A stretch of DNA of 51,587 bases, taken from an uncultured Acholeplasmataceae bacterium (lineage in GTDB: Bacteria; Bacillota_I; Bacilli_A; Acholeplasmatales; Acholeplasmataceae). Both the position numbers and the translations under genes were made by a program. The notes beneath the pieces are model-generated. The model did no database searches and was not told where the DNA came from. It was given only the letters and a program-made list of their open reading frames with translations. The stretch is taken from contig CAZRWC010000001.1 in assembly GCA_964603705.1 (NCBI GenBank), positions 1 through 51,587 on the forward strand. Reading direction: 5' to 3'. Positions 1-51,587 of the stretch are shown piece by piece; positions within the stretch are counted from its first letter, which is position 1, and every line of letters starts with the position of its first letter.

Positions 1-780
1 GAAGAAGAATTTATTATTCTTGCCGCAAGACCAAGTGTAGGTAAATCAGCTTTTGCAATTAACTTAGCGTTAAATATTGCTAAAAGAAATCCTAAGGGTG
101 ACGATGTTTCAGTTGCCATCTTCTCGCTTGAAATGAGCAACGATCAAATTGTTTCAAGAATGATTGCTAAATTATCCGGCATTAACTCCTATAAATTAAT
201 TACAGGACAATTAAAACCGGAAGAGTGGGCTAGAGTTAATACCGCATCAGAAGCATTAAAAAGAATGCCGATTTTTTTCGATGATTCAGCCGCTTCAACT
301 GTTCAAGATGTCCGCGCAAAGTGTCGTAAGTTAAAGCAAGAAAATAAACTTGATTTTGTAATTATTGATTATTTACAGCTATTAGATTCAAGCGAAAAAA
401 GTTCAAACCGTCAAGAAGCGGTTTCAAAAGTTTCTAGAGGTTTAAAACTAATGGCTAAAGAATTAAAAGTTCCTGTCTTAGCCCTTTCACAATTATCTAG
501 AAGTGTTGAAACTAAAAGCGGTGAAGAGAAAAAGCCAATGCTCTTTCACTTAAGAGAATCAGGGGCAATAGAACAAGATGCTGATATTGTATTATTAATG
601 CATCGACCTGATTTATATGACAAAGAAAAACGTGAAACCGATGATGAAGAAAATCCGGTTAGTAGAATTGAAATTAATGTTGCTAAAAACCGACAAGGGC
701 TATCCGGAAGCGATCTACTTTATCGTTTTAGACTTAGTACTTCTGATTTTAATCAAATAGATAAAGAAAGAGAAGAATAA
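1..780 (+). CDS. dnaB: Replicative DNA helicase DnaB, C-terminal ATPase domain (5' end lies upstream of the window)
   Basis: Frame 1 is open from base 1 (EEEFIILAARPSVGKSAFAI, Walker A GKS) and runs into the listed ORF 133..780. DnaB-like motifs are present: FVIIDYLQLL (Walker B), LSQLSR, ESGAIEQDADIV, AKNRQG. Confidence 0.9.
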   Translation, partial: EEEFIILAARPSVGKSAFAINLALNIAKRNPKGDDVSVAIFSLEMSNDQIVSRMIAKLSGINSYKLITGQLKPEEWARVNTASEALKRMPIFFDDSAASTVQDVRAKCRKLKQENKLDFVIIDYLQLLDSSEKSSNRQEAVSKVSRGLKLMAKELKVPVLALSQLSRSVETKSGEEKKPMLFHLRESGAIEQDADIVLLMHRPDLYDKEKRETDDEENPVSRIEINVAKNRQGLSGSDLLYRFRLSTSDFNQIDKEREE

Positions 781-806
781 AATGGGTAATACCCATTTTT
801 TCTTTA
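779..806 (+). terminator. Intrinsic terminator after dnaB
   Basis: aatgggt-aat-acccatt is a 7-8 bp stem with a 3-nt loop, followed by tttttc ttt, and starts at the dnaB stop codon. Confidence 0.6.
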
Positions 807-855
807 TAATGGAAAAAAAAGATTAAAAGTGCTAATATATGTAAGGTGACTAATT

Positions 856-1917
856 ATGTTAGATAGATTAGAATTAATAGAAAAACGTTATGATGAACTT
901 CAAGAACAATTAATTGCAGGAATTAAAGACGTTAAAGAAATGACAAAAATAATGAAAGAGGTTAGTGATTTAAGCGATATAGTTGAAACATATCGTCTTT
1001 TTAAGGTTAAAAAAGCTGAAATTAAATCATTAAAAACGATTATTTTAGAAGAATCTGATTTGGAATTGATAGCACTCGCTAAATTGGATTTAGAAAATTT
1101 ATCAGAAGAAGTCGAAAAACTAAATGATAAGTTAAAAATATTGTTACTACCAAAAGATCCAAACGATGAAAAAAACGTTATCGTTGAAATCAAGGGTGCT
1201 GCTGGTGGAGACGAGGGAAATATTTTTGCTGGAGATTTGTTTAGAATGTATTCAAAATATGCCGAAGAAAAAAATTGGAAAATCGAAATTGCCAACGCAT
1301 CTTTAGGAACACAAGGCGGTTATACTTCAATTGAATTTATTATTACCGGGAAAAAAGTTTATTCATTTTTAAAATATGAATCAGGAGTTCACCGCGTACA
1401 AAGAGTTCCTGAAACAGAATCTCAAGGCAGAATCCAAACTTCAACAGCCACGGTTTTAATTATGCCAGAAGTTGAAGAACTTGAAGTTAATTTAAACTGG
1501 GATGATATAAGAGTAGATATTTATAACTCAAGTGGTCCAGGTGGACAATCAGTTAACACTACCAAATCAGCAGTTAGACTTACTCATCTTCCGACGAATA
1601 CTGTTGTTCAATGTCAAGATGGTAAGAGCCAACACGAAAACAAAGCTCAAGCTTTTAAAATTTTAAATGCTAGAGTTTATGATAAAATTTTACAAGAAAA
1701 AGATACCGAAGAAGCTAAACTGCGACGTTCATTAGTTAAATCAGGTGATCGAGCTGAAAAAATTAGAACGTATAACTATCCCCAAAATCGCGTTACCGAT
1801 CATAGAATCGGTCTGACTTTACAACGTCTTGATCAAGTTGTTGAAGGAAATTTAGATTTAATTATCGAACCATTAATCAACGAGATGCAAAAACAACAAT
1901 TAATCGGCGAAAAATGA
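856..1917 (+). CDS. prfA: Peptide chain release factor 1
   Basis: 353 aa with the GGQ motif (SGPGGQSVNTT) and RF1-type PET-like tripeptide region (RVPETESQGRIQTS). SD aaggtga lies upstream. It ends in TGA, overlapping the prmC ATG (ATGA). Confidence 0.97.
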   Translation: MLDRLELIEKRYDELQEQLIAGIKDVKEMTKIMKEVSDLSDIVETYRLFKVKKAEIKSLKTIILEESDLELIALAKLDLENLSEEVEKLNDKLKILLLPKDPNDEKNVIVEIKGAAGGDEGNIFAGDLFRMYSKYAEEKNWKIEIANASLGTQGGYTSIEFIITGKKVYSFLKYESGVHRVQRVPETESQGRIQTSTATVLIMPEVEELEVNLNWDDIRVDIYNSSGPGGQSVNTTKSAVRLTHLPTNTVVQCQDGKSQHENKAQAFKILNARVYDKILQEKDTEEAKLRRSLVKSGDRAEKIRTYNYPQNRVTDHRIGLTLQRLDQVVEGNLDLIIEPLINEMQKQQLIGEK

Positions 1918-2747
1918 CATATAAAGATTTATACTACTTAGGTGTAGATATTTTAGAAGACGAATTAGAAGAACCAGAAATTGCAAAATTAACTCTAGCT
2001 TATATTCTTGATAAACAACAAAACGAAATATACCTATATTTTGACGATGAAGTTGAAGAAGAAAAAGCAAGATATTTTATTAATATTATTTATCATTATA
2101 TCGATTATTCGGAACCTATCCAGTACCTTTTAGGTCAAACTTATTTTTATGGAAGAAAATTCCTTTTAAATGAAAATGTTTTAATACCAAGACCAGAAAC
2201 GGAAACTTTAGTAGATTTAATAATTAAAAAACTTCCCAATCAATTAAAAGTATTAGAAATCGGAACTGGTAGTGGAATTATTGGAATTACCTTAAATAAA
2301 GAAAAAAATTACGATATATTAGCAACTGATATTAGTGCTGGGGCCTTGGAAGTTGCAATAGCAAATGCAGAGTTAAATGAAGCAAATATAGAGTTTCGAG
2401 AAGGTTCACTTTATTCAAAAATTAAGCCGGATGAAGTTTTTGATCTTATAGTATCAAATCCCCCTTATCTAACCAAAAATTATTTGATTGACCGAGTTGT
2501 AGAATTTGAACCAGAAATAGCATTATATGGTGGTGCTGAAGGGTTGGATATAATCGAAGGAATTATAAAAGATGCCGATAAATTTTTAAGCCCAAACGGA
2601 ATAATTGTTTTAGAACATAATCCGGAACAAGCTTTTAAAATTATGATAATGGCTAAAAAATACGTTAAAAACGCCCATGTTTATTTGTTAAAAGATTTAG
2701 CAGGTAGAAAAAGAATAACTTTAATAAGAAAGGTAAATGAAAAATGA
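1914..2747 (+). CDS. prmC: Release factor glutamine N5-methyltransferase
   Basis: 277 aa with the SAM-binding motif LEIGTGSGIIG and the catalytic NPPY motif (VSNPPYL). It sits directly after prfA with a 4-nt overlap, the classic prfA-prmC pairing. Confidence 0.9.
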   Translation: MTYKDLYYLGVDILEDELEEPEIAKLTLAYILDKQQNEIYLYFDDEVEEEKARYFINIIYHYIDYSEPIQYLLGQTYFYGRKFLLNENVLIPRPETETLVDLIIKKLPNQLKVLEIGTGSGIIGITLNKEKNYDILATDISAGALEVAIANAELNEANIEFREGSLYSKIKPDEVFDLIVSNPPYLTKNYLIDRVVEFEPEIALYGGAEGLDIIEGIIKDADKFLSPNGIIVLEHNPEQAFKIMIMAKKYVKNAHVYLLKDLAGRKRITLIRKVNEK

Positions 2748-3301
2748 AAGATGGAGATATGATAATCTTCCCAACCGATACGGTTTATGGATTAGCAACT
2801 AGGCTTTATGATGATGTAGGATTAAAAAATATTTTTGAATTAAAAAAAAGAGATAAATCAAAAACGATACCTATTTTAGTTAGTAAAATTGTTGATATTA
2901 ATCCGATCGCTCATTATAATGATGACGCCCTAAAGTTAATGACTAGCTTTTGGCCCGGACCATTGACAATTATTTTAAAATCAACCCAAGATTTCTTTAA
3001 AAAAACTGGAGAAGCAACCGTAGCGGTTAGAATTCCTAATCACTATATTGCTTTAAATGTAATTGATGAATTTGGTCCAATGCGAACAACTTCTGTCAAT
3101 CAATCTGGCGAATGCGAATTAAATTGTTTGACTAAAATTAAAGAAAAATACGGTGATAAAGTGTTTCACATTTATGGCGAGTATGAAGGGAAATACGGAG
3201 GTATTCCCTCAACAGTCATAGATATGTCTAAAAACGAGTTAAAAGTAATTAGAGAAGGAACAATTACTTTTGAGCAATTAACCGACGCACTTAATAAATG
3301 A
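2744..3301 (+). CDS. tsaC: L-threonylcarbamoyladenylate synthase, short YrdC/TsaC type (t6A pathway)
   Basis: 185 aa with the YrdC/Sua5 N-terminal signature (IIFPTDTVYGLA, KxR, PGPLTIIL, VAVRIPNH, SVNQSGE). Its position matches Bacillus ywlC downstream of prmC. Confidence 0.85.
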   Translation: MKDGDMIIFPTDTVYGLATRLYDDVGLKNIFELKKRDKSKTIPILVSKIVDINPIAHYNDDALKLMTSFWPGPLTIILKSTQDFFKKTGEATVAVRIPNHYIALNVIDEFGPMRTTSVNQSGECELNCLTKIKEKYGDKVFHIYGEYEGKYGGIPSTVIDMSKNELKVIREGTITFEQLTDALNK

Positions 3302-3414
3302 AATTGTTTTTCGATTTAAGGTATAAAATGGTATAAACACCTCGTTTATAGTTTTACCGAAAAAGTCGAGTAAATTATGTTATAATTTTATATGAACAAA
3401 AAGGAGGAATTATC

Positions 3415-3855
3415 CTGAAAATAGCAATTGGCAGTGACCATGGTGGTTACGAACTAAAAGAAGCAATACTTAAATATTTGTTAAGTAGAAAATATGAAGT
3501 AAAGGATTTTGGAACCGATAGTTTAAATAGCGTTGACTATCCAAAGTTTGGTTTTTTAGTTGGAGAAGCTGTAACTAAATTAGGTTATGATTTAGGAATA
3601 GTCTTTTGTGGAACAGGGATTGGTGCTAGTATTGCAGCCAACAAAGTATTAGGAGTAAGAGCCGCCTTAATTTATGATTTAAATACGGCACATTTAGCCA
3701 AAGAACACAATAATGCTAACGTTATAGCAATTGGTGGCCGGACAACTAGCACTGCTTTGGCAATTCAAATGATAGATGAATTTTTAAACACTAAATTTGA
3801 AACTAGACATCAAAAGCGTCTAGACTTATTGAATGATTATGAAAAAAAGTTATGA
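3415..3855 (+). CDS. rpiB: Ribose-5-phosphate isomerase B (LacAB/RpiB family), apparent CTG start
   Basis: The listed ORF starts at an internal TTG (3478). The in-frame upstream sequence reads (L)KIAIGSDHGGYELKEAILKYL, which is the conserved RpiB N-terminus. AGGAGG at 3402-3407 lies 7 nt before CTG 3415. No in-frame ATG, GTG or TTG exists between the upstream TAG stop (3349-3351) and 3478. Confidence 0.8.
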   Translation: MKIAIGSDHGGYELKEAILKYLLSRKYEVKDFGTDSLNSVDYPKFGFLVGEAVTKLGYDLGIVFCGTGIGASIAANKVLGVRAALIYDLNTAHLAKEHNNANVIAIGGRTTSTALAIQMIDEFLNTKFETRHQKRLDLLNDYEKKL

Positions 3856-4483
3856 GAAACCAAAGTTGGTTGTATTTGAACATCCATTAATTAGCCATAA
3901 GATGGCAATTATTAGAGATAAAAATACTTCAACAAAAGAATTTAAAGAATCAGTTTCTGAAATTGGTGCACTGATTACTTATGAAATCACAAGAGATTTA
4001 AAGACTAAACCTAAAAAAGTTGCTACACCGATTGAATTAACAACTTGTAATGTTTTAAATGAACCGGTTGTAATCGTGCCAATTTTAAGAGCAGGTTTAG
4101 GGATGGTCGAAGGAATTATTAATATTATTCCAACTGCAAAAGTTGGACATATTGGTTTGTATCGAAATGAAGAAACCTTAGAACCAACCGATTATTACTC
4201 TAAATTTCCTGATGAAATAAAAAATGGACTTGTCTTATTAATAGATCCAATGCTTGCTACAGGAGGTAGTGCTGCAAGAGCGATTGAAATATTAAAAAAA
4301 CAAGGTGCAAAAAGAATTAAGTTTGTCGGTTTAGTTGGTTGCCCAGAAGGAATAAATAAACTGCAAACTACGCATCCTGATGTGCCAATTTATTTAGCAG
4401 CATTAGACTCATACTTAAACGAAGATGGATATATCGTGCCTGGACTAGGCGATTGTGGAGACCGATTATTCGGTACAAAGTAA
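3833..4483 (+). CDS. upp: Uracil phosphoribosyltransferase
   Basis: 216 aa with HPLISHKMAIIRD, ILRAGLGM and the PRPP loop LLIDPMLATGGSA, plus the C-terminal YIVPGLGDCGDRLFGT. The start may be ATG 3833 or 3839; it overlaps the rpiB 3' end. Confidence 0.95.
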   Translation: MIMKKSYEKPKLVVFEHPLISHKMAIIRDKNTSTKEFKESVSEIGALITYEITRDLKTKPKKVATPIELTTCNVLNEPVVIVPILRAGLGMVEGIINIIPTAKVGHIGLYRNEETLEPTDYYSKFPDEIKNGLVLLIDPMLATGGSAARAIEILKKQGAKRIKFVGLVGCPEGINKLQTTHPDVPIYLAALDSYLNEDGYIVPGLGDCGDRLFGTK

Positions 4484-4505
4484 AAATATAAGGGTAGGTG
4501 ATTAA

Positions 4506-4850
4506 ATGTCATCTTTAGAAAATGTTAAAACTTTAAAAGAAATGTCAACCCTAGAAAAGGTAATTGAAGCTGAACAAAAAGCTGAGACACTTGTTAAAGA
4601 AGCATTAATAAAAAAAGAAAAAACAATTTTAAATAGCACTGAAAAAGCTAATGAAAAAGCTGCTAAAATAATTAAAACCGCTAATGAAGAAGAAACAAAA
4701 ATAATCGAGGCAGCCTTAATTAGAGAAAAAGAAATTGATCAAGAAATGAAAAAAGAGTTTGATGAAATCGAACTTAGAGTTAAAAACAGTGTGAAAGAAA
4801 AAGTAGATGAAGGTGTGAAGTTTATCTTAGAAAGGATGATAGATAAATGA
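4506..4850 (+). CDS. V-type ATPase peripheral-stalk subunit (E. hirae NtpF / subunit G-H like)
   Basis: 114 aa, all-helical and rich in Lys/Glu/Ala. It is the first gene of an operon whose order matches Enterococcus hirae ntpF-I-K-E-C-G-A-B-D. The call rests on position and composition only. Confidence 0.55.
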   Translation: MSSLENVKTLKEMSTLEKVIEAEQKAETLVKEALIKKEKTILNSTEKANEKAAKIIKTANEEETKIIEAALIREKEIDQEMKKEFDEIELRVKNSVKEKVDEGVKFILERMIDK

Positions 4851-6778
4851 TTGTCCCAGTTAAGAAAACATCTTTAATTATTTTTAAAGAAGATAAAAGA
4901 AAAACTTTAAGAACACTTCAAAAATACGGTTTGATGATGATCGATAATGTTGAAAAACAACAAAAAATCGATACTTCTTATGAAGATAACCTTTATCAAA
5001 GAACTTCTAAGGCAATAAATTATCTTAAAGATTTTAAGCAAAAATCAAAAGCTTTTGGTTATCAAGAAGTTACATATGAAGATTTTCTTACTAGTTATGA
5101 TTCAAGAATTCAATTATTAGAAGAAGTTGAAGCGATTGATTTAAAATTATCTAGTTTAAAAGTTGAAAACGAAAAAATTGCTCAAGACTTAATTGTCTTA
5201 GAGCCTTTTAGAGATTTATCGATTGAAACCAAAGCCGCTAGTATGACAAACTACTCAAAAATTAAATATGGTTTTATTATCGAAAGTAAATTAGAAGAGT
5301 TAAAAAACTATTTTGAAAATAACAATTTAATTTATGAAATATTAAAAGCAGGCGAAGCAGGTATTGCAATTTCTTATGCATATTTACTAGAAGACGAAAT
5401 TAAAACCAATGAAGATTTGGCCTCAATCGGTTTAAAAGAAACCGAATTACCGCTATCTGATTTAAAATTTAAAGATTTTTTAATTTCGAAAGTCGAAGAA
5501 AATGTTTCAAATTTAAAAGAAGAGAGCGAATTAAAAGAAAGACTTTATACCTTGGCAAATCAAGTAGGGGAATTAAGGATTTTGGCAGATCAAATGTTAA
5601 CTATTAAAGAAGAAAAATTAGTTACCTTTGAAGAAACTTCACAATCAATTATTTTAACAGGTTGGGTTAGAACAGATCAAACCGAAGACTTCAAAAAGGC
5701 CTTAACAAAGGCAAATGTTGATTATGAGGTTGAGTTTAGAGATCCTTTAGAAACGGAAACGCCGCCGACAGCTTATAAAAACAACAAATTTGTTCAACCA
5801 TTTGAAACTATTACAAATATGTTCTCACCACCAGATGCTAGAGAATTAGATCCAAACCCGTTGATGAGTATTTGGTTTTGGCTAATCTTTGGAATTATGA
5901 TGGGTGATATTGGTTATGGTTTAATACTATTAATTGGTGCTTTTGTATTTTTAAAGGTGAAAAAACCCAAAGGATCAACTAGAAGTATGTTTGTTGTTTT
6001 TGGACTATCAGGAATAACATCAATAGTTGCTGGTATCGCGTTTGATAGTTTCTTTGGCTATGATATATTAAATAGGATGGGATTAAATATTGCTCTTACA
6101 AACCCAATCGAGCAACCAATTCAACTTTTAATATTTTCACTTTTAATTGGTGTTTTACACATTATTTCAGGATTGATAATGAAAATAGTTCTATCCTTAA
6201 AACGAAAGGATGTTTTATCCGCCTTAGCAGATGGTTTTAGTTGGATATTTGTTTTATCAGGATTATTATTTGCCTTTTGGAAACCCGTTTTAGAAATATT
6301 AGGAGTAACAGTTGGTTATCAAGGTCAAGGAGTACAAATATTAGCTATTATAGGTTATGTATTTTTAATAATCGGGGCGTTATTAATTTTAATATTAAGT
6401 GGCCGCGAACAAAAAAACATCTTTAAAAAAGTAACTTCAGGATTAGGCGGTATATACGGTATTACGGGATATTTATCTGACATTCTAAGTTACTCAAGAA
6501 TATTAGCTTTATCACTTTCTACTGCAGTAATTGCTTTTGCTATGAATACACTAGCAGAAATGGTAAGTGGCGGATTTGGATGGATATTTGCAATTATTAT
6601 TTATATTATTGGACATGTATTTAATTTTGCAATGGGGCTATTAAGTGCATATGTACATGATTCAAGACTACAATATATTGAATTTTACGGAAAATTTTAT
6701 GAAGGAAATGGATATTTATTCGATCCATTTGTATTACAAATCAAACACGTTAATGAAGTAACTAATAAAGACTTATAA
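4847..6778 (+). CDS. ntpI: V-type ATPase subunit I (membrane a-subunit)
   Basis: 643 aa with a soluble coiled N-terminal half and a C-terminal half of about 7 TM helices. The C-terminus carries the conserved SYSRILALSLS and HDSRLQYIEFYGKFYEGNG motifs typical of V/A-type subunit I. Confidence 0.85.
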   Translation: MIVPVKKTSLIIFKEDKRKTLRTLQKYGLMMIDNVEKQQKIDTSYEDNLYQRTSKAINYLKDFKQKSKAFGYQEVTYEDFLTSYDSRIQLLEEVEAIDLKLSSLKVENEKIAQDLIVLEPFRDLSIETKAASMTNYSKIKYGFIIESKLEELKNYFENNNLIYEILKAGEAGIAISYAYLLEDEIKTNEDLASIGLKETELPLSDLKFKDFLISKVEENVSNLKEESELKERLYTLANQVGELRILADQMLTIKEEKLVTFEETSQSIILTGWVRTDQTEDFKKALTKANVDYEVEFRDPLETETPPTAYKNNKFVQPFETITNMFSPPDARELDPNPLMSIWFWLIFGIMMGDIGYGLILLIGAFVFLKVKKPKGSTRSMFVVFGLSGITSIVAGIAFDSFFGYDILNRMGLNIALTNPIEQPIQLLIFSLLIGVLHIISGLIMKIVLSLKRKDVLSALADGFSWIFVLSGLLFAFWKPVLEILGVTVGYQGQGVQILAIIGYVFLIIGALLILILSGREQKNIFKKVTSGLGGIYGITGYLSDILSYSRILALSLSTAVIAFAMNTLAEMVSGGFGWIFAIIIYIIGHVFNFAMGLLSAYVHDSRLQYIEFYGKFYEGNGYLFDPFVLQIKHVNEVTNKDL

Positions 6779-6796
6779 TTAGGAGGAAAACAATAA

Positions 6797-7264
6797 ATGA
6801 ACGGAATTACAATCGCAGTATTAGGTGCTGCAATCGCAACATTTTTATCAGGAACAGGATCAGCTATCGGAGTAGCTGTTGCTGGACGAGCAAGTGCAGG
6901 AGTTATTTCTGAAAAACCAGATTTATTTGGTAGAACACTTATTTTACAAGCTTTACCTGGAACGCAAGGTATTTATGGATTTTTAATCGCTATTTTGATT
7001 TTGTCAAAGATTGGCTTATTAGGTGGAGCTGGTGGAGCTGATATTACATTACAACAAGGTTGGACTTTATTTGCCGCAGGAGCAACTATCGGAGTAGCAG
7101 GACTAACATCGGCTATTTATCAAGGAAAAGCTGCAGCCGCATCAATTTTAATGACAGCTAAAAGACCAGAAATGTCAGCACGTGGTATGACTATTACAGC
7201 CCTTGTTGAAACATACGCAATTTTAGCGCTTTTAGTCAGTATTTTAATTTGGAGTGCAGTCTAA
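6797..7264 (+). CDS. ntpK: V-type ATPase proteolipid subunit K (4-TM duplicated c subunit)
   Basis: 155 aa, very similar by eye to E. hirae NtpK (LILQALPGTQGIYGF, SAIYQGKAAAA, ALVETYAILALL). A strong SD (aggagg) lies upstream. Confidence 0.9.
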   Translation: MNGITIAVLGAAIATFLSGTGSAIGVAVAGRASAGVISEKPDLFGRTLILQALPGTQGIYGFLIAILILSKIGLLGGAGGADITLQQGWTLFAAGATIGVAGLTSAIYQGKAAAASILMTAKRPEMSARGMTITALVETYAILALLVSILIWSAV

Positions 7265-7281
7265 TTATAGGGAGAAAACAA

Positions 7282-7905
7282 ATGAAACCAGAAACTATTT
7301 ACGAAAAAATCGTTAATAAGGGTCAAGAAAAAGCCAATTTAATCAACGAAGAGGCTTTAACAGAAGCACAAATAGTTTCCGATAAAATAGTTAACAACGC
7401 ACAAAAAGAGGCCGATAAGATATTAAGAGATGCCAGAATAAGGGCGGAATCAATTGTTGGTCAAAAGAAAAACTCACTTGAGTTAGAAAAAAGGCAAGCG
7501 AGTTTAAGAGCACAACAAGCAATTATTGAAGAAGTTTTTGAAAATGTTTGGAAAACTATTCAAGCTTATGAGGGAAAAAAACTATTAGACTTTGCTGTTT
7601 CATTGATAAAACAAGAAAACTTGCTTGGCAATGAAACTATTGCAGTTAATAAATCGGAATACGATAAATACTTAAAAGCTTTTTCAACTAATAAAAAAGC
7701 TAATCTAGTTGAACTTAATCTATTAAATGCATCATTAAACGACCCTAAATATCAACTAAAATTAACAAATCAACCAGCAAAAATTAAGGATGGTTTTTTA
7801 GTGATAGGTAAATACTTTGATTTAAACTTTAGTTTTATTTATTTAGTTTTAAATTTACAAAAGAAATATGAAAAGGAACTACTTGATTTAATTTTTAAGG
7901 ATTAG
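7282..7905 (+). CDS. ntpE: V-type ATPase subunit E
   Basis: About 207 aa counted from ATG 7282, with GGAG upstream. The N-terminus is a long charged helix and the C-terminus is globular, and it sits fourth in the ntp-like order. The listed ORF start at 7249 overlaps ntpK and lacks an SD. Confidence 0.7.
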   Translation: MKPETIYEKIVNKGQEKANLINEEALTEAQIVSDKIVNNAQKEADKILRDARIRAESIVGQKKNSLELEKRQASLRAQQAIIEEVFENVWKTIQAYEGKKLLDFAVSLIKQENLLGNETIAVNKSEYDKYLKAFSTNKKANLVELNLLNASLNDPKYQLKLTNQPAKIKDGFLVIGKYFDLNFSFIYLVLNLQKKYEKELLDLIFKD

Positions 7906-7907
7906 AA

Positions 7908-8849
7908 ATGGATAAGAATTTTGTTAATGGCTTTTTTAAAGCTAAATCAACAACTTTATATAAAAAAAATGATTATGATCTTCTAATGTCAACTTCAAAA
8001 GAAGAACTTTTTAATGCGTTGCGCCTTAAAGGCTATGGTGAAAATATCGATATTAAATCAATCGATGAGATTATCGCATTAGAATTTAAAAAACTTGTTC
8101 ATGATTTTAAACAATCCGAGTTAGATAATTTATTATTTATGCTTAACTTAGATGATGATTTAACAAATCTAATTTTAGTTTATAAAGAAAAACTATATAA
8201 CATTAAAGGCAAACATCATTTTATTTACAACAAAACCTATTCTTATGATTATTTACATAGAGCAATTATCGAAGAAGACTATGGTTTTTTAGATGGAAAA
8301 GAAGCCGATTTCTTTAGAAGTTTAAACAAAATTACTAAAGATTTAAAACCGAATGAATTAAGTTCGTTAGTTATAAAATCATATTATCAAAAGATTTTTT
8401 TAAGATTTAAAAAAATAGATTCATCTGTTGTAAAATATTTCAAATTAAAGATCACCATGACTAATATATTGACATTTTTGAGAGTAAAATATTTAAAACT
8501 TAATGAAAAGTTTCTTGAAAGAAATTTAATAAATTATGGTGAAATTGAAATTAGTGATTTTTTAGAATTATTTAACAAAGAAGAAGAGGTTATTGCTAAT
8601 CGTTTTTCAAATCATTATTTAGGTAAAGACAACGGTGCTTTTAGGCAGTTCTTTGAAGATAATAATATTAAAAGTATTGAAGATAAACTTTATTTAGTTT
8701 TTACACAAGATGTAGTCGATTTTGAATATGATGATTCAGGTTTAGGACCAGTTTTAGCTTATATGATTAGAAAAAACAATGAATTTAGAAATATAAGAAC
8801 AATTTATTATAGTGTTGGAGATGCTAGCGATAAATTGATTTTGATTTAG
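7908..8849 (+). CDS. ntpC: V-type ATPase subunit C (eukaryotic d homologue)
   Basis: 313 aa, helical. Size and position match NtpC between E and F. The C-terminal NEFRNIRTI resembles the conserved E..N.R motif of subunit C/d. Confidence 0.7.
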   Translation: MDKNFVNGFFKAKSTTLYKKNDYDLLMSTSKEELFNALRLKGYGENIDIKSIDEIIALEFKKLVHDFKQSELDNLLFMLNLDDDLTNLILVYKEKLYNIKGKHHFIYNKTYSYDYLHRAIIEEDYGFLDGKEADFFRSLNKITKDLKPNELSSLVIKSYYQKIFLRFKKIDSSVVKYFKLKITMTNILTFLRVKYLKLNEKFLERNLINYGEIEISDFLELFNKEEEVIANRFSNHYLGKDNGAFRQFFEDNNIKSIEDKLYLVFTQDVVDFEYDDSGLGPVLAYMIRKNNEFRNIRTIYYSVGDASDKLILI

Positions 8850-8858
8850 AGGATAATT

Positions 8859-9179
8859 ATGGAAGAAAGAAAAATAGTTGCCATCGCAACTACTGAAAAA
8901 GTTTTCTTGTTCAATAGTATAGGAATTGAAGCTTTAATTATTGAAGAGGAAAAATTAGAAAAGGAAATCGAAAAACTCATATTAGAAGGAATAGAAATCT
9001 TTTTAGTAAGCGAAAATCTTGATTTGCAATTATCTGATTTAAGAGAAAAATATGCCGACAAAGCATATCCGGTTTTCTTACTATTACCGATTGATTTTCC
9101 AACTAGTGGTAAGGGAACAAGAAAAATTGAAAAAGATGTTGAAATGGCGATTGGCGTCAATATCTTTAAAGGGGAGTAA
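8859..9179 (+). CDS. ntpG: V-type ATPase subunit F
   Basis: 106 aa with [20 protein letters not shown]...IFLVSE, a typical small alpha/beta subunit F. It lies immediately upstream of the catalytic A subunit with a TAATG overlap. Confidence 0.7.
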
Positions 9180-10954
9180 TGATGATGAAAAAAGAAAAAA
9201 TAGGAACCGTAGTTAAGGTTTCTGGGCCGCTTATAGTAGCCTCTGGAATGGAGTCTGCTCAAGTATATGACGTTGTTAGAGTAAGTGAAAAACGTTTAAT
9301 CGGTGAAATTATAGAACTAAGAAACGATTTAGCCTCAATCCAAGTTTATGAAGAAACAGCTGGGATTGGACCTGGTGAACCAGTATACTTTACCGATCTA
9401 CCATTATCAGTTGAACTAGGACCGGGTTTAATCGAAGGTATTTTTGATGGTATTCAACGTCCGCTTAATAAAATATATGACAAAGCTGGTTCAAGAATAC
9501 CACTTGGAATTGATTTACCAAAACTTAGCAGAGAGAAAAAGTGGAATTTTAAAGCTAGTGTAAAATTAGGTGATAAAGTAATTGGTGGCGATATTATTGG
9601 CGAAGTAATTGAAACAAATGTTGTCAACCATAAGATTATGGTACCACCACTTCTTCATGGAACTATTAAAAAAATTAATGACTTTAATGATATAACAATC
9701 GATCAAGTTGTTTGCGTATTAGCAACCGACAATGGCGATATTGATTTAACTTTAGTCCAATCATGGCCGGTTAGAATTAAAAGACCATATAAAACTAAAA
9801 TTGCTCCCAAAGATTCAATGGTAACAGGTCAAAGGGTAATTGACACTTTGTTTCCAATTGCATCTGGCGGAATTGCTGCTATTCCCGGGCCTTTTGGTTC
9901 AGGAAAAACTGTTGTTCAACAACAACTAGCTAAATGGGCAGATGCAGATATAATTGTTTATGTTGGCTGTGGTGAACGCGGTAATGAAATGACCGATGTA
10001 TTAATGGAATTTCCTAAATTACACGATCCAAAGACCGGTGAGTCTTTAATGAAACGTACAGTCTTAATCGCTAATACTTCAAATATGCCAGTTGCTGCTA
10101 GAGAAGCTTCTATTTATACAGGAATTACAATTGCAGAATATTTTAGGGATATGGGCTACAAAGTAGCAATTATGGCTGATTCAACTTCACGATGGGCAGA
10201 AGCTTTAAGAGAAATGAGTTCAAGATTAGAAGAAATGCCTGGCGAAGAAGGCTATCCAGCTTATTTAAGTTCTAGGATTGCTAGTTTTTATGAAAGAGCA
10301 GGCTTAGTGAATTGTTGTGGTAGTGACGAACGTCAAGGAGCAATAACCGCAATTGGCGCTGTTTCACCTCCTGGAGGCGATACTTCTGAACCAGTTTCAC
10401 AAGCAACTTTAAGAATTGTTAAAGTTTTCTGGGGTTTAAGTGCCTCACTAGCTTATAGTCGTCATTTTCCCGCAATTGATTGGTTAAAGAGTTATTCTTT
10501 ATATGCCGATGATTTATTTTCTAGTTTTAATAAAAATATTAATCGTAATTGGCAAATTCAAGTTTTGGAAACACAATCAATTTTAAATGAAGAAGCTGAC
10601 TTGCAAGAAATTGTTCGTTTAGTAGGAATTGATTCATTAGGAGCTAGTGATCGTCTAAAACTAAAAGTTTCACAATTAATTCGCGAAGACTTTCTTCATC
10701 AAAACGCCTTTGATGAAGTTGATACTTATACTTCACTTGATAAACAATATTTAATGTTAAATCTAATTTTATCTTGGTATCATCAAGCAAAAGATGTGCT
10801 AAGCTTAGGTATTAGATTTAAGGAAATAGATGAAATGAAAATTTTAGAGAAAATAGGGCGCGTTAAATATGTCCCTGAAAATCAAATTATTAGTCATTAC
10901 AATCAATTATTTAACGAAATGACTGAAGAATTTCTATCGCTAACAAAGGAGTAA
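9179..10954 (+). CDS. ntpA: V-type ATPase catalytic subunit A
   Basis: 591 aa with Walker [21 protein letters not shown], the Walker B-like [17 protein letters not shown], and the non-homologous insert typical of A subunits. Confidence 0.97.
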
Positions 10955-10958
10955 TAAT

Positions 10959-12326
10959 ATGGCAATTAAAGAATATAAAACAATTAAAGAAGTTGTCGGG
11001 CCATTGATGTTAGTCGAAAATGTTTTAGGTGTAAAATACGATGAATTAGTCGAAGTAAGACAAGCAAGTGGCGAAATACGATTAGGGAAAGTTCTAGAAG
11101 CTTATGATGATAAGGCTTTAGTGCAATTATTTGAATCTAGTCAAGGTTTAAAAATCGAAGATTCAAAAGCTGTTTTTCTAGGTCACGGAATTGAAATTGG
11201 ATTATCACCTGATATTTTAGGACGTGTTTTTGATGGAATGGGTCGACCAATTGACCAAGCTGGTGCTTTAATACCAGAAAAATCATTAGATATTAATGGT
11301 TCTCCTATCAATCCGGTTGCAAGAAATTATCCTGAAGAATTTATTCAGACGGGAGTAAGTGCGATTGATGGATTAAATACACTAGTTCGTGGTCAAAAAT
11401 TACCGATTTTCTCTGGCTCCGGATTACCCCATGCCAAACTTGCAGCTCAAATTGCCAGACAAGCGAATGTTATTGGAACGGCTGATAAATTTGCGGTTGT
11501 TTTTGCTGCAATAGGTATTACATTTGAAGAAGCTAATTACTTTATTGAAGACTTTAAAAGAACGGGAGCGATATCTAGAACTGTCTTATTTGTTAACCTA
11601 GCAAATGACCCAGCAATTGAAAGAATCGCTACTCCTAGAATGGCGATTACAACTGCTGAATACTTAGCATATGAATTAAACATGCATGTTTTGGTTATCT
11701 TAACTGACCTTACTAATTATGCTGAAGCCTTAAGAGAAGTTTCGGCAGCACGTAAAGAAGTTCCAGGACGTCGCGGCTATCCTGGTTATATGTATACTGA
11801 TTTAGCCAGTTTATATGAAAGAGCTGGAAGAATTAAAGGTTCTAGAGGTTCCATTACGCAAATTCCTATTTTAACAATGCCAGAAGATGATAAAACCCAC
11901 CCAATTCCCGACTTAACCGGCTATATTACTGAAGGTCAAATCATTTTAGGAAGAGACTTATATCAAAAAGGCTTAACTCCTCCAATCGATGTTTTACCAT
12001 CCTTATCAAGGTTAAAAGACAAAGGAATTGGCGAAGATAAAACTAGAGAAGACCATGCTGATACAATGAATCAACTATTTGCTGCTTATGCAAGAGGTAA
12101 AGACGCAAAAGAACTATCAACTATTTTAGGTGATTCGGCATTATCTGAATTAGATAAACTATACGCTGATTTTGCTGATCAATTTGAAAGAAGATATGTT
12201 TCACAAGGTTATGAAACTAACCGAAGTATCGAAGAAACTTTAGACTTAGGTTGGGAATTATTAAGAATCTTACCTAAATCAGAATTAAAAAGAATTAATT
12301 TAAAACTAATTGATAAATATTATTAA
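10959..12326 (+). CDS. ntpB: V-type ATPase subunit B
   Basis: 455 aa with [51 protein letters not shown], and ITEGQI. Confidence 0.97.
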
Positions 12327-12340
12327 TAAAAAGGAGTATC

Positions 12341-12982
12341 ATGGCTAGAGGTCAAATTAATCCAACCAGAATGGAATTAATAAAACTAAAAAACCGCTTA
12401 GCAACAACTACTCGTGGTCATAAGTTATTAAAAGATAAACAAGATGAAATGATTCGTCATTTCATGGAAGTTATTAAAAGTAACATGGCTTTGCGACAAG
12501 AAGTTGAAGAAAAGCTTTCTTTAGTCATGAAAAAATATAATGACTCACAAATCCATTGTTCAATCGATCAAATGTATGAGTATTTGAGTGTTCCAAGTCA
12601 ACAAGTCGATTTAAAATTAAGAGTCGATTCGATTATGAACTTGGAAACACCAATGATTTTAATGAAAGAAAATGCTTCAAAAATTAGATTGAATTACAGT
12701 CTAATAAATTCTCCGGCCCTATTAGATGAAACAGTTTTAGAATTTGGTAAATTATTACCTTTAATTATAAAATTGGCTGAACTAGATAAAAAAACCGATA
12801 TGTTAGCAAAAGAAATTGAAAAAACTAGAAGACGAGTTAACGCAATCGAATACGTGATGTTACCAGAACTTGAAGCAAATATAAAACGAATTCAAATGAA
12901 GCTTGATGATGATGAAAGAAGCAACACAGTTCGTTTAATGAAATCTAAAGAAATGATTATTAAAAAAGAGTTAAAGGATTGA
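12341..12982 (+). CDS. ntpD: V-type ATPase central-stalk subunit D
   Basis: 213 aa with INPTRMELIKLKNRL...TRGHKLLKDKQDE at the N-terminus and TRRRVNAIEYVMLPEL at the C-terminus, both subunit D hallmarks. Confidence 0.9.
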   Translation: MARGQINPTRMELIKLKNRLATTTRGHKLLKDKQDEMIRHFMEVIKSNMALRQEVEEKLSLVMKKYNDSQIHCSIDQMYEYLSVPSQQVDLKLRVDSIMNLETPMILMKENASKIRLNYSLINSPALLDETVLEFGKLLPLIIKLAELDKKTDMLAKEIEKTRRRVNAIEYVMLPELEANIKRIQMKLDDDERSNTVRLMKSKEMIIKKELKD

Positions 12983-12986
12983 TAAA

Positions 12987-13502
12987 GTGGCTTCCATTAG
13001 ACAAAATAAACAAAAAAATATAAATGATATTGTATTGGGATCACTATCTATTATAGCGGGTATTATTACATTAATCTTAAGTTTAATTGATCTGGCATTA
13101 GTTTTGTGGGCGATTGGGACATTTTTCGGAATTTATTTTTTAATCGCTGGAATAATGATGATTATCTCTTATACCAAAAGTAAGATACCATTAAATTTAA
13201 TTTTTGGGGCACTAAGAGTTTTCTTAGGGGTAGTCTTTATAATTCAGCCCCATGAAGCCCTTGGTTATATCGCATTTCTAATTGGCTTTTGGGCAATAAT
13301 TGAAGGAATAAAAAACTTATCGAATTTGCCGGCAAGAAATACCCAAAAAATTATTCCAATTATCATAAGTGTAATGCTCATCGCAATTGGAGTTTTAGTA
13401 ATTATTAATCAGTTTAAAATTATTTTATTATTAGGAATTTTAGTTTCATTGATTTTGATTTTTAATGGAATTAAGCAAATTATAAAAATATTTAGATATT
13501 AA
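12987..13502 (+). CDS. Small polytopic membrane protein, HdeD/DUF308-like
   Basis: 171 aa with a GTG start 4 nt after ntpD and about six TM helices. It shows the repeated pattern ...G(I/F)xxIxxG... and the FIIQPHEALGYIAFLIGFWAIIEGI segment reminiscent of DUF308. The family call comes from pattern only. Confidence 0.5.
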   Translation: MASIRQNKQKNINDIVLGSLSIIAGIITLILSLIDLALVLWAIGTFFGIYFLIAGIMMIISYTKSKIPLNLIFGALRVFLGVVFIIQPHEALGYIAFLIGFWAIIEGIKNLSNLPARNTQKIIPIIISVMLIAIGVLVIINQFKIILLLGILVSLILIFNGIKQIIKIFRY

Positions 13503-13531
13503 AAAAAGTTTGACTCCGGTCAAACTTTTTA
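13501..13531. terminator. Bidirectional intrinsic terminator between the ntp operon and yigZ-like gene
   Basis: aaaaaaagtttgac-tccg-gtcaaacttttt is a perfect 12-bp stem flanked by an A-run on one side and a T-run on the other, lying between convergent genes. Confidence 0.75.
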
Positions 13532-14119
13532 TATTATTACTTGATGAATTCCAAGGTTTTCATAATTAATTAGGTAACGATTTAATTTCTTAATTTTATT
13601 TTCATCTTTTAAAGCAATTTCATAATACACTTTATCTAAAAACTTTTTATCAATAATTATTTCTTCATTTAATAAATAATTGATTTCATTGGTTTTATCA
13701 TAATCAAAAGTTATTTTAAATTTAGATAAATTTATTATTTTATAAAAAGATGCCAGTTTTAAAGCTTTTGTTACCCCAGAACGATAGGCTCTTATTAAAC
13801 CAGAAGCTCCTAATTTTATACCGCCATAATAGCGAATGATAATAGCATAAAGTTGGGTTGCTCCACTTGCTTTTAAAGATTCAAGCATGGGGATACCGGC
13901 TGTACCACTAGGTTCCCCATCATCATTAGAGCTGCTATATTCACCATTGTCTCCCCAAATGGCAGCAGTACAATAGTGGGTAGCCCTTGGATATTCTTTT
14001 TTAATTTCTTCAAGTAAAGAAGGAATCTCAGTTTGGATAGTAAACGGCAATAAAACCGTAATAAAACGAGATTTTTTAATGATTTCTTCATTGTATATTC
14101 GTGCTTTTAAATATTTCAT
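13529..14119 (-). CDS. YigZ / IMPACT-family (UPF0029) protein
   Basis: 196 aa with IIKKSRFI, ATHYCTAAIWG, NDDGEPSGTAGIPML, IIRYYGGIKLGASGLIRAY. An SD (agagg) lies upstream. Confidence 0.85.
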   Translation of the reverse strand: MKYLKARIYNEEIIKKSRFITVLLPFTIQTEIPSLLEEIKKEYPRATHYCTAAIWGDNGEYSSSNDDGEPSGTAGIPMLESLKASGATQLYAIIIRYYGGIKLGASGLIRAYRSGVTKALKLASFYKIINLSKFKITFDYDKTNEINYLLNEEIIIDKKFLDKVYYEIALKDENKIKKLNRYLINYENLGIHQVII

Positions 14120-14180
14120 TTATATAACCTCTTATTTATTATATCACAATATTTATGATATAATTAGATGTGGTGGTAAT

Positions 14181-15320
14181 ATGAAAGATGCTCTTAAAAT
14201 AATTGCTATTTTAAAAAAGGCAGGCTTTGAAGCCTATCTTGTTGGTGGAGTTGTTAGGGACTATTTTTTAAAAATGCCATTTAATGATATCGATATTACT
14301 ACTAGTGCTAAGCCGTGGGAAGTTGAAAAGTTATTTCATAAAACAAAACCTACCGGTTTAAAATTTGGAACTGTTACAGTTTTTATGGCTAGTAAAGAAT
14401 ATGAGGTTACTACCTTTAGAGAAGATTTTGATTATTTAGATAGCAGACATCCCAACCGGATTGTTTTTACTGATAAAGCAGATGTTGATGTAAAAAGACG
14501 AGATTTCACAATAAATGGGCTATTAATGGATAGTGAATTTAATCTTTTAGATTTTGTTGGCGGGAAAAAGGACCTCGATTATAAAATTATTAAAGCAATC
14601 GGTGACCCTAATATTAGGTTTAAAGAAGATGCTTTAAGAATTTTAAGAGCTTTTTATTTTGTTTCTAAATTGGGTTTTGAAATTGAGGAAGAAACTTTAA
14701 ATTCAATTAAAGAAAATCGTTTTAGTATTTATGAAATCGCTTTTGAAAGAGTTCTAAATGAAATTACTAAATTATTAAATGAAAAACATCAAATTAAAGC
14801 TTTGAAATATATTTTAAATTGCCAAGTTGATGAGGTTTTACCGGGATTATCAGATGGAATCAAATATCTGGTTAAAAATGATTTAGCTTTAAAAACCGAT
14901 AGATTTTTTTGTTTAGCTTTTACTTTAAATGGTTCAGTGCCAAATTATTGGCGCTTTTCTAATAAATATTTAAATTATTATCAAAAGGTTGTGGAATTAG
15001 CTAATCTTACAACTAAAATTAGCTCATTTGAATTATATAACTATGGCATTAATATTTCTTCAATGGCTAATCATATTAATTTATTATTAAATAGGACAAC
15101 ACAAACCCAAGATGAGGTTAATGAACTATATAAAAAAATGCCGATTAAATCGGTCTTAGATTTAGCGATTACAGCAGAAGAAATTATCAAAATTAAAAAT
15201 AAAAAAGCTGGAGCTTGGTTAAAAAAAGTTCAAGACAAGCTAATTGCCGAAATAATTAGTGGACAACTTGAAAACAAGTATGAGAGTATCATTGTTTATC
15301 TTAATAATATGGAGGTTTAA
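14181..15320 (+). CDS. cca: CCA-adding tRNA nucleotidyltransferase
   Basis: From ATG 14181 it reads MKDALKIIAILKKAGFEAYLVGGVVRDYFL..NDIDITT, the class II nucleotidyltransferase head (GGxVRD, DxD), followed by RRDFTINGL and EDALRILRAFYF. The listed ORF start at 14079 overlaps the divergent yigZ gene. Confidence 0.85.
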   Translation: MKDALKIIAILKKAGFEAYLVGGVVRDYFLKMPFNDIDITTSAKPWEVEKLFHKTKPTGLKFGTVTVFMASKEYEVTTFREDFDYLDSRHPNRIVFTDKADVDVKRRDFTINGLLMDSEFNLLDFVGGKKDLDYKIIKAIGDPNIRFKEDALRILRAFYFVSKLGFEIEEETLNSIKENRFSIYEIAFERVLNEITKLLNEKHQIKALKYILNCQVDEVLPGLSDGIKYLVKNDLALKTDRFFCLAFTLNGSVPNYWRFSNKYLNYYQKVVELANLTTKISSFELYNYGINISSMANHINLLLNRTTQTQDEVNELYKKMPIKSVLDLAITAEEIIKIKNKKAGAWLKKVQDKLIAEIISGQLENKYESIIVYLNNMEV

Positions 15321-16238
15321 ATGGAACAATTTTATGTAATAGGGAAAGTTATTAATGTTAATCAAGGGGCGGATTTTTATAATATTAATATTGAAGTAGA
15401 AGATAAAACACTTTTAAATATTAAACTTAATCCTGATTTGACATATGAAGTCTTGGTCGGTCAAATTTATCGTTTTTTAGTAAAACCGGAATATAAAGTT
15501 AATAAAGAAAATATTATTATTAATAATTTAGTTTCTTATATACCAATTGAAAAATTGGCTGATGAAGTCGATTTAGTTAGCCTTTATCAAATTTTCTATG
15601 ATTTTTCACCAATAGATCCAGTAAGGGCTCGAAATTTAATCGAAAAAACTATTGAAAATATTGATAATCAAGTTATTAAAGATATTACTAATCAAATTTA
15701 TTTACGTTATAAAGCAGATTTTTATCTTCACCCAGCGGCGACTAAATTTCATCACGCTTATATAGGTGGATTGGCACACCACACATATACAATGCTTAAA
15801 ATGGTTGATCGGTTTGTAGATATATATCCGTTTTTAAATAAGGATTTGTTAAATGGTGGGATTATTTTACATGACATTTCTAAAATTAAAGAAATGACCG
15901 GTGTAGATGGTGAATATACTAAAGAAGGTTTATTAATTGGTCATATTGTGATGCAAACAATTGAAATTTTTGATGTTGCTAAAGAGTTAGGTTATCAAGA
16001 TTTTGAAGAAGTGTTGTTATTAGAACATATGATTGTTAGTCATCATGGGCAACTAAACTTCGGTTCACCTAAAAAGCCACAAATAGCAGAAGCGTTAGCG
16101 CTGTGGTTTTTTGATACAATTGATAGTAAATTTAGTGTTTTAGAAAATGAAATTAAACTTACTAAAGAAAATGATTTTACAACTAATATAGCGGTAATCG
16201 ATAAAACGAGATTTTATAAACATAAACTTACCAAATAA
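15321..16238 (+). CDS. yhaM: 3'-5' exoribonuclease YhaM-like (OB fold plus HD domain)
   Basis: 305 aa. The N-terminal beta-rich segment is OB-like. HD-domain motifs follow: HPAATKFHHAYIGGLAHHT, ILHDISK, HMIVSHHG. Confidence 0.8.
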   Translation: MEQFYVIGKVINVNQGADFYNINIEVEDKTLLNIKLNPDLTYEVLVGQIYRFLVKPEYKVNKENIIINNLVSYIPIEKLADEVDLVSLYQIFYDFSPIDPVRARNLIEKTIENIDNQVIKDITNQIYLRYKADFYLHPAATKFHHAYIGGLAHHTYTMLKMVDRFVDIYPFLNKDLLNGGIILHDISKIKEMTGVDGEYTKEGLLIGHIVMQTIEIFDVAKELGYQDFEEVLLLEHMIVSHHGQLNFGSPKKPQIAEALALWFFDTIDSKFSVLENEIKLTKENDFTTNIAVIDKTRFYKHKLTK

Positions 16239-16270
16239 AAAAAGGGATTGCCTAAGAGGCAGTCCCTTTA
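16239..16270. terminator. Bidirectional terminator between yhaM and the lipoprotein gene
   Basis: aaagggattgcc-taaga-ggcagtcccttt is a 12-bp stem with one G:U pair, with an A-run 5' and a T-run 3', lying between convergent genes. Confidence 0.65.
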
Positions 16271-16286
16271 TTATTATTATAAATTT

Positions 16287-19115
16287 TTATTTAAAGACAT
16301 TAAACCAGTCTTCGTAAAGAGCATTTTGTTGTTCATCGCTTTTTACATATTGGTAAAATTGACGACCATTAATTTCAATTAAAGTGTTAAATTGCGTCAT
16401 TCCACTAGCTTTTGTATAGCTAACATTACTGTTTAAAAGTTTAGTAAAATTAATATAATTATACATATTAGTTGAATTATATAAGTCTAGAACTGGGCTA
16501 AATTGCATTTCTAAGGCAGATTTAGCTTTGATTTCTACATCATAACCACTAATCAATTCTTTCATATAAATTTGAATTTGAGTTGCGTTAACATAGTCGT
16601 TATCATTTTTTCCGTTTAATGCTACACCATCGACTTCGATTTTTGAAGTTCCGTTTGCTTCACTTAGTTTAGCGCTAGTAACTTTTTCAACAGCTCTAGC
16701 AACGATTAAATGCCAACCGAATGATGATTCAATACTTGTAATATCTTCATCGGTAACGGCAGTAGCGTGATCCATTAAATCAACATATGGGAATAAATCA
16801 GAGTGATTGTCTTTAACGATATCATAAATAGCGATTGCGCGATTATAGAAAACAGCATCATATCTAGTTTCAGAAGTAATTGCATTTGAAGTATTAGTTA
16901 TAGTGCCAGATAAATCTTCGTATTTTAGTTTAATACCCAATTTACGATAATCAGCATAATAAAATTCAGTGTCGTCTGAATCTAAACTATCAAAACGAGT
17001 TGCTTTATTAAAATTATCAACAATTTTCTTAAGCTTAGCTTCTTTTGAAGTGGAAATTGAATCTTGAATTACCATATCATTAATTAGCGCTATTAAATTT
17101 TTAATGCTTTCTGTTAAGGCGACTTTATCGACGTTTTCAGGTAGTTCAGCTGGATTGTCTGGTGTTCCATCGTGATTAAAGTCAACAAATACTAATAGAT
17201 GAGAAACTTTAATGCCTAAATAATTATCGTGTTGAAGTTTAGCAAAATCAGCTAGTTTTTCATATACGTTAGCAAAATGCTCTTCGTAGTCTTCATTAAA
17301 TAATTCATATAATTTAGGTACTAGATAGCCGCTATAAATTGCTTCTTTTTGATTGCGTGCATTTAAAGCTAATAATAAGAATTGGTCACGACCAATAGAA
17401 GCAGGGAAACCATACCATTGGTAACCACCTTGTACAAAGTAGTTCATCATATCGCGGTATTGTTTTTCAAACTCATCACGATCTTTACTAGTAATTTGTT
17501 TTTCGTATTTTTCAGTTAAAATTTTAGTTAATAATAAATTATTGCTATAACTAACACCATAGCGAGATTCCATTAAGTTATAAAAATCTGCTACCGTAAT
17601 ATGTGTATCACCAACTGAAGCAATTGTCTCATTATTTAAATATTTTTTATTTCCAACAGCAGTAAAATTAAATTCATAGTATGCTTTTAGAATTGGATCA
17701 TAAATTTGAATTGTTAATTCTTTCATTAACTCATTATATTTTTCAGTAATATAGGTGGCGGTTAAAGCGGCTTTTTCTAGTTTTTCTTTAATTTCTGCTT
17801 TTAGTGCAGTTACTTTTTCATTATCTAAAAATTCTTTTTGATCTTCATTTAAAACATCTTCATCCTTAGCAGAGTCTTCGCTAATTTTAAAGAATAAAAA
17901 AGTGAAATCATCAAAATCATAGCCTTTTTGCGAATATTGCTTGTTGTTTGGTGCATCTTCAGTTGGTAATTTTAAAGTAGAATAAATATTACTTCTTAAA
18001 GATGTGTTAGTAAAATCATCATATTTACTAGTTAAATCAACAGGATTATTTGTTGCATCAACGATTACACCATCGATAACTTTTAATTGATCTGCCTCAT
18101 CTTCAAATAGATTATATAAAGCAACCATTTGTTCAAGTATTTCCCCTGGAATTAAGGCAACATCTGGAGAACCATAAGTTCTTGATGTATTAATAGAATA
18201 TCCTTTAACATATCTTTCAAAATCATATGCGCTAATGTTTCTTTGGCCATTTTCATCTAAAGCCGCATCAATTTTTAAAGTAGATAATAAAGATTTAACA
18301 TGAGCATAGCCAGGATGGTCGATATCAACAAAATTTTCATCATCATTACCTAATCTAATATCCGGAACTTTATACCAAGAACCGTTAGAAATAATTTTTA
18401 AAGATAATTGAATTAAAGCTTTAGTAAGTTCAGATTGATTTAAAAATACAACTTGGAAAAATTCAACATCATAATGTCCTTTAATGTTATTTTTATAATC
18501 TGATAAGATTTCTGCTTCAGTTACATAAGCTGAGTGGTCTTTATCAGCTATATCAACTAATAATTTTTCAGTAGCTAAAACCCATTTTGCTAAATCAATA
18601 ATAAAATAATCTTTAATATCAACATTTTTATAATCTGAAAAGGTAGTATTTCCATTTAATTCAGCTACAAGAGCACTAATGTTAACTGTAGGATTATAAT
18701 TATAAACAGTGTCAGCAAATTTTTCAACAGCCATTAATTTTAAATCATCATTATCTTTATAATTTTTAATTAATTTTTCTGTATCGGTTGCACTATAGAT
18801 TGCTTTATTAACTAATTCATCAAAATATGTTTGATGTTTTTCGTTATTTAAATCTACTTTAGCGATATAATCAGCTAAAGCAACACGGTTGATTAGTTCA
18901 TTTAATGTAGCTGATCCTTTTAAATTAGCATTTATTCTAAAACCATCATATAAATCAGCTTCGGTAACATTAAAGTCACCAGCAGTTGCATAAACGTCTT
19001 TACCAATGTTAGCCATTGGAACTTTTTCTGAATTACCACAAGCAGCTAGTCCTAATGCAACTGTAAAAACTAGTGCAATTATAGTAATTATTTTAATAAT
19101 TTTCTTTGAAATCAT
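16287..19115 (-). CDS. Large lipoprotein with PrsA/SurA-like (parvulin-type) foldase motifs
   Basis: From ATG 19115 (SD gaggag) it reads MISKKIIKIITIIALVFTVALGLAACGN, a signal peptide with lipobox LAAC. The distal part carries IKVSHLLVFVD ... FGWHLIVA, resembling the two conserved strands of a parvulin PPIase separated by a long insert. The product is about 942 aa. Confidence 0.7.
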   Translation of the reverse strand: MISKKIIKIITIIALVFTVALGLAACGNSEKVPMANIGKDVYATAGDFNVTEADLYDGFRINANLKGSATLNELINRVALADYIAKVDLNNEKHQTYFDELVNKAIYSATDTEKLIKNYKDNDDLKLMAVEKFADTVYNYNPTVNISALVAELNGNTTFSDYKNVDIKDYFIIDLAKWVLATEKLLVDIADKDHSAYVTEAEILSDYKNNIKGHYDVEFFQVVFLNQSELTKALIQLSLKIISNGSWYKVPDIRLGNDDENFVDIDHPGYAHVKSLLSTLKIDAALDENGQRNISAYDFERYVKGYSINTSRTYGSPDVALIPGEILEQMVALYNLFEDEADQLKVIDGVIVDATNNPVDLTSKYDDFTNTSLRSNIYSTLKLPTEDAPNNKQYSQKGYDFDDFTFLFFKISEDSAKDEDVLNEDQKEFLDNEKVTALKAEIKEKLEKAALTATYITEKYNELMKELTIQIYDPILKAYYEFNFTAVGNKKYLNNETIASVGDTHITVADFYNLMESRYGVSYSNNLLLTKILTEKYEKQITSKDRDEFEKQYRDMMNYFVQGGYQWYGFPASIGRDQFLLLALNARNQKEAIYSGYLVPKLYELFNEDYEEHFANVYEKLADFAKLQHDNYLGIKVSHLLVFVDFNHDGTPDNPAELPENVDKVALTESIKNLIALINDMVIQDSISTSKEAKLKKIVDNFNKATRFDSLDSDDTEFYYADYRKLGIKLKYEDLSGTITNTSNAITSETRYDAVFYNRAIAIYDIVKDNHSDLFPYVDLMDHATAVTDEDITSIESSFGWHLIVARAVEKVTSAKLSEANGTSKIEVDGVALNGKNDNDYVNATQIQIYMKELISGYDVEIKAKSALEMQFSPVLDLYNSTNMYNYINFTKLLNSNVSYTKASGMTQFNTLIEINGRQFYQYVKSDEQQNALYEDWFNVFK

Positions 19116-19153
19116 AAGATGTTCACTCCTCTTTTTTAATATACAGCAATATA

Positions 19154-19182
19154 AATATACCATTTTTTAGAAACATTTGCAA
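19154..19182 (-). promoter_or_regulatory. Putative sigma-70-type promoter of the lipoprotein gene
   Basis: On the minus strand, TTGCAA (19182-19177), a 17-nt spacer and TATATT (19159-19154) lie about 40 nt upstream of the start codon. Confidence 0.4.
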
Positions 19183-19183
19183 C

Positions 19184-19204
19184 AATATTATATTATATAA
19201 TATT
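19184..19204. repeat. Perfect 21-bp palindrome in the divergent promoter region
   Basis: aatattatat-t-atataatatt has 10/10 complementary arms around a single central base. It sits between the two divergent -35 boxes. Confidence 0.8.
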
Positions 19205-19214
19205 ATATGATTGT

Positions 19215-19243
19215 TTGACAAGCATAAAATGCCGAAGTATGAT
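19215..19243 (+). promoter_or_regulatory. Putative sigma-70-type promoter of the MBL-rlmH operon
   Basis: TTGACA (19215-19220), a 17-nt spacer and TATGAT (19238-19243) lie 20 nt before the ATG at 19264. Confidence 0.5.
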
Positions 19244-19263
19244 AAAATTAAATAGGTGATTTA

Positions 19264-20040
19264 ATGAAAGTAGACATTTTAGCAAGCGGTTCAAAAGGAA
19301 ATCTAATTGCTTTAAGAACAACCAATTATAACATATTAATTGATGTTGGGCTATCATATCGTAAAACAGTTGAAAAACTAAGCGAAATTGATTTAACTTT
19401 AGAAAAAATTGATTTTCTTTTTTTAACTCATGAACACTCTGATCACACAAAAGGTTTAAAACTAATCATTGAAAAGCACCCTGAAATAAAAATATTTTTA
19501 ACTAAAGGAACATTAGATGGATTAAATGACGAAATCAAAGATTTAATTAAGAATTTTGAATTTGTTAAAGCTGATCAAAATTATAATGTAAAAGACATTA
19601 CATTTTATCCAATGATGATGAGTCATGATGCTTATGAACCGGTTGGTTATATTTTTTATATTGATGATAAAAAAATTGTTTTAGTAACAGATACAGGCTA
19701 TTTACATGAATCTTATTATGATTTAATTAGAAATGCTAATTTATATATTTTAGAATCTAATCACGATGAACATATGCTCATGCACTCACCAAGAAGAACT
19801 CATTCTTTAAAAATGCGAATTCTTAGTGAAAAGGGACATTTATCTAATGATCAAGCCGCTAAAATAGTTAATAAAGTTGTCGATAAAAATCATTTTGCGA
19901 TTTGGGCTTTACACCACATATCAGAAGATTGTAATAAAATCGAAAAAATTGAAAAAGCAATTGTTAAAAATCTTGATAATCCCTTTAAAATTAATTTAGT
20001 TTACACCTCGCAAGAAAGTTCAGAGACGATAGAAATATGA
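19264..20040 (+). CDS. MBL-fold metallo-hydrolase, YycJ/WalJ-like
   Basis: 258 aa with ASGSKGN, LIDVGLS, the metal motif THEHSDH, VTDTGY and HLSN at the C-terminus. Confidence 0.85.
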   Translation: MKVDILASGSKGNLIALRTTNYNILIDVGLSYRKTVEKLSEIDLTLEKIDFLFLTHEHSDHTKGLKLIIEKHPEIKIFLTKGTLDGLNDEIKDLIKNFEFVKADQNYNVKDITFYPMMMSHDAYEPVGYIFYIDDKKIVLVTDTGYLHESYYDLIRNANLYILESNHDEHMLMHSPRRTHSLKMRILSEKGHLSNDQAAKIVNKVVDKNHFAIWALHHISEDCNKIEKIEKAIVKNLDNPFKINLVYTSQESSETIEI

Positions 20041-20459
20041 AAATAATCGCGATAGGTAAAAATAAAAAGAAATTTGTAAATGAGGGAATACAGTTTTATC
20101 AAAAACAAATTTCTAAATTAGAAATAATCGAATTAAAACAATCTAACCCAACAGAAGAAGGAAAATTAATTTTAAAATCTCTTAAATTTGATGATTATGT
20201 AATTTTATTAGATGTAAGTTCAAAAACAATCAATAGCATAGAATTTGCTAGGTTATTAGCTGATATAAAAAATAAAACTTCGCAAATTGTTTTTTTAATC
20301 GGTGGCTCAAAGGGGTTTTCAGAAGAAGTGAAAAAAATAGCAAATCAGAAAATTAGTTTTTCAAAAATGACCTTTCCGCACGAACTATTTAGATTAATTT
20401 TAGTTGAACAAATTTATCGTGCTGAATCAATCAATAATAATTCACCATATCATAAATAA
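20037..20459 (+). CDS. rlmH: 23S rRNA (pseudouridine1915-N3)-methyltransferase RlmH (SPOUT)
   Basis: 140 aa with MKIIAIGK, YQKQI, VILLDVSSK, FLIGGSKGFSEEV, MTFPHELFRLILVEQIYRA. An ATGA overlap links it to the preceding gene. Confidence 0.85.
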   Translation: MKIIAIGKNKKKFVNEGIQFYQKQISKLEIIELKQSNPTEEGKLILKSLKFDDYVILLDVSSKTINSIEFARLLADIKNKTSQIVFLIGGSKGFSEEVKKIANQKISFSKMTFPHELFRLILVEQIYRAESINNNSPYHK

Positions 20460-20541
20460 AATTAATGCAAAATAACATTTTTTGTAGTAAAATATTAATA
20501 CAATATGATAATCATATTAAAAAAAGAAAAGGAAGAAAAAT

Positions 20542-21051
20542 ATGAAAAAGAAAAACAAAGAAGGATTCTTTCAAGGATTTAAAAAATTTATTTCAAGAGG
20601 CAATGTTTTAGATCTTGCAGTCGGGGTAGTAATAGGAGGAGCATTTGGAAAAATTGTTTCATCTTTAGTTAATCATATTATTATGCCACTAATAGCCGCA
20701 ATTTTCGGGGGTAAAGGTGTTGAGGGGTTATATTTGGTAATTCGCGGAAATTCACCAACCGATCCAAATGTAATTGCCGGTTTAGAACCTGTTGGTGCGA
20801 TTCTTTATTATGGAGAGTTTCTACAAACAATTATTGATTTTCTAATTATCGCGTTTTTCATTTATTTATTTATTGTTGTAATAATTCAAGGAAGTATGAA
20901 ACGCGCTGCTGAAAAGAAAGCGGAATTATTAGCTCAAAATCAACCAGAAGAAGAACCAGAACCAGAGCCTGAACCAGTTGTGCCAGAAGATATTCAACTA
21001 TTAACCGAAATCAGAGATCAATTAAGGACCTTAAACGAACAAAAAAAATAA
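20542..21051 (+). CDS. mscL: Large-conductance mechanosensitive channel with an extended acidic Pro/Glu tail
   Basis: 169 aa with FKKFISRGNVLDLAVGVVIGGAFGKIVSSLVNHIIMPLI, the canonical MscL TM1. TM2 is FLIIAFFIYLFIV. The C-terminal extension contains EEEPEPEPEPVVPE. Confidence 0.92.
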   Translation: MKKKNKEGFFQGFKKFISRGNVLDLAVGVVIGGAFGKIVSSLVNHIIMPLIAAIFGGKGVEGLYLVIRGNSPTDPNVIAGLEPVGAILYYGEFLQTIIDFLIIAFFIYLFIVVIIQGSMKRAAEKKAELLAQNQPEEEPEPEPEPVVPEDIQLLTEIRDQLRTLNEQKK

Positions 21052-21070
21052 CTAATTAAAAATATGAAAT

Positions 21071-21093
21071 AAGGGCCCAAACTAAGGGCCCTT
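21071..21093 (+). terminator. GC-rich hairpin after mscL (weak terminator candidate)
   Basis: aagggccc-aaactaa-gggccctt is an 8-bp stem, but the 3' tail is ttaatt rather than a clean T-run. Confidence 0.4.
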
Positions 21094-21105
21094 AATTGTG
21101 AAAAT

Positions 21106-21888
21106 ATGGAAAATTTAAAAGTTTTAAAAACTGAATCAAATTTCAAAACTACCATCAAAATCAAAGACGTAACTATCGGTGATGGCTCTTTTGTTTTAAT
21201 TGCTGGGCCGTGTTCTATTGAAGATTATGATTCACTAGATAAAATTGGTTCATTAATTTCTAAAAATGGTGGCAAGATTTTAAGGGGTGGCGCCTTTAAA
21301 CTTAGAACATCGCCCTATAGCTTTCAAGGATTAGGCACAAAAGCTTTAATCGATTTATATAAAATTGGACAAAAATATAATCTTGTAACAATAAGTGAAT
21401 TAACGGATTTAAGCCATTTAGAAGATTATTTAAAATATGTTGATATTATTCAAGTTGGTGCCAGAAATATGAATAATTATGAAATGCTTAAAAAGTTAGG
21501 TAAGATTAGAAAACCAATTTTATTAAAGCGAGGACCTGATGCAACGATTTATGAATGGTTATATGCAGCTGAATATTTACTATCAGCAGGAAATAAAGAA
21601 GTAATCTTATGTGAAAGAGGGATAAGAACATTTGAAACCTATACTAGAAACACTTTAGATATTAGTGCTGTTTTAGCGGTTAAGAAATTATCTCATTTAC
21701 CTATTTTTGTTGACCCTTCACACGGTACTGGCCGATCTGAGATGGTTGTACCATTAGTTATGGCCAGTAAAGTAGTTGGGGCTGATGGTGCGATGATAGA
21801 AATAGCTGAAATACCAGAAAAAGCTCTTAGTGATGGAAAACAAGCAATAAATTTTGATGAATATGAGGAGATGGTGAAAAAACTATGA
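21106..21888 (+). CDS. 3-deoxy-7-phosphoheptulonate (DAHP) synthase, unadorned type I-beta
   Basis: 260 aa with IAGPCSIE, LRGGAFKLRTSPYSFQGLG, QVGARNMNNYEMLK, LLKRG, LCERGIRTFE, RNTLDISAV and DPSHGTG. No N- or C-terminal regulatory domain is present. Confidence 0.93.
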   Translation: MENLKVLKTESNFKTTIKIKDVTIGDGSFVLIAGPCSIEDYDSLDKIGSLISKNGGKILRGGAFKLRTSPYSFQGLGTKALIDLYKIGQKYNLVTISELTDLSHLEDYLKYVDIIQVGARNMNNYEMLKKLGKIRKPILLKRGPDATIYEWLYAAEYLLSAGNKEVILCERGIRTFETYTRNTLDISAVLAVKKLSHLPIFVDPSHGTGRSEMVVPLVMASKVVGADGAMIEIAEIPEKALSDGKQAINFDEYEEMVKKL

Positions 21889-22904
21889 GTAAAATTGAAA
21901 TGGGAAATTATGCTATTTTATTTGTTGATAAAATCAAAGAATTAGATCAATATTTTGACAAATTTAATAATCATAATAAAGTATTTGTTATAACTGATTC
22001 AACAGTATATGGCTTATTTAAGGCAAATTTTGAAGAACTGACTAAAAGAGAAATTGTTTGGCTGGTTGTTCCGGCTGGAGATTCAAATAAAAACACGGAC
22101 TCTTATTTAAAACTATTAACTGATTTAATTGAAAAGCATTTAAATAAAACTGATTTAATAGTTGCATTTGGTGGCGGTATGATAACCGATTTAACTGGAT
22201 TTGTAGCAGCGACCATTTATCGTGGCGTGCGTTTTATTTCCATTCCTACGAGTTTAATAGCTCAAATTGATAGTTCAGTAGGTGGTAAAAACGGAATCAA
22301 TTATTCCAGTTATAAAAACCAAGTTGGTTCATTTTATGATCCGGTAATGGTCTTAATTAGTCATGAATGGCTTGAAAAACTGCCAGAAAGACAAATATTA
22401 AATGCTATGGGCGAAATAGTAAAAACCGCTTTAATAGGCGATTTAAAACTATATGAGTACTTAGAAAAAAATCCAAATATTGAAATAACTCAAAAACTGA
22501 TTAAAAAAGCAATTATGATTAAAAGAAAATTTGTACTTAAGGATTACTACGATCAAAATGTTAGACATGTTCTTAATTTTGGTCATACCTATGGTCATGC
22601 AATTGAATCTGAATCTAATTTTAACATTAGCCATGGTGAAGCGGTTGCTCATGGACTTTTAAAATCTTTAGAAATAGGGGAAAGACTAAAAATCACCCAA
22701 CCAGGCTTAAAAGATCGTGTTGAAAAACATCTTTTTAAAGCTAAAATAATTGAAAAAATTATTCCATATGAAAAATATAAAGGTTTTTTAAAACAAGATA
22801 AAAAGTCTGACATCGGCGGAATAAATCTGGTATTGTTAGAAAAAATTGCCACTCCAGTAATTTTAAAGATTACTTGGGAAAACTTAGATGAAATTGCTAG
22901 TTGA
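21885..22904 (+). CDS. aroB: 3-dehydroquinate synthase
   Basis: 339 aa with FGGGMITDLTGFVAAT, IPTSLIAQIDSSVGGKNGIN, NFGHTYGHAIE and HGEAVAHG. Confidence 0.9.
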   Translation: MSKIEMGNYAILFVDKIKELDQYFDKFNNHNKVFVITDSTVYGLFKANFEELTKREIVWLVVPAGDSNKNTDSYLKLLTDLIEKHLNKTDLIVAFGGGMITDLTGFVAATIYRGVRFISIPTSLIAQIDSSVGGKNGINYSSYKNQVGSFYDPVMVLISHEWLEKLPERQILNAMGEIVKTALIGDLKLYEYLEKNPNIEITQKLIKKAIMIKRKFVLKDYYDQNVRHVLNFGHTYGHAIESESNFNISHGEAVAHGLLKSLEIGERLKITQPGLKDRVEKHLFKAKIIEKIIPYEKYKGFLKQDKKSDIGGINLVLLEKIATPVILKITWENLDEIAS

Positions 22905-24135
22905 GCCACGACCACTAAATGGCCGTGTCACAATGCCTGGTTCTAAATCACTTTCATTAAGAGCTTTGGTTGCAGCAAGTTTAGCAGAAGGAAAATCTAC
23001 AATATCTAATTTGTTGGATTCTGCTGATACTAAATATGCCATTAAATTTTTGAAAGATGCCGGTATAAATATAAATATTATCAATGATAAAGTTGTGATA
23101 AATGGCAACACTTTTAATGATACAAAACCGATTTTTAATGCTGGGAGTTCAGCTACTATTTGGCGCTTTATGATTCCTATCTTAGTTTATAAATTTGGCA
23201 GAATAAGTATAACAGGCCATAGTGATTTGCTTTCAAGACCTCTTTTTGAAAATCTTGAATTTTTAAATTATCAAGAAGTAGAAAAAGATATTTATGAAAT
23301 TAGCGGGATAATAAAAGCCGGACATTATAAAATTTCTCCCAAACTAACAAGTCAAGTAGTAAGTGGATTATTATTTTTATTACCACTACTAAAAGGTAAT
23401 TCTAAAATTGAATTAACTGGTGATATTGCATCTTATGGTTATTTAAAGATGACATATGATTTTTTAAAAAGTATAGGGATTAAAATGAGTATTAAAAACA
23501 ACTTGATTTTTATTACCGGCAACCAAAAATATAAAGCCTTTGATTACGATGTAGAAGGCGATTATTCATTGGCAGCCAACTACTTAATTATGGGCCTAAG
23601 AAAGGATTCAAATATAATAGTAGAAGGATTAATAGATCCTCAAAAATCACTACAATCAGATGCGAAAATAGTCGATATTTTAGAACTAGCCAATGTTAAA
23701 ACTGCTTATAACGACGGAGCTTTGCAAATAATTAATAAAGAAATTATTAAGCCATTTGAATATGATTTTACAAATAATATTGATATTATTCCGATTTGTA
23801 GTGTAATTGCTTTATTGACCGATGGAATTTCAAGGTTTAAGGGAATATTAAATTTACGATTTAAAGAATCTAATCGCCTAGAGGCGGTTTTTATGAATGT
23901 TCGTCGGGTTGGTTATGTGAAAATATTTGGTAACGAGTTAACTATTAGCGGTCCAATTAAACATTATGATTACCAATTTGATGCTTATAATGATCATCGG
24001 ATTATCATGGCTTCGATAAGTTTAGCTAATTTTTTTGATCGTCCAATTCTAATTAAAAACTGTAATTATATAGAAAAATCACATCCGCAATTTTTTCGAA
24101 ACTTTATTGATTTAGGAGGTAAATTAAATGACTGA
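22888..24135 (+). CDS. aroA: 3-phosphoshikimate 1-carboxyvinyltransferase (EPSP synthase)
   Basis: 415 aa with LNGRVTMPGSKSLSLRALV, SAQVVSGLLF-like TSQVVSGLLFLLPL, LRFKESNRL and DHRIIMA. It overlaps the aroB 3' end by 17 nt. Confidence 0.9.
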   Translation: MKLLVEPRPLNGRVTMPGSKSLSLRALVAASLAEGKSTISNLLDSADTKYAIKFLKDAGININIINDKVVINGNTFNDTKPIFNAGSSATIWRFMIPILVYKFGRISITGHSDLLSRPLFENLEFLNYQEVEKDIYEISGIIKAGHYKISPKLTSQVVSGLLFLLPLLKGNSKIELTGDIASYGYLKMTYDFLKSIGIKMSIKNNLIFITGNQKYKAFDYDVEGDYSLAANYLIMGLRKDSNIIVEGLIDPQKSLQSDAKIVDILELANVKTAYNDGALQIINKEIIKPFEYDFTNNIDIIPICSVIALLTDGISRFKGILNLRFKESNRLEAVFMNVRRVGYVKIFGNELTISGPIKHYDYQFDAYNDHRIIMASISLANFFDRPILIKNCNYIEKSHPQFFRNFIDLGGKLND

Positions 24136-25189
24136 TTATTTAACAATAGCTCGTAAAAAAATTGATCAAATTGATCATAAAATGATTAAACTGTTTGAAC
24201 AAAGACTTGAAGTCTCAAGAAATCTTGGTCTATATAAAAAGACACGCAAACTATCTGTTTATAATCCTAGACGAGAATTAGAATTACTAAATCAAAACAT
24301 GAGAAAATTAAGAAATGTCAAAGAAAATGGTATTTATTATCGGAAGTTTTTTAACACGGTTTTATCAATTAGCAAAATTGTGCAACGTGAAAAAATAACT
24401 CATAAGTGTGGCTTATTAGGGAAAAATTTAACACATTCAAAATCGCCATTAATTCATAATGTAATTTCTAATCTTAGTAAACGTTCATATAGTTATGAAT
24501 TAATTGAAATTGAAGAACTAAATGATGTGAAACCTTATCTTAAAATGTTAAAAAACGGTGAATATTTAGGTTTTAATGTTACTATGCCATATAAAAATTC
24601 TATTATCAAATACTGCGATTATTTGACGCCTATTTCATATTTGACAGGTTCAGTGAATACTCTTTATGTTAAAAGAGGTAAAATTTATGGTGATAATACT
24701 GATTACTATGGCTTAAAATTTAGTATAAATGAAATACCATTTGATCTAACAAATCATACAATTCATATTTTAGGTACCGGTTCTACAGCTAAGACCGCTG
24801 GTTACATTTTAAATGAGAAAAAAGTTTCTACCAAATTTGTATCTAGAGACGCAACTAACAAAAAGCTTAATTTTCCTATCATCAATTATGATGAACTCGA
24901 AAAAGAAAATATCGATATTATAATAAATGCAACTCCAGTTGGTATGTATCCAAATGTAAATGAAAGAATTATTAAAAAAGATATTGCAAAACAAGCCAAT
25001 TATGCTCTTGATATGATTTATAATCCTGAGAAATCATTGTTGTTAGAAGATGCTAAAGCTGGTTCAAACGGTTTACATATGTTGATAGTTCAAGCCTTAG
25101 AATCATTTAAATTATGGTTTGCTTTTCAATTAAGTGTTACAAAATCAACCGTAGAAAAAGTAAAAACTAACTATGATAAATTACTATAA
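24128..25189 (+). CDS. aroE: Fusion protein: AroQ-type chorismate mutase (N-terminal ~90 aa) plus shikimate 5-dehydrogenase
   Basis: The N-terminus is IARKKIDQIDHKMIKLFEQRLEVSRNLGLYKK...NPRRELELL, a CM_2 helical pattern. It is followed by GLLGKNLTHSKSPLIHN, NVTMPYK, NTDYYG, GTGSTAK and NATPVGM, which are AroE motifs. A strong SD (ggagg) lies upstream. Confidence 0.8.
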   Translation: MTDYLTIARKKIDQIDHKMIKLFEQRLEVSRNLGLYKKTRKLSVYNPRRELELLNQNMRKLRNVKENGIYYRKFFNTVLSISKIVQREKITHKCGLLGKNLTHSKSPLIHNVISNLSKRSYSYELIEIEELNDVKPYLKMLKNGEYLGFNVTMPYKNSIIKYCDYLTPISYLTGSVNTLYVKRGKIYGDNTDYYGLKFSINEIPFDLTNHTIHILGTGSTAKTAGYILNEKKVSTKFVSRDATNKKLNFPIINYDELEKENIDIIINATPVGMYPNVNERIIKKDIAKQANYALDMIYNPEKSLLLEDAKAGSNGLHMLIVQALESFKLWFAFQLSVTKSTVEKVKTNYDKLL

Positions 25190-26144
25190 TAATAAGATAA
25201 AAATTAATATAACGGGTTTATCTCATAGTAATGAAATGAGCATATCATTAAATGGAATTCCGAGTGGAATTGTTTTTAATTTTGATTTTTTTGAAAATGA
25301 ATTAGCCAGGAGAAGACCAACTGAAAAATATGAGTCAAGTAGGATTGAAAAAGATGAATATAAAATTATCTCAGGAATTACTGATGGGAAAACAGACGGA
25401 GATTTGCTAACAATTAGTTTTAAAAATAAATTATATAATAAACAGGAGTATGATGATTTTATCAATCATCCTAGACCTGGTCATACTGATTTTATATCTT
25501 TAATTAAATATAAGAAAACATTTTCTGGCAGCGGAATTTTTTCCGGTAGGATGACTTTATTATTAGTAGCAGCAGGCGCGATTGCTAAAATGTGTTTACC
25601 TTACAAATTTAAAAGCGAAATCACCCATATAACCGGATTAGAAAACTTAAAGAATAAGGAAGAATATTTAAATCAAATAAAACAATTAGAAGATAGTGCT
25701 GGAGCAAGAATCAAAATCACTATTGAAAATGTTGAATTGGGCCTAGGTAAGCCTTTATTTAATAAAGCAACTTCGAAAATCGCTGCTTTTTTATTTGTCG
25801 TACCTGGCGTTAAAGGGGTATTGTTTGGTGATGATTTTATAACAGACAATTTATTAGGAAGTACTTATAATGATGTTTATGTTAATGAATTTGGAAAAAC
25901 AAAAACAAACCACTCAGGTGGTTTTAACGGCGGCCTTACAAACGGAAATACCTTGCTTATTAATGTTGATATGAGGCCTGCTTCAAGTATAAGAAAAGAA
26001 CAAACCACTTATAATTTTGAAAAAAAAGTTCAGTTGCCCCTTTCAATAAGCGGTAGACACGATGCTTTTTATCAAAAAAGGGCTCAAGTGGTTTTAGAAG
26101 CAATTATTGCTTTAGCCTTATTAGACTTACGTTTAGATTTATAA
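25173..26144 (+). CDS. aroC: Chorismate synthase (short, divergent)
   Basis: 323 aa with HPRPGHTDF, GRMTLLLVAAGAIAK, GGFNGGLTNGN, SGRHDA. The N-terminal signature is GLSHS rather than the canonical GESHG. Confidence 0.75.
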   Translation: MINYYNNKIKINITGLSHSNEMSISLNGIPSGIVFNFDFFENELARRRPTEKYESSRIEKDEYKIISGITDGKTDGDLLTISFKNKLYNKQEYDDFINHPRPGHTDFISLIKYKKTFSGSGIFSGRMTLLLVAAGAIAKMCLPYKFKSEITHITGLENLKNKEEYLNQIKQLEDSAGARIKITIENVELGLGKPLFNKATSKIAAFLFVVPGVKGVLFGDDFITDNLLGSTYNDVYVNEFGKTKTNHSGGFNGGLTNGNTLLINVDMRPASSIRKEQTTYNFEKKVQLPLSISGRHDAFYQKRAQVVLEAIIALALLDLRLDL

Positions 26145-28094
26145 ATGAGATTAGAAGATATCAAAGGTATTGGTAAAAAAACAGCTTGGAATTTAAGACA
26201 GTACGGAATATGGAATGTTCAAGATCTTATTAACTATATACCTAAAAAATATGAAAACTTTGAAATAAAAAATTTCAACGAATTAAAACATAATGATGAT
26301 GTAACATTAATTGCCGAAATCATCAGTTTTAATGTGTTTCAACAATCTAAAACACATCTAATTAAATTAGTCGTTAAAAATGATATTTTTAGGATAAATG
26401 TTTTAGTATTCAATCGAGAATATCTTAATAAATTTTTAAAAGTTGATCAGAAACTATTAATCAAAGGTAAATATAATTTGTATAAAAACGAAATAAATGC
26501 CAGTTATATTTCAACTAATCTTAATAAAAAAACTTTATCACCATTATATAATTTACCTGATATTTCAAATTATATTATTAGTAAAGCAATTTTTAACGTT
26601 TTTCTTCAAAACGACATTCTAATTGTAGACCTTATTCCCCAAGAAATATTAACCAAAAAGCAGTTATTAAATAAAAAAGATGCACTTTATTTAGCTCATT
26701 TTCCCAAGTCTGAAGCTGATATCAAACGAGCTAATGAAACTTTCAAATACGAAGAAGCAATCCAACTACATACAACAATCCTTTTAAATTCTCCAACGAA
26801 GGTTTCAAAAGATCCTTTAAACTATGATTTAGATTTTGTAAAAAAAGTTATTCTAGCCTTACCATTTGAGTTGACTACGGATCAAAAGAATGTTGTAAAT
26901 GATATCTTTAGAGATTTTAAAAGGAATTATCGTGTACAAAGATTAATTCAAGGAGACGTTGGAAGCGGTAAAACGGTTGTTGCCTTGCTAGGAGCCATAG
27001 GGGCAATTAGCGCGGGCAAGCAAGCTGTAATTATGGCACCAACTGAAATATTAGCGCAGCAACACTTCTTAAATTTTTCTAATTTGCTACCAGATATAAA
27101 AATCGAATTATTAACGAGTAAATCAAAAAATAAATCAGAAATCAAAAACAAATTAAAGTCAGGAGAAATCCAACTATTAATTGGTACTCATTCAGTTGCA
27201 AGCAAAGATATTTATTATCATGATTTAGGGTTACAAATTATTGATGAGCAACATAAATTTGGGGTTGAAATTAGAAACGAGTTATTTTTAAAAGGATTAA
27301 ATGCTAACACTATTTATTTGACAGCTACCCCAATTCCACGGACCATGGCCAAACTTTTATTTAATAATCTTGAAATATCAACTATTAGAAGTAAACCTCA
27401 CCAACAATTAGTTAAAACTATTTATCTTGAAGATGATAATTTATCGGTTATTGAAAATCAAATAACTAACACCATTAATCAAAAAGAACAAGTTTTTGTT
27501 GTCGTTCCCGCTATTAAGTCACAATTAAAAACTAATATTGAGGAAGCAGAAAAATGGTTAATATCAAAATTTAACACGCCTTTATTTGTTGTACATGGAA
27601 AAAAAGATAGTCAAGAAAACGAAAGAAATATTACACAATTTGTAAATACACCGGGAGCGATTTTGCTATCGACTACGATGATAGAAGTCGGCATGGATGT
27701 TAAAAACGCGACTTTAATGATAATTTTAGGAGCTGAAAATTTCGGATTAGCACAACTACATCAATTACGGGGAAGAATCGGAAGAAATAATTTAGAATCA
27801 ATTTGTTACTTAGTAAGTGAAAAGCAAGATTTTGAAAGACTAGAGTTATTAACTAAAATAAATGATGGCTTTTTATTAAGTAAATATGATTTAAAAACTA
27901 GAGGACCAGGTGAATTTCTAGGGCTAAAGCAAAGTGGAGCATTTAAAGCAACTTTTCTTGATTTTGAACAAGATTATGATTTAATGTTAGATGCCAAAAA
28001 TGAGGCTATTAAGATTTTAAAAGATCCAAATTATAAAACTAATCCTCAAAATTATATTCTCTTGAAAAAAATCAAAGAGAATAATATGTTATAA
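26145..28094 (+). CDS. recG: ATP-dependent DNA helicase RecG
   Basis: 649 aa with an N-terminal wedge/OB region, Walker A GDVGSGKTVVA, DEQHKFG, TATPIPRT, the motif VI QLHQLRGRIGR and the C-terminal TRGPGEFLG. Confidence 0.93.
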   Translation: MRLEDIKGIGKKTAWNLRQYGIWNVQDLINYIPKKYENFEIKNFNELKHNDDVTLIAEIISFNVFQQSKTHLIKLVVKNDIFRINVLVFNREYLNKFLKVDQKLLIKGKYNLYKNEINASYISTNLNKKTLSPLYNLPDISNYIISKAIFNVFLQNDILIVDLIPQEILTKKQLLNKKDALYLAHFPKSEADIKRANETFKYEEAIQLHTTILLNSPTKVSKDPLNYDLDFVKKVILALPFELTTDQKNVVNDIFRDFKRNYRVQRLIQGDVGSGKTVVALLGAIGAISAGKQAVIMAPTEILAQQHFLNFSNLLPDIKIELLTSKSKNKSEIKNKLKSGEIQLLIGTHSVASKDIYYHDLGLQIIDEQHKFGVEIRNELFLKGLNANTIYLTATPIPRTMAKLLFNNLEISTIRSKPHQQLVKTIYLEDDNLSVIENQITNTINQKEQVFVVVPAIKSQLKTNIEEAEKWLISKFNTPLFVVHGKKDSQENERNITQFVNTPGAILLSTTMIEVGMDVKNATLMIILGAENFGLAQLHQLRGRIGRNNLESICYLVSEKQDFERLELLTKINDGFLLSKYDLKTRGPGEFLGLKQSGAFKATFLDFEQDYDLMLDAKNEAIKILKDPNYKTNPQNYILLKKIKENNML

Positions 28095-28118
28095 TTTTAA
28101 TGAAGGGAATTGAAAAAT

Positions 28119-29123
28119 ATGATTAAAATCGCAATCGATGCCATGGGTGGAGACCATGCACCAAAAGAAATTGTCTTAGGCACTTTAGAGGCTTTAAATC
28201 AATTTAAAGATATAGAAGTGCTTTTATATGGTGATCAAGCCCAAATTACTCAATGGACAGATGGCCACGAAAGACTAAAAATAATCCACACAGATAAATA
28301 TTTAAGTATGGATGAAGAAGATCCGGTTAAAGCTTTTCGACAAAATCGCGAAGCTTCAATGTTTTTAGCTATGAAAGCAGTTAAAGACCAAGAAGCTGCG
28401 GCAGTAGTTAGTGCCGGTCCTACTCAAGGTTTAGTAATTGGTGGGCATTTCGTTTTAAAAAGAATTAGTGGAATGAAAAGAATTGCTTTGACACCTATTT
28501 TGCCATCTTTTGATGGACGCGTTAGAATTTTATTAGATGCAGGCGCTAACGTTGATTTAAAACCTCAGCATTTGCTAGACTTTGCAATCGGCGCTAACAT
28601 AATAGCAACCAATTATTTAAAAATCAATCATCCCAAAGTTGGCTTATTAAATATTGGTTCTGAAGAAGGTAAAGGCAGACAAATTGATATCGAGACCTAC
28701 AATCTTTTAAATGAAAATAGCCAAATTAATTTTATAGGTAACATCGAACCTAAAGAAGTATTTAATTCTGAGGTTGATATAATTTTAGCTGATGGTTTTA
28801 CTGGAAACATTTTCCTAAAATCTTTAGAAGGCATGGCCACTGCCTTTATGAATGCTATAAAAAATGAAGTTCAATCTTCATTTAAAAATAAAATGGGAGC
28901 ATTATTAATGAAAAAGGCTTTTAAGAAAATAAAAAACACTTCTGATCCTGCCAATGTGGGTGGAGCTATTTTACTTGGAGTCGATGGTTTATTAATTAAA
29001 GCCCACGGATCATCAAATAGGGTTGCTTTTTTTAATGCTATTAGGCAAGCAAGGGAAATGATTAAGGCCGAGGTAATGCCATTAATAAAAGCATCACTAG
29101 AAAGAAGTGATGATGATGAATGA
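28119..29123 (+). CDS. plsX: Phosphate acyltransferase PlsX
   Basis: It has MIKIAIDAMGGDHAP, AVVSAGPTQG, DAGANVD, ADGFTGNI, GVDGLLIKAHGSS. ATG 28119 is preferred over the TTG at 28110 used in the ORF track. Confidence 0.93.
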   Translation: MIKIAIDAMGGDHAPKEIVLGTLEALNQFKDIEVLLYGDQAQITQWTDGHERLKIIHTDKYLSMDEEDPVKAFRQNREASMFLAMKAVKDQEAAAVVSAGPTQGLVIGGHFVLKRISGMKRIALTPILPSFDGRVRILLDAGANVDLKPQHLLDFAIGANIIATNYLKINHPKVGLLNIGSEEGKGRQIDIETYNLLNENSQINFIGNIEPKEVFNSEVDIILADGFTGNIFLKSLEGMATAFMNAIKNEVQSSFKNKMGALLMKKAFKKIKNTSDPANVGGAILLGVDGLLIKAHGSSNRVAFFNAIRQAREMIKAEVMPLIKASLERSDDDE

Positions 29124-29811
29124 AATAAAACCAATCAGCGAATTACTTAAAACAATTAAAATTAAAACACGTAATCTTAAATTATACGAAAGAGCATTAA
29201 CTCATTCCTCTTATGCTTATGAAAATAATGAAAAAAACAATGAGAGATTAGAGTTTTTAGGAGATTCGGTTATTGAAATTTTAATGAGTGAATACTTGTT
29301 TCACAAATATAAAGATGGCGATGAAGGATTAATGACTAAAAAAAGAGCTCAAGCTGTTTGTGAAGAAGCATTATTTCATTATGCTACCCAATGTGAATTA
29401 CATAATTATTTAAGATTAGGAAAAGGAGAAAGTAACAAAGGTGCTTCACCAGCTATAATTGCTGACTCATTCGAAGCATTATTTGGCGCTCTTTATCTAG
29501 ATCAGGGATATAAAACAACTAGAAAGATTTTTAATATTTTAATTTTACCAAATTTAAATTTCGTTCTTGATATAAAAGATTTTAAATCAACACTTCAAGA
29601 ATTTGTTCAATTAGAAAAAAGGACTTTAACGTATAAAATTGTTAATGAATCAGGTCCATCCCATGATAAGGAATTCGAAGCGGTTGTTTATTTAGATGGC
29701 GATATTATTCTTGGGAAAGGAAAAGGAAAAACCAAAAAAGAAGCGGAACAAAAAGCGGCTGAAGAAGCCTTGAAGAAAGGAACATATAAAGATGTTAAAA
29801 CGAATTTATGA
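29107..29811 (+). CDS. rnc: Ribonuclease III
   Basis: 234 aa with the RNase III signature ERLEFLGDSV, then ADSFEALFGALYLD, and a C-terminal dsRBD (KSTLQEFVQ...GKGKTKKEAEQKAAEEAL). Confidence 0.93.
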   Translation: MMMMNEIKPISELLKTIKIKTRNLKLYERALTHSSYAYENNEKNNERLEFLGDSVIEILMSEYLFHKYKDGDEGLMTKKRAQAVCEEALFHYATQCELHNYLRLGKGESNKGASPAIIADSFEALFGALYLDQGYKTTRKIFNILILPNLNFVLDIKDFKSTLQEFVQLEKRTLTYKIVNESGPSHDKEFEAVVYLDGDIILGKGKGKTKKEAEQKAAEEALKKGTYKDVKTNL

Positions 29812-30415
29812 TGAATATGGATTAGATATTCAAAAGATTATTATGTCTGAATATAAAAGACTTAATTTGACATTAAATGAATGTAATGTTTTAATCGCTT
29901 TATTTTCAGTTTTAGAAAAAAGAAAAACTTTTTCTATTAATGCAATTATTAAAAGGATAGATTTAGACAATAATGAAACCGCCAATATATTAACTAGTCT
30001 CGCTGAAAAAGGTTTTTTTAAAATGGAATTAGAAATTAAAAATGGTAAAGAAAGAGAAAAGATCAGCTTAAGACCAACATTTTTAAAATTAGAGGAACTA
30101 ATCAAAGACGATGCTAATAAAATAAAACTTGAAAAAGACCAAACAAAAATTTCAAAATTAATTAACCGATTAGAAAATTTATTTGGCAGAGTTCTTACTT
30201 CTTATGAATTAGATACAATTAGATATTGGTTTAATGAATCTAGATATAAAATTGATGATGTCAATTTAATAGTTGATACCTTATTGGAAGGTAATAAAAA
30301 AATCTCAGTTAATATTATTGAGAAAAACCTAAAATTAAAAAAAGATTATCAGGTTGAGGATTTAGATCAAGACACAAAAGACACATTAACTAAACTGTAT
30401 AGGTCAATTAAATGA
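29792..30415 (+). CDS. DnaD-domain replication initiation/primosome protein
   Basis: 207 aa. The N-terminus is a winged-helix-like segment. The C-terminal segment LTSYELDTIRYWFNES matches the DnaD-domain Y...I...W region. It lies immediately upstream of nth, as dnaD does in Bacillus subtilis. Confidence 0.65.
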   Translation: MLKRIYDEYGLDIQKIIMSEYKRLNLTLNECNVLIALFSVLEKRKTFSINAIIKRIDLDNNETANILTSLAEKGFFKMELEIKNGKEREKISLRPTFLKLEELIKDDANKIKLEKDQTKISKLINRLENLFGRVLTSYELDTIRYWFNESRYKIDDVNLIVDTLLEGNKKISVNIIEKNLKLKKDYQVEDLDQDTKDTLTKLYRSIK

Positions 30416-31044
30416 ATCAAGCATATTTTAGGCAAGTCTTAAATGAAATGTTTCCAAATGCCAAAGCGGAACTCAATTATAAAAATAATTTTGAACTATT
30501 AATTGCAGTAGTTTTAAGTGCTCAAACCACAGATATTTCTGTTAATAAAGTTACAATAGAACTCTTTAATAAATATCCGACGCCTAAAAAACTAATGAAC
30601 GCAACTGTAGATGAAGTTGAAAATATCATTAAAAGTATTGGTTTGTATAAAAATAAAACAAAAAATATAATTAATTTAAGTAAAATATTATATGAAAAGT
30701 TCGATTCTAAAATACCAAGCGAAAGAAGCGATTTAGAGAGTCTTCCTGGGGTAGGAAGAAAAACAGCTAATGTTGTTTTATCAAATGCTTTTGATGTTGA
30801 AGCTTTGGCAGTTGATACACATGTTGAAAGAGTGTCAAAACGGCTTGGTTTGGCTTTAGAAAGTGATACTCCTTTCCAAGTTGAAATGAAATTAGTTGAT
30901 TATTTTGGAAATAAAAATTTAAGATTACTTCACCATCAATTGATATTTTTTGGACGTTATCATTGCACCGCCAGAAATCCTAAATGTGATGTTTGTCTTT
31001 TGAAATTAAAATGTCCGTATTTTCAAAAAAATTTAAAAAAGTAA
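30412..31044 (+). CDS. nth: Endonuclease III (DNA-(apurinic/apyrimidinic site) lyase)
   Basis: 210 aa with LIAVVLSAQTTD, the HhH-GPD motif LPGVGRKTANVVL, the catalytic VDTHV and the 4Fe-4S cluster CTARNPKCDVCLLKLKC. Confidence 0.93.
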   Translation: MNQAYFRQVLNEMFPNAKAELNYKNNFELLIAVVLSAQTTDISVNKVTIELFNKYPTPKKLMNATVDEVENIIKSIGLYKNKTKNIINLSKILYEKFDSKIPSERSDLESLPGVGRKTANVVLSNAFDVEALAVDTHVERVSKRLGLALESDTPFQVEMKLVDYFGNKNLRLLHHQLIFFGRYHCTARNPKCDVCLLKLKCPYFQKNLKK

Positions 31045-31048
31045 CTTT

Positions 31049-31074
31049 AAAACACCTAAATGGTGTTTTTTTTT
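31049..31074 (+). terminator. Intrinsic terminator after nth
   Basis: aaaacacc-taaa-tggtgtttt stem-loop followed by a T9 run. Confidence 0.7.
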
Positions 31075-31145
31075 CAATTTTTTATTTTGAAAAACAAATA
31101 AATTGTACTATCATGAATATATCATTATGAAAAGGATAGGAAACT

Positions 31146-32384
31146 ATGAACATACGGTTTGAAAAAATCTTGAGTGCGATTGAACAAGGTAAACAAAGAA
31201 AATACTTTGAATACAACTCTATTGGAACAATTCTTAAACAACAAAGACGATCTAAAAATATGACTTTAGAAGAGGTGTCGGAAAACATTTGTAGTAATTC
31301 TTACTTATCTAAGGCAGAAAATATGCAACTTATACCGAAAGACCCAATTTTATCTAAGTTAAAGAAACGACTTGATATTAATCAAACATTAGAATTTGAT
31401 CAAGACGTTTATCAACAAACTTTATCATATTTAGTTGAGTCATTATTTTTCGAAAGGGAATTAGATAAGGGCGTATACCGAATATTTTCAGGTACTGTTG
31501 ATTTGAAATACAATTTAATTTTACTTGGATATTATGTGACAAATCATGAATACGCAAAAGCTGAAGAAATTTATTATTTCTTAGAAGACGAACTTGAAAA
31601 ACTTGATAATTTGGAAAGAGATATTTTATTTTTATTAGCTTCTAAATTATTATTTGTTAATGGCTTATATTTTTTAGCATATAAGTTATTAAAATATGTA
31701 GACTATAAAGGAAACAATGAATTGCTTATCTTAGAGTCTAAAGCGGTATTTTTAATGTCGGTAGCAAAACTAGATAGAGTAAGTGGTTATGCTAAAGAAT
31801 ATAATGACTTAATAAATGAACTTTCTGGCTTTGGATATTATAAGAAAATAAGTAAGTTAAAATATGAGTGGTTATTGACTAGTTTAAGAAGTGTTTCAAT
31901 TGATGAAGCGTTTAGAACAATTGAAAAGCTTGAGGAATATACTGATAAACAAAAAGATTATATAAAATTTCATTTATATTATAATCAAGGAAAACATGAT
32001 ATTATCTTAAAAAAACTGGATAAAAAGTTTTTACTAGATGAAAGGCGCTTTTTGTTATATTTGTTAACGCTTGATTCAGTTGGTAATGGTGTTAAAATTT
32101 TAGATATTATTTATCATGAAAAAAATAAACCTAACACGATATTAGTTCAAAAACTAATCGATTGTTTAACGGTTAAATATAACTCTACGGCTGAATCTTA
32201 TTATAAATATTTATTATATGGTATCAAAAATGGTGTTTTAGTTGAATACAACGGTGTTTTTGGAATTAACGCTCTTTTTATAAACGCTTCACAATATTTA
32301 TCGGATTTCAAATATTATAAGTATGCTAAAAACACTAGAGATCTCTTAGATACAATTAATTGTACTTTGAAAAGTGGAAATTAA
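31146..32384 (+). CDS. XRE-family helix-turn-helix regulator with a long helical-repeat (TPR-like) C-terminal domain
   Basis: 412 aa. The N-terminal HTH is GTILKQQRRSKNMTLEEVSENICSNSYLSKAEN. The remaining ~340 aa are helical with repeated hydrophobic/Tyr-rich pairs. The overall layout resembles RNPP-type (Rgg/PlcR/NprR) regulators, which is inference. Confidence 0.65.
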   Translation: MNIRFEKILSAIEQGKQRKYFEYNSIGTILKQQRRSKNMTLEEVSENICSNSYLSKAENMQLIPKDPILSKLKKRLDINQTLEFDQDVYQQTLSYLVESLFFERELDKGVYRIFSGTVDLKYNLILLGYYVTNHEYAKAEEIYYFLEDELEKLDNLERDILFLLASKLLFVNGLYFLAYKLLKYVDYKGNNELLILESKAVFLMSVAKLDRVSGYAKEYNDLINELSGFGYYKKISKLKYEWLLTSLRSVSIDEAFRTIEKLEEYTDKQKDYIKFHLYYNQGKHDIILKKLDKKFLLDERRFLLYLLTLDSVGNGVKILDIIYHEKNKPNTILVQKLIDCLTVKYNSTAESYYKYLLYGIKNGVLVEYNGVFGINALFINASQYLSDFKYYKYAKNTRDLLDTINCTLKSGN

Positions 32385-32434
32385 AATAAAGTAAAAAAAG
32401 CCATTCAGACTACTATTATATAGGAGGCGATATA

Positions 32435-34525
32435 ATGTCTTTTTTACTTTTCTTAACAACTTTTTCATTCGGTTTTAATGTTGTTTGGAATAAAACTGAA
32501 GTAGAAATTCCCGTTTTTGACAATTTAAGTAATTATTTATCGGTCCCTAGTGCTACTTTATTTGATGATAGCGGTAATATTTGCGAAGATCCTAATTTTT
32601 ACATGGTATATGACGGCGTTGATACTAGATATTTAAATGTCATAAATACCAATTATGTTGCGACATATTACCACGTTTTTAAAGCGGTGTTCCCAACTTA
32701 TAATGTTGAGTCAAAAGGGAGTATCGTTTTTAAAATTGTTGACAATATTGCTCCAACATTTATCAATGTTCCCAATTTTAATTTAACAGTAGGAACTAAA
32801 ATGCCTAATTTATTAGAAAACCTTACCTATGAGGATAATTATAATAAGCCTGAAGATTTAACTGTTAAAGTGATTAATCAAGCATCTTTGTCGACTGCAA
32901 ATTTAGGGGTTTTTCCAATTCACTATGAATTAAGAGATAAGTCCAACAACATTAGCCATGCGACAGGCTTTTTAACTGTTATTGATGATATTTGTCCAGT
33001 TATTGAAAAAAAGGCCGAAGTAATTATTGATATCAATGAAAAAATAGTTATTTCTAATTACTATAAAATTACTGATAATTATGATAAATCTTTAATCATT
33101 AAACTAGATGATGATGCGGTTGATTATTCTAAGCCAGGAACATATTTTATAAAAATTACCGCTATCGATCAAAGTTTAAATCAAACTAGCATTACTGATT
33201 ATATAAAGGTTGAAAAAAAATCATTACCAATTTTAAAAATCAACAACGGCCCCTTAATATTAAGTGTCAACGATTTAAATTATTATAGTGTTTTATTGTC
33301 CCAAGTTATCGAGGTTTCCGATTCAGTCGATATATTAACTATAGATGATGTAATTATTATAAGTTATGTTGATATTGCTAAAATCGGAAAATATCAAGTT
33401 TTATATAATTTAAGTAATAGTTTTGACCAAACAGTTGAAGTAAAATTAACAGTTGAAGTAGTTGATAATATTAAACCAACTATTGTTCAAATTAAAGAGT
33501 TAAATATACCAGTTAATTGTCCAAATCTAATTTTTCAAGATTATTTTTTAATAACTGACAACTATGATGATTATTTTGATTTAACTATTACCTATCCTAA
33601 AACGGTCAAACTTGATGTTGTAGCTGAATATGTGATTAAGGTAACTGCAGAAGATAGATCAAAAAATATTAGTTCACTTGAAACCAGATTACGGGTCCTA
33701 GATTTAGAACCACCAGAAATAATAACCGATGTTTTAACAATTGTTTTAGAAGTGTTTGAAGAAATCGAAACTAATTTTTTCACTTTAAAAGATAACTATT
33801 CAAAAAAACTTACATCTGAAGTTCAAATAGATTCTAATTATTTAACGACAGTTGGGAAATACGATTTAACAATTATTGCTAAAGATGAGTTTGATAACGA
33901 AGCAACTAAGGTAATAACGGTTTTGGTTGAAGACAATGAACCTCCATATGTTTATCTAAACCAAAACGTTATTACTTTAGAATTAAATCAAAATCCAATT
34001 GATTTTAGTTATTTAATTGATGATTTTGGCGATAATTATGATGATATTTCAATCGAGGATATTATAATTATTGATAATATTAATTATCGTGAAATAGGCC
34101 TTTATAATGCAATATTTTCAATTGAAGATTCAAGTAAAAATATCGGTTATGCAACACTAAAAGTTGTCGTTGATGATTATGTAAAACCATATTTAAATGT
34201 CTATGATAAAGTATATAAGAAAGGTTCAACAATCGATTTAAAAGAAGGAATAACTTATGGCGATAATAGCGGAAACTTTGATTTAGTTATCTTTGATGAA
34301 GGTTTTAATAGTTTAAAAGCTGGAAACTATGAAATAGGTTATTTGGTTACCGATCATAGAGGCAACAATAATTACCAAACGGCAAATATCATAATTACTG
34401 AGTCATTATTTCAATCTAAATATCTAAAAGTATTAATAACTGGAATAGTATTTGTAATAATAACAGTAGCAATACATTTAGTTTTAAAGTATAAAAATCG
34501 TAAAAAACAGTCTTTATTTAATTGA
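32435..34525 (+). CDS. Membrane-anchored surface protein built from about 7-8 tandem Ig-like (DUF5011/HYR-like) domains
   Basis: 696 aa with a short hydrophobic N-terminus. Repeated ~85-95 aa units each open with D(N/D)xxP(T/V/Y)(I/F) (DNIAPTF, DDICPVI, DNIKPTI, LEPPEI, DNEPPYV, DDYVKPYL). Each unit also contains xxDNYD, then G.Y...Y...D..(G)N. The C-terminus has a single TM helix (VLITGIVFVIITVAIHLVL) and a KYKNRKKQ stop-transfer tail. A strong SD (taggagg) lies upstream. Confidence 0.7.
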   Translation: MSFLLFLTTFSFGFNVVWNKTEVEIPVFDNLSNYLSVPSATLFDDSGNICEDPNFYMVYDGVDTRYLNVINTNYVATYYHVFKAVFPTYNVESKGSIVFKIVDNIAPTFINVPNFNLTVGTKMPNLLENLTYEDNYNKPEDLTVKVINQASLSTANLGVFPIHYELRDKSNNISHATGFLTVIDDICPVIEKKAEVIIDINEKIVISNYYKITDNYDKSLIIKLDDDAVDYSKPGTYFIKITAIDQSLNQTSITDYIKVEKKSLPILKINNGPLILSVNDLNYYSVLLSQVIEVSDSVDILTIDDVIIISYVDIAKIGKYQVLYNLSNSFDQTVEVKLTVEVVDNIKPTIVQIKELNIPVNCPNLIFQDYFLITDNYDDYFDLTITYPKTVKLDVVAEYVIKVTAEDRSKNISSLETRLRVLDLEPPEIITDVLTIVLEVFEEIETNFFTLKDNYSKKLTSEVQIDSNYLTTVGKYDLTIIAKDEFDNEATKVITVLVEDNEPPYVYLNQNVITLELNQNPIDFSYLIDDFGDNYDDISIEDIIIIDNINYREIGLYNAIFSIEDSSKNIGYATLKVVVDDYVKPYLNVYDKVYKKGSTIDLKEGITYGDNSGNFDLVIFDEGFNSLKAGNYEIGYLVTDHRGNNNYQTANIIITESLFQSKYLKVLITGIVFVIITVAIHLVLKYKNRKKQSLFN

Positions 34526-34594
34526 CAAAGAAGCCATTATTATATATAATAAGTAATGGATAGAAAGATAAAAAAGTAAAGGAGAAATTTATCT

Positions 34595-35026
34595 ATGGAA
34601 AAAGTACTTGTTGTATATTGGAGTGGAACAGGAAATACAGAAATCATGGCTGAAAAAATTGCCGAAGGATTAGCTGATTCTAATTTAGATGTCGATTTAA
34701 GAGAAGTTAGTGAAGTTGAGCCGAGTGAAATAGAAGATTTTGCTAAAGTTGCTTTTGGTTGCCCGTCAATGGGTTCAGAAGTGCTTGAGGAAGATGAGTT
34801 TGAACCGTTTTTTGAAGAAGTTGAAGAATATTTAGAAGACAAAAAAGTTGCTTTATTTGGTTCATATGGCTGGGGTTCAGGTGAATGGATGTCAGATTGG
34901 GTCGAAAGATGTGTTGACTTAGGAGCTTTAGTATATACAAATAAGGGTCTAATTATTAACGAAACACCTGATGATGCTGGCGAAGAAAAATGTGTAGAAT
35001 TCGGTAAGGGATTTGCAGCTTTTTAA
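34595..35026 (+). CDS. Short-chain flavodoxin
   Basis: 143 aa with KVLVVYWSGTGNTEIMAEKI (the FMN phosphate loop) and FGSYGWGSGEWM. The protein is very acidic. Confidence 0.9.
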   Translation: MEKVLVVYWSGTGNTEIMAEKIAEGLADSNLDVDLREVSEVEPSEIEDFAKVAFGCPSMGSEVLEEDEFEPFFEEVEEYLEDKKVALFGSYGWGSGEWMSDWVERCVDLGALVYTNKGLIINETPDDAGEEKCVEFGKGFAAF

Positions 35027-35044
35027 AATTTTAGTTAAATAAAT

Positions 35045-35067
35045 AAAGGCCGTTTGGCCTTTTTTTC
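35045..35067 (+). terminator. Intrinsic terminator after flavodoxin
   Basis: aaaggcc-gttt-ggccttt followed by a T-run. It overlaps the TTG 35054 start used in the ORF track, which argues against that start. Confidence 0.75.
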
Positions 35068-35098
35068 TAAATTAAAGCTGCTAGATTTTAAGAAAATA

Positions 35099-38077
35099 AT
35101 GAGCGTTTTTTATCTTCAAAGTGAATATAGTTTGTTAAACAATTTAATTAAGCTAGAAAAATTAGTTGAAACTTGTAAAAATGAAAATTATGATTTTATT
35201 GCTTTAGCTGATAAAAATAATTTGCATGGGTTATACAAGTTTTTTATGCTCGCTAAAAAACATCAAATTAAGCCTATTTACGGCATGAAAGTTTCAGTAG
35301 ATTTAGGGATGGAAGAATCAGGGTTTTTATTATATATTAAAAACCAATCAGGCTATTTAAATTTACTTACTATTTCTAAAATTATTCAAACCGAAAATAG
35401 AAATATCACAATTAATGAGTTAATTGATTTTCAAGAAGGTCTAATAATAATTTCTTCTGGGCAAGATTCGGTTTTAGATAAAAAACTTTTCAACAATAAT
35501 ATTGAAGAAAGCTTAAGCGTTTTACGTTTTTTTAAAAAATCTTTTAAACAGTTTTATGTAGGTTTATCACTAAGTAATTATGAATATGAAATTAAAGTAA
35601 TACCAGCTTTGGTTTCTATGTCTATAGAAGAAGGTGTAACTTTATTACCACTTCAAAGAACTGCTTATTTAAATAAAGATGATAAACTTTATTTTCAAAC
35701 TTTAGTTAAAATTGGTAATAGCGAAGACCCTATCTTAAATGAAGGCGACTTAAGTTTTAAAAGTCTCGATGAGTTAAAGTATCGTTTTTCGGATTATTCA
35801 TTTGTTTTAGACAATGCTAAAAAACTGGCTGACTCTATCAATTACGAACTAAAATTTCCTTTATTTGAAATGCCTTACTATCAGTCTAGTAATTTAGATA
35901 AAAACGAATATCTGAAAGACTTAAGTCTAAGAGGTTTAAAAAGAAGAATAAAAATCAATAATTTGAAAGATGAAAAAAATTATTATGATCGCCTAAAATA
36001 TGAATTGGCGGTTATTGAGAGATTAGATTTTTCTGATTACTTTTTAATTGTTCAAGATTTCGTAAATTATGCGAAAAAGGAAGGAATTACCGTTGGACCT
36101 GGTCGGGGTTCGGCGGCCAGTTCATTGGTTGCATATTCAATTGGAATTACTGAAATTGACCCGATTAAATATAACTTATTATTTGAAAGGTTTCTAAATC
36201 CTGAACGAAAAACCATGCCAGATATCGACATGGATTTTCCGGATAATAAAAGAGACCAAGTTATTAATTATTGTTACAACAAATATAAAAAAGAACATAT
36301 TGCTGCAATCGTTACTTTTGATAGGTTTGCTTTTAAATCATCAATTAGAGATGTGGCAAGAACCTTAAACTTAACTACTTCTCAACAAAACATTTTAGTT
36401 GACTCTATTAATGGTGGTTATGCTGATGAAGAAGATCCAAACATTCAAATTATTTTAAAAACATCTGAAAAAATCGTTGGACTACCAAGGCATACTGGAA
36501 CTCACGCTGCGGGAATTATTTTAACTCAAAACGATTTAACTAAGACTATACCGCTTCAAAGTGATACTGAAAGCTTTTATAAAACACAATGGGAACAAAG
36601 CGATTTAGAACAATTAGGGTTGATGAAAATTGACTTTTTAGGAATTAAAAATTTAGCTATAATAGCGGAAACCATCAATTTAGTTAAAAAAACCAATCCT
36701 AATTTCGATTTAAATAAGATTGCTTTTGATAATTCAAAGACTTATGAATTACTGCGTAAAGCTGATACTAATGGTATTTTTCAATTAGAATCAGCTGGTA
36801 TGCAAAATGTTTTAAAAAAACTTCAACCAGAAAATTTTGAAGATTTGATTGCTTTACTAGCTTTATATAGACCTGGCCCAATGGACAATATTGATTTATA
36901 TATACAAAGAAAAAAAGGTCAAAATTATGAAAATCTTCATCCCGAATTAGCAAATATTTTAAAACCAACTTACGGAATAATCGTATATCAGGAACAAATT
37001 ATGCAAATCGCTAATAAGTTTGCCGGTTATTCATTAGCAGAAGCGGATATTTTAAGACGCGGTATTTCGAAAAAAGATTTGCAAATTTTAAAAAACGAAG
37101 AAAAGCATTTTGTTGAATCTTGTTTAAAACAAGGTCATTCAGAAGAAGTAGCTAAAAATATTTATGAGTACATCGTAAGATTTGCTGATTATGGTTTTAA
37201 CCGAGCCCATTCAGTTTCATATGCCACTATTAGTTATCAGATGGCTTATTTGAAAGCCAATTATTATCAAGAGTTTGTTATTATATTGCTTTCAAATATG
37301 ATGAGTAATGATAAATTAACTGAACGATACTTAAAAGAGTTGATCCAAAATGGTTATAAGTTATTACCATCTGATATTAATATAGCTAAAGAATATTATC
37401 AAATTACCGACAAGGGAATAGTCCTACCTTTTAATTTAGTTAAAGGAATAGGAGTTGAAACTTCTAAAAAACTAATTTTAGAAAGAGAAGAAAAGGGATT
37501 ATTTAAAAATTTCATGGATTTTAAAATTAGAACCAATAAAATATTATCTAATGCTAATATTGAAAATTTAATTAGCGTTAACGCACTTGATTCTTTTGGC
37601 CTAAATCATGCCACATTGCTACTAAACTTAAACCAAGGGGATTCAACCTACGGTGCTTTTTTTGAGGATGTAATCTTTGAAGAAGCTAAAGACGAATTAA
37701 CAATTGAAGAAAAAATAATTGCGGAAAGAAAGGCATTAAACTATAATATTTTTTATAATTATTACGAAGTTTTAAAACCACTTAGAACTAAAACGAAAAC
37801 AGTTGACCTTAAAACCGCTTTAAAACAAAACCGATCTAGACTTTTAGCAATGATTGTCAATTTAAAAGAAATTAGAACTAAAAATAATAATAAAATGGCA
37901 TTTTTTACTATAACTGACGGTAAACAAGAATTAGATGTGACGCTTTTTTCAAATGAATATGAGATTTTTTTAAAACTTCCTAAATCACTATTATACATAT
38001 TAGAAATTGAAGAAAATGTCTATCGTGAAAAGAAAACATATGTAGTTAAAAAAATTCAAGTCTATCAAGAGAGTTAA
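35099..38077 (+). CDS. dnaE: DNA polymerase III alpha subunit (DnaE type)
   Basis: About 992 aa from ATG 35099 (MSVFYLQSEYSLL). It has a PHP-like N-terminus, the palm motif GPGRGSAASSLVAYSIGITEIDP, PDIDMDF, HAAGIIL, FDFLGIKNL-like IDFLGIKNL, FQLES, and a C-terminal OB fold. Confidence 0.93.
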   Translation: MSVFYLQSEYSLLNNLIKLEKLVETCKNENYDFIALADKNNLHGLYKFFMLAKKHQIKPIYGMKVSVDLGMEESGFLLYIKNQSGYLNLLTISKIIQTENRNITINELIDFQEGLIIISSGQDSVLDKKLFNNNIEESLSVLRFFKKSFKQFYVGLSLSNYEYEIKVIPALVSMSIEEGVTLLPLQRTAYLNKDDKLYFQTLVKIGNSEDPILNEGDLSFKSLDELKYRFSDYSFVLDNAKKLADSINYELKFPLFEMPYYQSSNLDKNEYLKDLSLRGLKRRIKINNLKDEKNYYDRLKYELAVIERLDFSDYFLIVQDFVNYAKKEGITVGPGRGSAASSLVAYSIGITEIDPIKYNLLFERFLNPERKTMPDIDMDFPDNKRDQVINYCYNKYKKEHIAAIVTFDRFAFKSSIRDVARTLNLTTSQQNILVDSINGGYADEEDPNIQIILKTSEKIVGLPRHTGTHAAGIILTQNDLTKTIPLQSDTESFYKTQWEQSDLEQLGLMKIDFLGIKNLAIIAETINLVKKTNPNFDLNKIAFDNSKTYELLRKADTNGIFQLESAGMQNVLKKLQPENFEDLIALLALYRPGPMDNIDLYIQRKKGQNYENLHPELANILKPTYGIIVYQEQIMQIANKFAGYSLAEADILRRGISKKDLQILKNEEKHFVESCLKQGHSEEVAKNIYEYIVRFADYGFNRAHSVSYATISYQMAYLKANYYQEFVIILLSNMMSNDKLTERYLKELIQNGYKLLPSDINIAKEYYQITDKGIVLPFNLVKGIGVETSKKLILEREEKGLFKNFMDFKIRTNKILSNANIENLISVNALDSFGLNHATLLLNLNQGDSTYGAFFEDVIFEEAKDELTIEEKIIAERKALNYNIFYNYYEVLKPLRTKTKTVDLKTALKQNRSRLLAMIVNLKEIRTKNNNKMAFFTITDGKQELDVTLFSNEYEIFLKLPKSLLYILEIEENVYREKKTYVVKKIQVYQES

Positions 38078-38081
38078 AGAT

Positions 38082-38112
38082 AAAAAAAAGTAGTGAAATT
38101 TCACTACTTTCT
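38082..38112. terminator. Bidirectional terminator between dnaE and pfp
   Basis: An A8 run, then agtagtga-aatt-tcactact, then ttt, lying between convergent genes. Confidence 0.7.
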
Positions 38113-38118
38113 AATATA

Positions 38119-39366
38119 TTAGATTTTTTTAACTCTAATTAATTTTAGTTTTGCAAATCTTGGTAAACCATCCTCAAGGCTCGCTTTATCATCACCTTGA
38201 ATAAGCGGCCTAGCATAGTCGATGAATTCTTGAGTCATTCCTAGATTATTTGGTTTTATCCAATTTTTTGGAACGGTCTGTTCGGTATTGGCGACTTTTT
38301 CTAAAGGTATTAAAATATAATTTATCTTATAAGGGTTGTTGGAAACTCTTTTAAAAGCAACCATTTTATCAGTAGCTCCTTTAATAGCTTCTCTAACGGC
38401 TTTTTTACCAGCGTTAAAAGCTTCTCGAACATCAACTTTACTTGCTAAGTGAGCAGCACATCTTTGCATCAAGGAAAACTCTATTGCTCTAACTTTTACA
38501 CCAAATTGTTTTTTTACTTGTTCGGCTAAAATTTGGGCTGTTCCGCCTAACTGAGCGTGACCGAAAGCATCTTTATGCATATCGGTAAAGTGTTCTGGAA
38601 TATATTTACCTTCAGCATCTTTTACGCCTTCAGAAACAGCAATAATGGCTTTTCCTTTGCTATCAATCAAGTTTTTTACTGATTTAAAAAACTTATCATA
38701 ATCAAAAACTTCTTCAGGTAAATAAAGTAAATCAGGTCCTTGACCTTCCGCCATTGCAAGTGCACCAGCGGCTGTTAGCCAACCAGCATTTCTTCCCATG
38801 ATTTCAACAATTGTAACTTGCGGTGTATCATAAACAGTTGCATCGTGATATAACTCCATCAAAGTAGTAGCAACATATTTAGCAGCACTACCATAGCCTG
38901 GACAGTGGTCAGTTATATTTAAATCATTATCAATTGTTTTAGGAACACCAATAACGTTACAATCCCAATTACTGTCATGTAAAAACTTACTAATTTTATT
39001 GGCAGTATCCATTGAATCGTTTCCGCCGTTATAAAAGAAGTAACGAATATTATATTTTTTAAAAACTTCAACAATTCGTTTATAATCAGTATCATCAACA
39101 GCTGGATCTTTTAGTTTATAACGAACGCTTCCAATCATAGAAGCAGGAGTGTTTTTTAAGCGTTCTAACTCGGTTAAATCTTCTTTTCCAATATCATAAA
39201 ATTCTTCGTTTAAAACACCTTTAATTCCATGAACAGCACCATATACACCAGTTATTAGTTCTGGGTGTTTTAAAGCTTCTAAAAATACACCTGCAGCACT
39301 AGCATTTATAACACTTGTTGGTCCGCCTGATTGCCCTAGTAAGGCAACACCTTTTAAATTTTTCAT
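38119..39366 (-). CDS. pfp: Pyrophosphate-dependent 6-phosphofructokinase (PPi-PFK)
   Basis: About 415 aa from ATG 39366 (MKNLKGVALLGQSGGPTSVINA). It belongs to the PFK family and carries GGNDS (Asp at the position equivalent to E. coli PfkA Gly104) and VPKTIDNDL (Lys at the position of Gly124). Those two residues are the classical discriminators of PPi-dependent enzymes. Confidence 0.85.
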   Translation of the reverse strand: MKNLKGVALLGQSGGPTSVINASAAGVFLEALKHPELITGVYGAVHGIKGVLNEEFYDIGKEDLTELERLKNTPASMIGSVRYKLKDPAVDDTDYKRIVEVFKKYNIRYFFYNGGNDSMDTANKISKFLHDSNWDCNVIGVPKTIDNDLNITDHCPGYGSAAKYVATTLMELYHDATVYDTPQVTIVEIMGRNAGWLTAAGALAMAEGQGPDLLYLPEEVFDYDKFFKSVKNLIDSKGKAIIAVSEGVKDAEGKYIPEHFTDMHKDAFGHAQLGGTAQILAEQVKKQFGVKVRAIEFSLMQRCAAHLASKVDVREAFNAGKKAVREAIKGATDKMVAFKRVSNNPYKINYILIPLEKVANTEQTVPKNWIKPNNLGMTQEFIDYARPLIQGDDKASLEDGLPRFAKLKLIRVKKI

Positions 39367-39466
39367 CTCATCATTCCTTTCAATCAATAATAATTTTAAC
39401 ATAAAATAGTTTAAACTAAAAATATATTAGATATAAGTAATTATTTTTATATTTAATCTTTAAATA

Positions 39467-39475
39467 TGCTATAAT
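39467..39475 (+). promoter_or_regulatory. Extended -10 promoter element upstream of pfkA
   Basis: TGcTATAAT lies 22 nt upstream of the ATG at 39498. No convincing -35 box was seen. Confidence 0.35.
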
Positions 39476-39497
39476 AAAATTTAGATGGAGTGATATT

Positions 39498-40448
39498 ATG
39501 AGAATAGGTGTATTAACATCGGGCGGAGATGCTCCAGGCATGAACGCCGCTATTAGAGCAGTTGTTAGAACGGCTTTATATTACGGACATGACGTATATG
39601 GAATTAAAAATGGCTATCGTGGTTTAATTGAAAACGACATGGTTTTATTATTGCATGATGATGTTTCTGGTGGTTTAACAAAAGGTGGAACTTTTTTAGG
39701 TACAGCTAGAGTTGAAAACTTTCAGGAACAAGATATAAGAGAAATTGCTTATCGTAATTTACAAAAAAGAAAAATCAATGCTTTAATTGTAATTGGTGGT
39801 GACGGTTCTTATCGCGGTGCAATGGCTTTAGCAGAAATGGGTGTTAAGGTGGTTTGTATACCTGGCACAATCGATAATGATCTAGGTGGAACCGATAAAA
39901 CAATCGGTTTTAATACCGCTTTAAATACAATTGTAGAAGCGATAGATAAATTAAGGGATACATCAAGTTCTCATCAACGTTGTTCAATCATTGAAACAAT
40001 GGGTAGAAAAGCAGGCGATTTAGCGCTATATTCAGGTCTTTGTAGTGGAGCGGAATTTATCATTACTAATGACCACCCAGTTGATAAAAATTATTTAATT
40101 AATACTCTATCTGCTTGGCAAAAAGAAGGAAGAAGACAAGCTATCATCGTCGTTACCGAACATATGTTTGATGTATATGAATTAGCGAAAGAAATAAGTG
40201 AAAAATCTGGATTTTCAACCAGAGCTACTGTTTTAGGCTATATCCAAAGAGGCGGCACACCGGTTCCTGAAGATCGTATTTTAGCGACACAATTAGGCTC
40301 ATATGCAGTAACTTTAGTTAATGAAGGAATCTATGGTGTTGGTGTGGGAATTAGAAATAATAAATTAGTTCATAATAATTTAGAAGATATATTAAATGAT
40401 TTAGAACAACACCTTGACTTATATGATTTAATTTCCAAAGTATCATAA
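39498..40448 (+). CDS. pfkA: ATP-dependent 6-phosphofructokinase
   Basis: 316 aa with MRIGVLTSGGDAPGMNAAIRAVVR, IGGDGSYRGA (Gly104 type), IPGTIDNDL (Gly124 type), ETMGR and LGYIQRGG. Confidence 0.95.
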   Translation: MRIGVLTSGGDAPGMNAAIRAVVRTALYYGHDVYGIKNGYRGLIENDMVLLLHDDVSGGLTKGGTFLGTARVENFQEQDIREIAYRNLQKRKINALIVIGGDGSYRGAMALAEMGVKVVCIPGTIDNDLGGTDKTIGFNTALNTIVEAIDKLRDTSSSHQRCSIIETMGRKAGDLALYSGLCSGAEFIITNDHPVDKNYLINTLSAWQKEGRRQAIIVVTEHMFDVYELAKEISEKSGFSTRATVLGYIQRGGTPVPEDRILATQLGSYAVTLVNEGIYGVGVGIRNNKLVHNNLEDILNDLEQHLDLYDLISKVS

Positions 40449-40530
40449 TTATTTCTTTCAAAGCTATGTTACAAGACCTTTAATTGTACATAGATAAACA
40501 ACAAAAAATACAAATTTTTTAAGATAATAC

Positions 40531-40562
40531 AAAGAACACTTGATTTTGAGTGTTCTTTTTTG
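40531..40562 (+). terminator. Intrinsic terminator after pfkA
   Basis: aaagaacact-tgattttg-agtgttcttt is a 10-bp stem followed by a T-run. Confidence 0.75.
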
Positions 40563-40726
40563 GAAATGCCGAAGCACCACCAAGAGTGTACTTGGTAATT
40601 ATAAGATTAATTGCACAGATGACACAAAAAAATTAAAAAGAGATAGCCAATAATGTATGTACACGCTCGTGTTGATAGTATTTTTAATATATCTTCATAT
40701 ATAACTCGTTATATCTTGATAATAGG

Positions 40727-40755
40727 TTGAGTTAATAGTTAAATAATGCTATAAT
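40727..40755 (+). promoter_or_regulatory. Putative promoter of the SPFH-TIR cassette
   Basis: TTGAGT (40727-40732), a 17-nt spacer ending in TG, and TATAAT (40750-40755) lie 70 nt upstream of the ATG at 40825. Confidence 0.4.
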
Positions 40756-40824
40756 TTTATTATAAAGTTATAGTGTTTTTTTATTTTTTATAAAAGTCTA
40801 AAAATTAATACGGAGGAAAAAATA

Positions 40825-41959
40825 ATGAGTAAAGTTTTTAGTGTTATCAAATATGAGGGGGCTAACGATACATTTGTATGGAAATCTCCAATAGAAAACT
40901 TTAACACTGGGTCACAGTTAATTGTTCATGAGTCGCAAGAAGCCTTGTTTTTTTTAATGGACAAGCATTAGACCTTTTTGGTCCAGGAAGATATACTTTA
41001 GAGACACAAAACATTCCGCTACTTAGAAAAGCATTAAATAGAGCAACAGGTGATGAAACACCTTATACTTGTTCTATTTATTTTATTAATAAGGTAGAGC
41101 AAATGGCAATTAAATGGGGAACAGATAGCCAAGTTCATTATATTGATCCAACCTATAATTTCCCTTTATCAATTGGTGCATCCGGTGAAATGTCAATTCG
41201 TGTTGAAGATTCTAGAAAACTGATTTTAAAGTTAGTTGGAACTGAAAGAAATTTAACACAAGATTCTTTAACAAGAAAAATAAGGGCTTTTTTAATGGTC
41301 AAAATGAAACCACTTTTAGCAAGAACGATGCTAAAAGGTGAGGTTAGTATATTCGCAATAGAAAGTCAAATCGATATCTTATCAGAAGTAATACACGCAT
41401 CATTGTTAAATGATTTTAATGATTATGGTTTAGAATTGGAAAGATTTTTTATAATAAATATAGCAAGGCCGATGGTGAACGTACATTTGAAAAATTCAAA
41501 GATTTATATTATAGACAATACGGTGATGTAGCAGAAGCAAAATTAAGACAAGAAATAGGGCTGATTGATGAAACTACAGCAGCAAGAAGAAGAGTAATAG
41601 AAGCTGAATCAATTGCTGCTAAAAGAACTCTAGAGGGTTATACTTATCAAGATGAAAGAGGTTTTGATGTCGCTGAAAAAGTTGCTGAGAATGAAGGCGT
41701 AGGAACTATGGCAAGTACTGGAATTGGATTAGGGCTTGCCGCAGGAGTAGGTGTTGGAGTAGGCGGTAAAGTTGCAGGAATTACATCTGATGCTCTTGGA
41801 GTAACTTCAGGTAGTCCACAACCACAACCAGCACCAATTGACCCATTGGAAGCATTTAAACAAAAAGTAGAAAAACTAAAAATAATGAAAGAATCTGGTC
41901 TTATATCAGATGAAGAATTTGCAAAATTAAAACAAGAACTTTTAGCAAAAATATTATAA
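40825..41959 (+). pseudogene. SPFH/Band-7 (YdjI-like) protein with C-terminal SHOCT domain, disrupted by two single-base frameshifts
   Basis: Three consecutive frames read as one protein. Fragment 1 is MSKVFSVIKYEGANDTFVWKSPIENFNTGSQLIVHESQEALFF, with a stop at 40969-40971. Fragment 2 is NGQALDLFGPGRYTLETQNIPLL...MAIKWGTDSQVHYIDP...GLELERFFI, with a stop at 41529-41531. Fragment 3 is SKADGERTFEKFKDLYYRQYGDVAEAKLRQE...EGYTYQDERGFDVAEKVAENEGVG, then a Gly-rich linker, then a SHOCT-like ESGLISDEEFAKLKQELLAKIL. The first shift maps to the T8 run at 40948-40955. The second maps to 41423-41464, which contains the T6 run at 41445-41450. SD ggagg precedes the ATG at 40825. Confidence 0.8.
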
Positions 41960-41972
41960 GGAGAACTAAGAC

Positions 41973-42650
41973 ATGAAAATTAATAAAAACAAAACATTAT
42001 ATTTTATTGTAATAGCATTGTTAATTGGATTATTTAATCTAATAGCATTTTTAATACCATTTCCAAAAAGTGTTAGTTTTTGGGTAGGGTATGGTTTTAT
42101 TACTTTATCGGCCTTAATAAGTGCAGTTGTTTTATATTTCATATTTGACAAAAAAGATATGAAAAGCCGTTTTTATGGTGTTCCTTTAATATATATATTA
42201 AGGAGTTATATTGTTTTACAATTTATTTTAGGAATAGTTCAAATGGCTGTGCCAGCTTTTACTTATACATATGCAATAGTAGTAAATGCAGTAATATTAG
42301 TTTTTACTATTGTTGGATTGATTGGATTAACTGCGGGTAAAGAAGAAATAGAAAGAGTCGATGAAAAAGTTCAACAAAAAGTATTATATATTCAAGAAAT
42401 TCGAGTAAAGCTTGAAAGCGTAATCGATAATACAAAAAATAAAGAAGTATTAAAAGAATTAAATAAGCTAAAGGATTTAGTTAGATATAGTGATCCAATG
42501 AGTAATGAAAAAGTTGAATCACTTGAAGAAAAAATATTACAAAATGTAAATTTATTATCATCTTTGAAAGATGATGAAAAACCAGTTAAAATAAAAGAGA
42601 TAACAAAACAAGTAAATGAAAGAAATAGGCTTGTTAAAATATATAAATAG
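41973..42650 (+). CDS. Unknown membrane protein: four TM helices plus a ~100-aa charged coiled-coil tail
   Basis: 225 aa with SD ggag 9 nt upstream, starting 13 nt after the SPFH stop. There are four hydrophobic segments in aa ~8-125, then KEEIERVDEKVQQKVLYIQEIRVKLESV...; no recognisable family motif. Confidence 0.7.
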   Translation: MKINKNKTLYFIVIALLIGLFNLIAFLIPFPKSVSFWVGYGFITLSALISAVVLYFIFDKKDMKSRFYGVPLIYILRSYIVLQFILGIVQMAVPAFTYTYAIVVNAVILVFTIVGLIGLTAGKEEIERVDEKVQQKVLYIQEIRVKLESVIDNTKNKEVLKELNKLKDLVRYSDPMSNEKVESLEEKILQNVNLLSSLKDDEKPVKIKEITKQVNERNRLVKIYK

Positions 42651-42659
42651 AGGGATAAT

Positions 42660-44003
42660 ATGGCAATATATAAGTGTAAAGTATGTGCTGGTTCATTAAA
42701 TGTAAAAGATGACCAAACAACAGTAACCTGTGAATATTGTGGCACACAACAAGCATTACCAAAGTCTAATACCGATTTGATTCTTAATTTATATGATAGA
42801 GCAAATCATTTTAGAAGAAATAATGAATTTGATAAAGCGGAAAAAGTTTATCAACAAATATTAATTGAAGACCCGAGTGATGCTGAAGCCTACTGGTCTT
42901 TAGTTTTGTGTAATTATGGTATTGAATATGTAGAAGACCCTAAAACCAGAAAAAGAATACCAACAGTAAATAGAGCCCAATTCACTTCAATATTTAATGA
43001 TGAGAACTATAAAAAAGCATTAGAATATGGCGATGGTTATCAAAAAGACATTTTTGAATCGGAAGCAAAAGTTATTAATGAAATCCAAAAAGGGATTTTA
43101 TCGGTTTCTCAAAAAGAAGATCCGTATGACGTCTTTATTAGTTATAAAGAAACTGATGAACAAGGCAGAAGAACTAGAGATTCTGTTTTAGCTAACGACT
43201 TGTATCATCAACTGACTAAAGAAGGATTTAAAGTGTTCTTTTCAAGAATTACTTTAGAGTCAAAGCTAGGTATGGAATATGAACCATATATATTTGCGGC
43301 ATTAAATAGCGCGAAAGTTATGGTAGTATTAGGAACAAAGCGAGAATATTTTAATGCTGTTTGGGTGAAAAATGAATGGAGTAGGTTTTTAGCTGTAGTT
43401 AGGGATTCAAAAGGTGAAAAAATATTAATACCAGCATATAGAGATATGGATCCATATGACTTGCCGGAAGAATTTAGTCATTTACAATCTCAAGATATGA
43501 GTAAATTAGGATTTATGCAAGATTTAATTAGAGGAATTGAAAAAATAATTCCTAATTTGAAAAAAAATAAAAAAGATAACTCAAATAATAAAGATGACGA
43601 TTTAATGCTTAATGAATTTTACAAATCTGCTAATAATTATTTGAAAAAAAATAAAATTAAAAATGCAGTTATGATAAGAAATAAAATGTTATCCATCAAT
43701 CCAAATACGTCATATTTGTTTTTGTTAGATGAACATATAAATTTTCATATAGAAAAGTCAAAAGAGTTATTTAGGGATATTTTAAATTATGTATATAGGA
43801 CGCAATCATTGAGTATAAATTCTATACAAAACGAGTTTGATTTGGGTTTTGATGAGGTTGCTTTAATTATTCAAGATATGGAACAAGCTAGTATTATTAC
43901 TCCTAATTTGGGTGTAAAAGCAAGAAAAATAACATATTTGTATAGCATTGAAGAAATAGATAAGATGGTTGATATTTTAATTTCAAACAAAATAAAAGTT
44001 TGA
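42660..44003 (+). CDS. Zn-ribbon / TPR-like / TIR-domain protein with C-terminal FtsK-gamma-like winged helix
   Basis: 447 aa with SD agaggg, starting 9 nt after the previous stop. The N-terminus has CKVC...x16...CEYC (a zinc ribbon), then FDKAEKVYQQILIEDPSDAEAYWSLVLCNYGIEYVED (TPR-like). The TIR core is YDVFISYKETDEQGRRTRDSVLANDLYHQLTKEGFKVFFSRITLE...YEPYIFAALNSAKVMVVLGT...AVWVKNEWSRFL (about aa 155-290, candidate catalytic Glu239 at 43374-43376). A Lys/Asn-rich linker follows. The C-terminus ELFRDILNYVYRTQSLSINSIQNEFDLGFDEVALIIQDMEQASIITP aligns by eye with the E. coli FtsK gamma domain ([45 protein letters not shown]). Confidence 0.85.
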   Translation: MAIYKCKVCAGSLNVKDDQTTVTCEYCGTQQALPKSNTDLILNLYDRANHFRRNNEFDKAEKVYQQILIEDPSDAEAYWSLVLCNYGIEYVEDPKTRKRIPTVNRAQFTSIFNDENYKKALEYGDGYQKDIFESEAKVINEIQKGILSVSQKEDPYDVFISYKETDEQGRRTRDSVLANDLYHQLTKEGFKVFFSRITLESKLGMEYEPYIFAALNSAKVMVVLGTKREYFNAVWVKNEWSRFLAVVRDSKGEKILIPAYRDMDPYDLPEEFSHLQSQDMSKLGFMQDLIRGIEKIIPNLKKNKKDNSNNKDDDLMLNEFYKSANNYLKKNKIKNAVMIRNKMLSINPNTSYLFLLDEHINFHIEKSKELFRDILNYVYRTQSLSINSIQNEFDLGFDEVALIIQDMEQASIITPNLGVKARKITYLYSIEEIDKMVDILISNKIKV

Positions 44004-44218
44004 TGATTATTAAATATAGAATAATAAATCAAAAACAAGAGTACAGGTGTATAGATAAAAGGTCTTAATAAGATTTTAAGTCATAAAAAGAGCTATTTAA
44101 AATATTTGAAAAGATTTTTCTTTCTTTATTTGAATTATATTGTTAGCCAATATACTTAAAGATTTGCATAATGAAAATATTACTAGTGGTAGCAAGATAA
44201 ATTAATTGAAGTTCGATG

Positions 44219-44261
44219 TATAAATGATTAAATAAGACCCATTCTTATTTAATCATTTATA
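44219..44261. repeat. Perfect 19-bp inverted repeat (hairpin with a 5-nt loop) in the non-coding right flank of the cassette
   Basis: tataaatgattaaataaga-cccat-tcttatttaatcatttata, with all 19 pairs Watson-Crick and no T-run after it. Confidence 0.85.
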
Positions 44262-44501
44262 ATACTAATTAACTATAAACAAGTTAAACTTATTACTTGT
44301 TAAAGGCTGTATTCAATGATAAAATCATTATGAATAAAGAATGAAAAATTTAGCTATATATTTAAACAATAATATTAGATGCATTTTGTCGTTTTTGTTA
44401 ACCAATGAAAAATATTAATATGTTTCAAAGGCGAAAATAAAAAAAGCTGAATACTTTTAATAGTTGCATGTATTAGTTCTGCTATGAAAGTAGAGTGTTT
44501 T

Positions 44502-46451
44502 ATGTTTGAATTAGTAACAAGTTATAAGCCAAGTGGTGATCAACCACAGGCAATAGAAAACTTAATCAATAATATCAATAACGGTATTAAAGAACAAGTC
44601 TTACTTGGTGCAACCGGCACAGGCAAGACTTTTACGATTGCCAATATTATTCAAAAACTAGGTAAAAAAACTTTAGTCTTAGCACCTAATAAAACCTTAG
44701 CTGGACAATTATATGGCGAATTAAAAACACTTTTTCCAAATAATCGAGTCGAATACTTTATTTCATATTATGATTATTATCAACCAGAAGCTTATGTTGT
44801 CTCTAGTGACACCTATATAGAAAAAGATGCTAGTATCAATGACGAAATAGATGAGTTTCGTCATAGTGCAACCGCCTCGTTATTATCAAATGACGATGTT
44901 ATAGTGGTTGCTAGTGTTTCTTGTATTTATGGTATCGGAGATATCGAAGATTACAAAAATTCAACGATTTTTCTAAGGGTTGGAGAAGAATATAGTCGCA
45001 GCAATTTAATTAATAAATTAGTCGAATTAACATATGAAAGAAATGATTTTGATTTTAAACGCGGAAGTTTTAGAGTTAGAGGAGATTTAGTTGATGTTGT
45101 TCCAATTTCTCAACATGATCAAGGGATAAGAATCCAATTTTTTGGTGATGAAATTGAAGAAATATTTAAGTTTGATATTGTAACCGGAAAAATGATTGAA
45201 AAGACTTCATTTGTAACTGTTTTTCCAGCTACGCACTTCGTTACCAATCCTGAAAAACTAGCTATAGCAATCGAAAGAATTAGAGAAGAGTTAGAAGATA
45301 GAATCAAATACTTTAAGGAAAAAGATTTATTGCTTGAAGCCCAAAGGATTGAATTAAGAACTAGGTATGACCTAGAGATGTTAGAAGAAATCGGTTTTAC
45401 TAGTGGAGTTGAAAATTATTCTAGACACCTAGCCTTAAAAGCCGAAAATGAAACACCTACTACCTTAATGGATTTTTTTGGCGATGACTATCTATTAATT
45501 ATTGATGAATCACATGTAACAATTCCTCAAGTCAAGGGAATGTATCGTGGTGATAGGTCTAGAAAAGAAACTTTAGTCAACTTTGGTTTTAGATTACCAA
45601 GTGCGCTTGATAATCGACCACTAAGGTTTGATGAGTTTGAAGAAAAAGTTGATAAAGTAATTTATTTATCGGCTACCCCAGGACCATATGAATTAGAAAA
45701 AAATATTCCAATCATTGAACAAATTATCCGTCCAACCTTTTTAATTGATCCTGAAGTTATCGTAAGACCAGCTTATGGTCAAATAGATGATTTATATTTT
45801 GAAATTAAAAAAAGAATCAATCATAACGAAAGAGTCTTAGTTACAACCCTAACAATTAAAATGAGCGAAGATTTAACGGCTCATTTTAAAGAAATGGGAT
45901 TAAAGGTAGCATATCTTCATAGTGAAATTAAATCGCTTGAAAGAATTGTTATTTTAAATGATTTAAGAAAAGGTAAATATGATGTTTTAGTCGGAATCAA
46001 TCTTTTAAGAGAAGGACTAGATTTACCAGAAGTAAGTCTAGTGGCGATTTTAGATGCCGATAAACAAGGCTTTTTAAGAAGCGAAAGAAGTTTAATTCAA
46101 ACTATCGGTCGCGCTGCTAGAAACATTAACGGTCAAGTAATAATGTATGCTAATTCAATTAGTGAATCGATGGAAAAAGCCATCAATGAAACTAACAGAA
46201 GACGTGAGATTCAACAAATATATAATCAAACAAATAATTTAAAACCATTAAGTATTACTAAAGAGATTAGAGAAGTTATTTCGCTAACGAGCTTGATAGA
46301 AGAAAAGAGCGAATTAACTTCATTTACCAAAGAAGATTTGAAAAAACAAATTAAAATTATTGAAAAAGAAATGCTAGCAGCAGCTAAAAACTATGAATTT
46401 GAAAAAGCCGCCGAGTTAAGAGATATTCTATTCGAATTAAAAGCGCTATAA
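44502..46451 (+). CDS. uvrB: Excinuclease ABC subunit B
   Basis: From ATG 44502 it reads [21 protein letters not shown], the canonical UvrB N-terminus. It has Walker [15 protein letters not shown], the beta-hairpin region [16 protein letters not shown] and a C-terminal UVR motif ([10 protein letters not shown]). Confidence 0.95.
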
Positions 46452-46506
46452 ATAAGTTTAAAAAATTTCATGTTTTCACATTATTTAGACAAAAGTTATG
46501 ATTTTT

Positions 46507-46535
46507 TTGGTGTTTTTGAGATTTATTTGTATAAT
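46507..46535 (+). promoter_or_regulatory. Putative promoter of the acyltransferase/transporter pair
   Basis: TTGGTG (46507-46512), a 17-nt spacer ending in TG, and TATAAT (46530-46535). Confidence 0.4.
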
Positions 46536-46579
46536 TTTAACAACGCTTAAGTATATATTGTGCGAAATGGGGTGTAAAG

Positions 46580-47803
46580 ATGAAAAAGAAACGAGAAGTT
46601 AAACTAAGACATTTTATAATAACTAGATTAGCATATCCTATTTTGTGGTTCTTTTTTGTTAGACCATATCGGATAAAAATTATTAAGGATGAAAGAATCA
46701 AAACGTTAAAAGGCCCATATCTTGTTTTAGCAAATCACACAATCAATCACGATCCGATAATTTTAGGATTTCATTTTCCCAAAAATCTTTATTATATTGC
46801 AACTGAACAAATCTTTAATTTAGGATTTCTTTCTAAATTACTAGTGTTTGCTGTAAACCCAATTAAAAAAACTAAATCAGTTAGTGATTTAGGCACGATT
46901 AAAATGATTAAAAGAGTTACTAATGAAGGGGGAAGTATAGGTGTGTATCCCGAAGGTAATACAACCTATACCGGTGAAACCGCTCAAATTAATATTGCAA
47001 TTGTAAAATTAATTAAAATGTTAAAACTACCGGTTGTTATTATCAACACAAAAGGTCTATATTTATCTTTTCCTAGATGGTCGGTTTATCCCAAAAAAGG
47101 TAAAACAACTAGTTTTGTAAGAAGCCTATATTTACCAGAAGAAATTATTGATTATTCTGAAACAGAATTATATGAAATTATTAAAAATGATTTATATGTA
47201 AACGCCTATCAAGACCAAGAAAATGATCAAGATTTATATCGTGGGAAAAAAATTGCTCACGGATTAGAAAGATTGATTTTTATAGATTTGTTAAAAAACA
47301 TTCCGTTTGTAACGTATAGTGAAAATAACAAGCTAAAATCTACTGCCAGCGATTTTGAACTAACATATCAAGAAAACGGCAAGGTTTTAACGACAGATAA
47401 TCAAGAAAAAACACTAATCGAAGTCGATAAAGAAGTAAAACTAGCCTATTTTGATTTTTATAAAAATTATACCAGTAACAAACTTTATGAGGAAAACGTG
47501 GTAGTAACTGAGACATTTTCAAATAAAAAAATTAAACTAGGGGAAGCACGATGCTTTTTAAATAAAGACTCAATCGTATTATATTTTAAAGATAGAGATA
47601 TTAATTTATATTATAATGATATAAATAGTATGGCAATTCAAGGGAAAAAGCAAATAATTGTTTACTTAAATTACCAAACTTATTTAATTGGATTAGATGA
47701 TTATGCTAGTCCGTACAAATATATTTTGACTTATCAGTTTTATAAATATCTTCAAATAGGAGGAGTGAGTATTAATGACAAGCTTTCAGAGTTCGGAATT
47801 TAA
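46580..47803 (+). CDS. PlsC-family (lysophospholipid) acyltransferase with a ~200-aa C-terminal extension of unknown function
   Basis: 407 aa with the HX4D motif (ANHTINHDPI) and an FPEG-type motif (VYPEGNTTYTG) in the N-terminal half. The C-terminal half has no recognisable motif. Confidence 0.7.
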   Translation: MKKKREVKLRHFIITRLAYPILWFFFVRPYRIKIIKDERIKTLKGPYLVLANHTINHDPIILGFHFPKNLYYIATEQIFNLGFLSKLLVFAVNPIKKTKSVSDLGTIKMIKRVTNEGGSIGVYPEGNTTYTGETAQINIAIVKLIKMLKLPVVIINTKGLYLSFPRWSVYPKKGKTTSFVRSLYLPEEIIDYSETELYEIIKNDLYVNAYQDQENDQDLYRGKKIAHGLERLIFIDLLKNIPFVTYSENNKLKSTASDFELTYQENGKVLTTDNQEKTLIEVDKEVKLAYFDFYKNYTSNKLYEENVVVTETFSNKKIKLGEARCFLNKDSIVLYFKDRDINLYYNDINSMAIQGKKQIIVYLNYQTYLIGLDDYASPYKYILTYQFYKYLQIGGVSINDKLSEFGI

Positions 47804-49250
47804 ATCCTGGGAATTAATTATTGGTTTTGCCATTTTGGCATTGATTATGTTATTAGGCAATATTATTAGAAGAAAGATTAAGTTTTTTAGAAACTTGTTA
47901 TTTCCAACGGCTATTATTGCGGGATTTTTAGGGTTGGGTGTAAAATATTTATTTTATTATTCACCAGAAATAATGGCGGGAATATTTAAATATACTTCTA
48001 GTTCTTTAGATGGAGTTAAAAATATAACTCATAGTTATAATTGGATGTTGCAAAGTATTACCTATCATTCATTGGCTTTAGGGTTTATTGCTTTAGGTTT
48101 GAAAACAACCAAAGATTCTAAAACCAAAAAGATTAAAGGAAGACCAATTAAAACCGGCTTATTAATTGTTAATACCTATCTTTTACAAGGGATTATTGGC
48201 CTTATTTTTACAATTGGTTTAGGGTATATTTGGGCTAGTGTTAGTAAGTATAGCGGAGTTTTATTACCAATGGGCTTTGGGCAAGGGCCTGGACAAGCCA
48301 ATAACATAGGTTTGGTATTTGAAGGTCAAGGCTTTGCTGGTGGCCAAGCTTTTGGACTAGCAATCGCTACAATTGGTTTTGTTTGGGCTAGTGTAGCAGG
48401 CGTTTTTTATATAAATAAAAGAGCGAAAGAAGGAAAATTAACTAGGGTTTCTGAAGAAAAAGCCAAATCAGTTAGCAACCATGAAATTGAGTCTGAAGAT
48501 GAAATACCGGTTGCTGAAGCGATCGATAAAATGAGTATCCAAATCATTTTGATTGTGATTACCTATGCGATGGCTTATGGTTTTATGTACTTAGTTACGT
48601 GGTTAATTGGTAGTGGTTCGGATTTTGCCAATAGTATGACTAGTCTAATTTGGGGTTTTAACTTTATTTTTGCGATGTTATTTGCGATTTTAGTAAAACT
48701 TGTTATTAAGTTTTTAAGGAAAAAAGGTTGGATGAAACGCAGATATACTAATGAATATATTTTAAATCGAATTTCAGGAGTCTTATTTGATTTCATGGTA
48801 GCGGCCTCATTGATGTCAATTAATATTGAAAGTTTAATTGACACAGGTTTGATTGTAACTTTAATTTTAATGACAACAGCTGCAGGAATAATTACTTATT
48901 TCTATTTGATTTATGCCACTAAAAGAGTTTATCCAGATTATCAACACGAAGCGTTTGCAACTTTATTTGGTAATTTGACTGGAACTGCTCCTAATGGAAT
49001 TGCTTTACTTAGAGAAATTGATCCTGATTTTGAAACACCTGCCTCAGATGATTTGGTTACTGGTTCCTCATCAGCTGTGATGTTTGGAGCACCAATTTTA
49101 ATTATCACAGGAATAATATATCTACCTGAATGGTATTATTTGTGGGGCTCATTTATAGCTATGATTATCTTTTTTGTAATTTTTAATTTCTTTATGTTAA
49201 GAACTAAAAAAATAAAAAAAGTGGCGGAAGAAACAGAAATTAGTGAATAA
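47775..49250 (+). CDS. Polytopic transporter, sodium/glutamate symporter (GltS/ESS)-like
   Basis: 491 aa with at least 10 TM segments. The N-terminus (LIMLLGNIIRRKIKFFRNLLFPTAIIAGFLGLG) and the central GFGQGPGQAN...GLAIATIGFVWASVAG resemble E. coli GltS by eye. AGGAGG lies 8 nt upstream. It overlaps the upstream gene by 29 nt. Confidence 0.5.
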   Translation: MTSFQSSEFKSWELIIGFAILALIMLLGNIIRRKIKFFRNLLFPTAIIAGFLGLGVKYLFYYSPEIMAGIFKYTSSSLDGVKNITHSYNWMLQSITYHSLALGFIALGLKTTKDSKTKKIKGRPIKTGLLIVNTYLLQGIIGLIFTIGLGYIWASVSKYSGVLLPMGFGQGPGQANNIGLVFEGQGFAGGQAFGLAIATIGFVWASVAGVFYINKRAKEGKLTRVSEEKAKSVSNHEIESEDEIPVAEAIDKMSIQIILIVITYAMAYGFMYLVTWLIGSGSDFANSMTSLIWGFNFIFAMLFAILVKLVIKFLRKKGWMKRRYTNEYILNRISGVLFDFMVAASLMSINIESLIDTGLIVTLILMTTAAGIITYFYLIYATKRVYPDYQHEAFATLFGNLTGTAPNGIALLREIDPDFETPASDDLVTGSSSAVMFGAPILIITGIIYLPEWYYLWGSFIAMIIFFVIFNFFMLRTKKIKKVAEETEISE

Positions 49251-49273
49251 GTATTAAAAACATATATTTCCGG

Positions 49274-49302
49274 TTGACAATTAATCAAAATACAAATATA
49301 AT
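49274..49302 (+). promoter_or_regulatory. Consensus sigma-70-type promoter driving the T-box leader
   Basis: TTGACA (49274-49279), a 17-nt spacer and TATAAT (49297-49302), both hexamers perfect. Confidence 0.7.
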
Positions 49303-49309
49303 AGGTAAA

Positions 49310-49510
49310 ACTGTATAAATAAACAAGTAATTTAACATTTAATAAGTAAAGAGAGTTTCAGTTGGTGAAAAGAAACCTTATTAAGTTAAATGAATGGGCT
49401 ATTTATTTTAATTTAATTTAAAACGGTTTTTAATTTTGAGGTAAACGCAAGTTTATGAAATTGGGTGGCACCACGATAGATTCGTCCCAAACGAATTTAT
49501 CGTTTTTTTT
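49310..49510 (+). promoter_or_regulatory. T-box riboswitch leader, predicted tryptophan (UGG) specifier, with terminator/antiterminator
   Basis: Stem I elements are AGAGAG (49349-49355 region) and the distal GGTGAAAA loop. The specifier-loop context is GAA-TGG-G, with TGG at 49395-49397. The conserved T-box sequence is AATTGGGTGGCACCACG (49459-49475). The terminator is gatagattcgt-cccaa-acgaatttatc followed by T8 (49476-49510). Confidence 0.8.
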
Positions 49511-49532
49511 ATTAATAAAATATTAGAAAGGA

Positions 49533-50801
49533 ATGTATACTAAAAAGTTTTCAAAAATTATGTATACAGAAAAAAAGATGAAAAAGAAGATTGCTAATTT
49601 AGAGAAATATTTAAAGGAGTTTCCAAATAAAGCTGGTTATTATGGTATCTATGGTGGTAGCTATATCGATGATAATTTTAAAAAAGCTTTTCTAGAAATC
49701 GCCAATTTTTATGAAACAATCAAAGAAGATGAACAGTTTTTACATGAATTAAGCGAAATCAGAAAAAATTATCAAGGCAGAGAAACACCAGTTTATTTCG
49801 CTAGAAATTTAACTAAATTAATTGGAGGGGCCAATATATATTTAAAAAGAGAAGATTTAAATCATACTGGTGCCCATAAATTAAATCACACAATGGCTGA
49901 AGCTTTGATAGCCAAAAAAATGGGCAAAACTAAATTAATAGCTGAAACCGGTGCTGGGCAACATGGATTAGCGGTTGCGACCGCTGCAGCTTATTTTGGT
50001 TTAGAATGTGAAATTCATATGGGTGAAGTTGATATCATTAAACAAAGTTCAAATGTCGCTAAGATGAAGATTTTAGGGGCAAAAGTAGTTGTTGTAAAGG
50101 AAGGCTATAAAACTTTAAAGGAAGCCGTAGATTCAGCTTTCATTGCTTATTCAAACGATTTAAAAAATAGTATGTATGCAATTGGATCTGCCGTTGGTCC
50201 GCACCCGTTTCCAAAGATGATTCGTGATTTTCAATCTGTCATTGGAAAAGAAGCTAAAAGGCAATTTATGGCTTTAAAAGGAAAACTTCCTGATGCACTG
50301 GTGGCATGCGTTGGTGGTGGTAGTAATGCAATTGGTTTATTTGGGCCATTTTTATCTGATGATATTCAAATGTTTGGAGTTGAGCCATTAGGAAGAGGCG
50401 AAAAAATCGGTGATAATGCAGCTAGGTTTATAGTTGGTGAAGAAGGAATTCTTCATGGCTTTAAATCGATTGTTATAAAGGATGAAAAAGGCGAACCGGC
50501 ACCAGTTTATTCCATTGCCAGTGGTCTAGATTATATATTTGTGGGGTTTGAACATGCTTATTTAAATGGGATTGATCGAGTAAAATATGTTGCAATTAAT
50601 GACGAAGAAGCAGTTGAAGCATTTTTATTACTATCTAAAACCGAAGGCATAATTCCGGCTTTAGAAAGCGCACACGCAGTTGCATATGGAATGAAACTAG
50701 CGAAAGAAATGAAAACAGGCGATATATTGATAAATCTTTCGGGGCGCGGCGATAAAGATGTTGATTTTATTATTGAAAATGAAAATTTAAAAACATTTTA
50801 A
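49533..50801 (+). CDS. trpB: Tryptophan synthase beta chain (stand-alone)
   Basis: It has [23 protein letters not shown] (the PLP lysine), [24 protein letters not shown]-type region and SGRGDKD. The start is ambiguous between ATG 49533, 49560 and 49578, and none has a well-spaced SD. Confidence 0.93.
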
Positions 50802-50860
50802 AAACATTTTAAATGAATAGTCATTATAAATTTATTGTTATTTTTTAAAAAACACGATAC

Positions 50861-50887
50861 AAAAAAAGGGCGCTTTTGCCCTTTTTT
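50861..50887. terminator. Bidirectional terminator between trpB and the ROK gene
   Basis: An A7 run, then gggc-gctttt-gccc, then a T6 run, lying between convergent genes. Confidence 0.75.
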
Positions 50888-50978
50888 AAATGGTTGATGA
50901 AAAAAGTTATAAAAAGTGTTTACAAAACTTAATTCATGTGTTAAACTATGTTTGGAAACGATTTCACTAGCTCGTAGT

Positions 50979-51587
50979 TTAAGAGTTATTTAAACGGTAA
51001 TTATCTAACTTTAGATAACGCTTAACTAGATGATGAGCTAATCCAATAACGATAGCTTTAGATTTATATTTTGAAGTTCCAAGAAAATCAAGCGATAAAA
51101 CTTGTGAGCGAAGTCCGTTTTTAACCAATGAGATAGTTTCTGGCACAAAGTCAACGATTTTATTGTTGATAATGATAGATTTCGGATTAAAAATATGTGA
51201 AACATTATTAACAGTATATAGTAAATTTTGAACAAAATCTTTATAAACTGTTTCAGCCGCGTAATCATGATTTTTGTATAAAATTAAAAATTCTTCCATG
51301 TCAACTGGCTGCTTAGTAAGTTCAAAATAAGATTGTAATACGCCTTTATCAGAAATGTAAGTTTCCAAGCATCCTTGATTACCGCACACACACTTACGAC
51401 CATTAGGAACTATTATCGTATGACCTAATTCTCCAGCGAACCCGGTTTCTCCGGAATACAATTTGTTATTAATTACAATTCCCATACCGACACCAAGACC
51501 AATATTTAATAAGACTAAATTGCTATGATCGGGATGGTTAATCGACTCACCGTAAGCAGCGATGTTCGCTTCGTTTTCGATAAAAGT
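50979..51587 (-). CDS. ROK-family protein (sugar kinase or repressor), C-terminal part; 5' end lies beyond the window
   Basis: The reading frame is open to the window edge (TFIENEANIAAYGESI...NIGLGVGMGIV). It carries the ROK signature GFAGELGH and the zinc motif CVCGNQGCLETY. Confidence 0.85.
   Translation of the reverse strand, partial: TFIENEANIAAYGESINHPDHSNLVLLNIGLGVGMGIVINNKLYSGETGFAGELGHTIIVPNGRKCVCGNQGCLETYISDKGVLQSYFELTKQPVDMEEFLILYKNHDYAAETVYKDFVQNLLYTVNNVSHIFNPKSIIINNKIVDFVPETISLVKNGLRSQVLSLDFLGTSKYKSKAIVIGLAHHLVKRYLKLDNYRLNNS

Follow-up and report, generated by a model that had tools for sequence, protein, structure and literature searches.

In Bacillus subtilis, the SPFH protein YdjI is soluble and its localisation to the membrane requires the membrane proteins YdjG and YdjH (PMC8581546; bioRxiv 10.64898/2026.02.06.704340); YdjG consists of two Zn ribbons, an NTF2-like domain and a transmembrane (TM) segment (PMC11237479). 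The STAND and ternary conflict systems of multicellular bacteria, which are diversified by diversity-generating retroelements (DGRs), have cytoplasmic NTPases of the STAND or MoxR-vWA type at their core (PMC7159879, PMC10907252). Here we analyzed three co-directional genes on the + strand (40825-44003) that adjoin uvrB in an Acholeplasma-like genome, within a stretch of 51,587 nucleotides (the window); UvrB places the host in the Acholeplasmataceae. With a probability of roughly 0.6, we read the cassette as a horizontally acquired accessory insertion, partly decayed in the window, of a widespread and apparently unnamed operon family that would act as a defence or conflict system.

Gene organization and flanks of the cassette

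The cassette consists of an SPFH (Band_7_1) and SHOCT gene that is now a pseudogene (40825..41959, +; reading frames and profile search), a gene whose 225-aa product has four TM helices (4-TM; 41973..42650, +; ORF reading) and a gene for a 447-aa Zn-ribbon/TPR/TIR/winged-helix protein (42660..44003, +; ORF, profile search, alignment and AF2 model). The spacers are 13 nt between the SPFH and 4-TM genes and 9 nt between the 4-TM and 447-aa genes, and motif matches gave Shine-Dalgarno-like motifs on the + strand at 40812 (GGAGG), 41958 (AAGGAG) and 42650 (GAGGG). Re-reading of the window therefore agreed with the sequence-only reading on the co-directional genes, their spacers and a Shine-Dalgarno motif for each. 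A TG-extended promoter-like site, TTGAGT-17-TATAAT, is found at 40727..40755 (+) by consensus match only; because 30 such sites occur near the cassette compared to a mean of 28.3 in shuffled sequence, which is no excess, this motif by itself is no proof of a promoter.

The flanking gaps of 376 nt (40449-40824) and 480 nt (44004-44483) are the two longest of the window, as had been claimed, but the companion claim that the remaining gaps were below about 130 bp was slightly inaccurate, as gaps of 282, 177 and 176 nt are also present. The pfkA-proximal intergenic segment (40449..40528, no strand assigned) is 92% identical to positions 7300-7382 of the related locus L087 (UvrB 94% identical), and the end of this homology after ~40528 marks the left edge of a variable slot. 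A terminator-like hairpin with a T run 3' of it (40531..40564, +; folding energy -15.1 kcal/mol, z-score -4.3) is probably the pfkA terminator. At the right edge, comparison with relatives delimits a non-coding stretch of 480 nt 3' of the cassette (44004..44483, no strand assigned), homology being back from ~44485. Remnants of a TM segment, an ectodomain, a recombinase or a DGR were searched for in this stretch and none was found, nor was there a match in Rfam. It carries a perfect A+T-rich hairpin (44219..44261, no strand assigned) with a 19-bp stem and a 5-nt loop (folding energy -19.3 kcal/mol, z-score -6.2), and a U tract is absent 3' of the stem.

The pfkA-uvrB interval in related genomes

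In L090 (UvrB 76% identical), uvrB directly follows pfkA and the cassette is absent. In L087 and L088 (UvrB 94% identical), an amylase/ABC/LacI starch-utilisation operon lies between pfkA and uvrB and is followed, at the position of the cassette in the window, by ~600 bp with an LRR_5 fragment; the closest relative has lost, or never had, the cassette. In L089, uvrB is preceded by genes of a type I R-M system. The N-terminus of the TIR protein of the window is 75-82% identical to Clostridia proteins. These comparisons indicate that the cassette is an insertion into the pfkA-uvrB interval, which is empty or otherwise filled in related genomes, and the proposed interruption at this spot was correct. 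The ancestral neighbourhood had been taken to be the pfkA-pyk order of Bacillus; the comparison within the Acholeplasmataceae gives pfkA-uvrB instead.

Inactivation of the SPFH gene

Comparison with the intact SPFH homologues of L093 and L096, which are 82-89% identical to the gene of the window, places two 1-nt deletions: the first, at a T8 run, follows 40955 and the second follows 41470. As the same broken gene is present in L001, L002 and L003, which are assemblies of separate sequencing projects, the frameshifts are real and sequencing error is ruled out. The gene was inactivated recently through these two deletions, and the window genome tolerates its loss. The reconstructed product of 378 aa matches Band_7_1 (134 bits, 6.9e-39) and SHOCT (28 bits, 1.6e-6) in profile searches.

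The 4-TM and TIR proteins of the window

A simple hydropathy rule predicts the four TM helices of the 225-aa protein at residues ~5-27, 32-57, 66-92 and 98-120, and its C-terminal part is a helical or coiled-coil tail in the cytoplasm. The RYSDPMS motif (nt 42483-42503, +) is invariant in the family comparison. Searches of Pfam, PADLOC, NCBIfam, PDB and Foldseek returned no relative of this protein, and profile searches found no TPM domain in it.

The 447-aa protein begins with a Zn ribbon (residues 1-35; 42660..42764, +; alignment and AF2 model) whose cysteines C6, C9, C24 and C27 are invariant or near-invariant among 95 aligned homologues and which is modelled as four short strands (pLDDT 84-92). 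TPR-like helices follow at residues 44-86 (42789..42917, +), within a highly conserved N-terminal module; they are modelled by AF2 with pLDDT >90, and the profile matches (TPR_16 1.5e-5, TPR_14 3e-4) are both under the Pfam gathering cut-offs. The TIR domain (residues 158-282; 43131..43505, +; profile, alignment and Foldseek) matches TIR_2 with 49.9 bits (cut-off 28; 5.5e-13). Within its W-V-x-N-E-W motif, W235, V236, N238, E239 and W240 are invariant in the 95 aligned homologues, so that the proposed catalytic Glu239 (codon 43374-43376, +) is conserved without exception, and the window protein retains all the residues that are invariant in the family. Foldseek matched the TIR domain to those of SARM1, Roq1, RUN1, TIR-STING and SPARTA with a probability of 1.0; the modelled fold corresponds to that of NAD-cleaving TIR domains.

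The C-terminal part carries a lineage-specific FtsK_gamma-type winged helix (residues 366-425; 43755..43934, +), detected by profile search with 43.5 bits (cut-off 30.6; 2.7e-11). A search of 1.84 billion representative proteins with the C-terminal 152 aa gave no close relative; its best match (E = 1.5e-8) covered the winged-helix region only. All the domains read from the sequence (SPFH, SHOCT, TIR, Zn ribbon and FtsK-type winged helix) were confirmed by profile HMMs. The winged helix had further been taken for a component of the system; it is present in 1/90 homologues, and the protein of the window has neither the TM helix nor the ectodomain usual in the family. This cytoplasmic winged helix stands in place of the TPR/TM/ectodomain part found in 70/83 complete homologues.

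A conserved operon family with a predicted variable receptor

We surveyed 80 homologous loci, mostly from Clostridia, with genes called by a longest-ORF rule. The SPFH gene is present in 58/80 loci and the 4-TM gene in 57/80, on the same strand every time. A tyrosine recombinase gene occurs in 14/80 loci, every other gene family being found in at most 7. This co-occurrence with homologues of the 447-aa protein, as the sequence-only reading had anticipated, shows that the three genes are conserved as a unit. The homologous loci have unrelated flanks, and tandem paralogues occur (115 genes across the 80 loci). Carriers are mainly gut and rumen Clostridia, with Treponema in addition, and the samples are almost only from gut, rumen and digesters. 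The N-terminal 300 aa show 75% identity across bacterial families, unusually high conservation for a defence gene.

In the complete homologues, a TM helix (called by the hydropathy rule) lies after residue 350 in the 70 proteins mentioned above, followed by a median of 274 residues, and K+R counts drop from 5.5 ahead of the helix to 1.5 behind it. The typical TIR protein is thus predicted to be a single-pass membrane receptor with a cytoplasmic N-terminus and a variable ectodomain. Ectodomains among 90 homologues include DUF6273 (52/90), RCC1-like (14), LRR_5 (5) and others. The TIR protein of L093, like that of the window, has no ectodomain yet has the cytoplasmic module, and in L094, a close relative, the third position is taken by a Zn-ribbon/DUF5050/TM protein lacking TIR.

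In some loci, genes for bAvd and a reverse transcriptase lie 3' of the receptor gene. In six loci, template adenines account for 16/17, 18/20, 19/20, 18/21, 18/21 + 17/21 and 21/21 of the mismatches between variable and template repeats, a pattern indicating that the receptor ectodomain is hypermutated there by a DGR. In 23 loci, the 4-TM and TIR genes are separated by a variable gene, a swappable effector slot whose products are a small TIR (PDC-S66 8e-40, ThsB 2e-23), DUF2971 (PDC-S31 6e-27), HEPN or DUF4365 (REase-like) proteins, and SIR2_2 genes occur 3' in homologous operons. The Treponema locus lies amid NACHT, PNP-TPR, DUF2971 and DUF87 genes, a Lacrimispora locus adjoins an RHS toxin, operon neighbours include recombinases or an IS element, and inverton-like repeats with a tyrosine recombinase were found at homologous loci. 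Combined, DGRs, swappable effectors, paralogues and recombinases appear as hallmarks of a conflict system.

Possible function and alternative explanations

The core of the family comprises a soluble SPFH and SHOCT protein, a novel 4-TM protein with a cytoplasmic tail, and a predicted Zn-ribbon/TPR/TIR receptor with further TPRs, a TM helix and an ectodomain. We propose that a signal, received at the membrane or by the variable outer domain, would bring TIR domains together, that these would cleave NAD+ or produce a nucleotide signal through the invariant glutamate, and that this output would stop the infected cell from growing, either by itself or by way of the additional effector gene that many operons carry. 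The SPFH and 4-TM proteins may keep or restrain the receptor within a membrane patch, by analogy with the recruitment of YdjI by YdjG and YdjH. The copy of the window is derived and partly decayed and its activity is uncertain; if active, it would be a two-protein unit in which the 4-TM protein serves as an anchor in the membrane or as a pore and the TIR-winged-helix protein has a sensing input that may have shifted to DNA. The earlier proposal of a TIR-based defence or membrane-stress module agrees with the domains, the insertion, the co-localisation and the conflict hallmarks; it is to be corrected for the partial decay of the window copy, and defence would be the probable purpose of the family.

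That the copy of the window is a non-functional remnant nearing deletion, with a dead SPFH gene, a truncated receptor and a winged helix resulting from accidental fusion, seems rather unlikely to us. The two frameshifts fixed in every assembly seen, the loss of a TM helix and ectodomain kept by most homologues, a winged helix unique in 90 homologues and close relatives of which were nowhere found, the closest relative without the cassette (lost or never had) and the long, non-coding, A+T-rich flanks would all fit such decay. However, frames of 225 and 447 codons are intact in a genome of 29% G+C, family-invariant residues of the TIR protein are retained, promoter-like and Shine-Dalgarno motifs are kept, and lineage-specific amino-acid changes are not in excess (SPFH 10 vs 7, p = 0.63; 4-TM 9 vs 4; TIR N-terminus 23 vs 24); furthermore, the winged helix is a real folded domain, as its FtsK_gamma score exceeds the gathering cut-off. 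An improbable explanation for the family is an envelope-stress or membrane-homeostasis module, the counterpart of PspA-YdjGHI (SamGHI), in which SPFH and partners monitor the membrane and TIR is an interaction or regulatory domain. It would account for the shared part types (soluble Band_7_1 SPFH, Zn-ribbon N-terminus, small membrane protein with helical tail), for the very high conservation of the N-terminal module and for the L094 protein lacking TIR, and the YdjGHI mechanism is on record (PMC8581546; bioRxiv 10.64898/2026.02.06.704340); it is opposed by the lack of a recurrent pspA gene in the 80 loci and of TPM in the 4-TM protein, by the invariant catalytic Glu and by the tolerated loss of SPFH, and the DGRs, the HEPN/TIR/DUF2971/REase swaps, the paralogues, the unrelated flanks and the recombinases suit a conflict system better.

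SPFH proteins are typical of membrane housekeeping, and DGR-diversified surface proteins are typical of adhesion too. The family could be a gut receptor for surface sensing or adhesion (host glycans, other cells) rather than an anti-phage system, DGRs and phase variation tuning the binding and TIR providing the signalling output, which we regard as quite unlikely. The ectodomains (C-type-lectin-like DUF6273, BspA LRR, RCC1, Listeria-Bacteroides repeats) are those of typical surface binders, inverton-like repeats paired with a tyrosine recombinase often accompany surface structures, the gut, rumen and digester origin is almost exclusive, and most cellular DGR targets are membrane-anchored proteins binding extracellular substrates (PMC8144416), which favours adhesion. 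In contrast, adhesion leaves unexplained the toxin-type effector genes (HEPN, REase-like, SIR2, small ThsB-like TIR), the invariant catalytic Glu and the cytoplasmic module that the window variant and L093 keep while lacking an ectodomain. Adhesion-type use of DGRs, SPFH housekeeping, low PADLOC scores, high N-terminal conservation and a possibly inert window copy count against defence, which nevertheless remains our preferred reading.

Comparison with known systems

The three core proteins had no match in PADLOC-DB v2, and no named defence system matched in PADLOC-DB v2 or NCBIfam, in keeping with the earlier statement that the combination is not a named one; the TIR of the window scores 32.8 bits against ThcB4 (cut-off 220) and, weakly, 29 bits against PDC-S66. 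A published description of the operon family was not found, and it is apparently unnamed.

Like PspA-YdjG-YdjH-YdjI (SamGHI) of B. subtilis, the cassette pairs a soluble SPFH protein with two partners, one having a Zn ribbon at its N-terminus and the other being a small membrane protein whose tail is helical or of low complexity. Unlike pspA-ydjGHI, it has no pspA, a gene that is not recurrent across the 80 loci either, and its 4-TM protein has no relationship to YdjH, which is a TPM-domain protein; its Zn-ribbon protein has TPR and TIR, both absent from YdjG, and the C-terminal domain of its SPFH protein is SHOCT, in contrast to the Zn-finger motif close to the C-terminus of YdjI. The DGR, effector-slot and mobility features are unreported for ydjGHI. 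The suggested relation to this operon holds as an analogy of parts and not as orthology, given the lack of pspA and TPM and the different make-up of YdjG.

With Thoeris and other TIR anti-phage systems (ThsB, TIR-STING, SPARTA, PDC-S66) the cassette shares a TIR domain of matching fold with a conserved catalytic glutamate, and some homologous operons contain small ThsB/PDC-S66-like TIR genes. The ThsA, STING, Argonaute and CARF/SAVED partners of those systems are absent from the operon, whereas SPFH and 4-TM partners are in no TIR system of PADLOC-DB v2. As in DGR-diversified conflict-system sensors, a C-type-lectin-like C-terminal domain, here on a TIR-bearing protein, is the DGR target, with the adenine-specific pattern, in six loci; unlike the STAND and ternary systems, the family lacks an NTPase, has a predicted single-pass receptor with an extracellular diversified domain, and resides in unicellular gut anaerobes. 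The copy of the window has neither DGR nor lectin domain. Finally, the family resembles animal Toll-like receptors in architecture only, with a variable, sometimes LRR, outer domain, one TM helix and an inner TIR, and homology is not implied past the TIR fold; the order is reversed (TIR N-terminal, ectodomain C-terminal), a Zn-ribbon/TPR module is added, the window protein lacks the TM helix, and the TIR domain is probably an enzyme here rather than an adaptor.

Organization of the cassette between pfkA and uvrB

The cassette consists of three genes on the forward strand: an SPFH gene with a broken reading frame (40825-41959), a gene for a 225-aa protein with four transmembrane (TM) helices (4-TM gene, 41973-42650) and a gene for a 447-aa TIR protein (42660-44003). 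As the sequence-only reading had described, the genes are co-directional and separated by spacers of 13 nt and 9 nt, and the ribosome-binding site that it had claimed for each of them was found as a purine-rich motif before all three. The flanking gaps of 376 nt and 480 nt are indeed the two longest in the window, but the statement that all others remain below about 130 bp was too strong, as gaps of 282, 177 and 176 nt exist. The reported promoter-like element TTGAGT-17-TATAAT is present at 40727-40755 with a TG extension, although promoter-like sites are no commoner than in shuffled sequence.

A hairpin followed by a T run at 40531-40564 resembles a pfkA terminator, and no gene besides the three of the cassette lies between it and uvrB. 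The flanking non-coding stretches were searched for a lost TM segment, an ectodomain, a recombinase or a diversity-generating retroelement (DGR) and carry no trace of any of these; flanking direct repeats pointing to an att site were not found and Rfam gave no match anywhere in the window. The window has no reverse transcriptase, no Avd, no template/variable repeat pair with adenine-specific differences and no inverted repeats of the invertible-switch type found in 14 homologous loci. A perfect A+T-rich hairpin at 44219-44261 (19-bp stem, 5-nt loop, -19.3 kcal/mol, z-score -6.2), located 216 nt past the TIR stop codon and lacking a U tract behind it, occurs nowhere else in the window. The longest uvrB ORF begins at 44484, and alignment with relatives (homologues of 649-651 aa) suggests the ATG at 44502 as the true start. 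On the other side, two divergent phosphofructokinase-family genes lie side by side (38119-39402, reverse strand, 427 aa, and 39498-40448, forward strand, 316 aa), a pair also present in the relative L090. A metagenome scan using pfkA as a query returned a single short identical contig.

Reading across two frame changes, the SPFH gene yields a 378-aa product that matches both Band_7_1 (6.9e-39, 134 bits for a cut-off of 24) and SHOCT (1.6e-6, 28.1 bits for a cut-off of 27), which bears out the SPFH assignment; a search of PDB sequences with this protein gave no match. The coding sequence is not intact: two 1-nt deletions, after 40955 (T8 run) and after 41470, were placed by DNA alignment with intact homologues of 89% and 82% protein identity. 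Assemblies of other sequencing projects, which match the window at 99.93-100% identity, show the same breaks, and the pseudogene is therefore real; at this level of identity the sampled population is near-clonal, making dN/dS analysis impossible. The pseudogene contains no further stop codons, and a relative-rate test for relaxed constraint gave no signal (10 lineage-specific amino-acid changes against 7 in the intact sister, p = 0.63). As these changes are not in excess, the inactivation looks recent.

The 4-TM protein is predicted to carry, after its four TM helices, a cytoplasmic helical tail in which the motif RYSDPMS is invariant across the family. No match to it was found in Pfam, NCBIfam, PADLOC, PHROGs, PDB sequences (profile search) or PDB folds. 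The 54 members of the family show no TPM domain and no other significant Pfam match, and a single-sequence AF2 model (pLDDT 73) gave only Foldseek matches with E >1, none of them meaningful.

The 447-aa protein contains, in this order, a four-cysteine Zn ribbon, TPR-like helices, a TIR_2 domain (residues 158-282, 5.5e-13, 49.9 bits for a cut-off of 28), a short TPR-like stretch and an FtsK_gamma winged helix (wHTH; 2.7e-11), so that profile searches agree with the TIR, Zn-ribbon and FtsK_gamma assignments made from the sequence alone. Glu239, which the sequence-only reading had singled out for substitution in an NADase assay, is the putative catalytic glutamate and lies inside W235-V236-x-N238-E239-W240. 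All of 95 homologues have it, and among 57 database proteins its conservation is at least 90%. In an AF2 model (mean pLDDT 76), the TIR part matched the TIR domains of SARM1, Roq1, RUN1, TIR-STING and SPARTA with a Foldseek probability of 1.0, the E-values being weak (1e-3 to 1e-1) because the whole multi-domain model was the query; a PDB sequence search with the TIR profile retrieved TPR repeats only. Profile, glutamate and predicted fold are all those of a TIR domain of the NAD-cleaving type, a putative NAD+ hydrolase or cyclase. The protein tracks its family over the first 365 residues or so; beyond that point its sequence departs from the family and forms the wHTH. No close homologue of its C-terminal 152 aa was found among 1.84 billion representative proteins, nor was a donor.

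The cassette lies in a variable slot upstream of uvrB

By its UvrB, the window belongs to the Acholeplasmataceae (72-77% identity to Acholeplasma and Haploplasma). The pfkA-uvrB interval was compared with that of four relatives (L087-L090). In L090 (UvrB 76% identical), pfkA is directly followed by uvrB and the slot is empty. In L087 and L088 (UvrB 94% identical), an operon of CBM26, ABC-transporter, alpha-amylase and LacI genes lies between pfkA and uvrB, a 65-aa LRR_5 fragment follows it in the place of the cassette, and the genes past uvrB are those of the window. L089 carries type I R-M genes upstream of uvrB. DNA homology between the window and L087 extends over 40446-40528 and returns at about 44485, so that the variable slot lies between those points. 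In the intervals compared (L087 1-8000, L089 1-5510 and L090 5555-8001), the content of the region ahead of uvrB is different in each relative examined, and this region behaves as a variable slot for accessory genes. The proposal of an insertion between pfkA and uvrB is supported by these differences and by the empty slot of L090. The LRR_5 fragment of the closest relative, an ORF just upstream of uvrB (L087 7659-7856), could be the relic of a TIR-LRR_5 receptor like that encoded by the second TIR gene of L096, a relative of the cassette; a weak match (40% over 40 aa, E = 0.05) was its only similarity.

The three genes form a widespread operon family encoding predicted TIR receptors

The 447-aa protein has at least 8000 database relatives; their first ~300 residues are 60-82% identical to it, and their C-termini vary, as do their lengths (320 to 783 aa among the matches listed). 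A scan of one genome per species gave at least 556 encoding genomic stretches. The best 80 of these, which are the most similar ones and not a random sample, were examined, with genes called as longest ORFs and TM helices by a hydropathy threshold; nearly all come from gut, rumen or digester Clostridia. The co-localization suspected from the window was recovered in these loci: an SPFH homologue is present in 58/80 and a 4-TM homologue in 57/80, always on the strand of the TIR gene, and most of these loci have the gene order SPFH, 4-TM, TIR. This is also the arrangement of the window, where the three genes are adjacent and co-directional, and of four further loci (L093, L096, L099 and L100), the last two showing that the same core is present in the cultured Lacrimispora aerotolerans (L099) and in a termite-gut Treponema (L100). 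Other cultured carriers of intact operons are Ruminococcaceae bacterium YRB3002 (L050) and Anaerotignum sp. MSJ-24 (L076). Several of the loci devoid of SPFH or 4-TM genes are cut by contig ends, and L053, L074 and L078 have orphan TIR genes. When all 880 flanking ORFs were clustered, a tyrosine recombinase was found in 14 loci and no other non-core family in more than 7/80; the surroundings are therefore otherwise unrelated. Only 2 of 2.9 million viral contigs carry the system, which rules out that it is phage-borne; a PHROGs search gave nothing useful.

A TM helix is found after residue 350 in 70 of the 83 complete homologues; the stretch that follows it has a median length of 274 residues. 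Because Lys and Arg residues are concentrated before the helix (5.5 against 1.5 after it), the prediction is a cytoplasmic Zn-ribbon/TPR/TIR/TPR part and a C-terminus outside the cell. Among 90 homologues, the outer domain is DUF6273 in 52, an RCC1-like propeller in 14 and a BspA-type LRR in 5; Listeria-Bacteroides repeats, LRR_8 and RHS also occur, and FtsK_gamma is found in the window protein alone. Loci with two or three tandem paralogues carrying different outer domains are frequent. The typical member of the family is predicted to be a single-pass TIR receptor with a C-terminal ectodomain; the window protein departs from it, as no TM helix is predicted in it by the hydropathy threshold. 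In homologues such as those of L019, L044 and L055, residues ~315-400 are 25-30% identical to the N-terminal TPR region (encoded in the window at 42780-43034), which suggests that the membrane-proximal TPR region of full-length homologues is an internal duplication of the N-terminal one.

Five proteins in the databases share 82-89% identity with the reconstructed SPFH protein; all are intact and encoded on contigs of about 28% G+C. Among the relatives of the cassette, L093 encodes an SPFH protein, a 4-TM protein (79% identical) and a TIR protein of 590 aa whose C-terminus is a TM anchor without any ectodomain. L096 encodes SPFH, 4-TM and two TIR proteins, one of 640 aa and the other, with LRR_5, of 785 aa. 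In L094 (SPFH 83% identical), the third gene (10837-13059) encodes a Zn-ribbon/DUF5050 protein with a C-terminal TM segment and without TIR. The third gene is therefore exchangeable, the Zn ribbon and the C-terminal membrane anchor being kept, and L094 shows that the SPFH and 4-TM pair can partner other Zn-ribbon membrane proteins.

Homologous loci carry hallmarks of conflict systems

Downstream of the receptor gene, six loci carry a bAvd-like gene, then a repeat and a gene for a reverse transcriptase. Aligning the last 120-160 nt of the receptor gene with the repeat revealed mismatches nearly all at adenines of the repeat (16/17, 18/20, 19/20, 18/21 and 21/21; in L051, where one template serves two paralogues, 18/21 and 17/21). 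The variable and template repeats lie at 10424-10550 and 11117-11243 in L014, 10312-10435 and 11026-11149 in L038, 10446-10570 and 11178-11302 in L054, 10422-10543 and 11129-11250 in L046, 2676-2801 and 3383-3508 in L029, and, for L051, at 6376-6535 and 10161-10316 (variable) and 10853-11012 (template). This adenine-specific pattern is the signature of a DGR whose variable repeat is the 3' end of the receptor gene, encoding the DUF6273 ectodomain. Phage receptor-binding proteins are known to have DUF6273 as a domain targeted by DGRs (PMC10743442).

The 4-TM gene directly precedes the TIR gene in 23 loci, and an extra gene lies between them in 23 others, as in L015 (2063-2488), L016 (7277-7945), L046 (7408-8001), L019 (1999-2592) and L024 (7486-8001); also L026 (4090-5031). 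The products include a small TIR protein (PDC-S66 8e-40, ThsB 2e-23), DUF2971 (PDC-S31 6e-27), HEPN proteins of several types, DUF4365 (REase-like), DUF1413 and HTH proteins. Four loci also have SIR2_2 genes, located downstream of the receptor.

The tyrosine recombinase gene is located directly upstream of the operon in its 14 loci. The recombinase-SPFH interval contains a segment of 150-300 bp between near-perfect inverted repeats whose core is ACATAAT-N(2-8)-ATTATGT (5308-5338 and 5592-5622 in L077; further pairs in L014, L016, L024, L038, L040, L049, L051, L056, L058, L066, L068, L072 and L080). This segment looks like an invertible promoter that would make expression of the operon phase-variable. 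Other neighbours are serine recombinases, HepT/MNT, IS21, RHS toxin, NACHT, PNP-TPR and DUF87 genes. In Lacrimispora (L099 1-10655) the operon adjoins a gene for a 2387-aa RHS/YD toxin, and in Treponema (L100 1-15215) it lies among NACHT/PRTase-CE, PNP_UDP_1-TPR, DUF2971 and DUF87 genes, surroundings that look like a defence island.

A candidate class of membrane immune receptors

Combined, the anatomy of the family fits a membrane-based conflict or immune system, in which a receptor that combines a catalytic TIR head with a variable sensor on the outside would act with two membrane-associated partners and, optionally, toxin genes. Our joint reading, to which we give roughly one chance in three, is that the family is an undescribed and very widespread class of bacterial membrane immune receptors, a functional counterpart of Toll-like receptors, comprising at least 8000 clusters of proteins and, in the genomes that represent species, at least 556 encoding stretches. 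The receptor would consist of a cytoplasmic Zn-ribbon/TPR/TIR head, one TM helix and an exchangeable outer sensor, DGR-hypermutated in some hosts, and would be organized by the SPFH scaffold and the novel 4-TM partner; the operon would often be driven by an invertible promoter and linked to exchangeable toxin genes. The wall-less Acholeplasma lineage would have given up the outer sensor in return for a cytoplasmic DNA-binding winged helix. How the partners act we infer from analogy, the best being the soluble SPFH protein YdjI of B. subtilis, which is recruited to the membrane by YdjG, a Zn-ribbon protein, together with YdjH (PMC8581546; bioRxiv 10.64898/2026.02.06.704340). The 4-TM protein could equally well be a pore-type effector restrained by the SPFH protein.

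The window copy may be a two-gene variant that takes DNA as its input through the wHTH. It may equally be decaying, as it has no SPFH protein, no TM anchor and no outer sensor; the intact frames of the two remaining genes, their conserved residues and the lack of rate acceleration argue mildly for retained function. The window documents horizontal transfer into a Mollicutes-type genome and a variable slot upstream of uvrB, which is of smaller value than the family itself. As a natural minimal variant with neither ectodomain nor SPFH protein, it could help to show which parts are essential.

TIR domains are a signalling or killing module common to animal, plant and bacterial immunity, and those of Thoeris ThsB, TIR-STING, SPARTA and STAND-type DGR targets are mostly predicted to be cytoplasmic. 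If the joint reading is true, a TIR domain set behind one TM helix would couple surface or membrane events to NAD+-based responses in a new way, and SPFH proteins would have a role in immunity. Given its abundance in Clostridia of the gut and rumen, the family may influence how phages and hosts interact over time in the microbiome.

Comparison with known systems

The sequence-only reading had recognized no named defence system in the cassette, and PADLOC-DB v2 (2023) and NCBIfam likewise gave weak TIR-level matches only. Thoeris was rejected: NCBIfam ThcB4 scored 32.8 bits for a cut-off of 220, PADLOC gave no ThsB match, and the cassette, made of SPFH, 4-TM and TIR genes only, has no adjacent ThsA, the Thoeris effector with a SIR2 or TM domain plus SLOG or Macro. 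Membership of PDC-S66 was rejected on the same weak matches of the window proteins, and clostridial representatives of the three core proteins had no PADLOC-DB v2 match.

The likeness to the B. subtilis pspA-ydjGHI operon (PspA-YdjGHI, or SamGHI) holds for the part types, namely an SPFH protein, a Zn ribbon and a small membrane protein, but does not extend to orthology, which was rejected since no pspA gene lies between the pfkA terminator and uvrB or recurs in the 80 homologous loci, and no TPM domain is present (PMC11237479). In the abstract of that paper, 'Tir' designates the CesT/Tir chaperone and not a TIR domain. According to published descriptions, YdjI shares its domain type with the window SPFH protein, and YdjG has two Zn ribbons, an NTF2-like domain and a TM segment. 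In the window TIR protein an N-terminal Zn ribbon is followed by TPR, TIR and wHTH, with no predicted TM helix.

In the open-access literature we found no description of this gene combination, which could have been named recently. TIR-bearing DGR targets have been reported from multicellular bacteria, in their STAND and ternary systems (PMC7159879, PMC10907252, PMC7517822), and none is described with the membrane architecture or the partners of this family. The family would be set apart by its variable outer domain, sometimes retroelement-hypermutated, its SPFH scaffold partner and the swappable toxin-type genes within its operon.

Follow-up and report, generated by a model that had tools for sequence, protein, structure and literature searches.

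A single gene in the window, the whole 51,587-nt stretch of DNA analyzed here, joins the conserved head of a large gut-Firmicute TIR family to an FtsK gamma domain in which the KOPS- and XerD-binding face is acidic rather than basic. The explanation that we consider best overall, and put forward tentatively, is that the gamma domain has been repurposed: no longer reading DNA, it would serve a TIR effector in the cytoplasm as sensor or adaptor. The modules of the 447-aa protein follow one another in the order zinc ribbon, TPR-like helices, TIR, linker, second TPR, FtsK-gamma winged helix, and C-terminal helix. The first-pass annotation, made by eye from the letters, had named all of these except the second TPR and the last helix, and the features were located as follows.

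42660..44003, + strand: TIR/FtsK-gamma ORF, complete, 447 aa, ATG start
42669..42752, + strand: zinc ribbon, aa 4–31 (C6, C9, C24, C27), from cysteine conservation and the model
42774..43115, + strand: TPR-like helices (aa 39–85) and a conserved beta-hairpin/helical region (aa 86–152), a family-specific N-terminal module
43131..43505, + strand: TIR domain, aa 158–282 (Pfam TIR_2), with the Glu239 codon at 43374–43376
43548..43595, + strand: low-complexity Lys/Asn/Asp linker, aa 297–312, read from the sequence, pLDDT below 50
43596..43733, + strand: second TPR hairpin (TPR2), aa 313–358, the last family-homologous segment
43755..43934, + strand: FtsK_gamma winged helix-turn-helix, aa 366–425, from Pfam, AF2, and Foldseek
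43815..43877, + strand: alpha2-loop-alpha3 face of gamma, aa 386–406 (INSIQNEFDLGFDEVALIIQD), charge-inverted
43947..43985, + strand: C-terminal helix, aa 430–442 (SIEEIDKMVDILI), from alignment A1 and helix 81–97 of the C-terminal model

The ORF is preceded by a Shine–Dalgarno sequence, GAGGGA, which lies 4 nt 5′ of the ATG and overlaps the stop codon of the preceding gene. The exact 447-aa protein, with identical DNA, was recovered from five independent assemblies, and in all of them the ORF is intact and has this good ribosome-binding site. Because the five are identical at the DNA level, they are not independent evolutionary samples. No transmembrane segment was found in the protein (best 19-residue Kyte–Doolittle mean, 1.0).

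The identity of the C-terminal block is supported by both profile and structure comparisons. Pfam FtsK_gamma matches it with an E-value of 2.7e-11 and 43.5 bits, against a cut-off of 30.6, over profile positions 2–61 of 63, and phmmer aligns it to the gamma structures of E. coli and P. aeruginosa in the PDB (2J5P, 2J5O, and 2VE8), as the annotation had supposed. The winged-helix fold is also retained by prediction: the gamma core of the C-terminal AF2 model has a pLDDT of 88–92, the top nine Foldseek matches are chains of 2VE8 or 2VE9, with 2J5P matched as well, and the model superposes on the crystal structures with a target TM of 0.79–0.86 and an rmsd of 1.3–1.9 Å, the modeling alignment being itself made up of gamma domains. 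The FtsK_gamma assignment, like the other modules and the acidic replacement, is not a chance match. The hydrophobic core is intact, Q1288, G1294, M1305, E1306, and the wing Arg are kept (E. coli numbering), and the helix at aa 430–442 resembles the tail that follows gamma in Firmicute-type FtsK C-termini (..EELEKIL..). The window gamma scores lower (43.5 bits) than the gamma domains of the gamma-bearing relatives scanned (48.7–87 bits, where one or two copies matched). Neither FtsK_SpoIIIE nor FtsK_alpha was matched by Pfam in the 447-aa protein, and no FtsK fragment was found elsewhere in the window.

The alpha2-loop-alpha3 face is where this domain departs from its relatives. The annotation had set DLGFDEVAL opposite RIGYNRAAR, and that alignment was confirmed. 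Relative to E. coli, the face carries R1289N, Q1290E, R1292D, N1296D, R1297E, R1300L, and E1303Q (window residues N391 for R1289, D394 for R1292, D398 for N1296, E399 for R1297, L402 for R1300, and Q405 for E1303). The recognition helix and the alpha2–alpha3 loop bear D394, D398, E399, and D406, and basic residues are absent from them. The proposed replacement of basic by acidic residues holds up quantitatively, in that the net charge of the face is −5, far outside the range of 88 related gamma domains (mean +2.2, range −1 to +5; E. coli, +3). Of those 88 domains, 76 have R or K at position 1297, and none has D at position 1296.

We take N1296, R1300, and E1303 to be the KOPS-reading residues of E. 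coli FtsK, in numbering and in role. These roles are said to have been established in Sivanathan 2006 and Löwe 2008, and single mutation of N1296, R1300, or E1303 reportedly abolished KOPS reading in E. coli in the former. None of the three is conserved here, where D, L, and Q take their places. KOPS and XerD are bound by the same face of FtsK gamma, R1289 forms a salt bridge to E184 of XerD, and R1289E abolishes XerD activation (PMC5052618). This XerD-activating Arg is not conserved either, its place being taken by N391. Since the KOPS/XerD face has changed from basic to acidic, this gamma domain probably no longer reads DNA as FtsK does, and retention of the fold with loss or change of DNA reading is the reading that the data favor.

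One could instead propose that the wing and the remaining polar residues still let the domain bind DNA, whether without specificity or at some new motif, and that it anchors the TIR to the nucleoid or to incoming foreign DNA, or activates it there, much as nuclease-fused gamma domains might. The gamma domains of the nearest relatives are fused to Mrr_cat or HNH nucleases, an AAA_24 ATPase, or zinc ribbons, which suggests a general DNA-targeting role, and TIR–FtsK fusions with canonical gammas do exist (P0140 and P0188, discussed below). The wing here also keeps K420, R422, and K423 (R1320 is conserved in 74 of the 88 domains), and some DNA contact may be possible through these basic residues. 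However, every nuclease-fused gamma examined keeps G(Y/F)(N/A/S)R, and a recognition face that is strongly acidic and free of basic residues, at positions where single changes are said to suffice to abolish KOPS reading, argues against this proposal. We consider it unlikely.

Residues 1 to approximately 360 belong to a huge gut-Firmicute family with more than 8000 matches, annotated only as “TIR domain-containing protein” (e.g., P0023 and P0091). Head identity to P0001–P0120 is 60–82%, at least 556 loci carry the head module in species-representative genomes, and homology to the family runs to aa 355–370 by tblastn. More than 100 alignment columns are invariant in the family, all of which the window protein shares, and its head module shows 10 mostly conservative deviations. 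The four cysteines of the CxxC...CxxC ribbon, noted from the start, are present and invariant in a 50-sequence family alignment; the ribbon is modeled by AF2 as four short strands (pLDDT 82–91), and zinc-ribbon matches in Pfam are weak. The TPR-like region that had been proposed is likewise there, with weak sequence support (TPR_16 at aa 45–86, E 1.5e-5, below the Pfam cut-off), confident helices at aa 39–85 in the AF2 model, and many invariant residues in the family alignment. Internal similarity shows that a related copy of this module recurs 3′ of the TIR in family members. The Lys/Asn-rich low-complexity linker was placed at aa 297–312, and the helices of TPR2 (aa 311–346) are modeled with a pLDDT of 85–93. 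The full-length AF2 model is mediocre (pTM 0.48, with a poor TIR half) and unusable for inter-domain contacts, and Foldseek searches with it returned only generic TPR proteins.

Beyond this point, the usual family member has further TPRs and a coiled coil, together with one transmembrane helix and a domain of the DUF6273, RCC1, or LRR type. All but 2 of 68 complete members are 546–1253 aa long, against 447 aa here, and 58 of the 68 are predicted to cross the membrane once. A survey of the C-terminal domains attached to the same head, which the annotation had recommended, gave DUF6273 in 43 of 67 relatives, RCC1 in 10, LRR_5 in 3, and FtsK_gamma in none; FtsK_gamma is also absent from 80 family loci, flanks included. 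The gamma domain occupies the variable C-terminal slot of the family. In some members, this slot is diversified by a diversity-generating retroelement (DGR): the relatives L009 and L033 have variable and template repeats with adenine-specific mismatches, as well as genes for reverse transcriptase and Avd close by, and in L009 every mismatch between the two repeats falls on a template adenine. No homologue of the reverse transcriptase or of Avd was found in the window, and DUF6273 is absent from the window protein. In family loci, a second variable slot lies 5′ of the TIR gene and is occupied by defense-like neighbors, namely TIR-only, DUF4365, and DUF2971 genes, and tandem paralogues are present at such loci. 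We found no description in the literature of an SPFH-linked TIR family or of a TIR/FtsK-gamma fusion, and no experimental study of the family.

No orthologue of the C-terminus was found among 5.8 billion clustered proteins, 1.84 billion representatives, JGI metagenomes, or GTDB genomes. With the C-terminal 152 aa, a word-index search and a scan of the JGI metagenomes gave no match. The GTDB scan returned relatives of the head module alone, and in HMMER over the 1.84 billion representatives the gamma domains recovered were all distant (best E, 1.5e-8). Among the searched data, the fusion is confined to one clonal lineage. Two loci, L002 and L078, had seemed to align as far as aa 400–416 and were rejected as carriers of gamma, the alignment being one of the TPR region. 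A phage-borne origin was rejected as well, with one IMG/VR match against at least 556 genomic ones.

The genes around the TIR gene in the window are pfkA, uvrB, and the two listed here.

40825..41959, + strand: SPFH (Band_7_1) and SHOCT gene, inactivated, colinear with intact homologues of 374–380 aa
41973..42650, + strand: membrane-protein partner, 225 aa, with four to five hydrophobic helices and a cytoplasmic coiled-coil tail, from synteny and transmembrane peaks

The stop codon of the membrane-protein gene lies 9 nt 5′ of the TIR start, and its 225-aa product, of a kind that runs to about 230 aa in family loci, has no Pfam match. Homologues of this gene adjoin the TIR gene in 57–60 of 80 loci, mostly directly upstream, and the SPFH and membrane-protein genes both adjoin it in 57 of the 80, again mostly upstream and in the order seen in the window. 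In the window, two 1-nt deletions break the SPFH gene into three frames; one of the deletions lies in a T8 tract at approximately 40948–40955. The frameshifts are identical in five independent assemblies, and an assembly or sequencing artifact was rejected on that ground. To judge from its reading frames, the SPFH partner is a fresh pseudogene, and with one partner broken, the whole system could be decaying.

If it is, the gene may be evolutionary debris: a cassette dismantled in a streamlined low-GC genome, in which a deletion or illegitimate recombination joined the first 1.1 kb of the TIR gene to the last part of a gene that was either ftsK-like or coded for a small gamma-domain protein, the acidic changes being drift in a module without function. 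Beyond the two deletions, this account would cover the loss of the family-typical C-terminal domains, the restriction of the fusion to one clonal lineage, and the fact that, where gamma domains are otherwise conserved, none diverges more than this one. However, the 447 codons are uninterrupted in an AT-rich genome, where stops arise easily, the head keeps every family-invariant residue, and the gamma core is both intact and confidently modeled. Five of the changes run toward acidic or neutral residues and lie on one face instead of being scattered, and the charge of TPR2 has moved in the complementary direction. Remnant transmembrane, ectodomain, or FtsK-motor sequence was sought in the flanks and rejected, none being seen there. 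We regard debris as a serious rival, though a less likely one than repurposing; were it right, the finding would be a curiosity of genome reduction only.

The TIR core had been recognized by its YDVFISY strand, and this was borne out: Pfam TIR_2 matches aa 158–282 with an E-value of 5.5e-13 and 49.9 bits, above the curated cut-off of 28, and the domain opens with YDVFISY. AF2 gives alternating strands and helices for aa 158–224 and a pLDDT below 50 for aa 226–309. The candidate catalytic glutamate in WVKNEW is also present after alignment. In W235-V-K-N-E239-W, Glu239 pairs with the Glu of “WCQYEL”, a TLR motif, in the alignment with the TLR15/TLR2 TIR, and conservation of this W-x-x-x-E Glu in the family alignment is 90% or higher. 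The W-x-x-x-E Glu of helix alphaC is the catalytic position in plant and SARM1 TIRs, and the window TIR may be enzymatically active through Glu239.

The TIR could also be a non-catalytic scaffold in the manner of TLRs and MyD88, serving as an adaptor in an SPFH-organized membrane-stress or envelope pathway (PspA/YdjI-like) rather than as an immune effector. When PDB sequences were searched with a profile of the TIR region, the TLR15/TLR2 TIR alone was matched and no bacterial NADase, so the closest solved TIR by sequence is an animal one, and TLR2 carries the Glu yet is without detectable activity (bioRxiv 10.64898/2026.04.20.719644). SPFH proteins of the Band_7_1 type whose tail is a zinc ribbon or SHOCT have been linked to Psp-type membrane maintenance (PMC11237479), and PADLOC has no model that fits either the SPFH or the membrane-protein partner. 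Nevertheless, the Glu of W-x-x-x-E hardly varies across the family, and conflict loci are typified by DGR diversification, by tandem paralogues, and by a variable slot for TIR-only or DUF4365 genes. Moreover, the Psp comparative genomics did not report a Toll/IL-1R-type TIR partner (PMC11237479). A non-catalytic scaffold seems improbable to us.

In the repurposing explanation that we prefer, the gene would be a soluble, lineage-specific derivative of a widespread gut-Firmicute TIR family built from a constant cytoplasmic head and a variable, sometimes DGR-hypermutated, C-terminal specificity module that may act as the sensor. This module would have been replaced in the lineage by the gamma domain and tail of an FtsK-like protein, with the gamma fold kept and the KOPS/XerD face converted from basic to acidic. 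The gamma domain would now be a protein-binding or intramolecular docking module that controls assembly of the TIR, which, once oligomerized, would cleave NAD+ or make an NAD+-derived signal via Glu239, presumably in conflict or defense. TPR2 is basic here (net +2; family mean, −4.7), and this shift, opposite to that of the gamma face, is compatible with docking. A more specific version, which we think has little chance of being correct as a whole, is that gamma is an integrated mimic of the host FtsK gamma/XerD module, stripped of DNA reading and inverted in charge. Its ligand would be a basic partner, for instance a protein with which a phage or mobile element normally targets FtsK-Xer, or else it would dock on the now-basic TPR2 of a neighboring subunit, and binding or release would drive TIR oligomerization and NAD+ cleavage.

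To our knowledge, the only roles described for the FtsK gamma fold are reading chromosome polarity and activating XerD. If the repurposing explanation is true, the fold is recyclable as a non-DNA-binding module, and the window protein amounts to a natural mutant in which the surface shared by KOPS and XerD has its charge reversed. The gene also points to an abundant and unstudied gut-Firmicute cassette of SPFH scaffold, membrane protein, and zinc ribbon-TPR-TIR protein, whose variable ends include DGR-hypermutated domains beyond a transmembrane helix, a topology that recalls Toll-like receptors. The cassette may be an immune or conflict system that senses at the cell surface, and the soluble 447-aa variant would be a convenient minimal construct for studying its conserved head.

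Among known systems, FtsK gamma itself (2J5P, 2VE8/2VE9, PF09397) shares the winged helix-turn-helix, the core, and the following C-terminal helix with the window domain. It differs in being attached to the alpha/beta motor and in its basic face, whereas the window gamma is without a motor and charge-inverted. The SPFH-linked zinc ribbon-TPR-TIR family of gut Clostridia has the same head, the same invariant residues, and the upstream SPFH and membrane-protein genes. Its members normally end in a transmembrane helix and a DUF6273, RCC1, or LRR domain, while the window protein ends in gamma and has an SPFH pseudogene for a partner. The first-pass annotation knew of no characterized system that links TIR to FtsK gamma, and this still stands. 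The only other proteins found with both TIR_2 and FtsK_gamma, P0140 (MBR2987653.1) and P0188 of Clostridia, are uncharacterized and arranged differently, as TIR-gamma-FtsK-gamma-TIR. They have a full FtsK alpha/motor core, basic gammas (GYARAAR and GYSRAAH), and two TIRs, and no head of the zinc ribbon-TPR type. Among the 120 best relatives of P0140, TIRs occur in only 2.

The DGR-diversified TIR conflict proteins of multicellular bacteria (Doré et al. 2024, PMC10907252) and the ThsB-type TIRs of Thoeris share the logic of a TIR coupled to a variable, sometimes hypermutated, sensor. In contrast to these, the window TIR is without STAND, CHAT, or MoxR, an adjacent ThsA-like effector gene, or a DGR. 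The Thoeris model NF058526 (NCBIfam) scores 32.8 against a cut-off of 220, over the TIR core only. Because PADLOC gives only weak TIR-core matches (PDC-S66 and ThsB) and none for the partners, we do not assign the locus to a named defense system. Plant TIR-NLRs with integrated decoys, such as RRS1-WRKY, offer a further comparison. If the mimic proposal were true, the protein would be a bacterial counterpart of these receptors, and it would sit within a family of TLR-like single-pass TIR receptors with retroelement-hypermutated outer domains. The window protein is without NB-ARC and LRR, and the likeness is an analogy only: a TIR combined with a repurposed copy of a host DNA-binding domain.

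The reading frame proposed in the first-pass annotation proved exact (42660 to 44003, forward strand, 447 residues), and a GAGGGA ribosome-binding site lies immediately 5' of it, overlapping the stop codon of the preceding gene. Two of its domains, TIR_2 and FtsK_gamma, pass the curated Pfam cut-offs.

Domains of the 447-residue protein
residues 4-31, zinc ribbon: weak Pfam matches; C6, C9, C24, C27
residues 44-86, TPR: Pfam matches, sub-threshold
residues 158-282, TIR_2: Pfam E 5.5e-13, 49.9 bits (cut-off 28)
residues 366-425, FtsK_gamma: Pfam E 2.7e-11, 43.5 bits (cut-off 30.6)

The four cysteines are invariant among 50 relatives in the family alignment. Given these residues and the Pfam matches, the four modules recognized by eye are all real. 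In the TIR domain, W235-V-K-N-E239-W aligned with "WCQYEL" of the TLR15/TLR2 TIR structure, and the W-x-x-x-E position is the catalytic glutamate site of SARM1 and plant TIRs. The candidate catalytic glutamate noted earlier is thus present on alignment, and E239 is conserved in at least 90% of the family. TLR2 is stated to carry the glutamate and yet is inactive in vitro (2026 preprint, bioRxiv 10.64898/2026.04.20.719644); the residue is therefore necessary, not sufficient, for activity. That the TIR is a non-catalytic scaffold within an SPFH/Psp-like membrane pathway seems to us improbable. This alternative is about the chemistry of the TIR, not about the C-terminal module, and because it overlaps the other three readings discussed below, the likelihoods we attach to the four are not additive.

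By phmmer, residues 369-417 aligned to gamma structures from P. aeruginosa and E. coli, with DLGFDEVAL as the counterpart of RIGYNRAAR, as had been proposed. Substitutions on the gamma face (alpha2-loop-alpha3; residues 386-406, 43815-43877) are, in E. coli numbering, R1289N, Q1290E, R1292D, N1296D, R1297E, R1300L, and E1303Q. For comparison, we used 88 other gamma domains from the 54 nearest relatives (HMMER, 1.84 billion representatives). R or K occupies position 1297 in 76 of these and position 1289 in 67, and none has D at 1296. Net charge across alpha2-loop-alpha3 is -5 in the window protein versus a mean of +2.2 (range -1 to +5) in the other 88, which bears out the claimed replacement of basic by acidic residues. 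For an AF2 model of residues 350-447 (mean pLDDT 77.8, core 88-92), the best PDB matches were FtsK-gamma crystal and NMR structures (target TM 0.79-0.86, rmsd 1.3-1.9 Å), a match to be read knowing that the input alignment was made up of gamma domains. Profile search and structure prediction both identify an FtsK-gamma winged helix and, as far as sequence and predicted structure go, support the interpretation that the fold may be retained with DNA recognition altered or lost. In FtsK, one face of gamma binds KOPS DNA and XerD alike; the critical salt bridge depends on R1289, and activation is lost in the R1289E mutant (Keller et al. 2016, PMC5052618). Since the substituted face is the one that binds both, KOPS-DNA and XerD activities are each predicted to be lost. 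The wing retains K420, R422, and K423, through which some residual DNA binding might persist, although we give this reading little weight. The post-gamma tail (..SIEEIDKMVDIL..) is similar in alignment to the tail of Firmicute-type FtsK C-termini, which suggests that the module was captured from a gene's 3' end, the source being either ftsK-like or a small gene with a gamma domain.

The remainder of the protein belongs to a large family. Its first ~300-370 residues share 60-82% identity with more than 8000 proteins, labelled in sources just as "TIR domain-containing protein", and the head module also matches at least 556 loci in species-representative genomes, chiefly of gut and rumen Clostridia and occasionally of Bacteroidaceae and Sphaerochaetaceae. 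A single transmembrane helix is predicted at residues 435-645 in 58/68 complete relatives. When the C-terminal domains on this head were surveyed, as had been recommended, the distal domain was DUF6273 in 43 of 67 relatives, RCC1 in 10, and BspA-type LRR in 3, plus others; FtsK_gamma occurred in none of the 67, and the gamma-domain HMM found no gamma domain across 80 loci of head-module relatives and their flanks. Family homology extends through a second TPR hairpin (TPR2) to about residue 360, and the gamma domain starts directly thereafter. Every family-invariant residue is kept in the window protein; at highly conserved sites it departs from the family just 10 times, mostly conservatively. 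In one family member, P0049, the C-terminal domain of ribosomal protein L7/L12 (PF00542) is inserted after the TIR, a further unusual cytoplasmic insertion within the variable region. Separately, the post-TIR TPR region of relatives resembles the pre-TIR region (window 42747-43187, residues 30-175; 25-40% identity, E down to 4e-6), suggesting an internal duplication flanking the TIR.

In several loci, diversity-generating retroelement (DGR) Avd and RT genes lie downstream of the TIR gene.

Repeat pairs at two DGR-bearing loci
L009: 10424-10550 against 11117-11243
L033: 10312-10435 against 11026-11149, same repeat geometry

In the aligned example, L009, the TIR-gene 3' end differs from the template repeat, which lies between the Avd and RT genes, only at template adenines, and this is the DGR signature. 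Family members with DUF6273 C-termini are DGR targets.

In 57/80 loci the TIR gene is adjoined by two genes, both mostly immediately upstream: a Band_7_1 SPFH gene, whose product bears a zinc-ribbon or SHOCT tail, and one encoding a multi-pass membrane protein of ~230 residues. The window has the same order of SPFH, membrane protein, and TIR, among housekeeping genes (dnaE, two pfk, uvrB, recG, V-type ATPase), and the head module is near-absent from viral contigs. In 15/80 loci the SPFH gene is preceded, mostly directly, by a co-oriented gene for a ~280-residue tyrosine recombinase (Phage_integrase family), and 27/80 have two to four tandem TIR paralogues; these features may reflect phase or cassette variation. 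The slot between the membrane-protein and TIR genes varies (141-residue TIR-only, DUF4365, DUF2971, or unknown small genes), resembling a defence hotspot in the relatives' loci; in the window it is empty.

Context features
window 40825-41959, forward: SPFH (Band_7_1) and SHOCT pseudogene, colinear with intact homologues of 374-380 residues
recombinase-bearing loci: L009, L011, L012, L019, L033, L035, L044, L046, L051, L053, L058, L061, L067, L072, L075
variable-slot examples: L067 7552-7977; L019 7486-8001; L009 7114-8004

A weak tblastn match to the recombinase associated with the family, in its C-terminal part (43% over 42 residues, E 6e-4), was also seen at window 4207-4329 on the reverse strand, far from the TIR locus and opposite to the annotated ORF 3833-4483.

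The window SPFH gene is a recent pseudogene, read in three frames owing to two 1-nt deletions, one in a T8 homopolymer (about 40948-40955) and one at ccg(g)at. Because T9 would restore the frame at the homopolymer, phase variation there is conceivable. Five independent assemblies agree exactly on these breaks and on the TIR-gamma ORF. The main rival reading is that the whole cassette is decaying: its SPFH partner is broken, and the fusion is unique and clonal. We consider this less likely than not, yet it deserves more weight than residual DNA binding. Tentatively, we favour replacement of an exchangeable specificity module. The family would couple a constant zinc ribbon-TPR-TIR head to such a module, in company with an SPFH scaffold and located at the membrane or close to it. 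In the window lineage, an FtsK-derived gamma domain would have replaced it, keeping the fold, losing the DNA- and XerD-reading chemistry, and possibly serving as a protein-binding or docking module of a soluble TIR. TPR2 (43596-43733, residues 313-358) has a charge of +2 versus a family mean of -4.7, so that adjacent modules show reciprocal inversion, TPR2 from acidic to basic and the gamma face from basic to acidic. This pattern would be compatible with a docking role.

The window protein is a bacterial TIR protein in which the putative sensor module has been exchanged; the bigger and still unexplored subject is the SPFH-linked family behind it. A literature search found no description of that family or of a TIR-gamma fusion, and PADLOC and NCBIfam scans gave just sub-threshold matches to the TIR core. 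TIR-containing DGR-targeted proteins are known from multicellular bacteria, but their architectures differ from those of the SPFH-linked family (PMC10907252). Some of the nearest gamma relatives fuse the domain to Mrr_cat/HNH nucleases and zinc ribbons, so gamma is evidently a mobile module widely reused outside FtsK. Examples are seven small proteins, each bearing between one and three FtsK_gamma domains (P0166, P0143, P0139, P0135, P0169, P0142, P0132), whose partners are CxxC zinc ribbons, Mrr_cat or HNH nucleases, an AAA_24 ATPase, and BspA-type LRRs. TIR and FtsK_gamma also co-occur in two rare Clostridia clusters, represented by P0140 (MBR2987653.1) and P0188. Unlike the window protein, these have a whole FtsK, with gamma domains of the canonical type, between two TIRs (order TIR, gamma, FtsK alpha/motor, gamma, TIR; 892 residues). 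The motor region of this architecture matches the PADLOC models SspH and mad8, and the P0140-type protein is possibly a translocase-based defence protein that has yet to be characterised.
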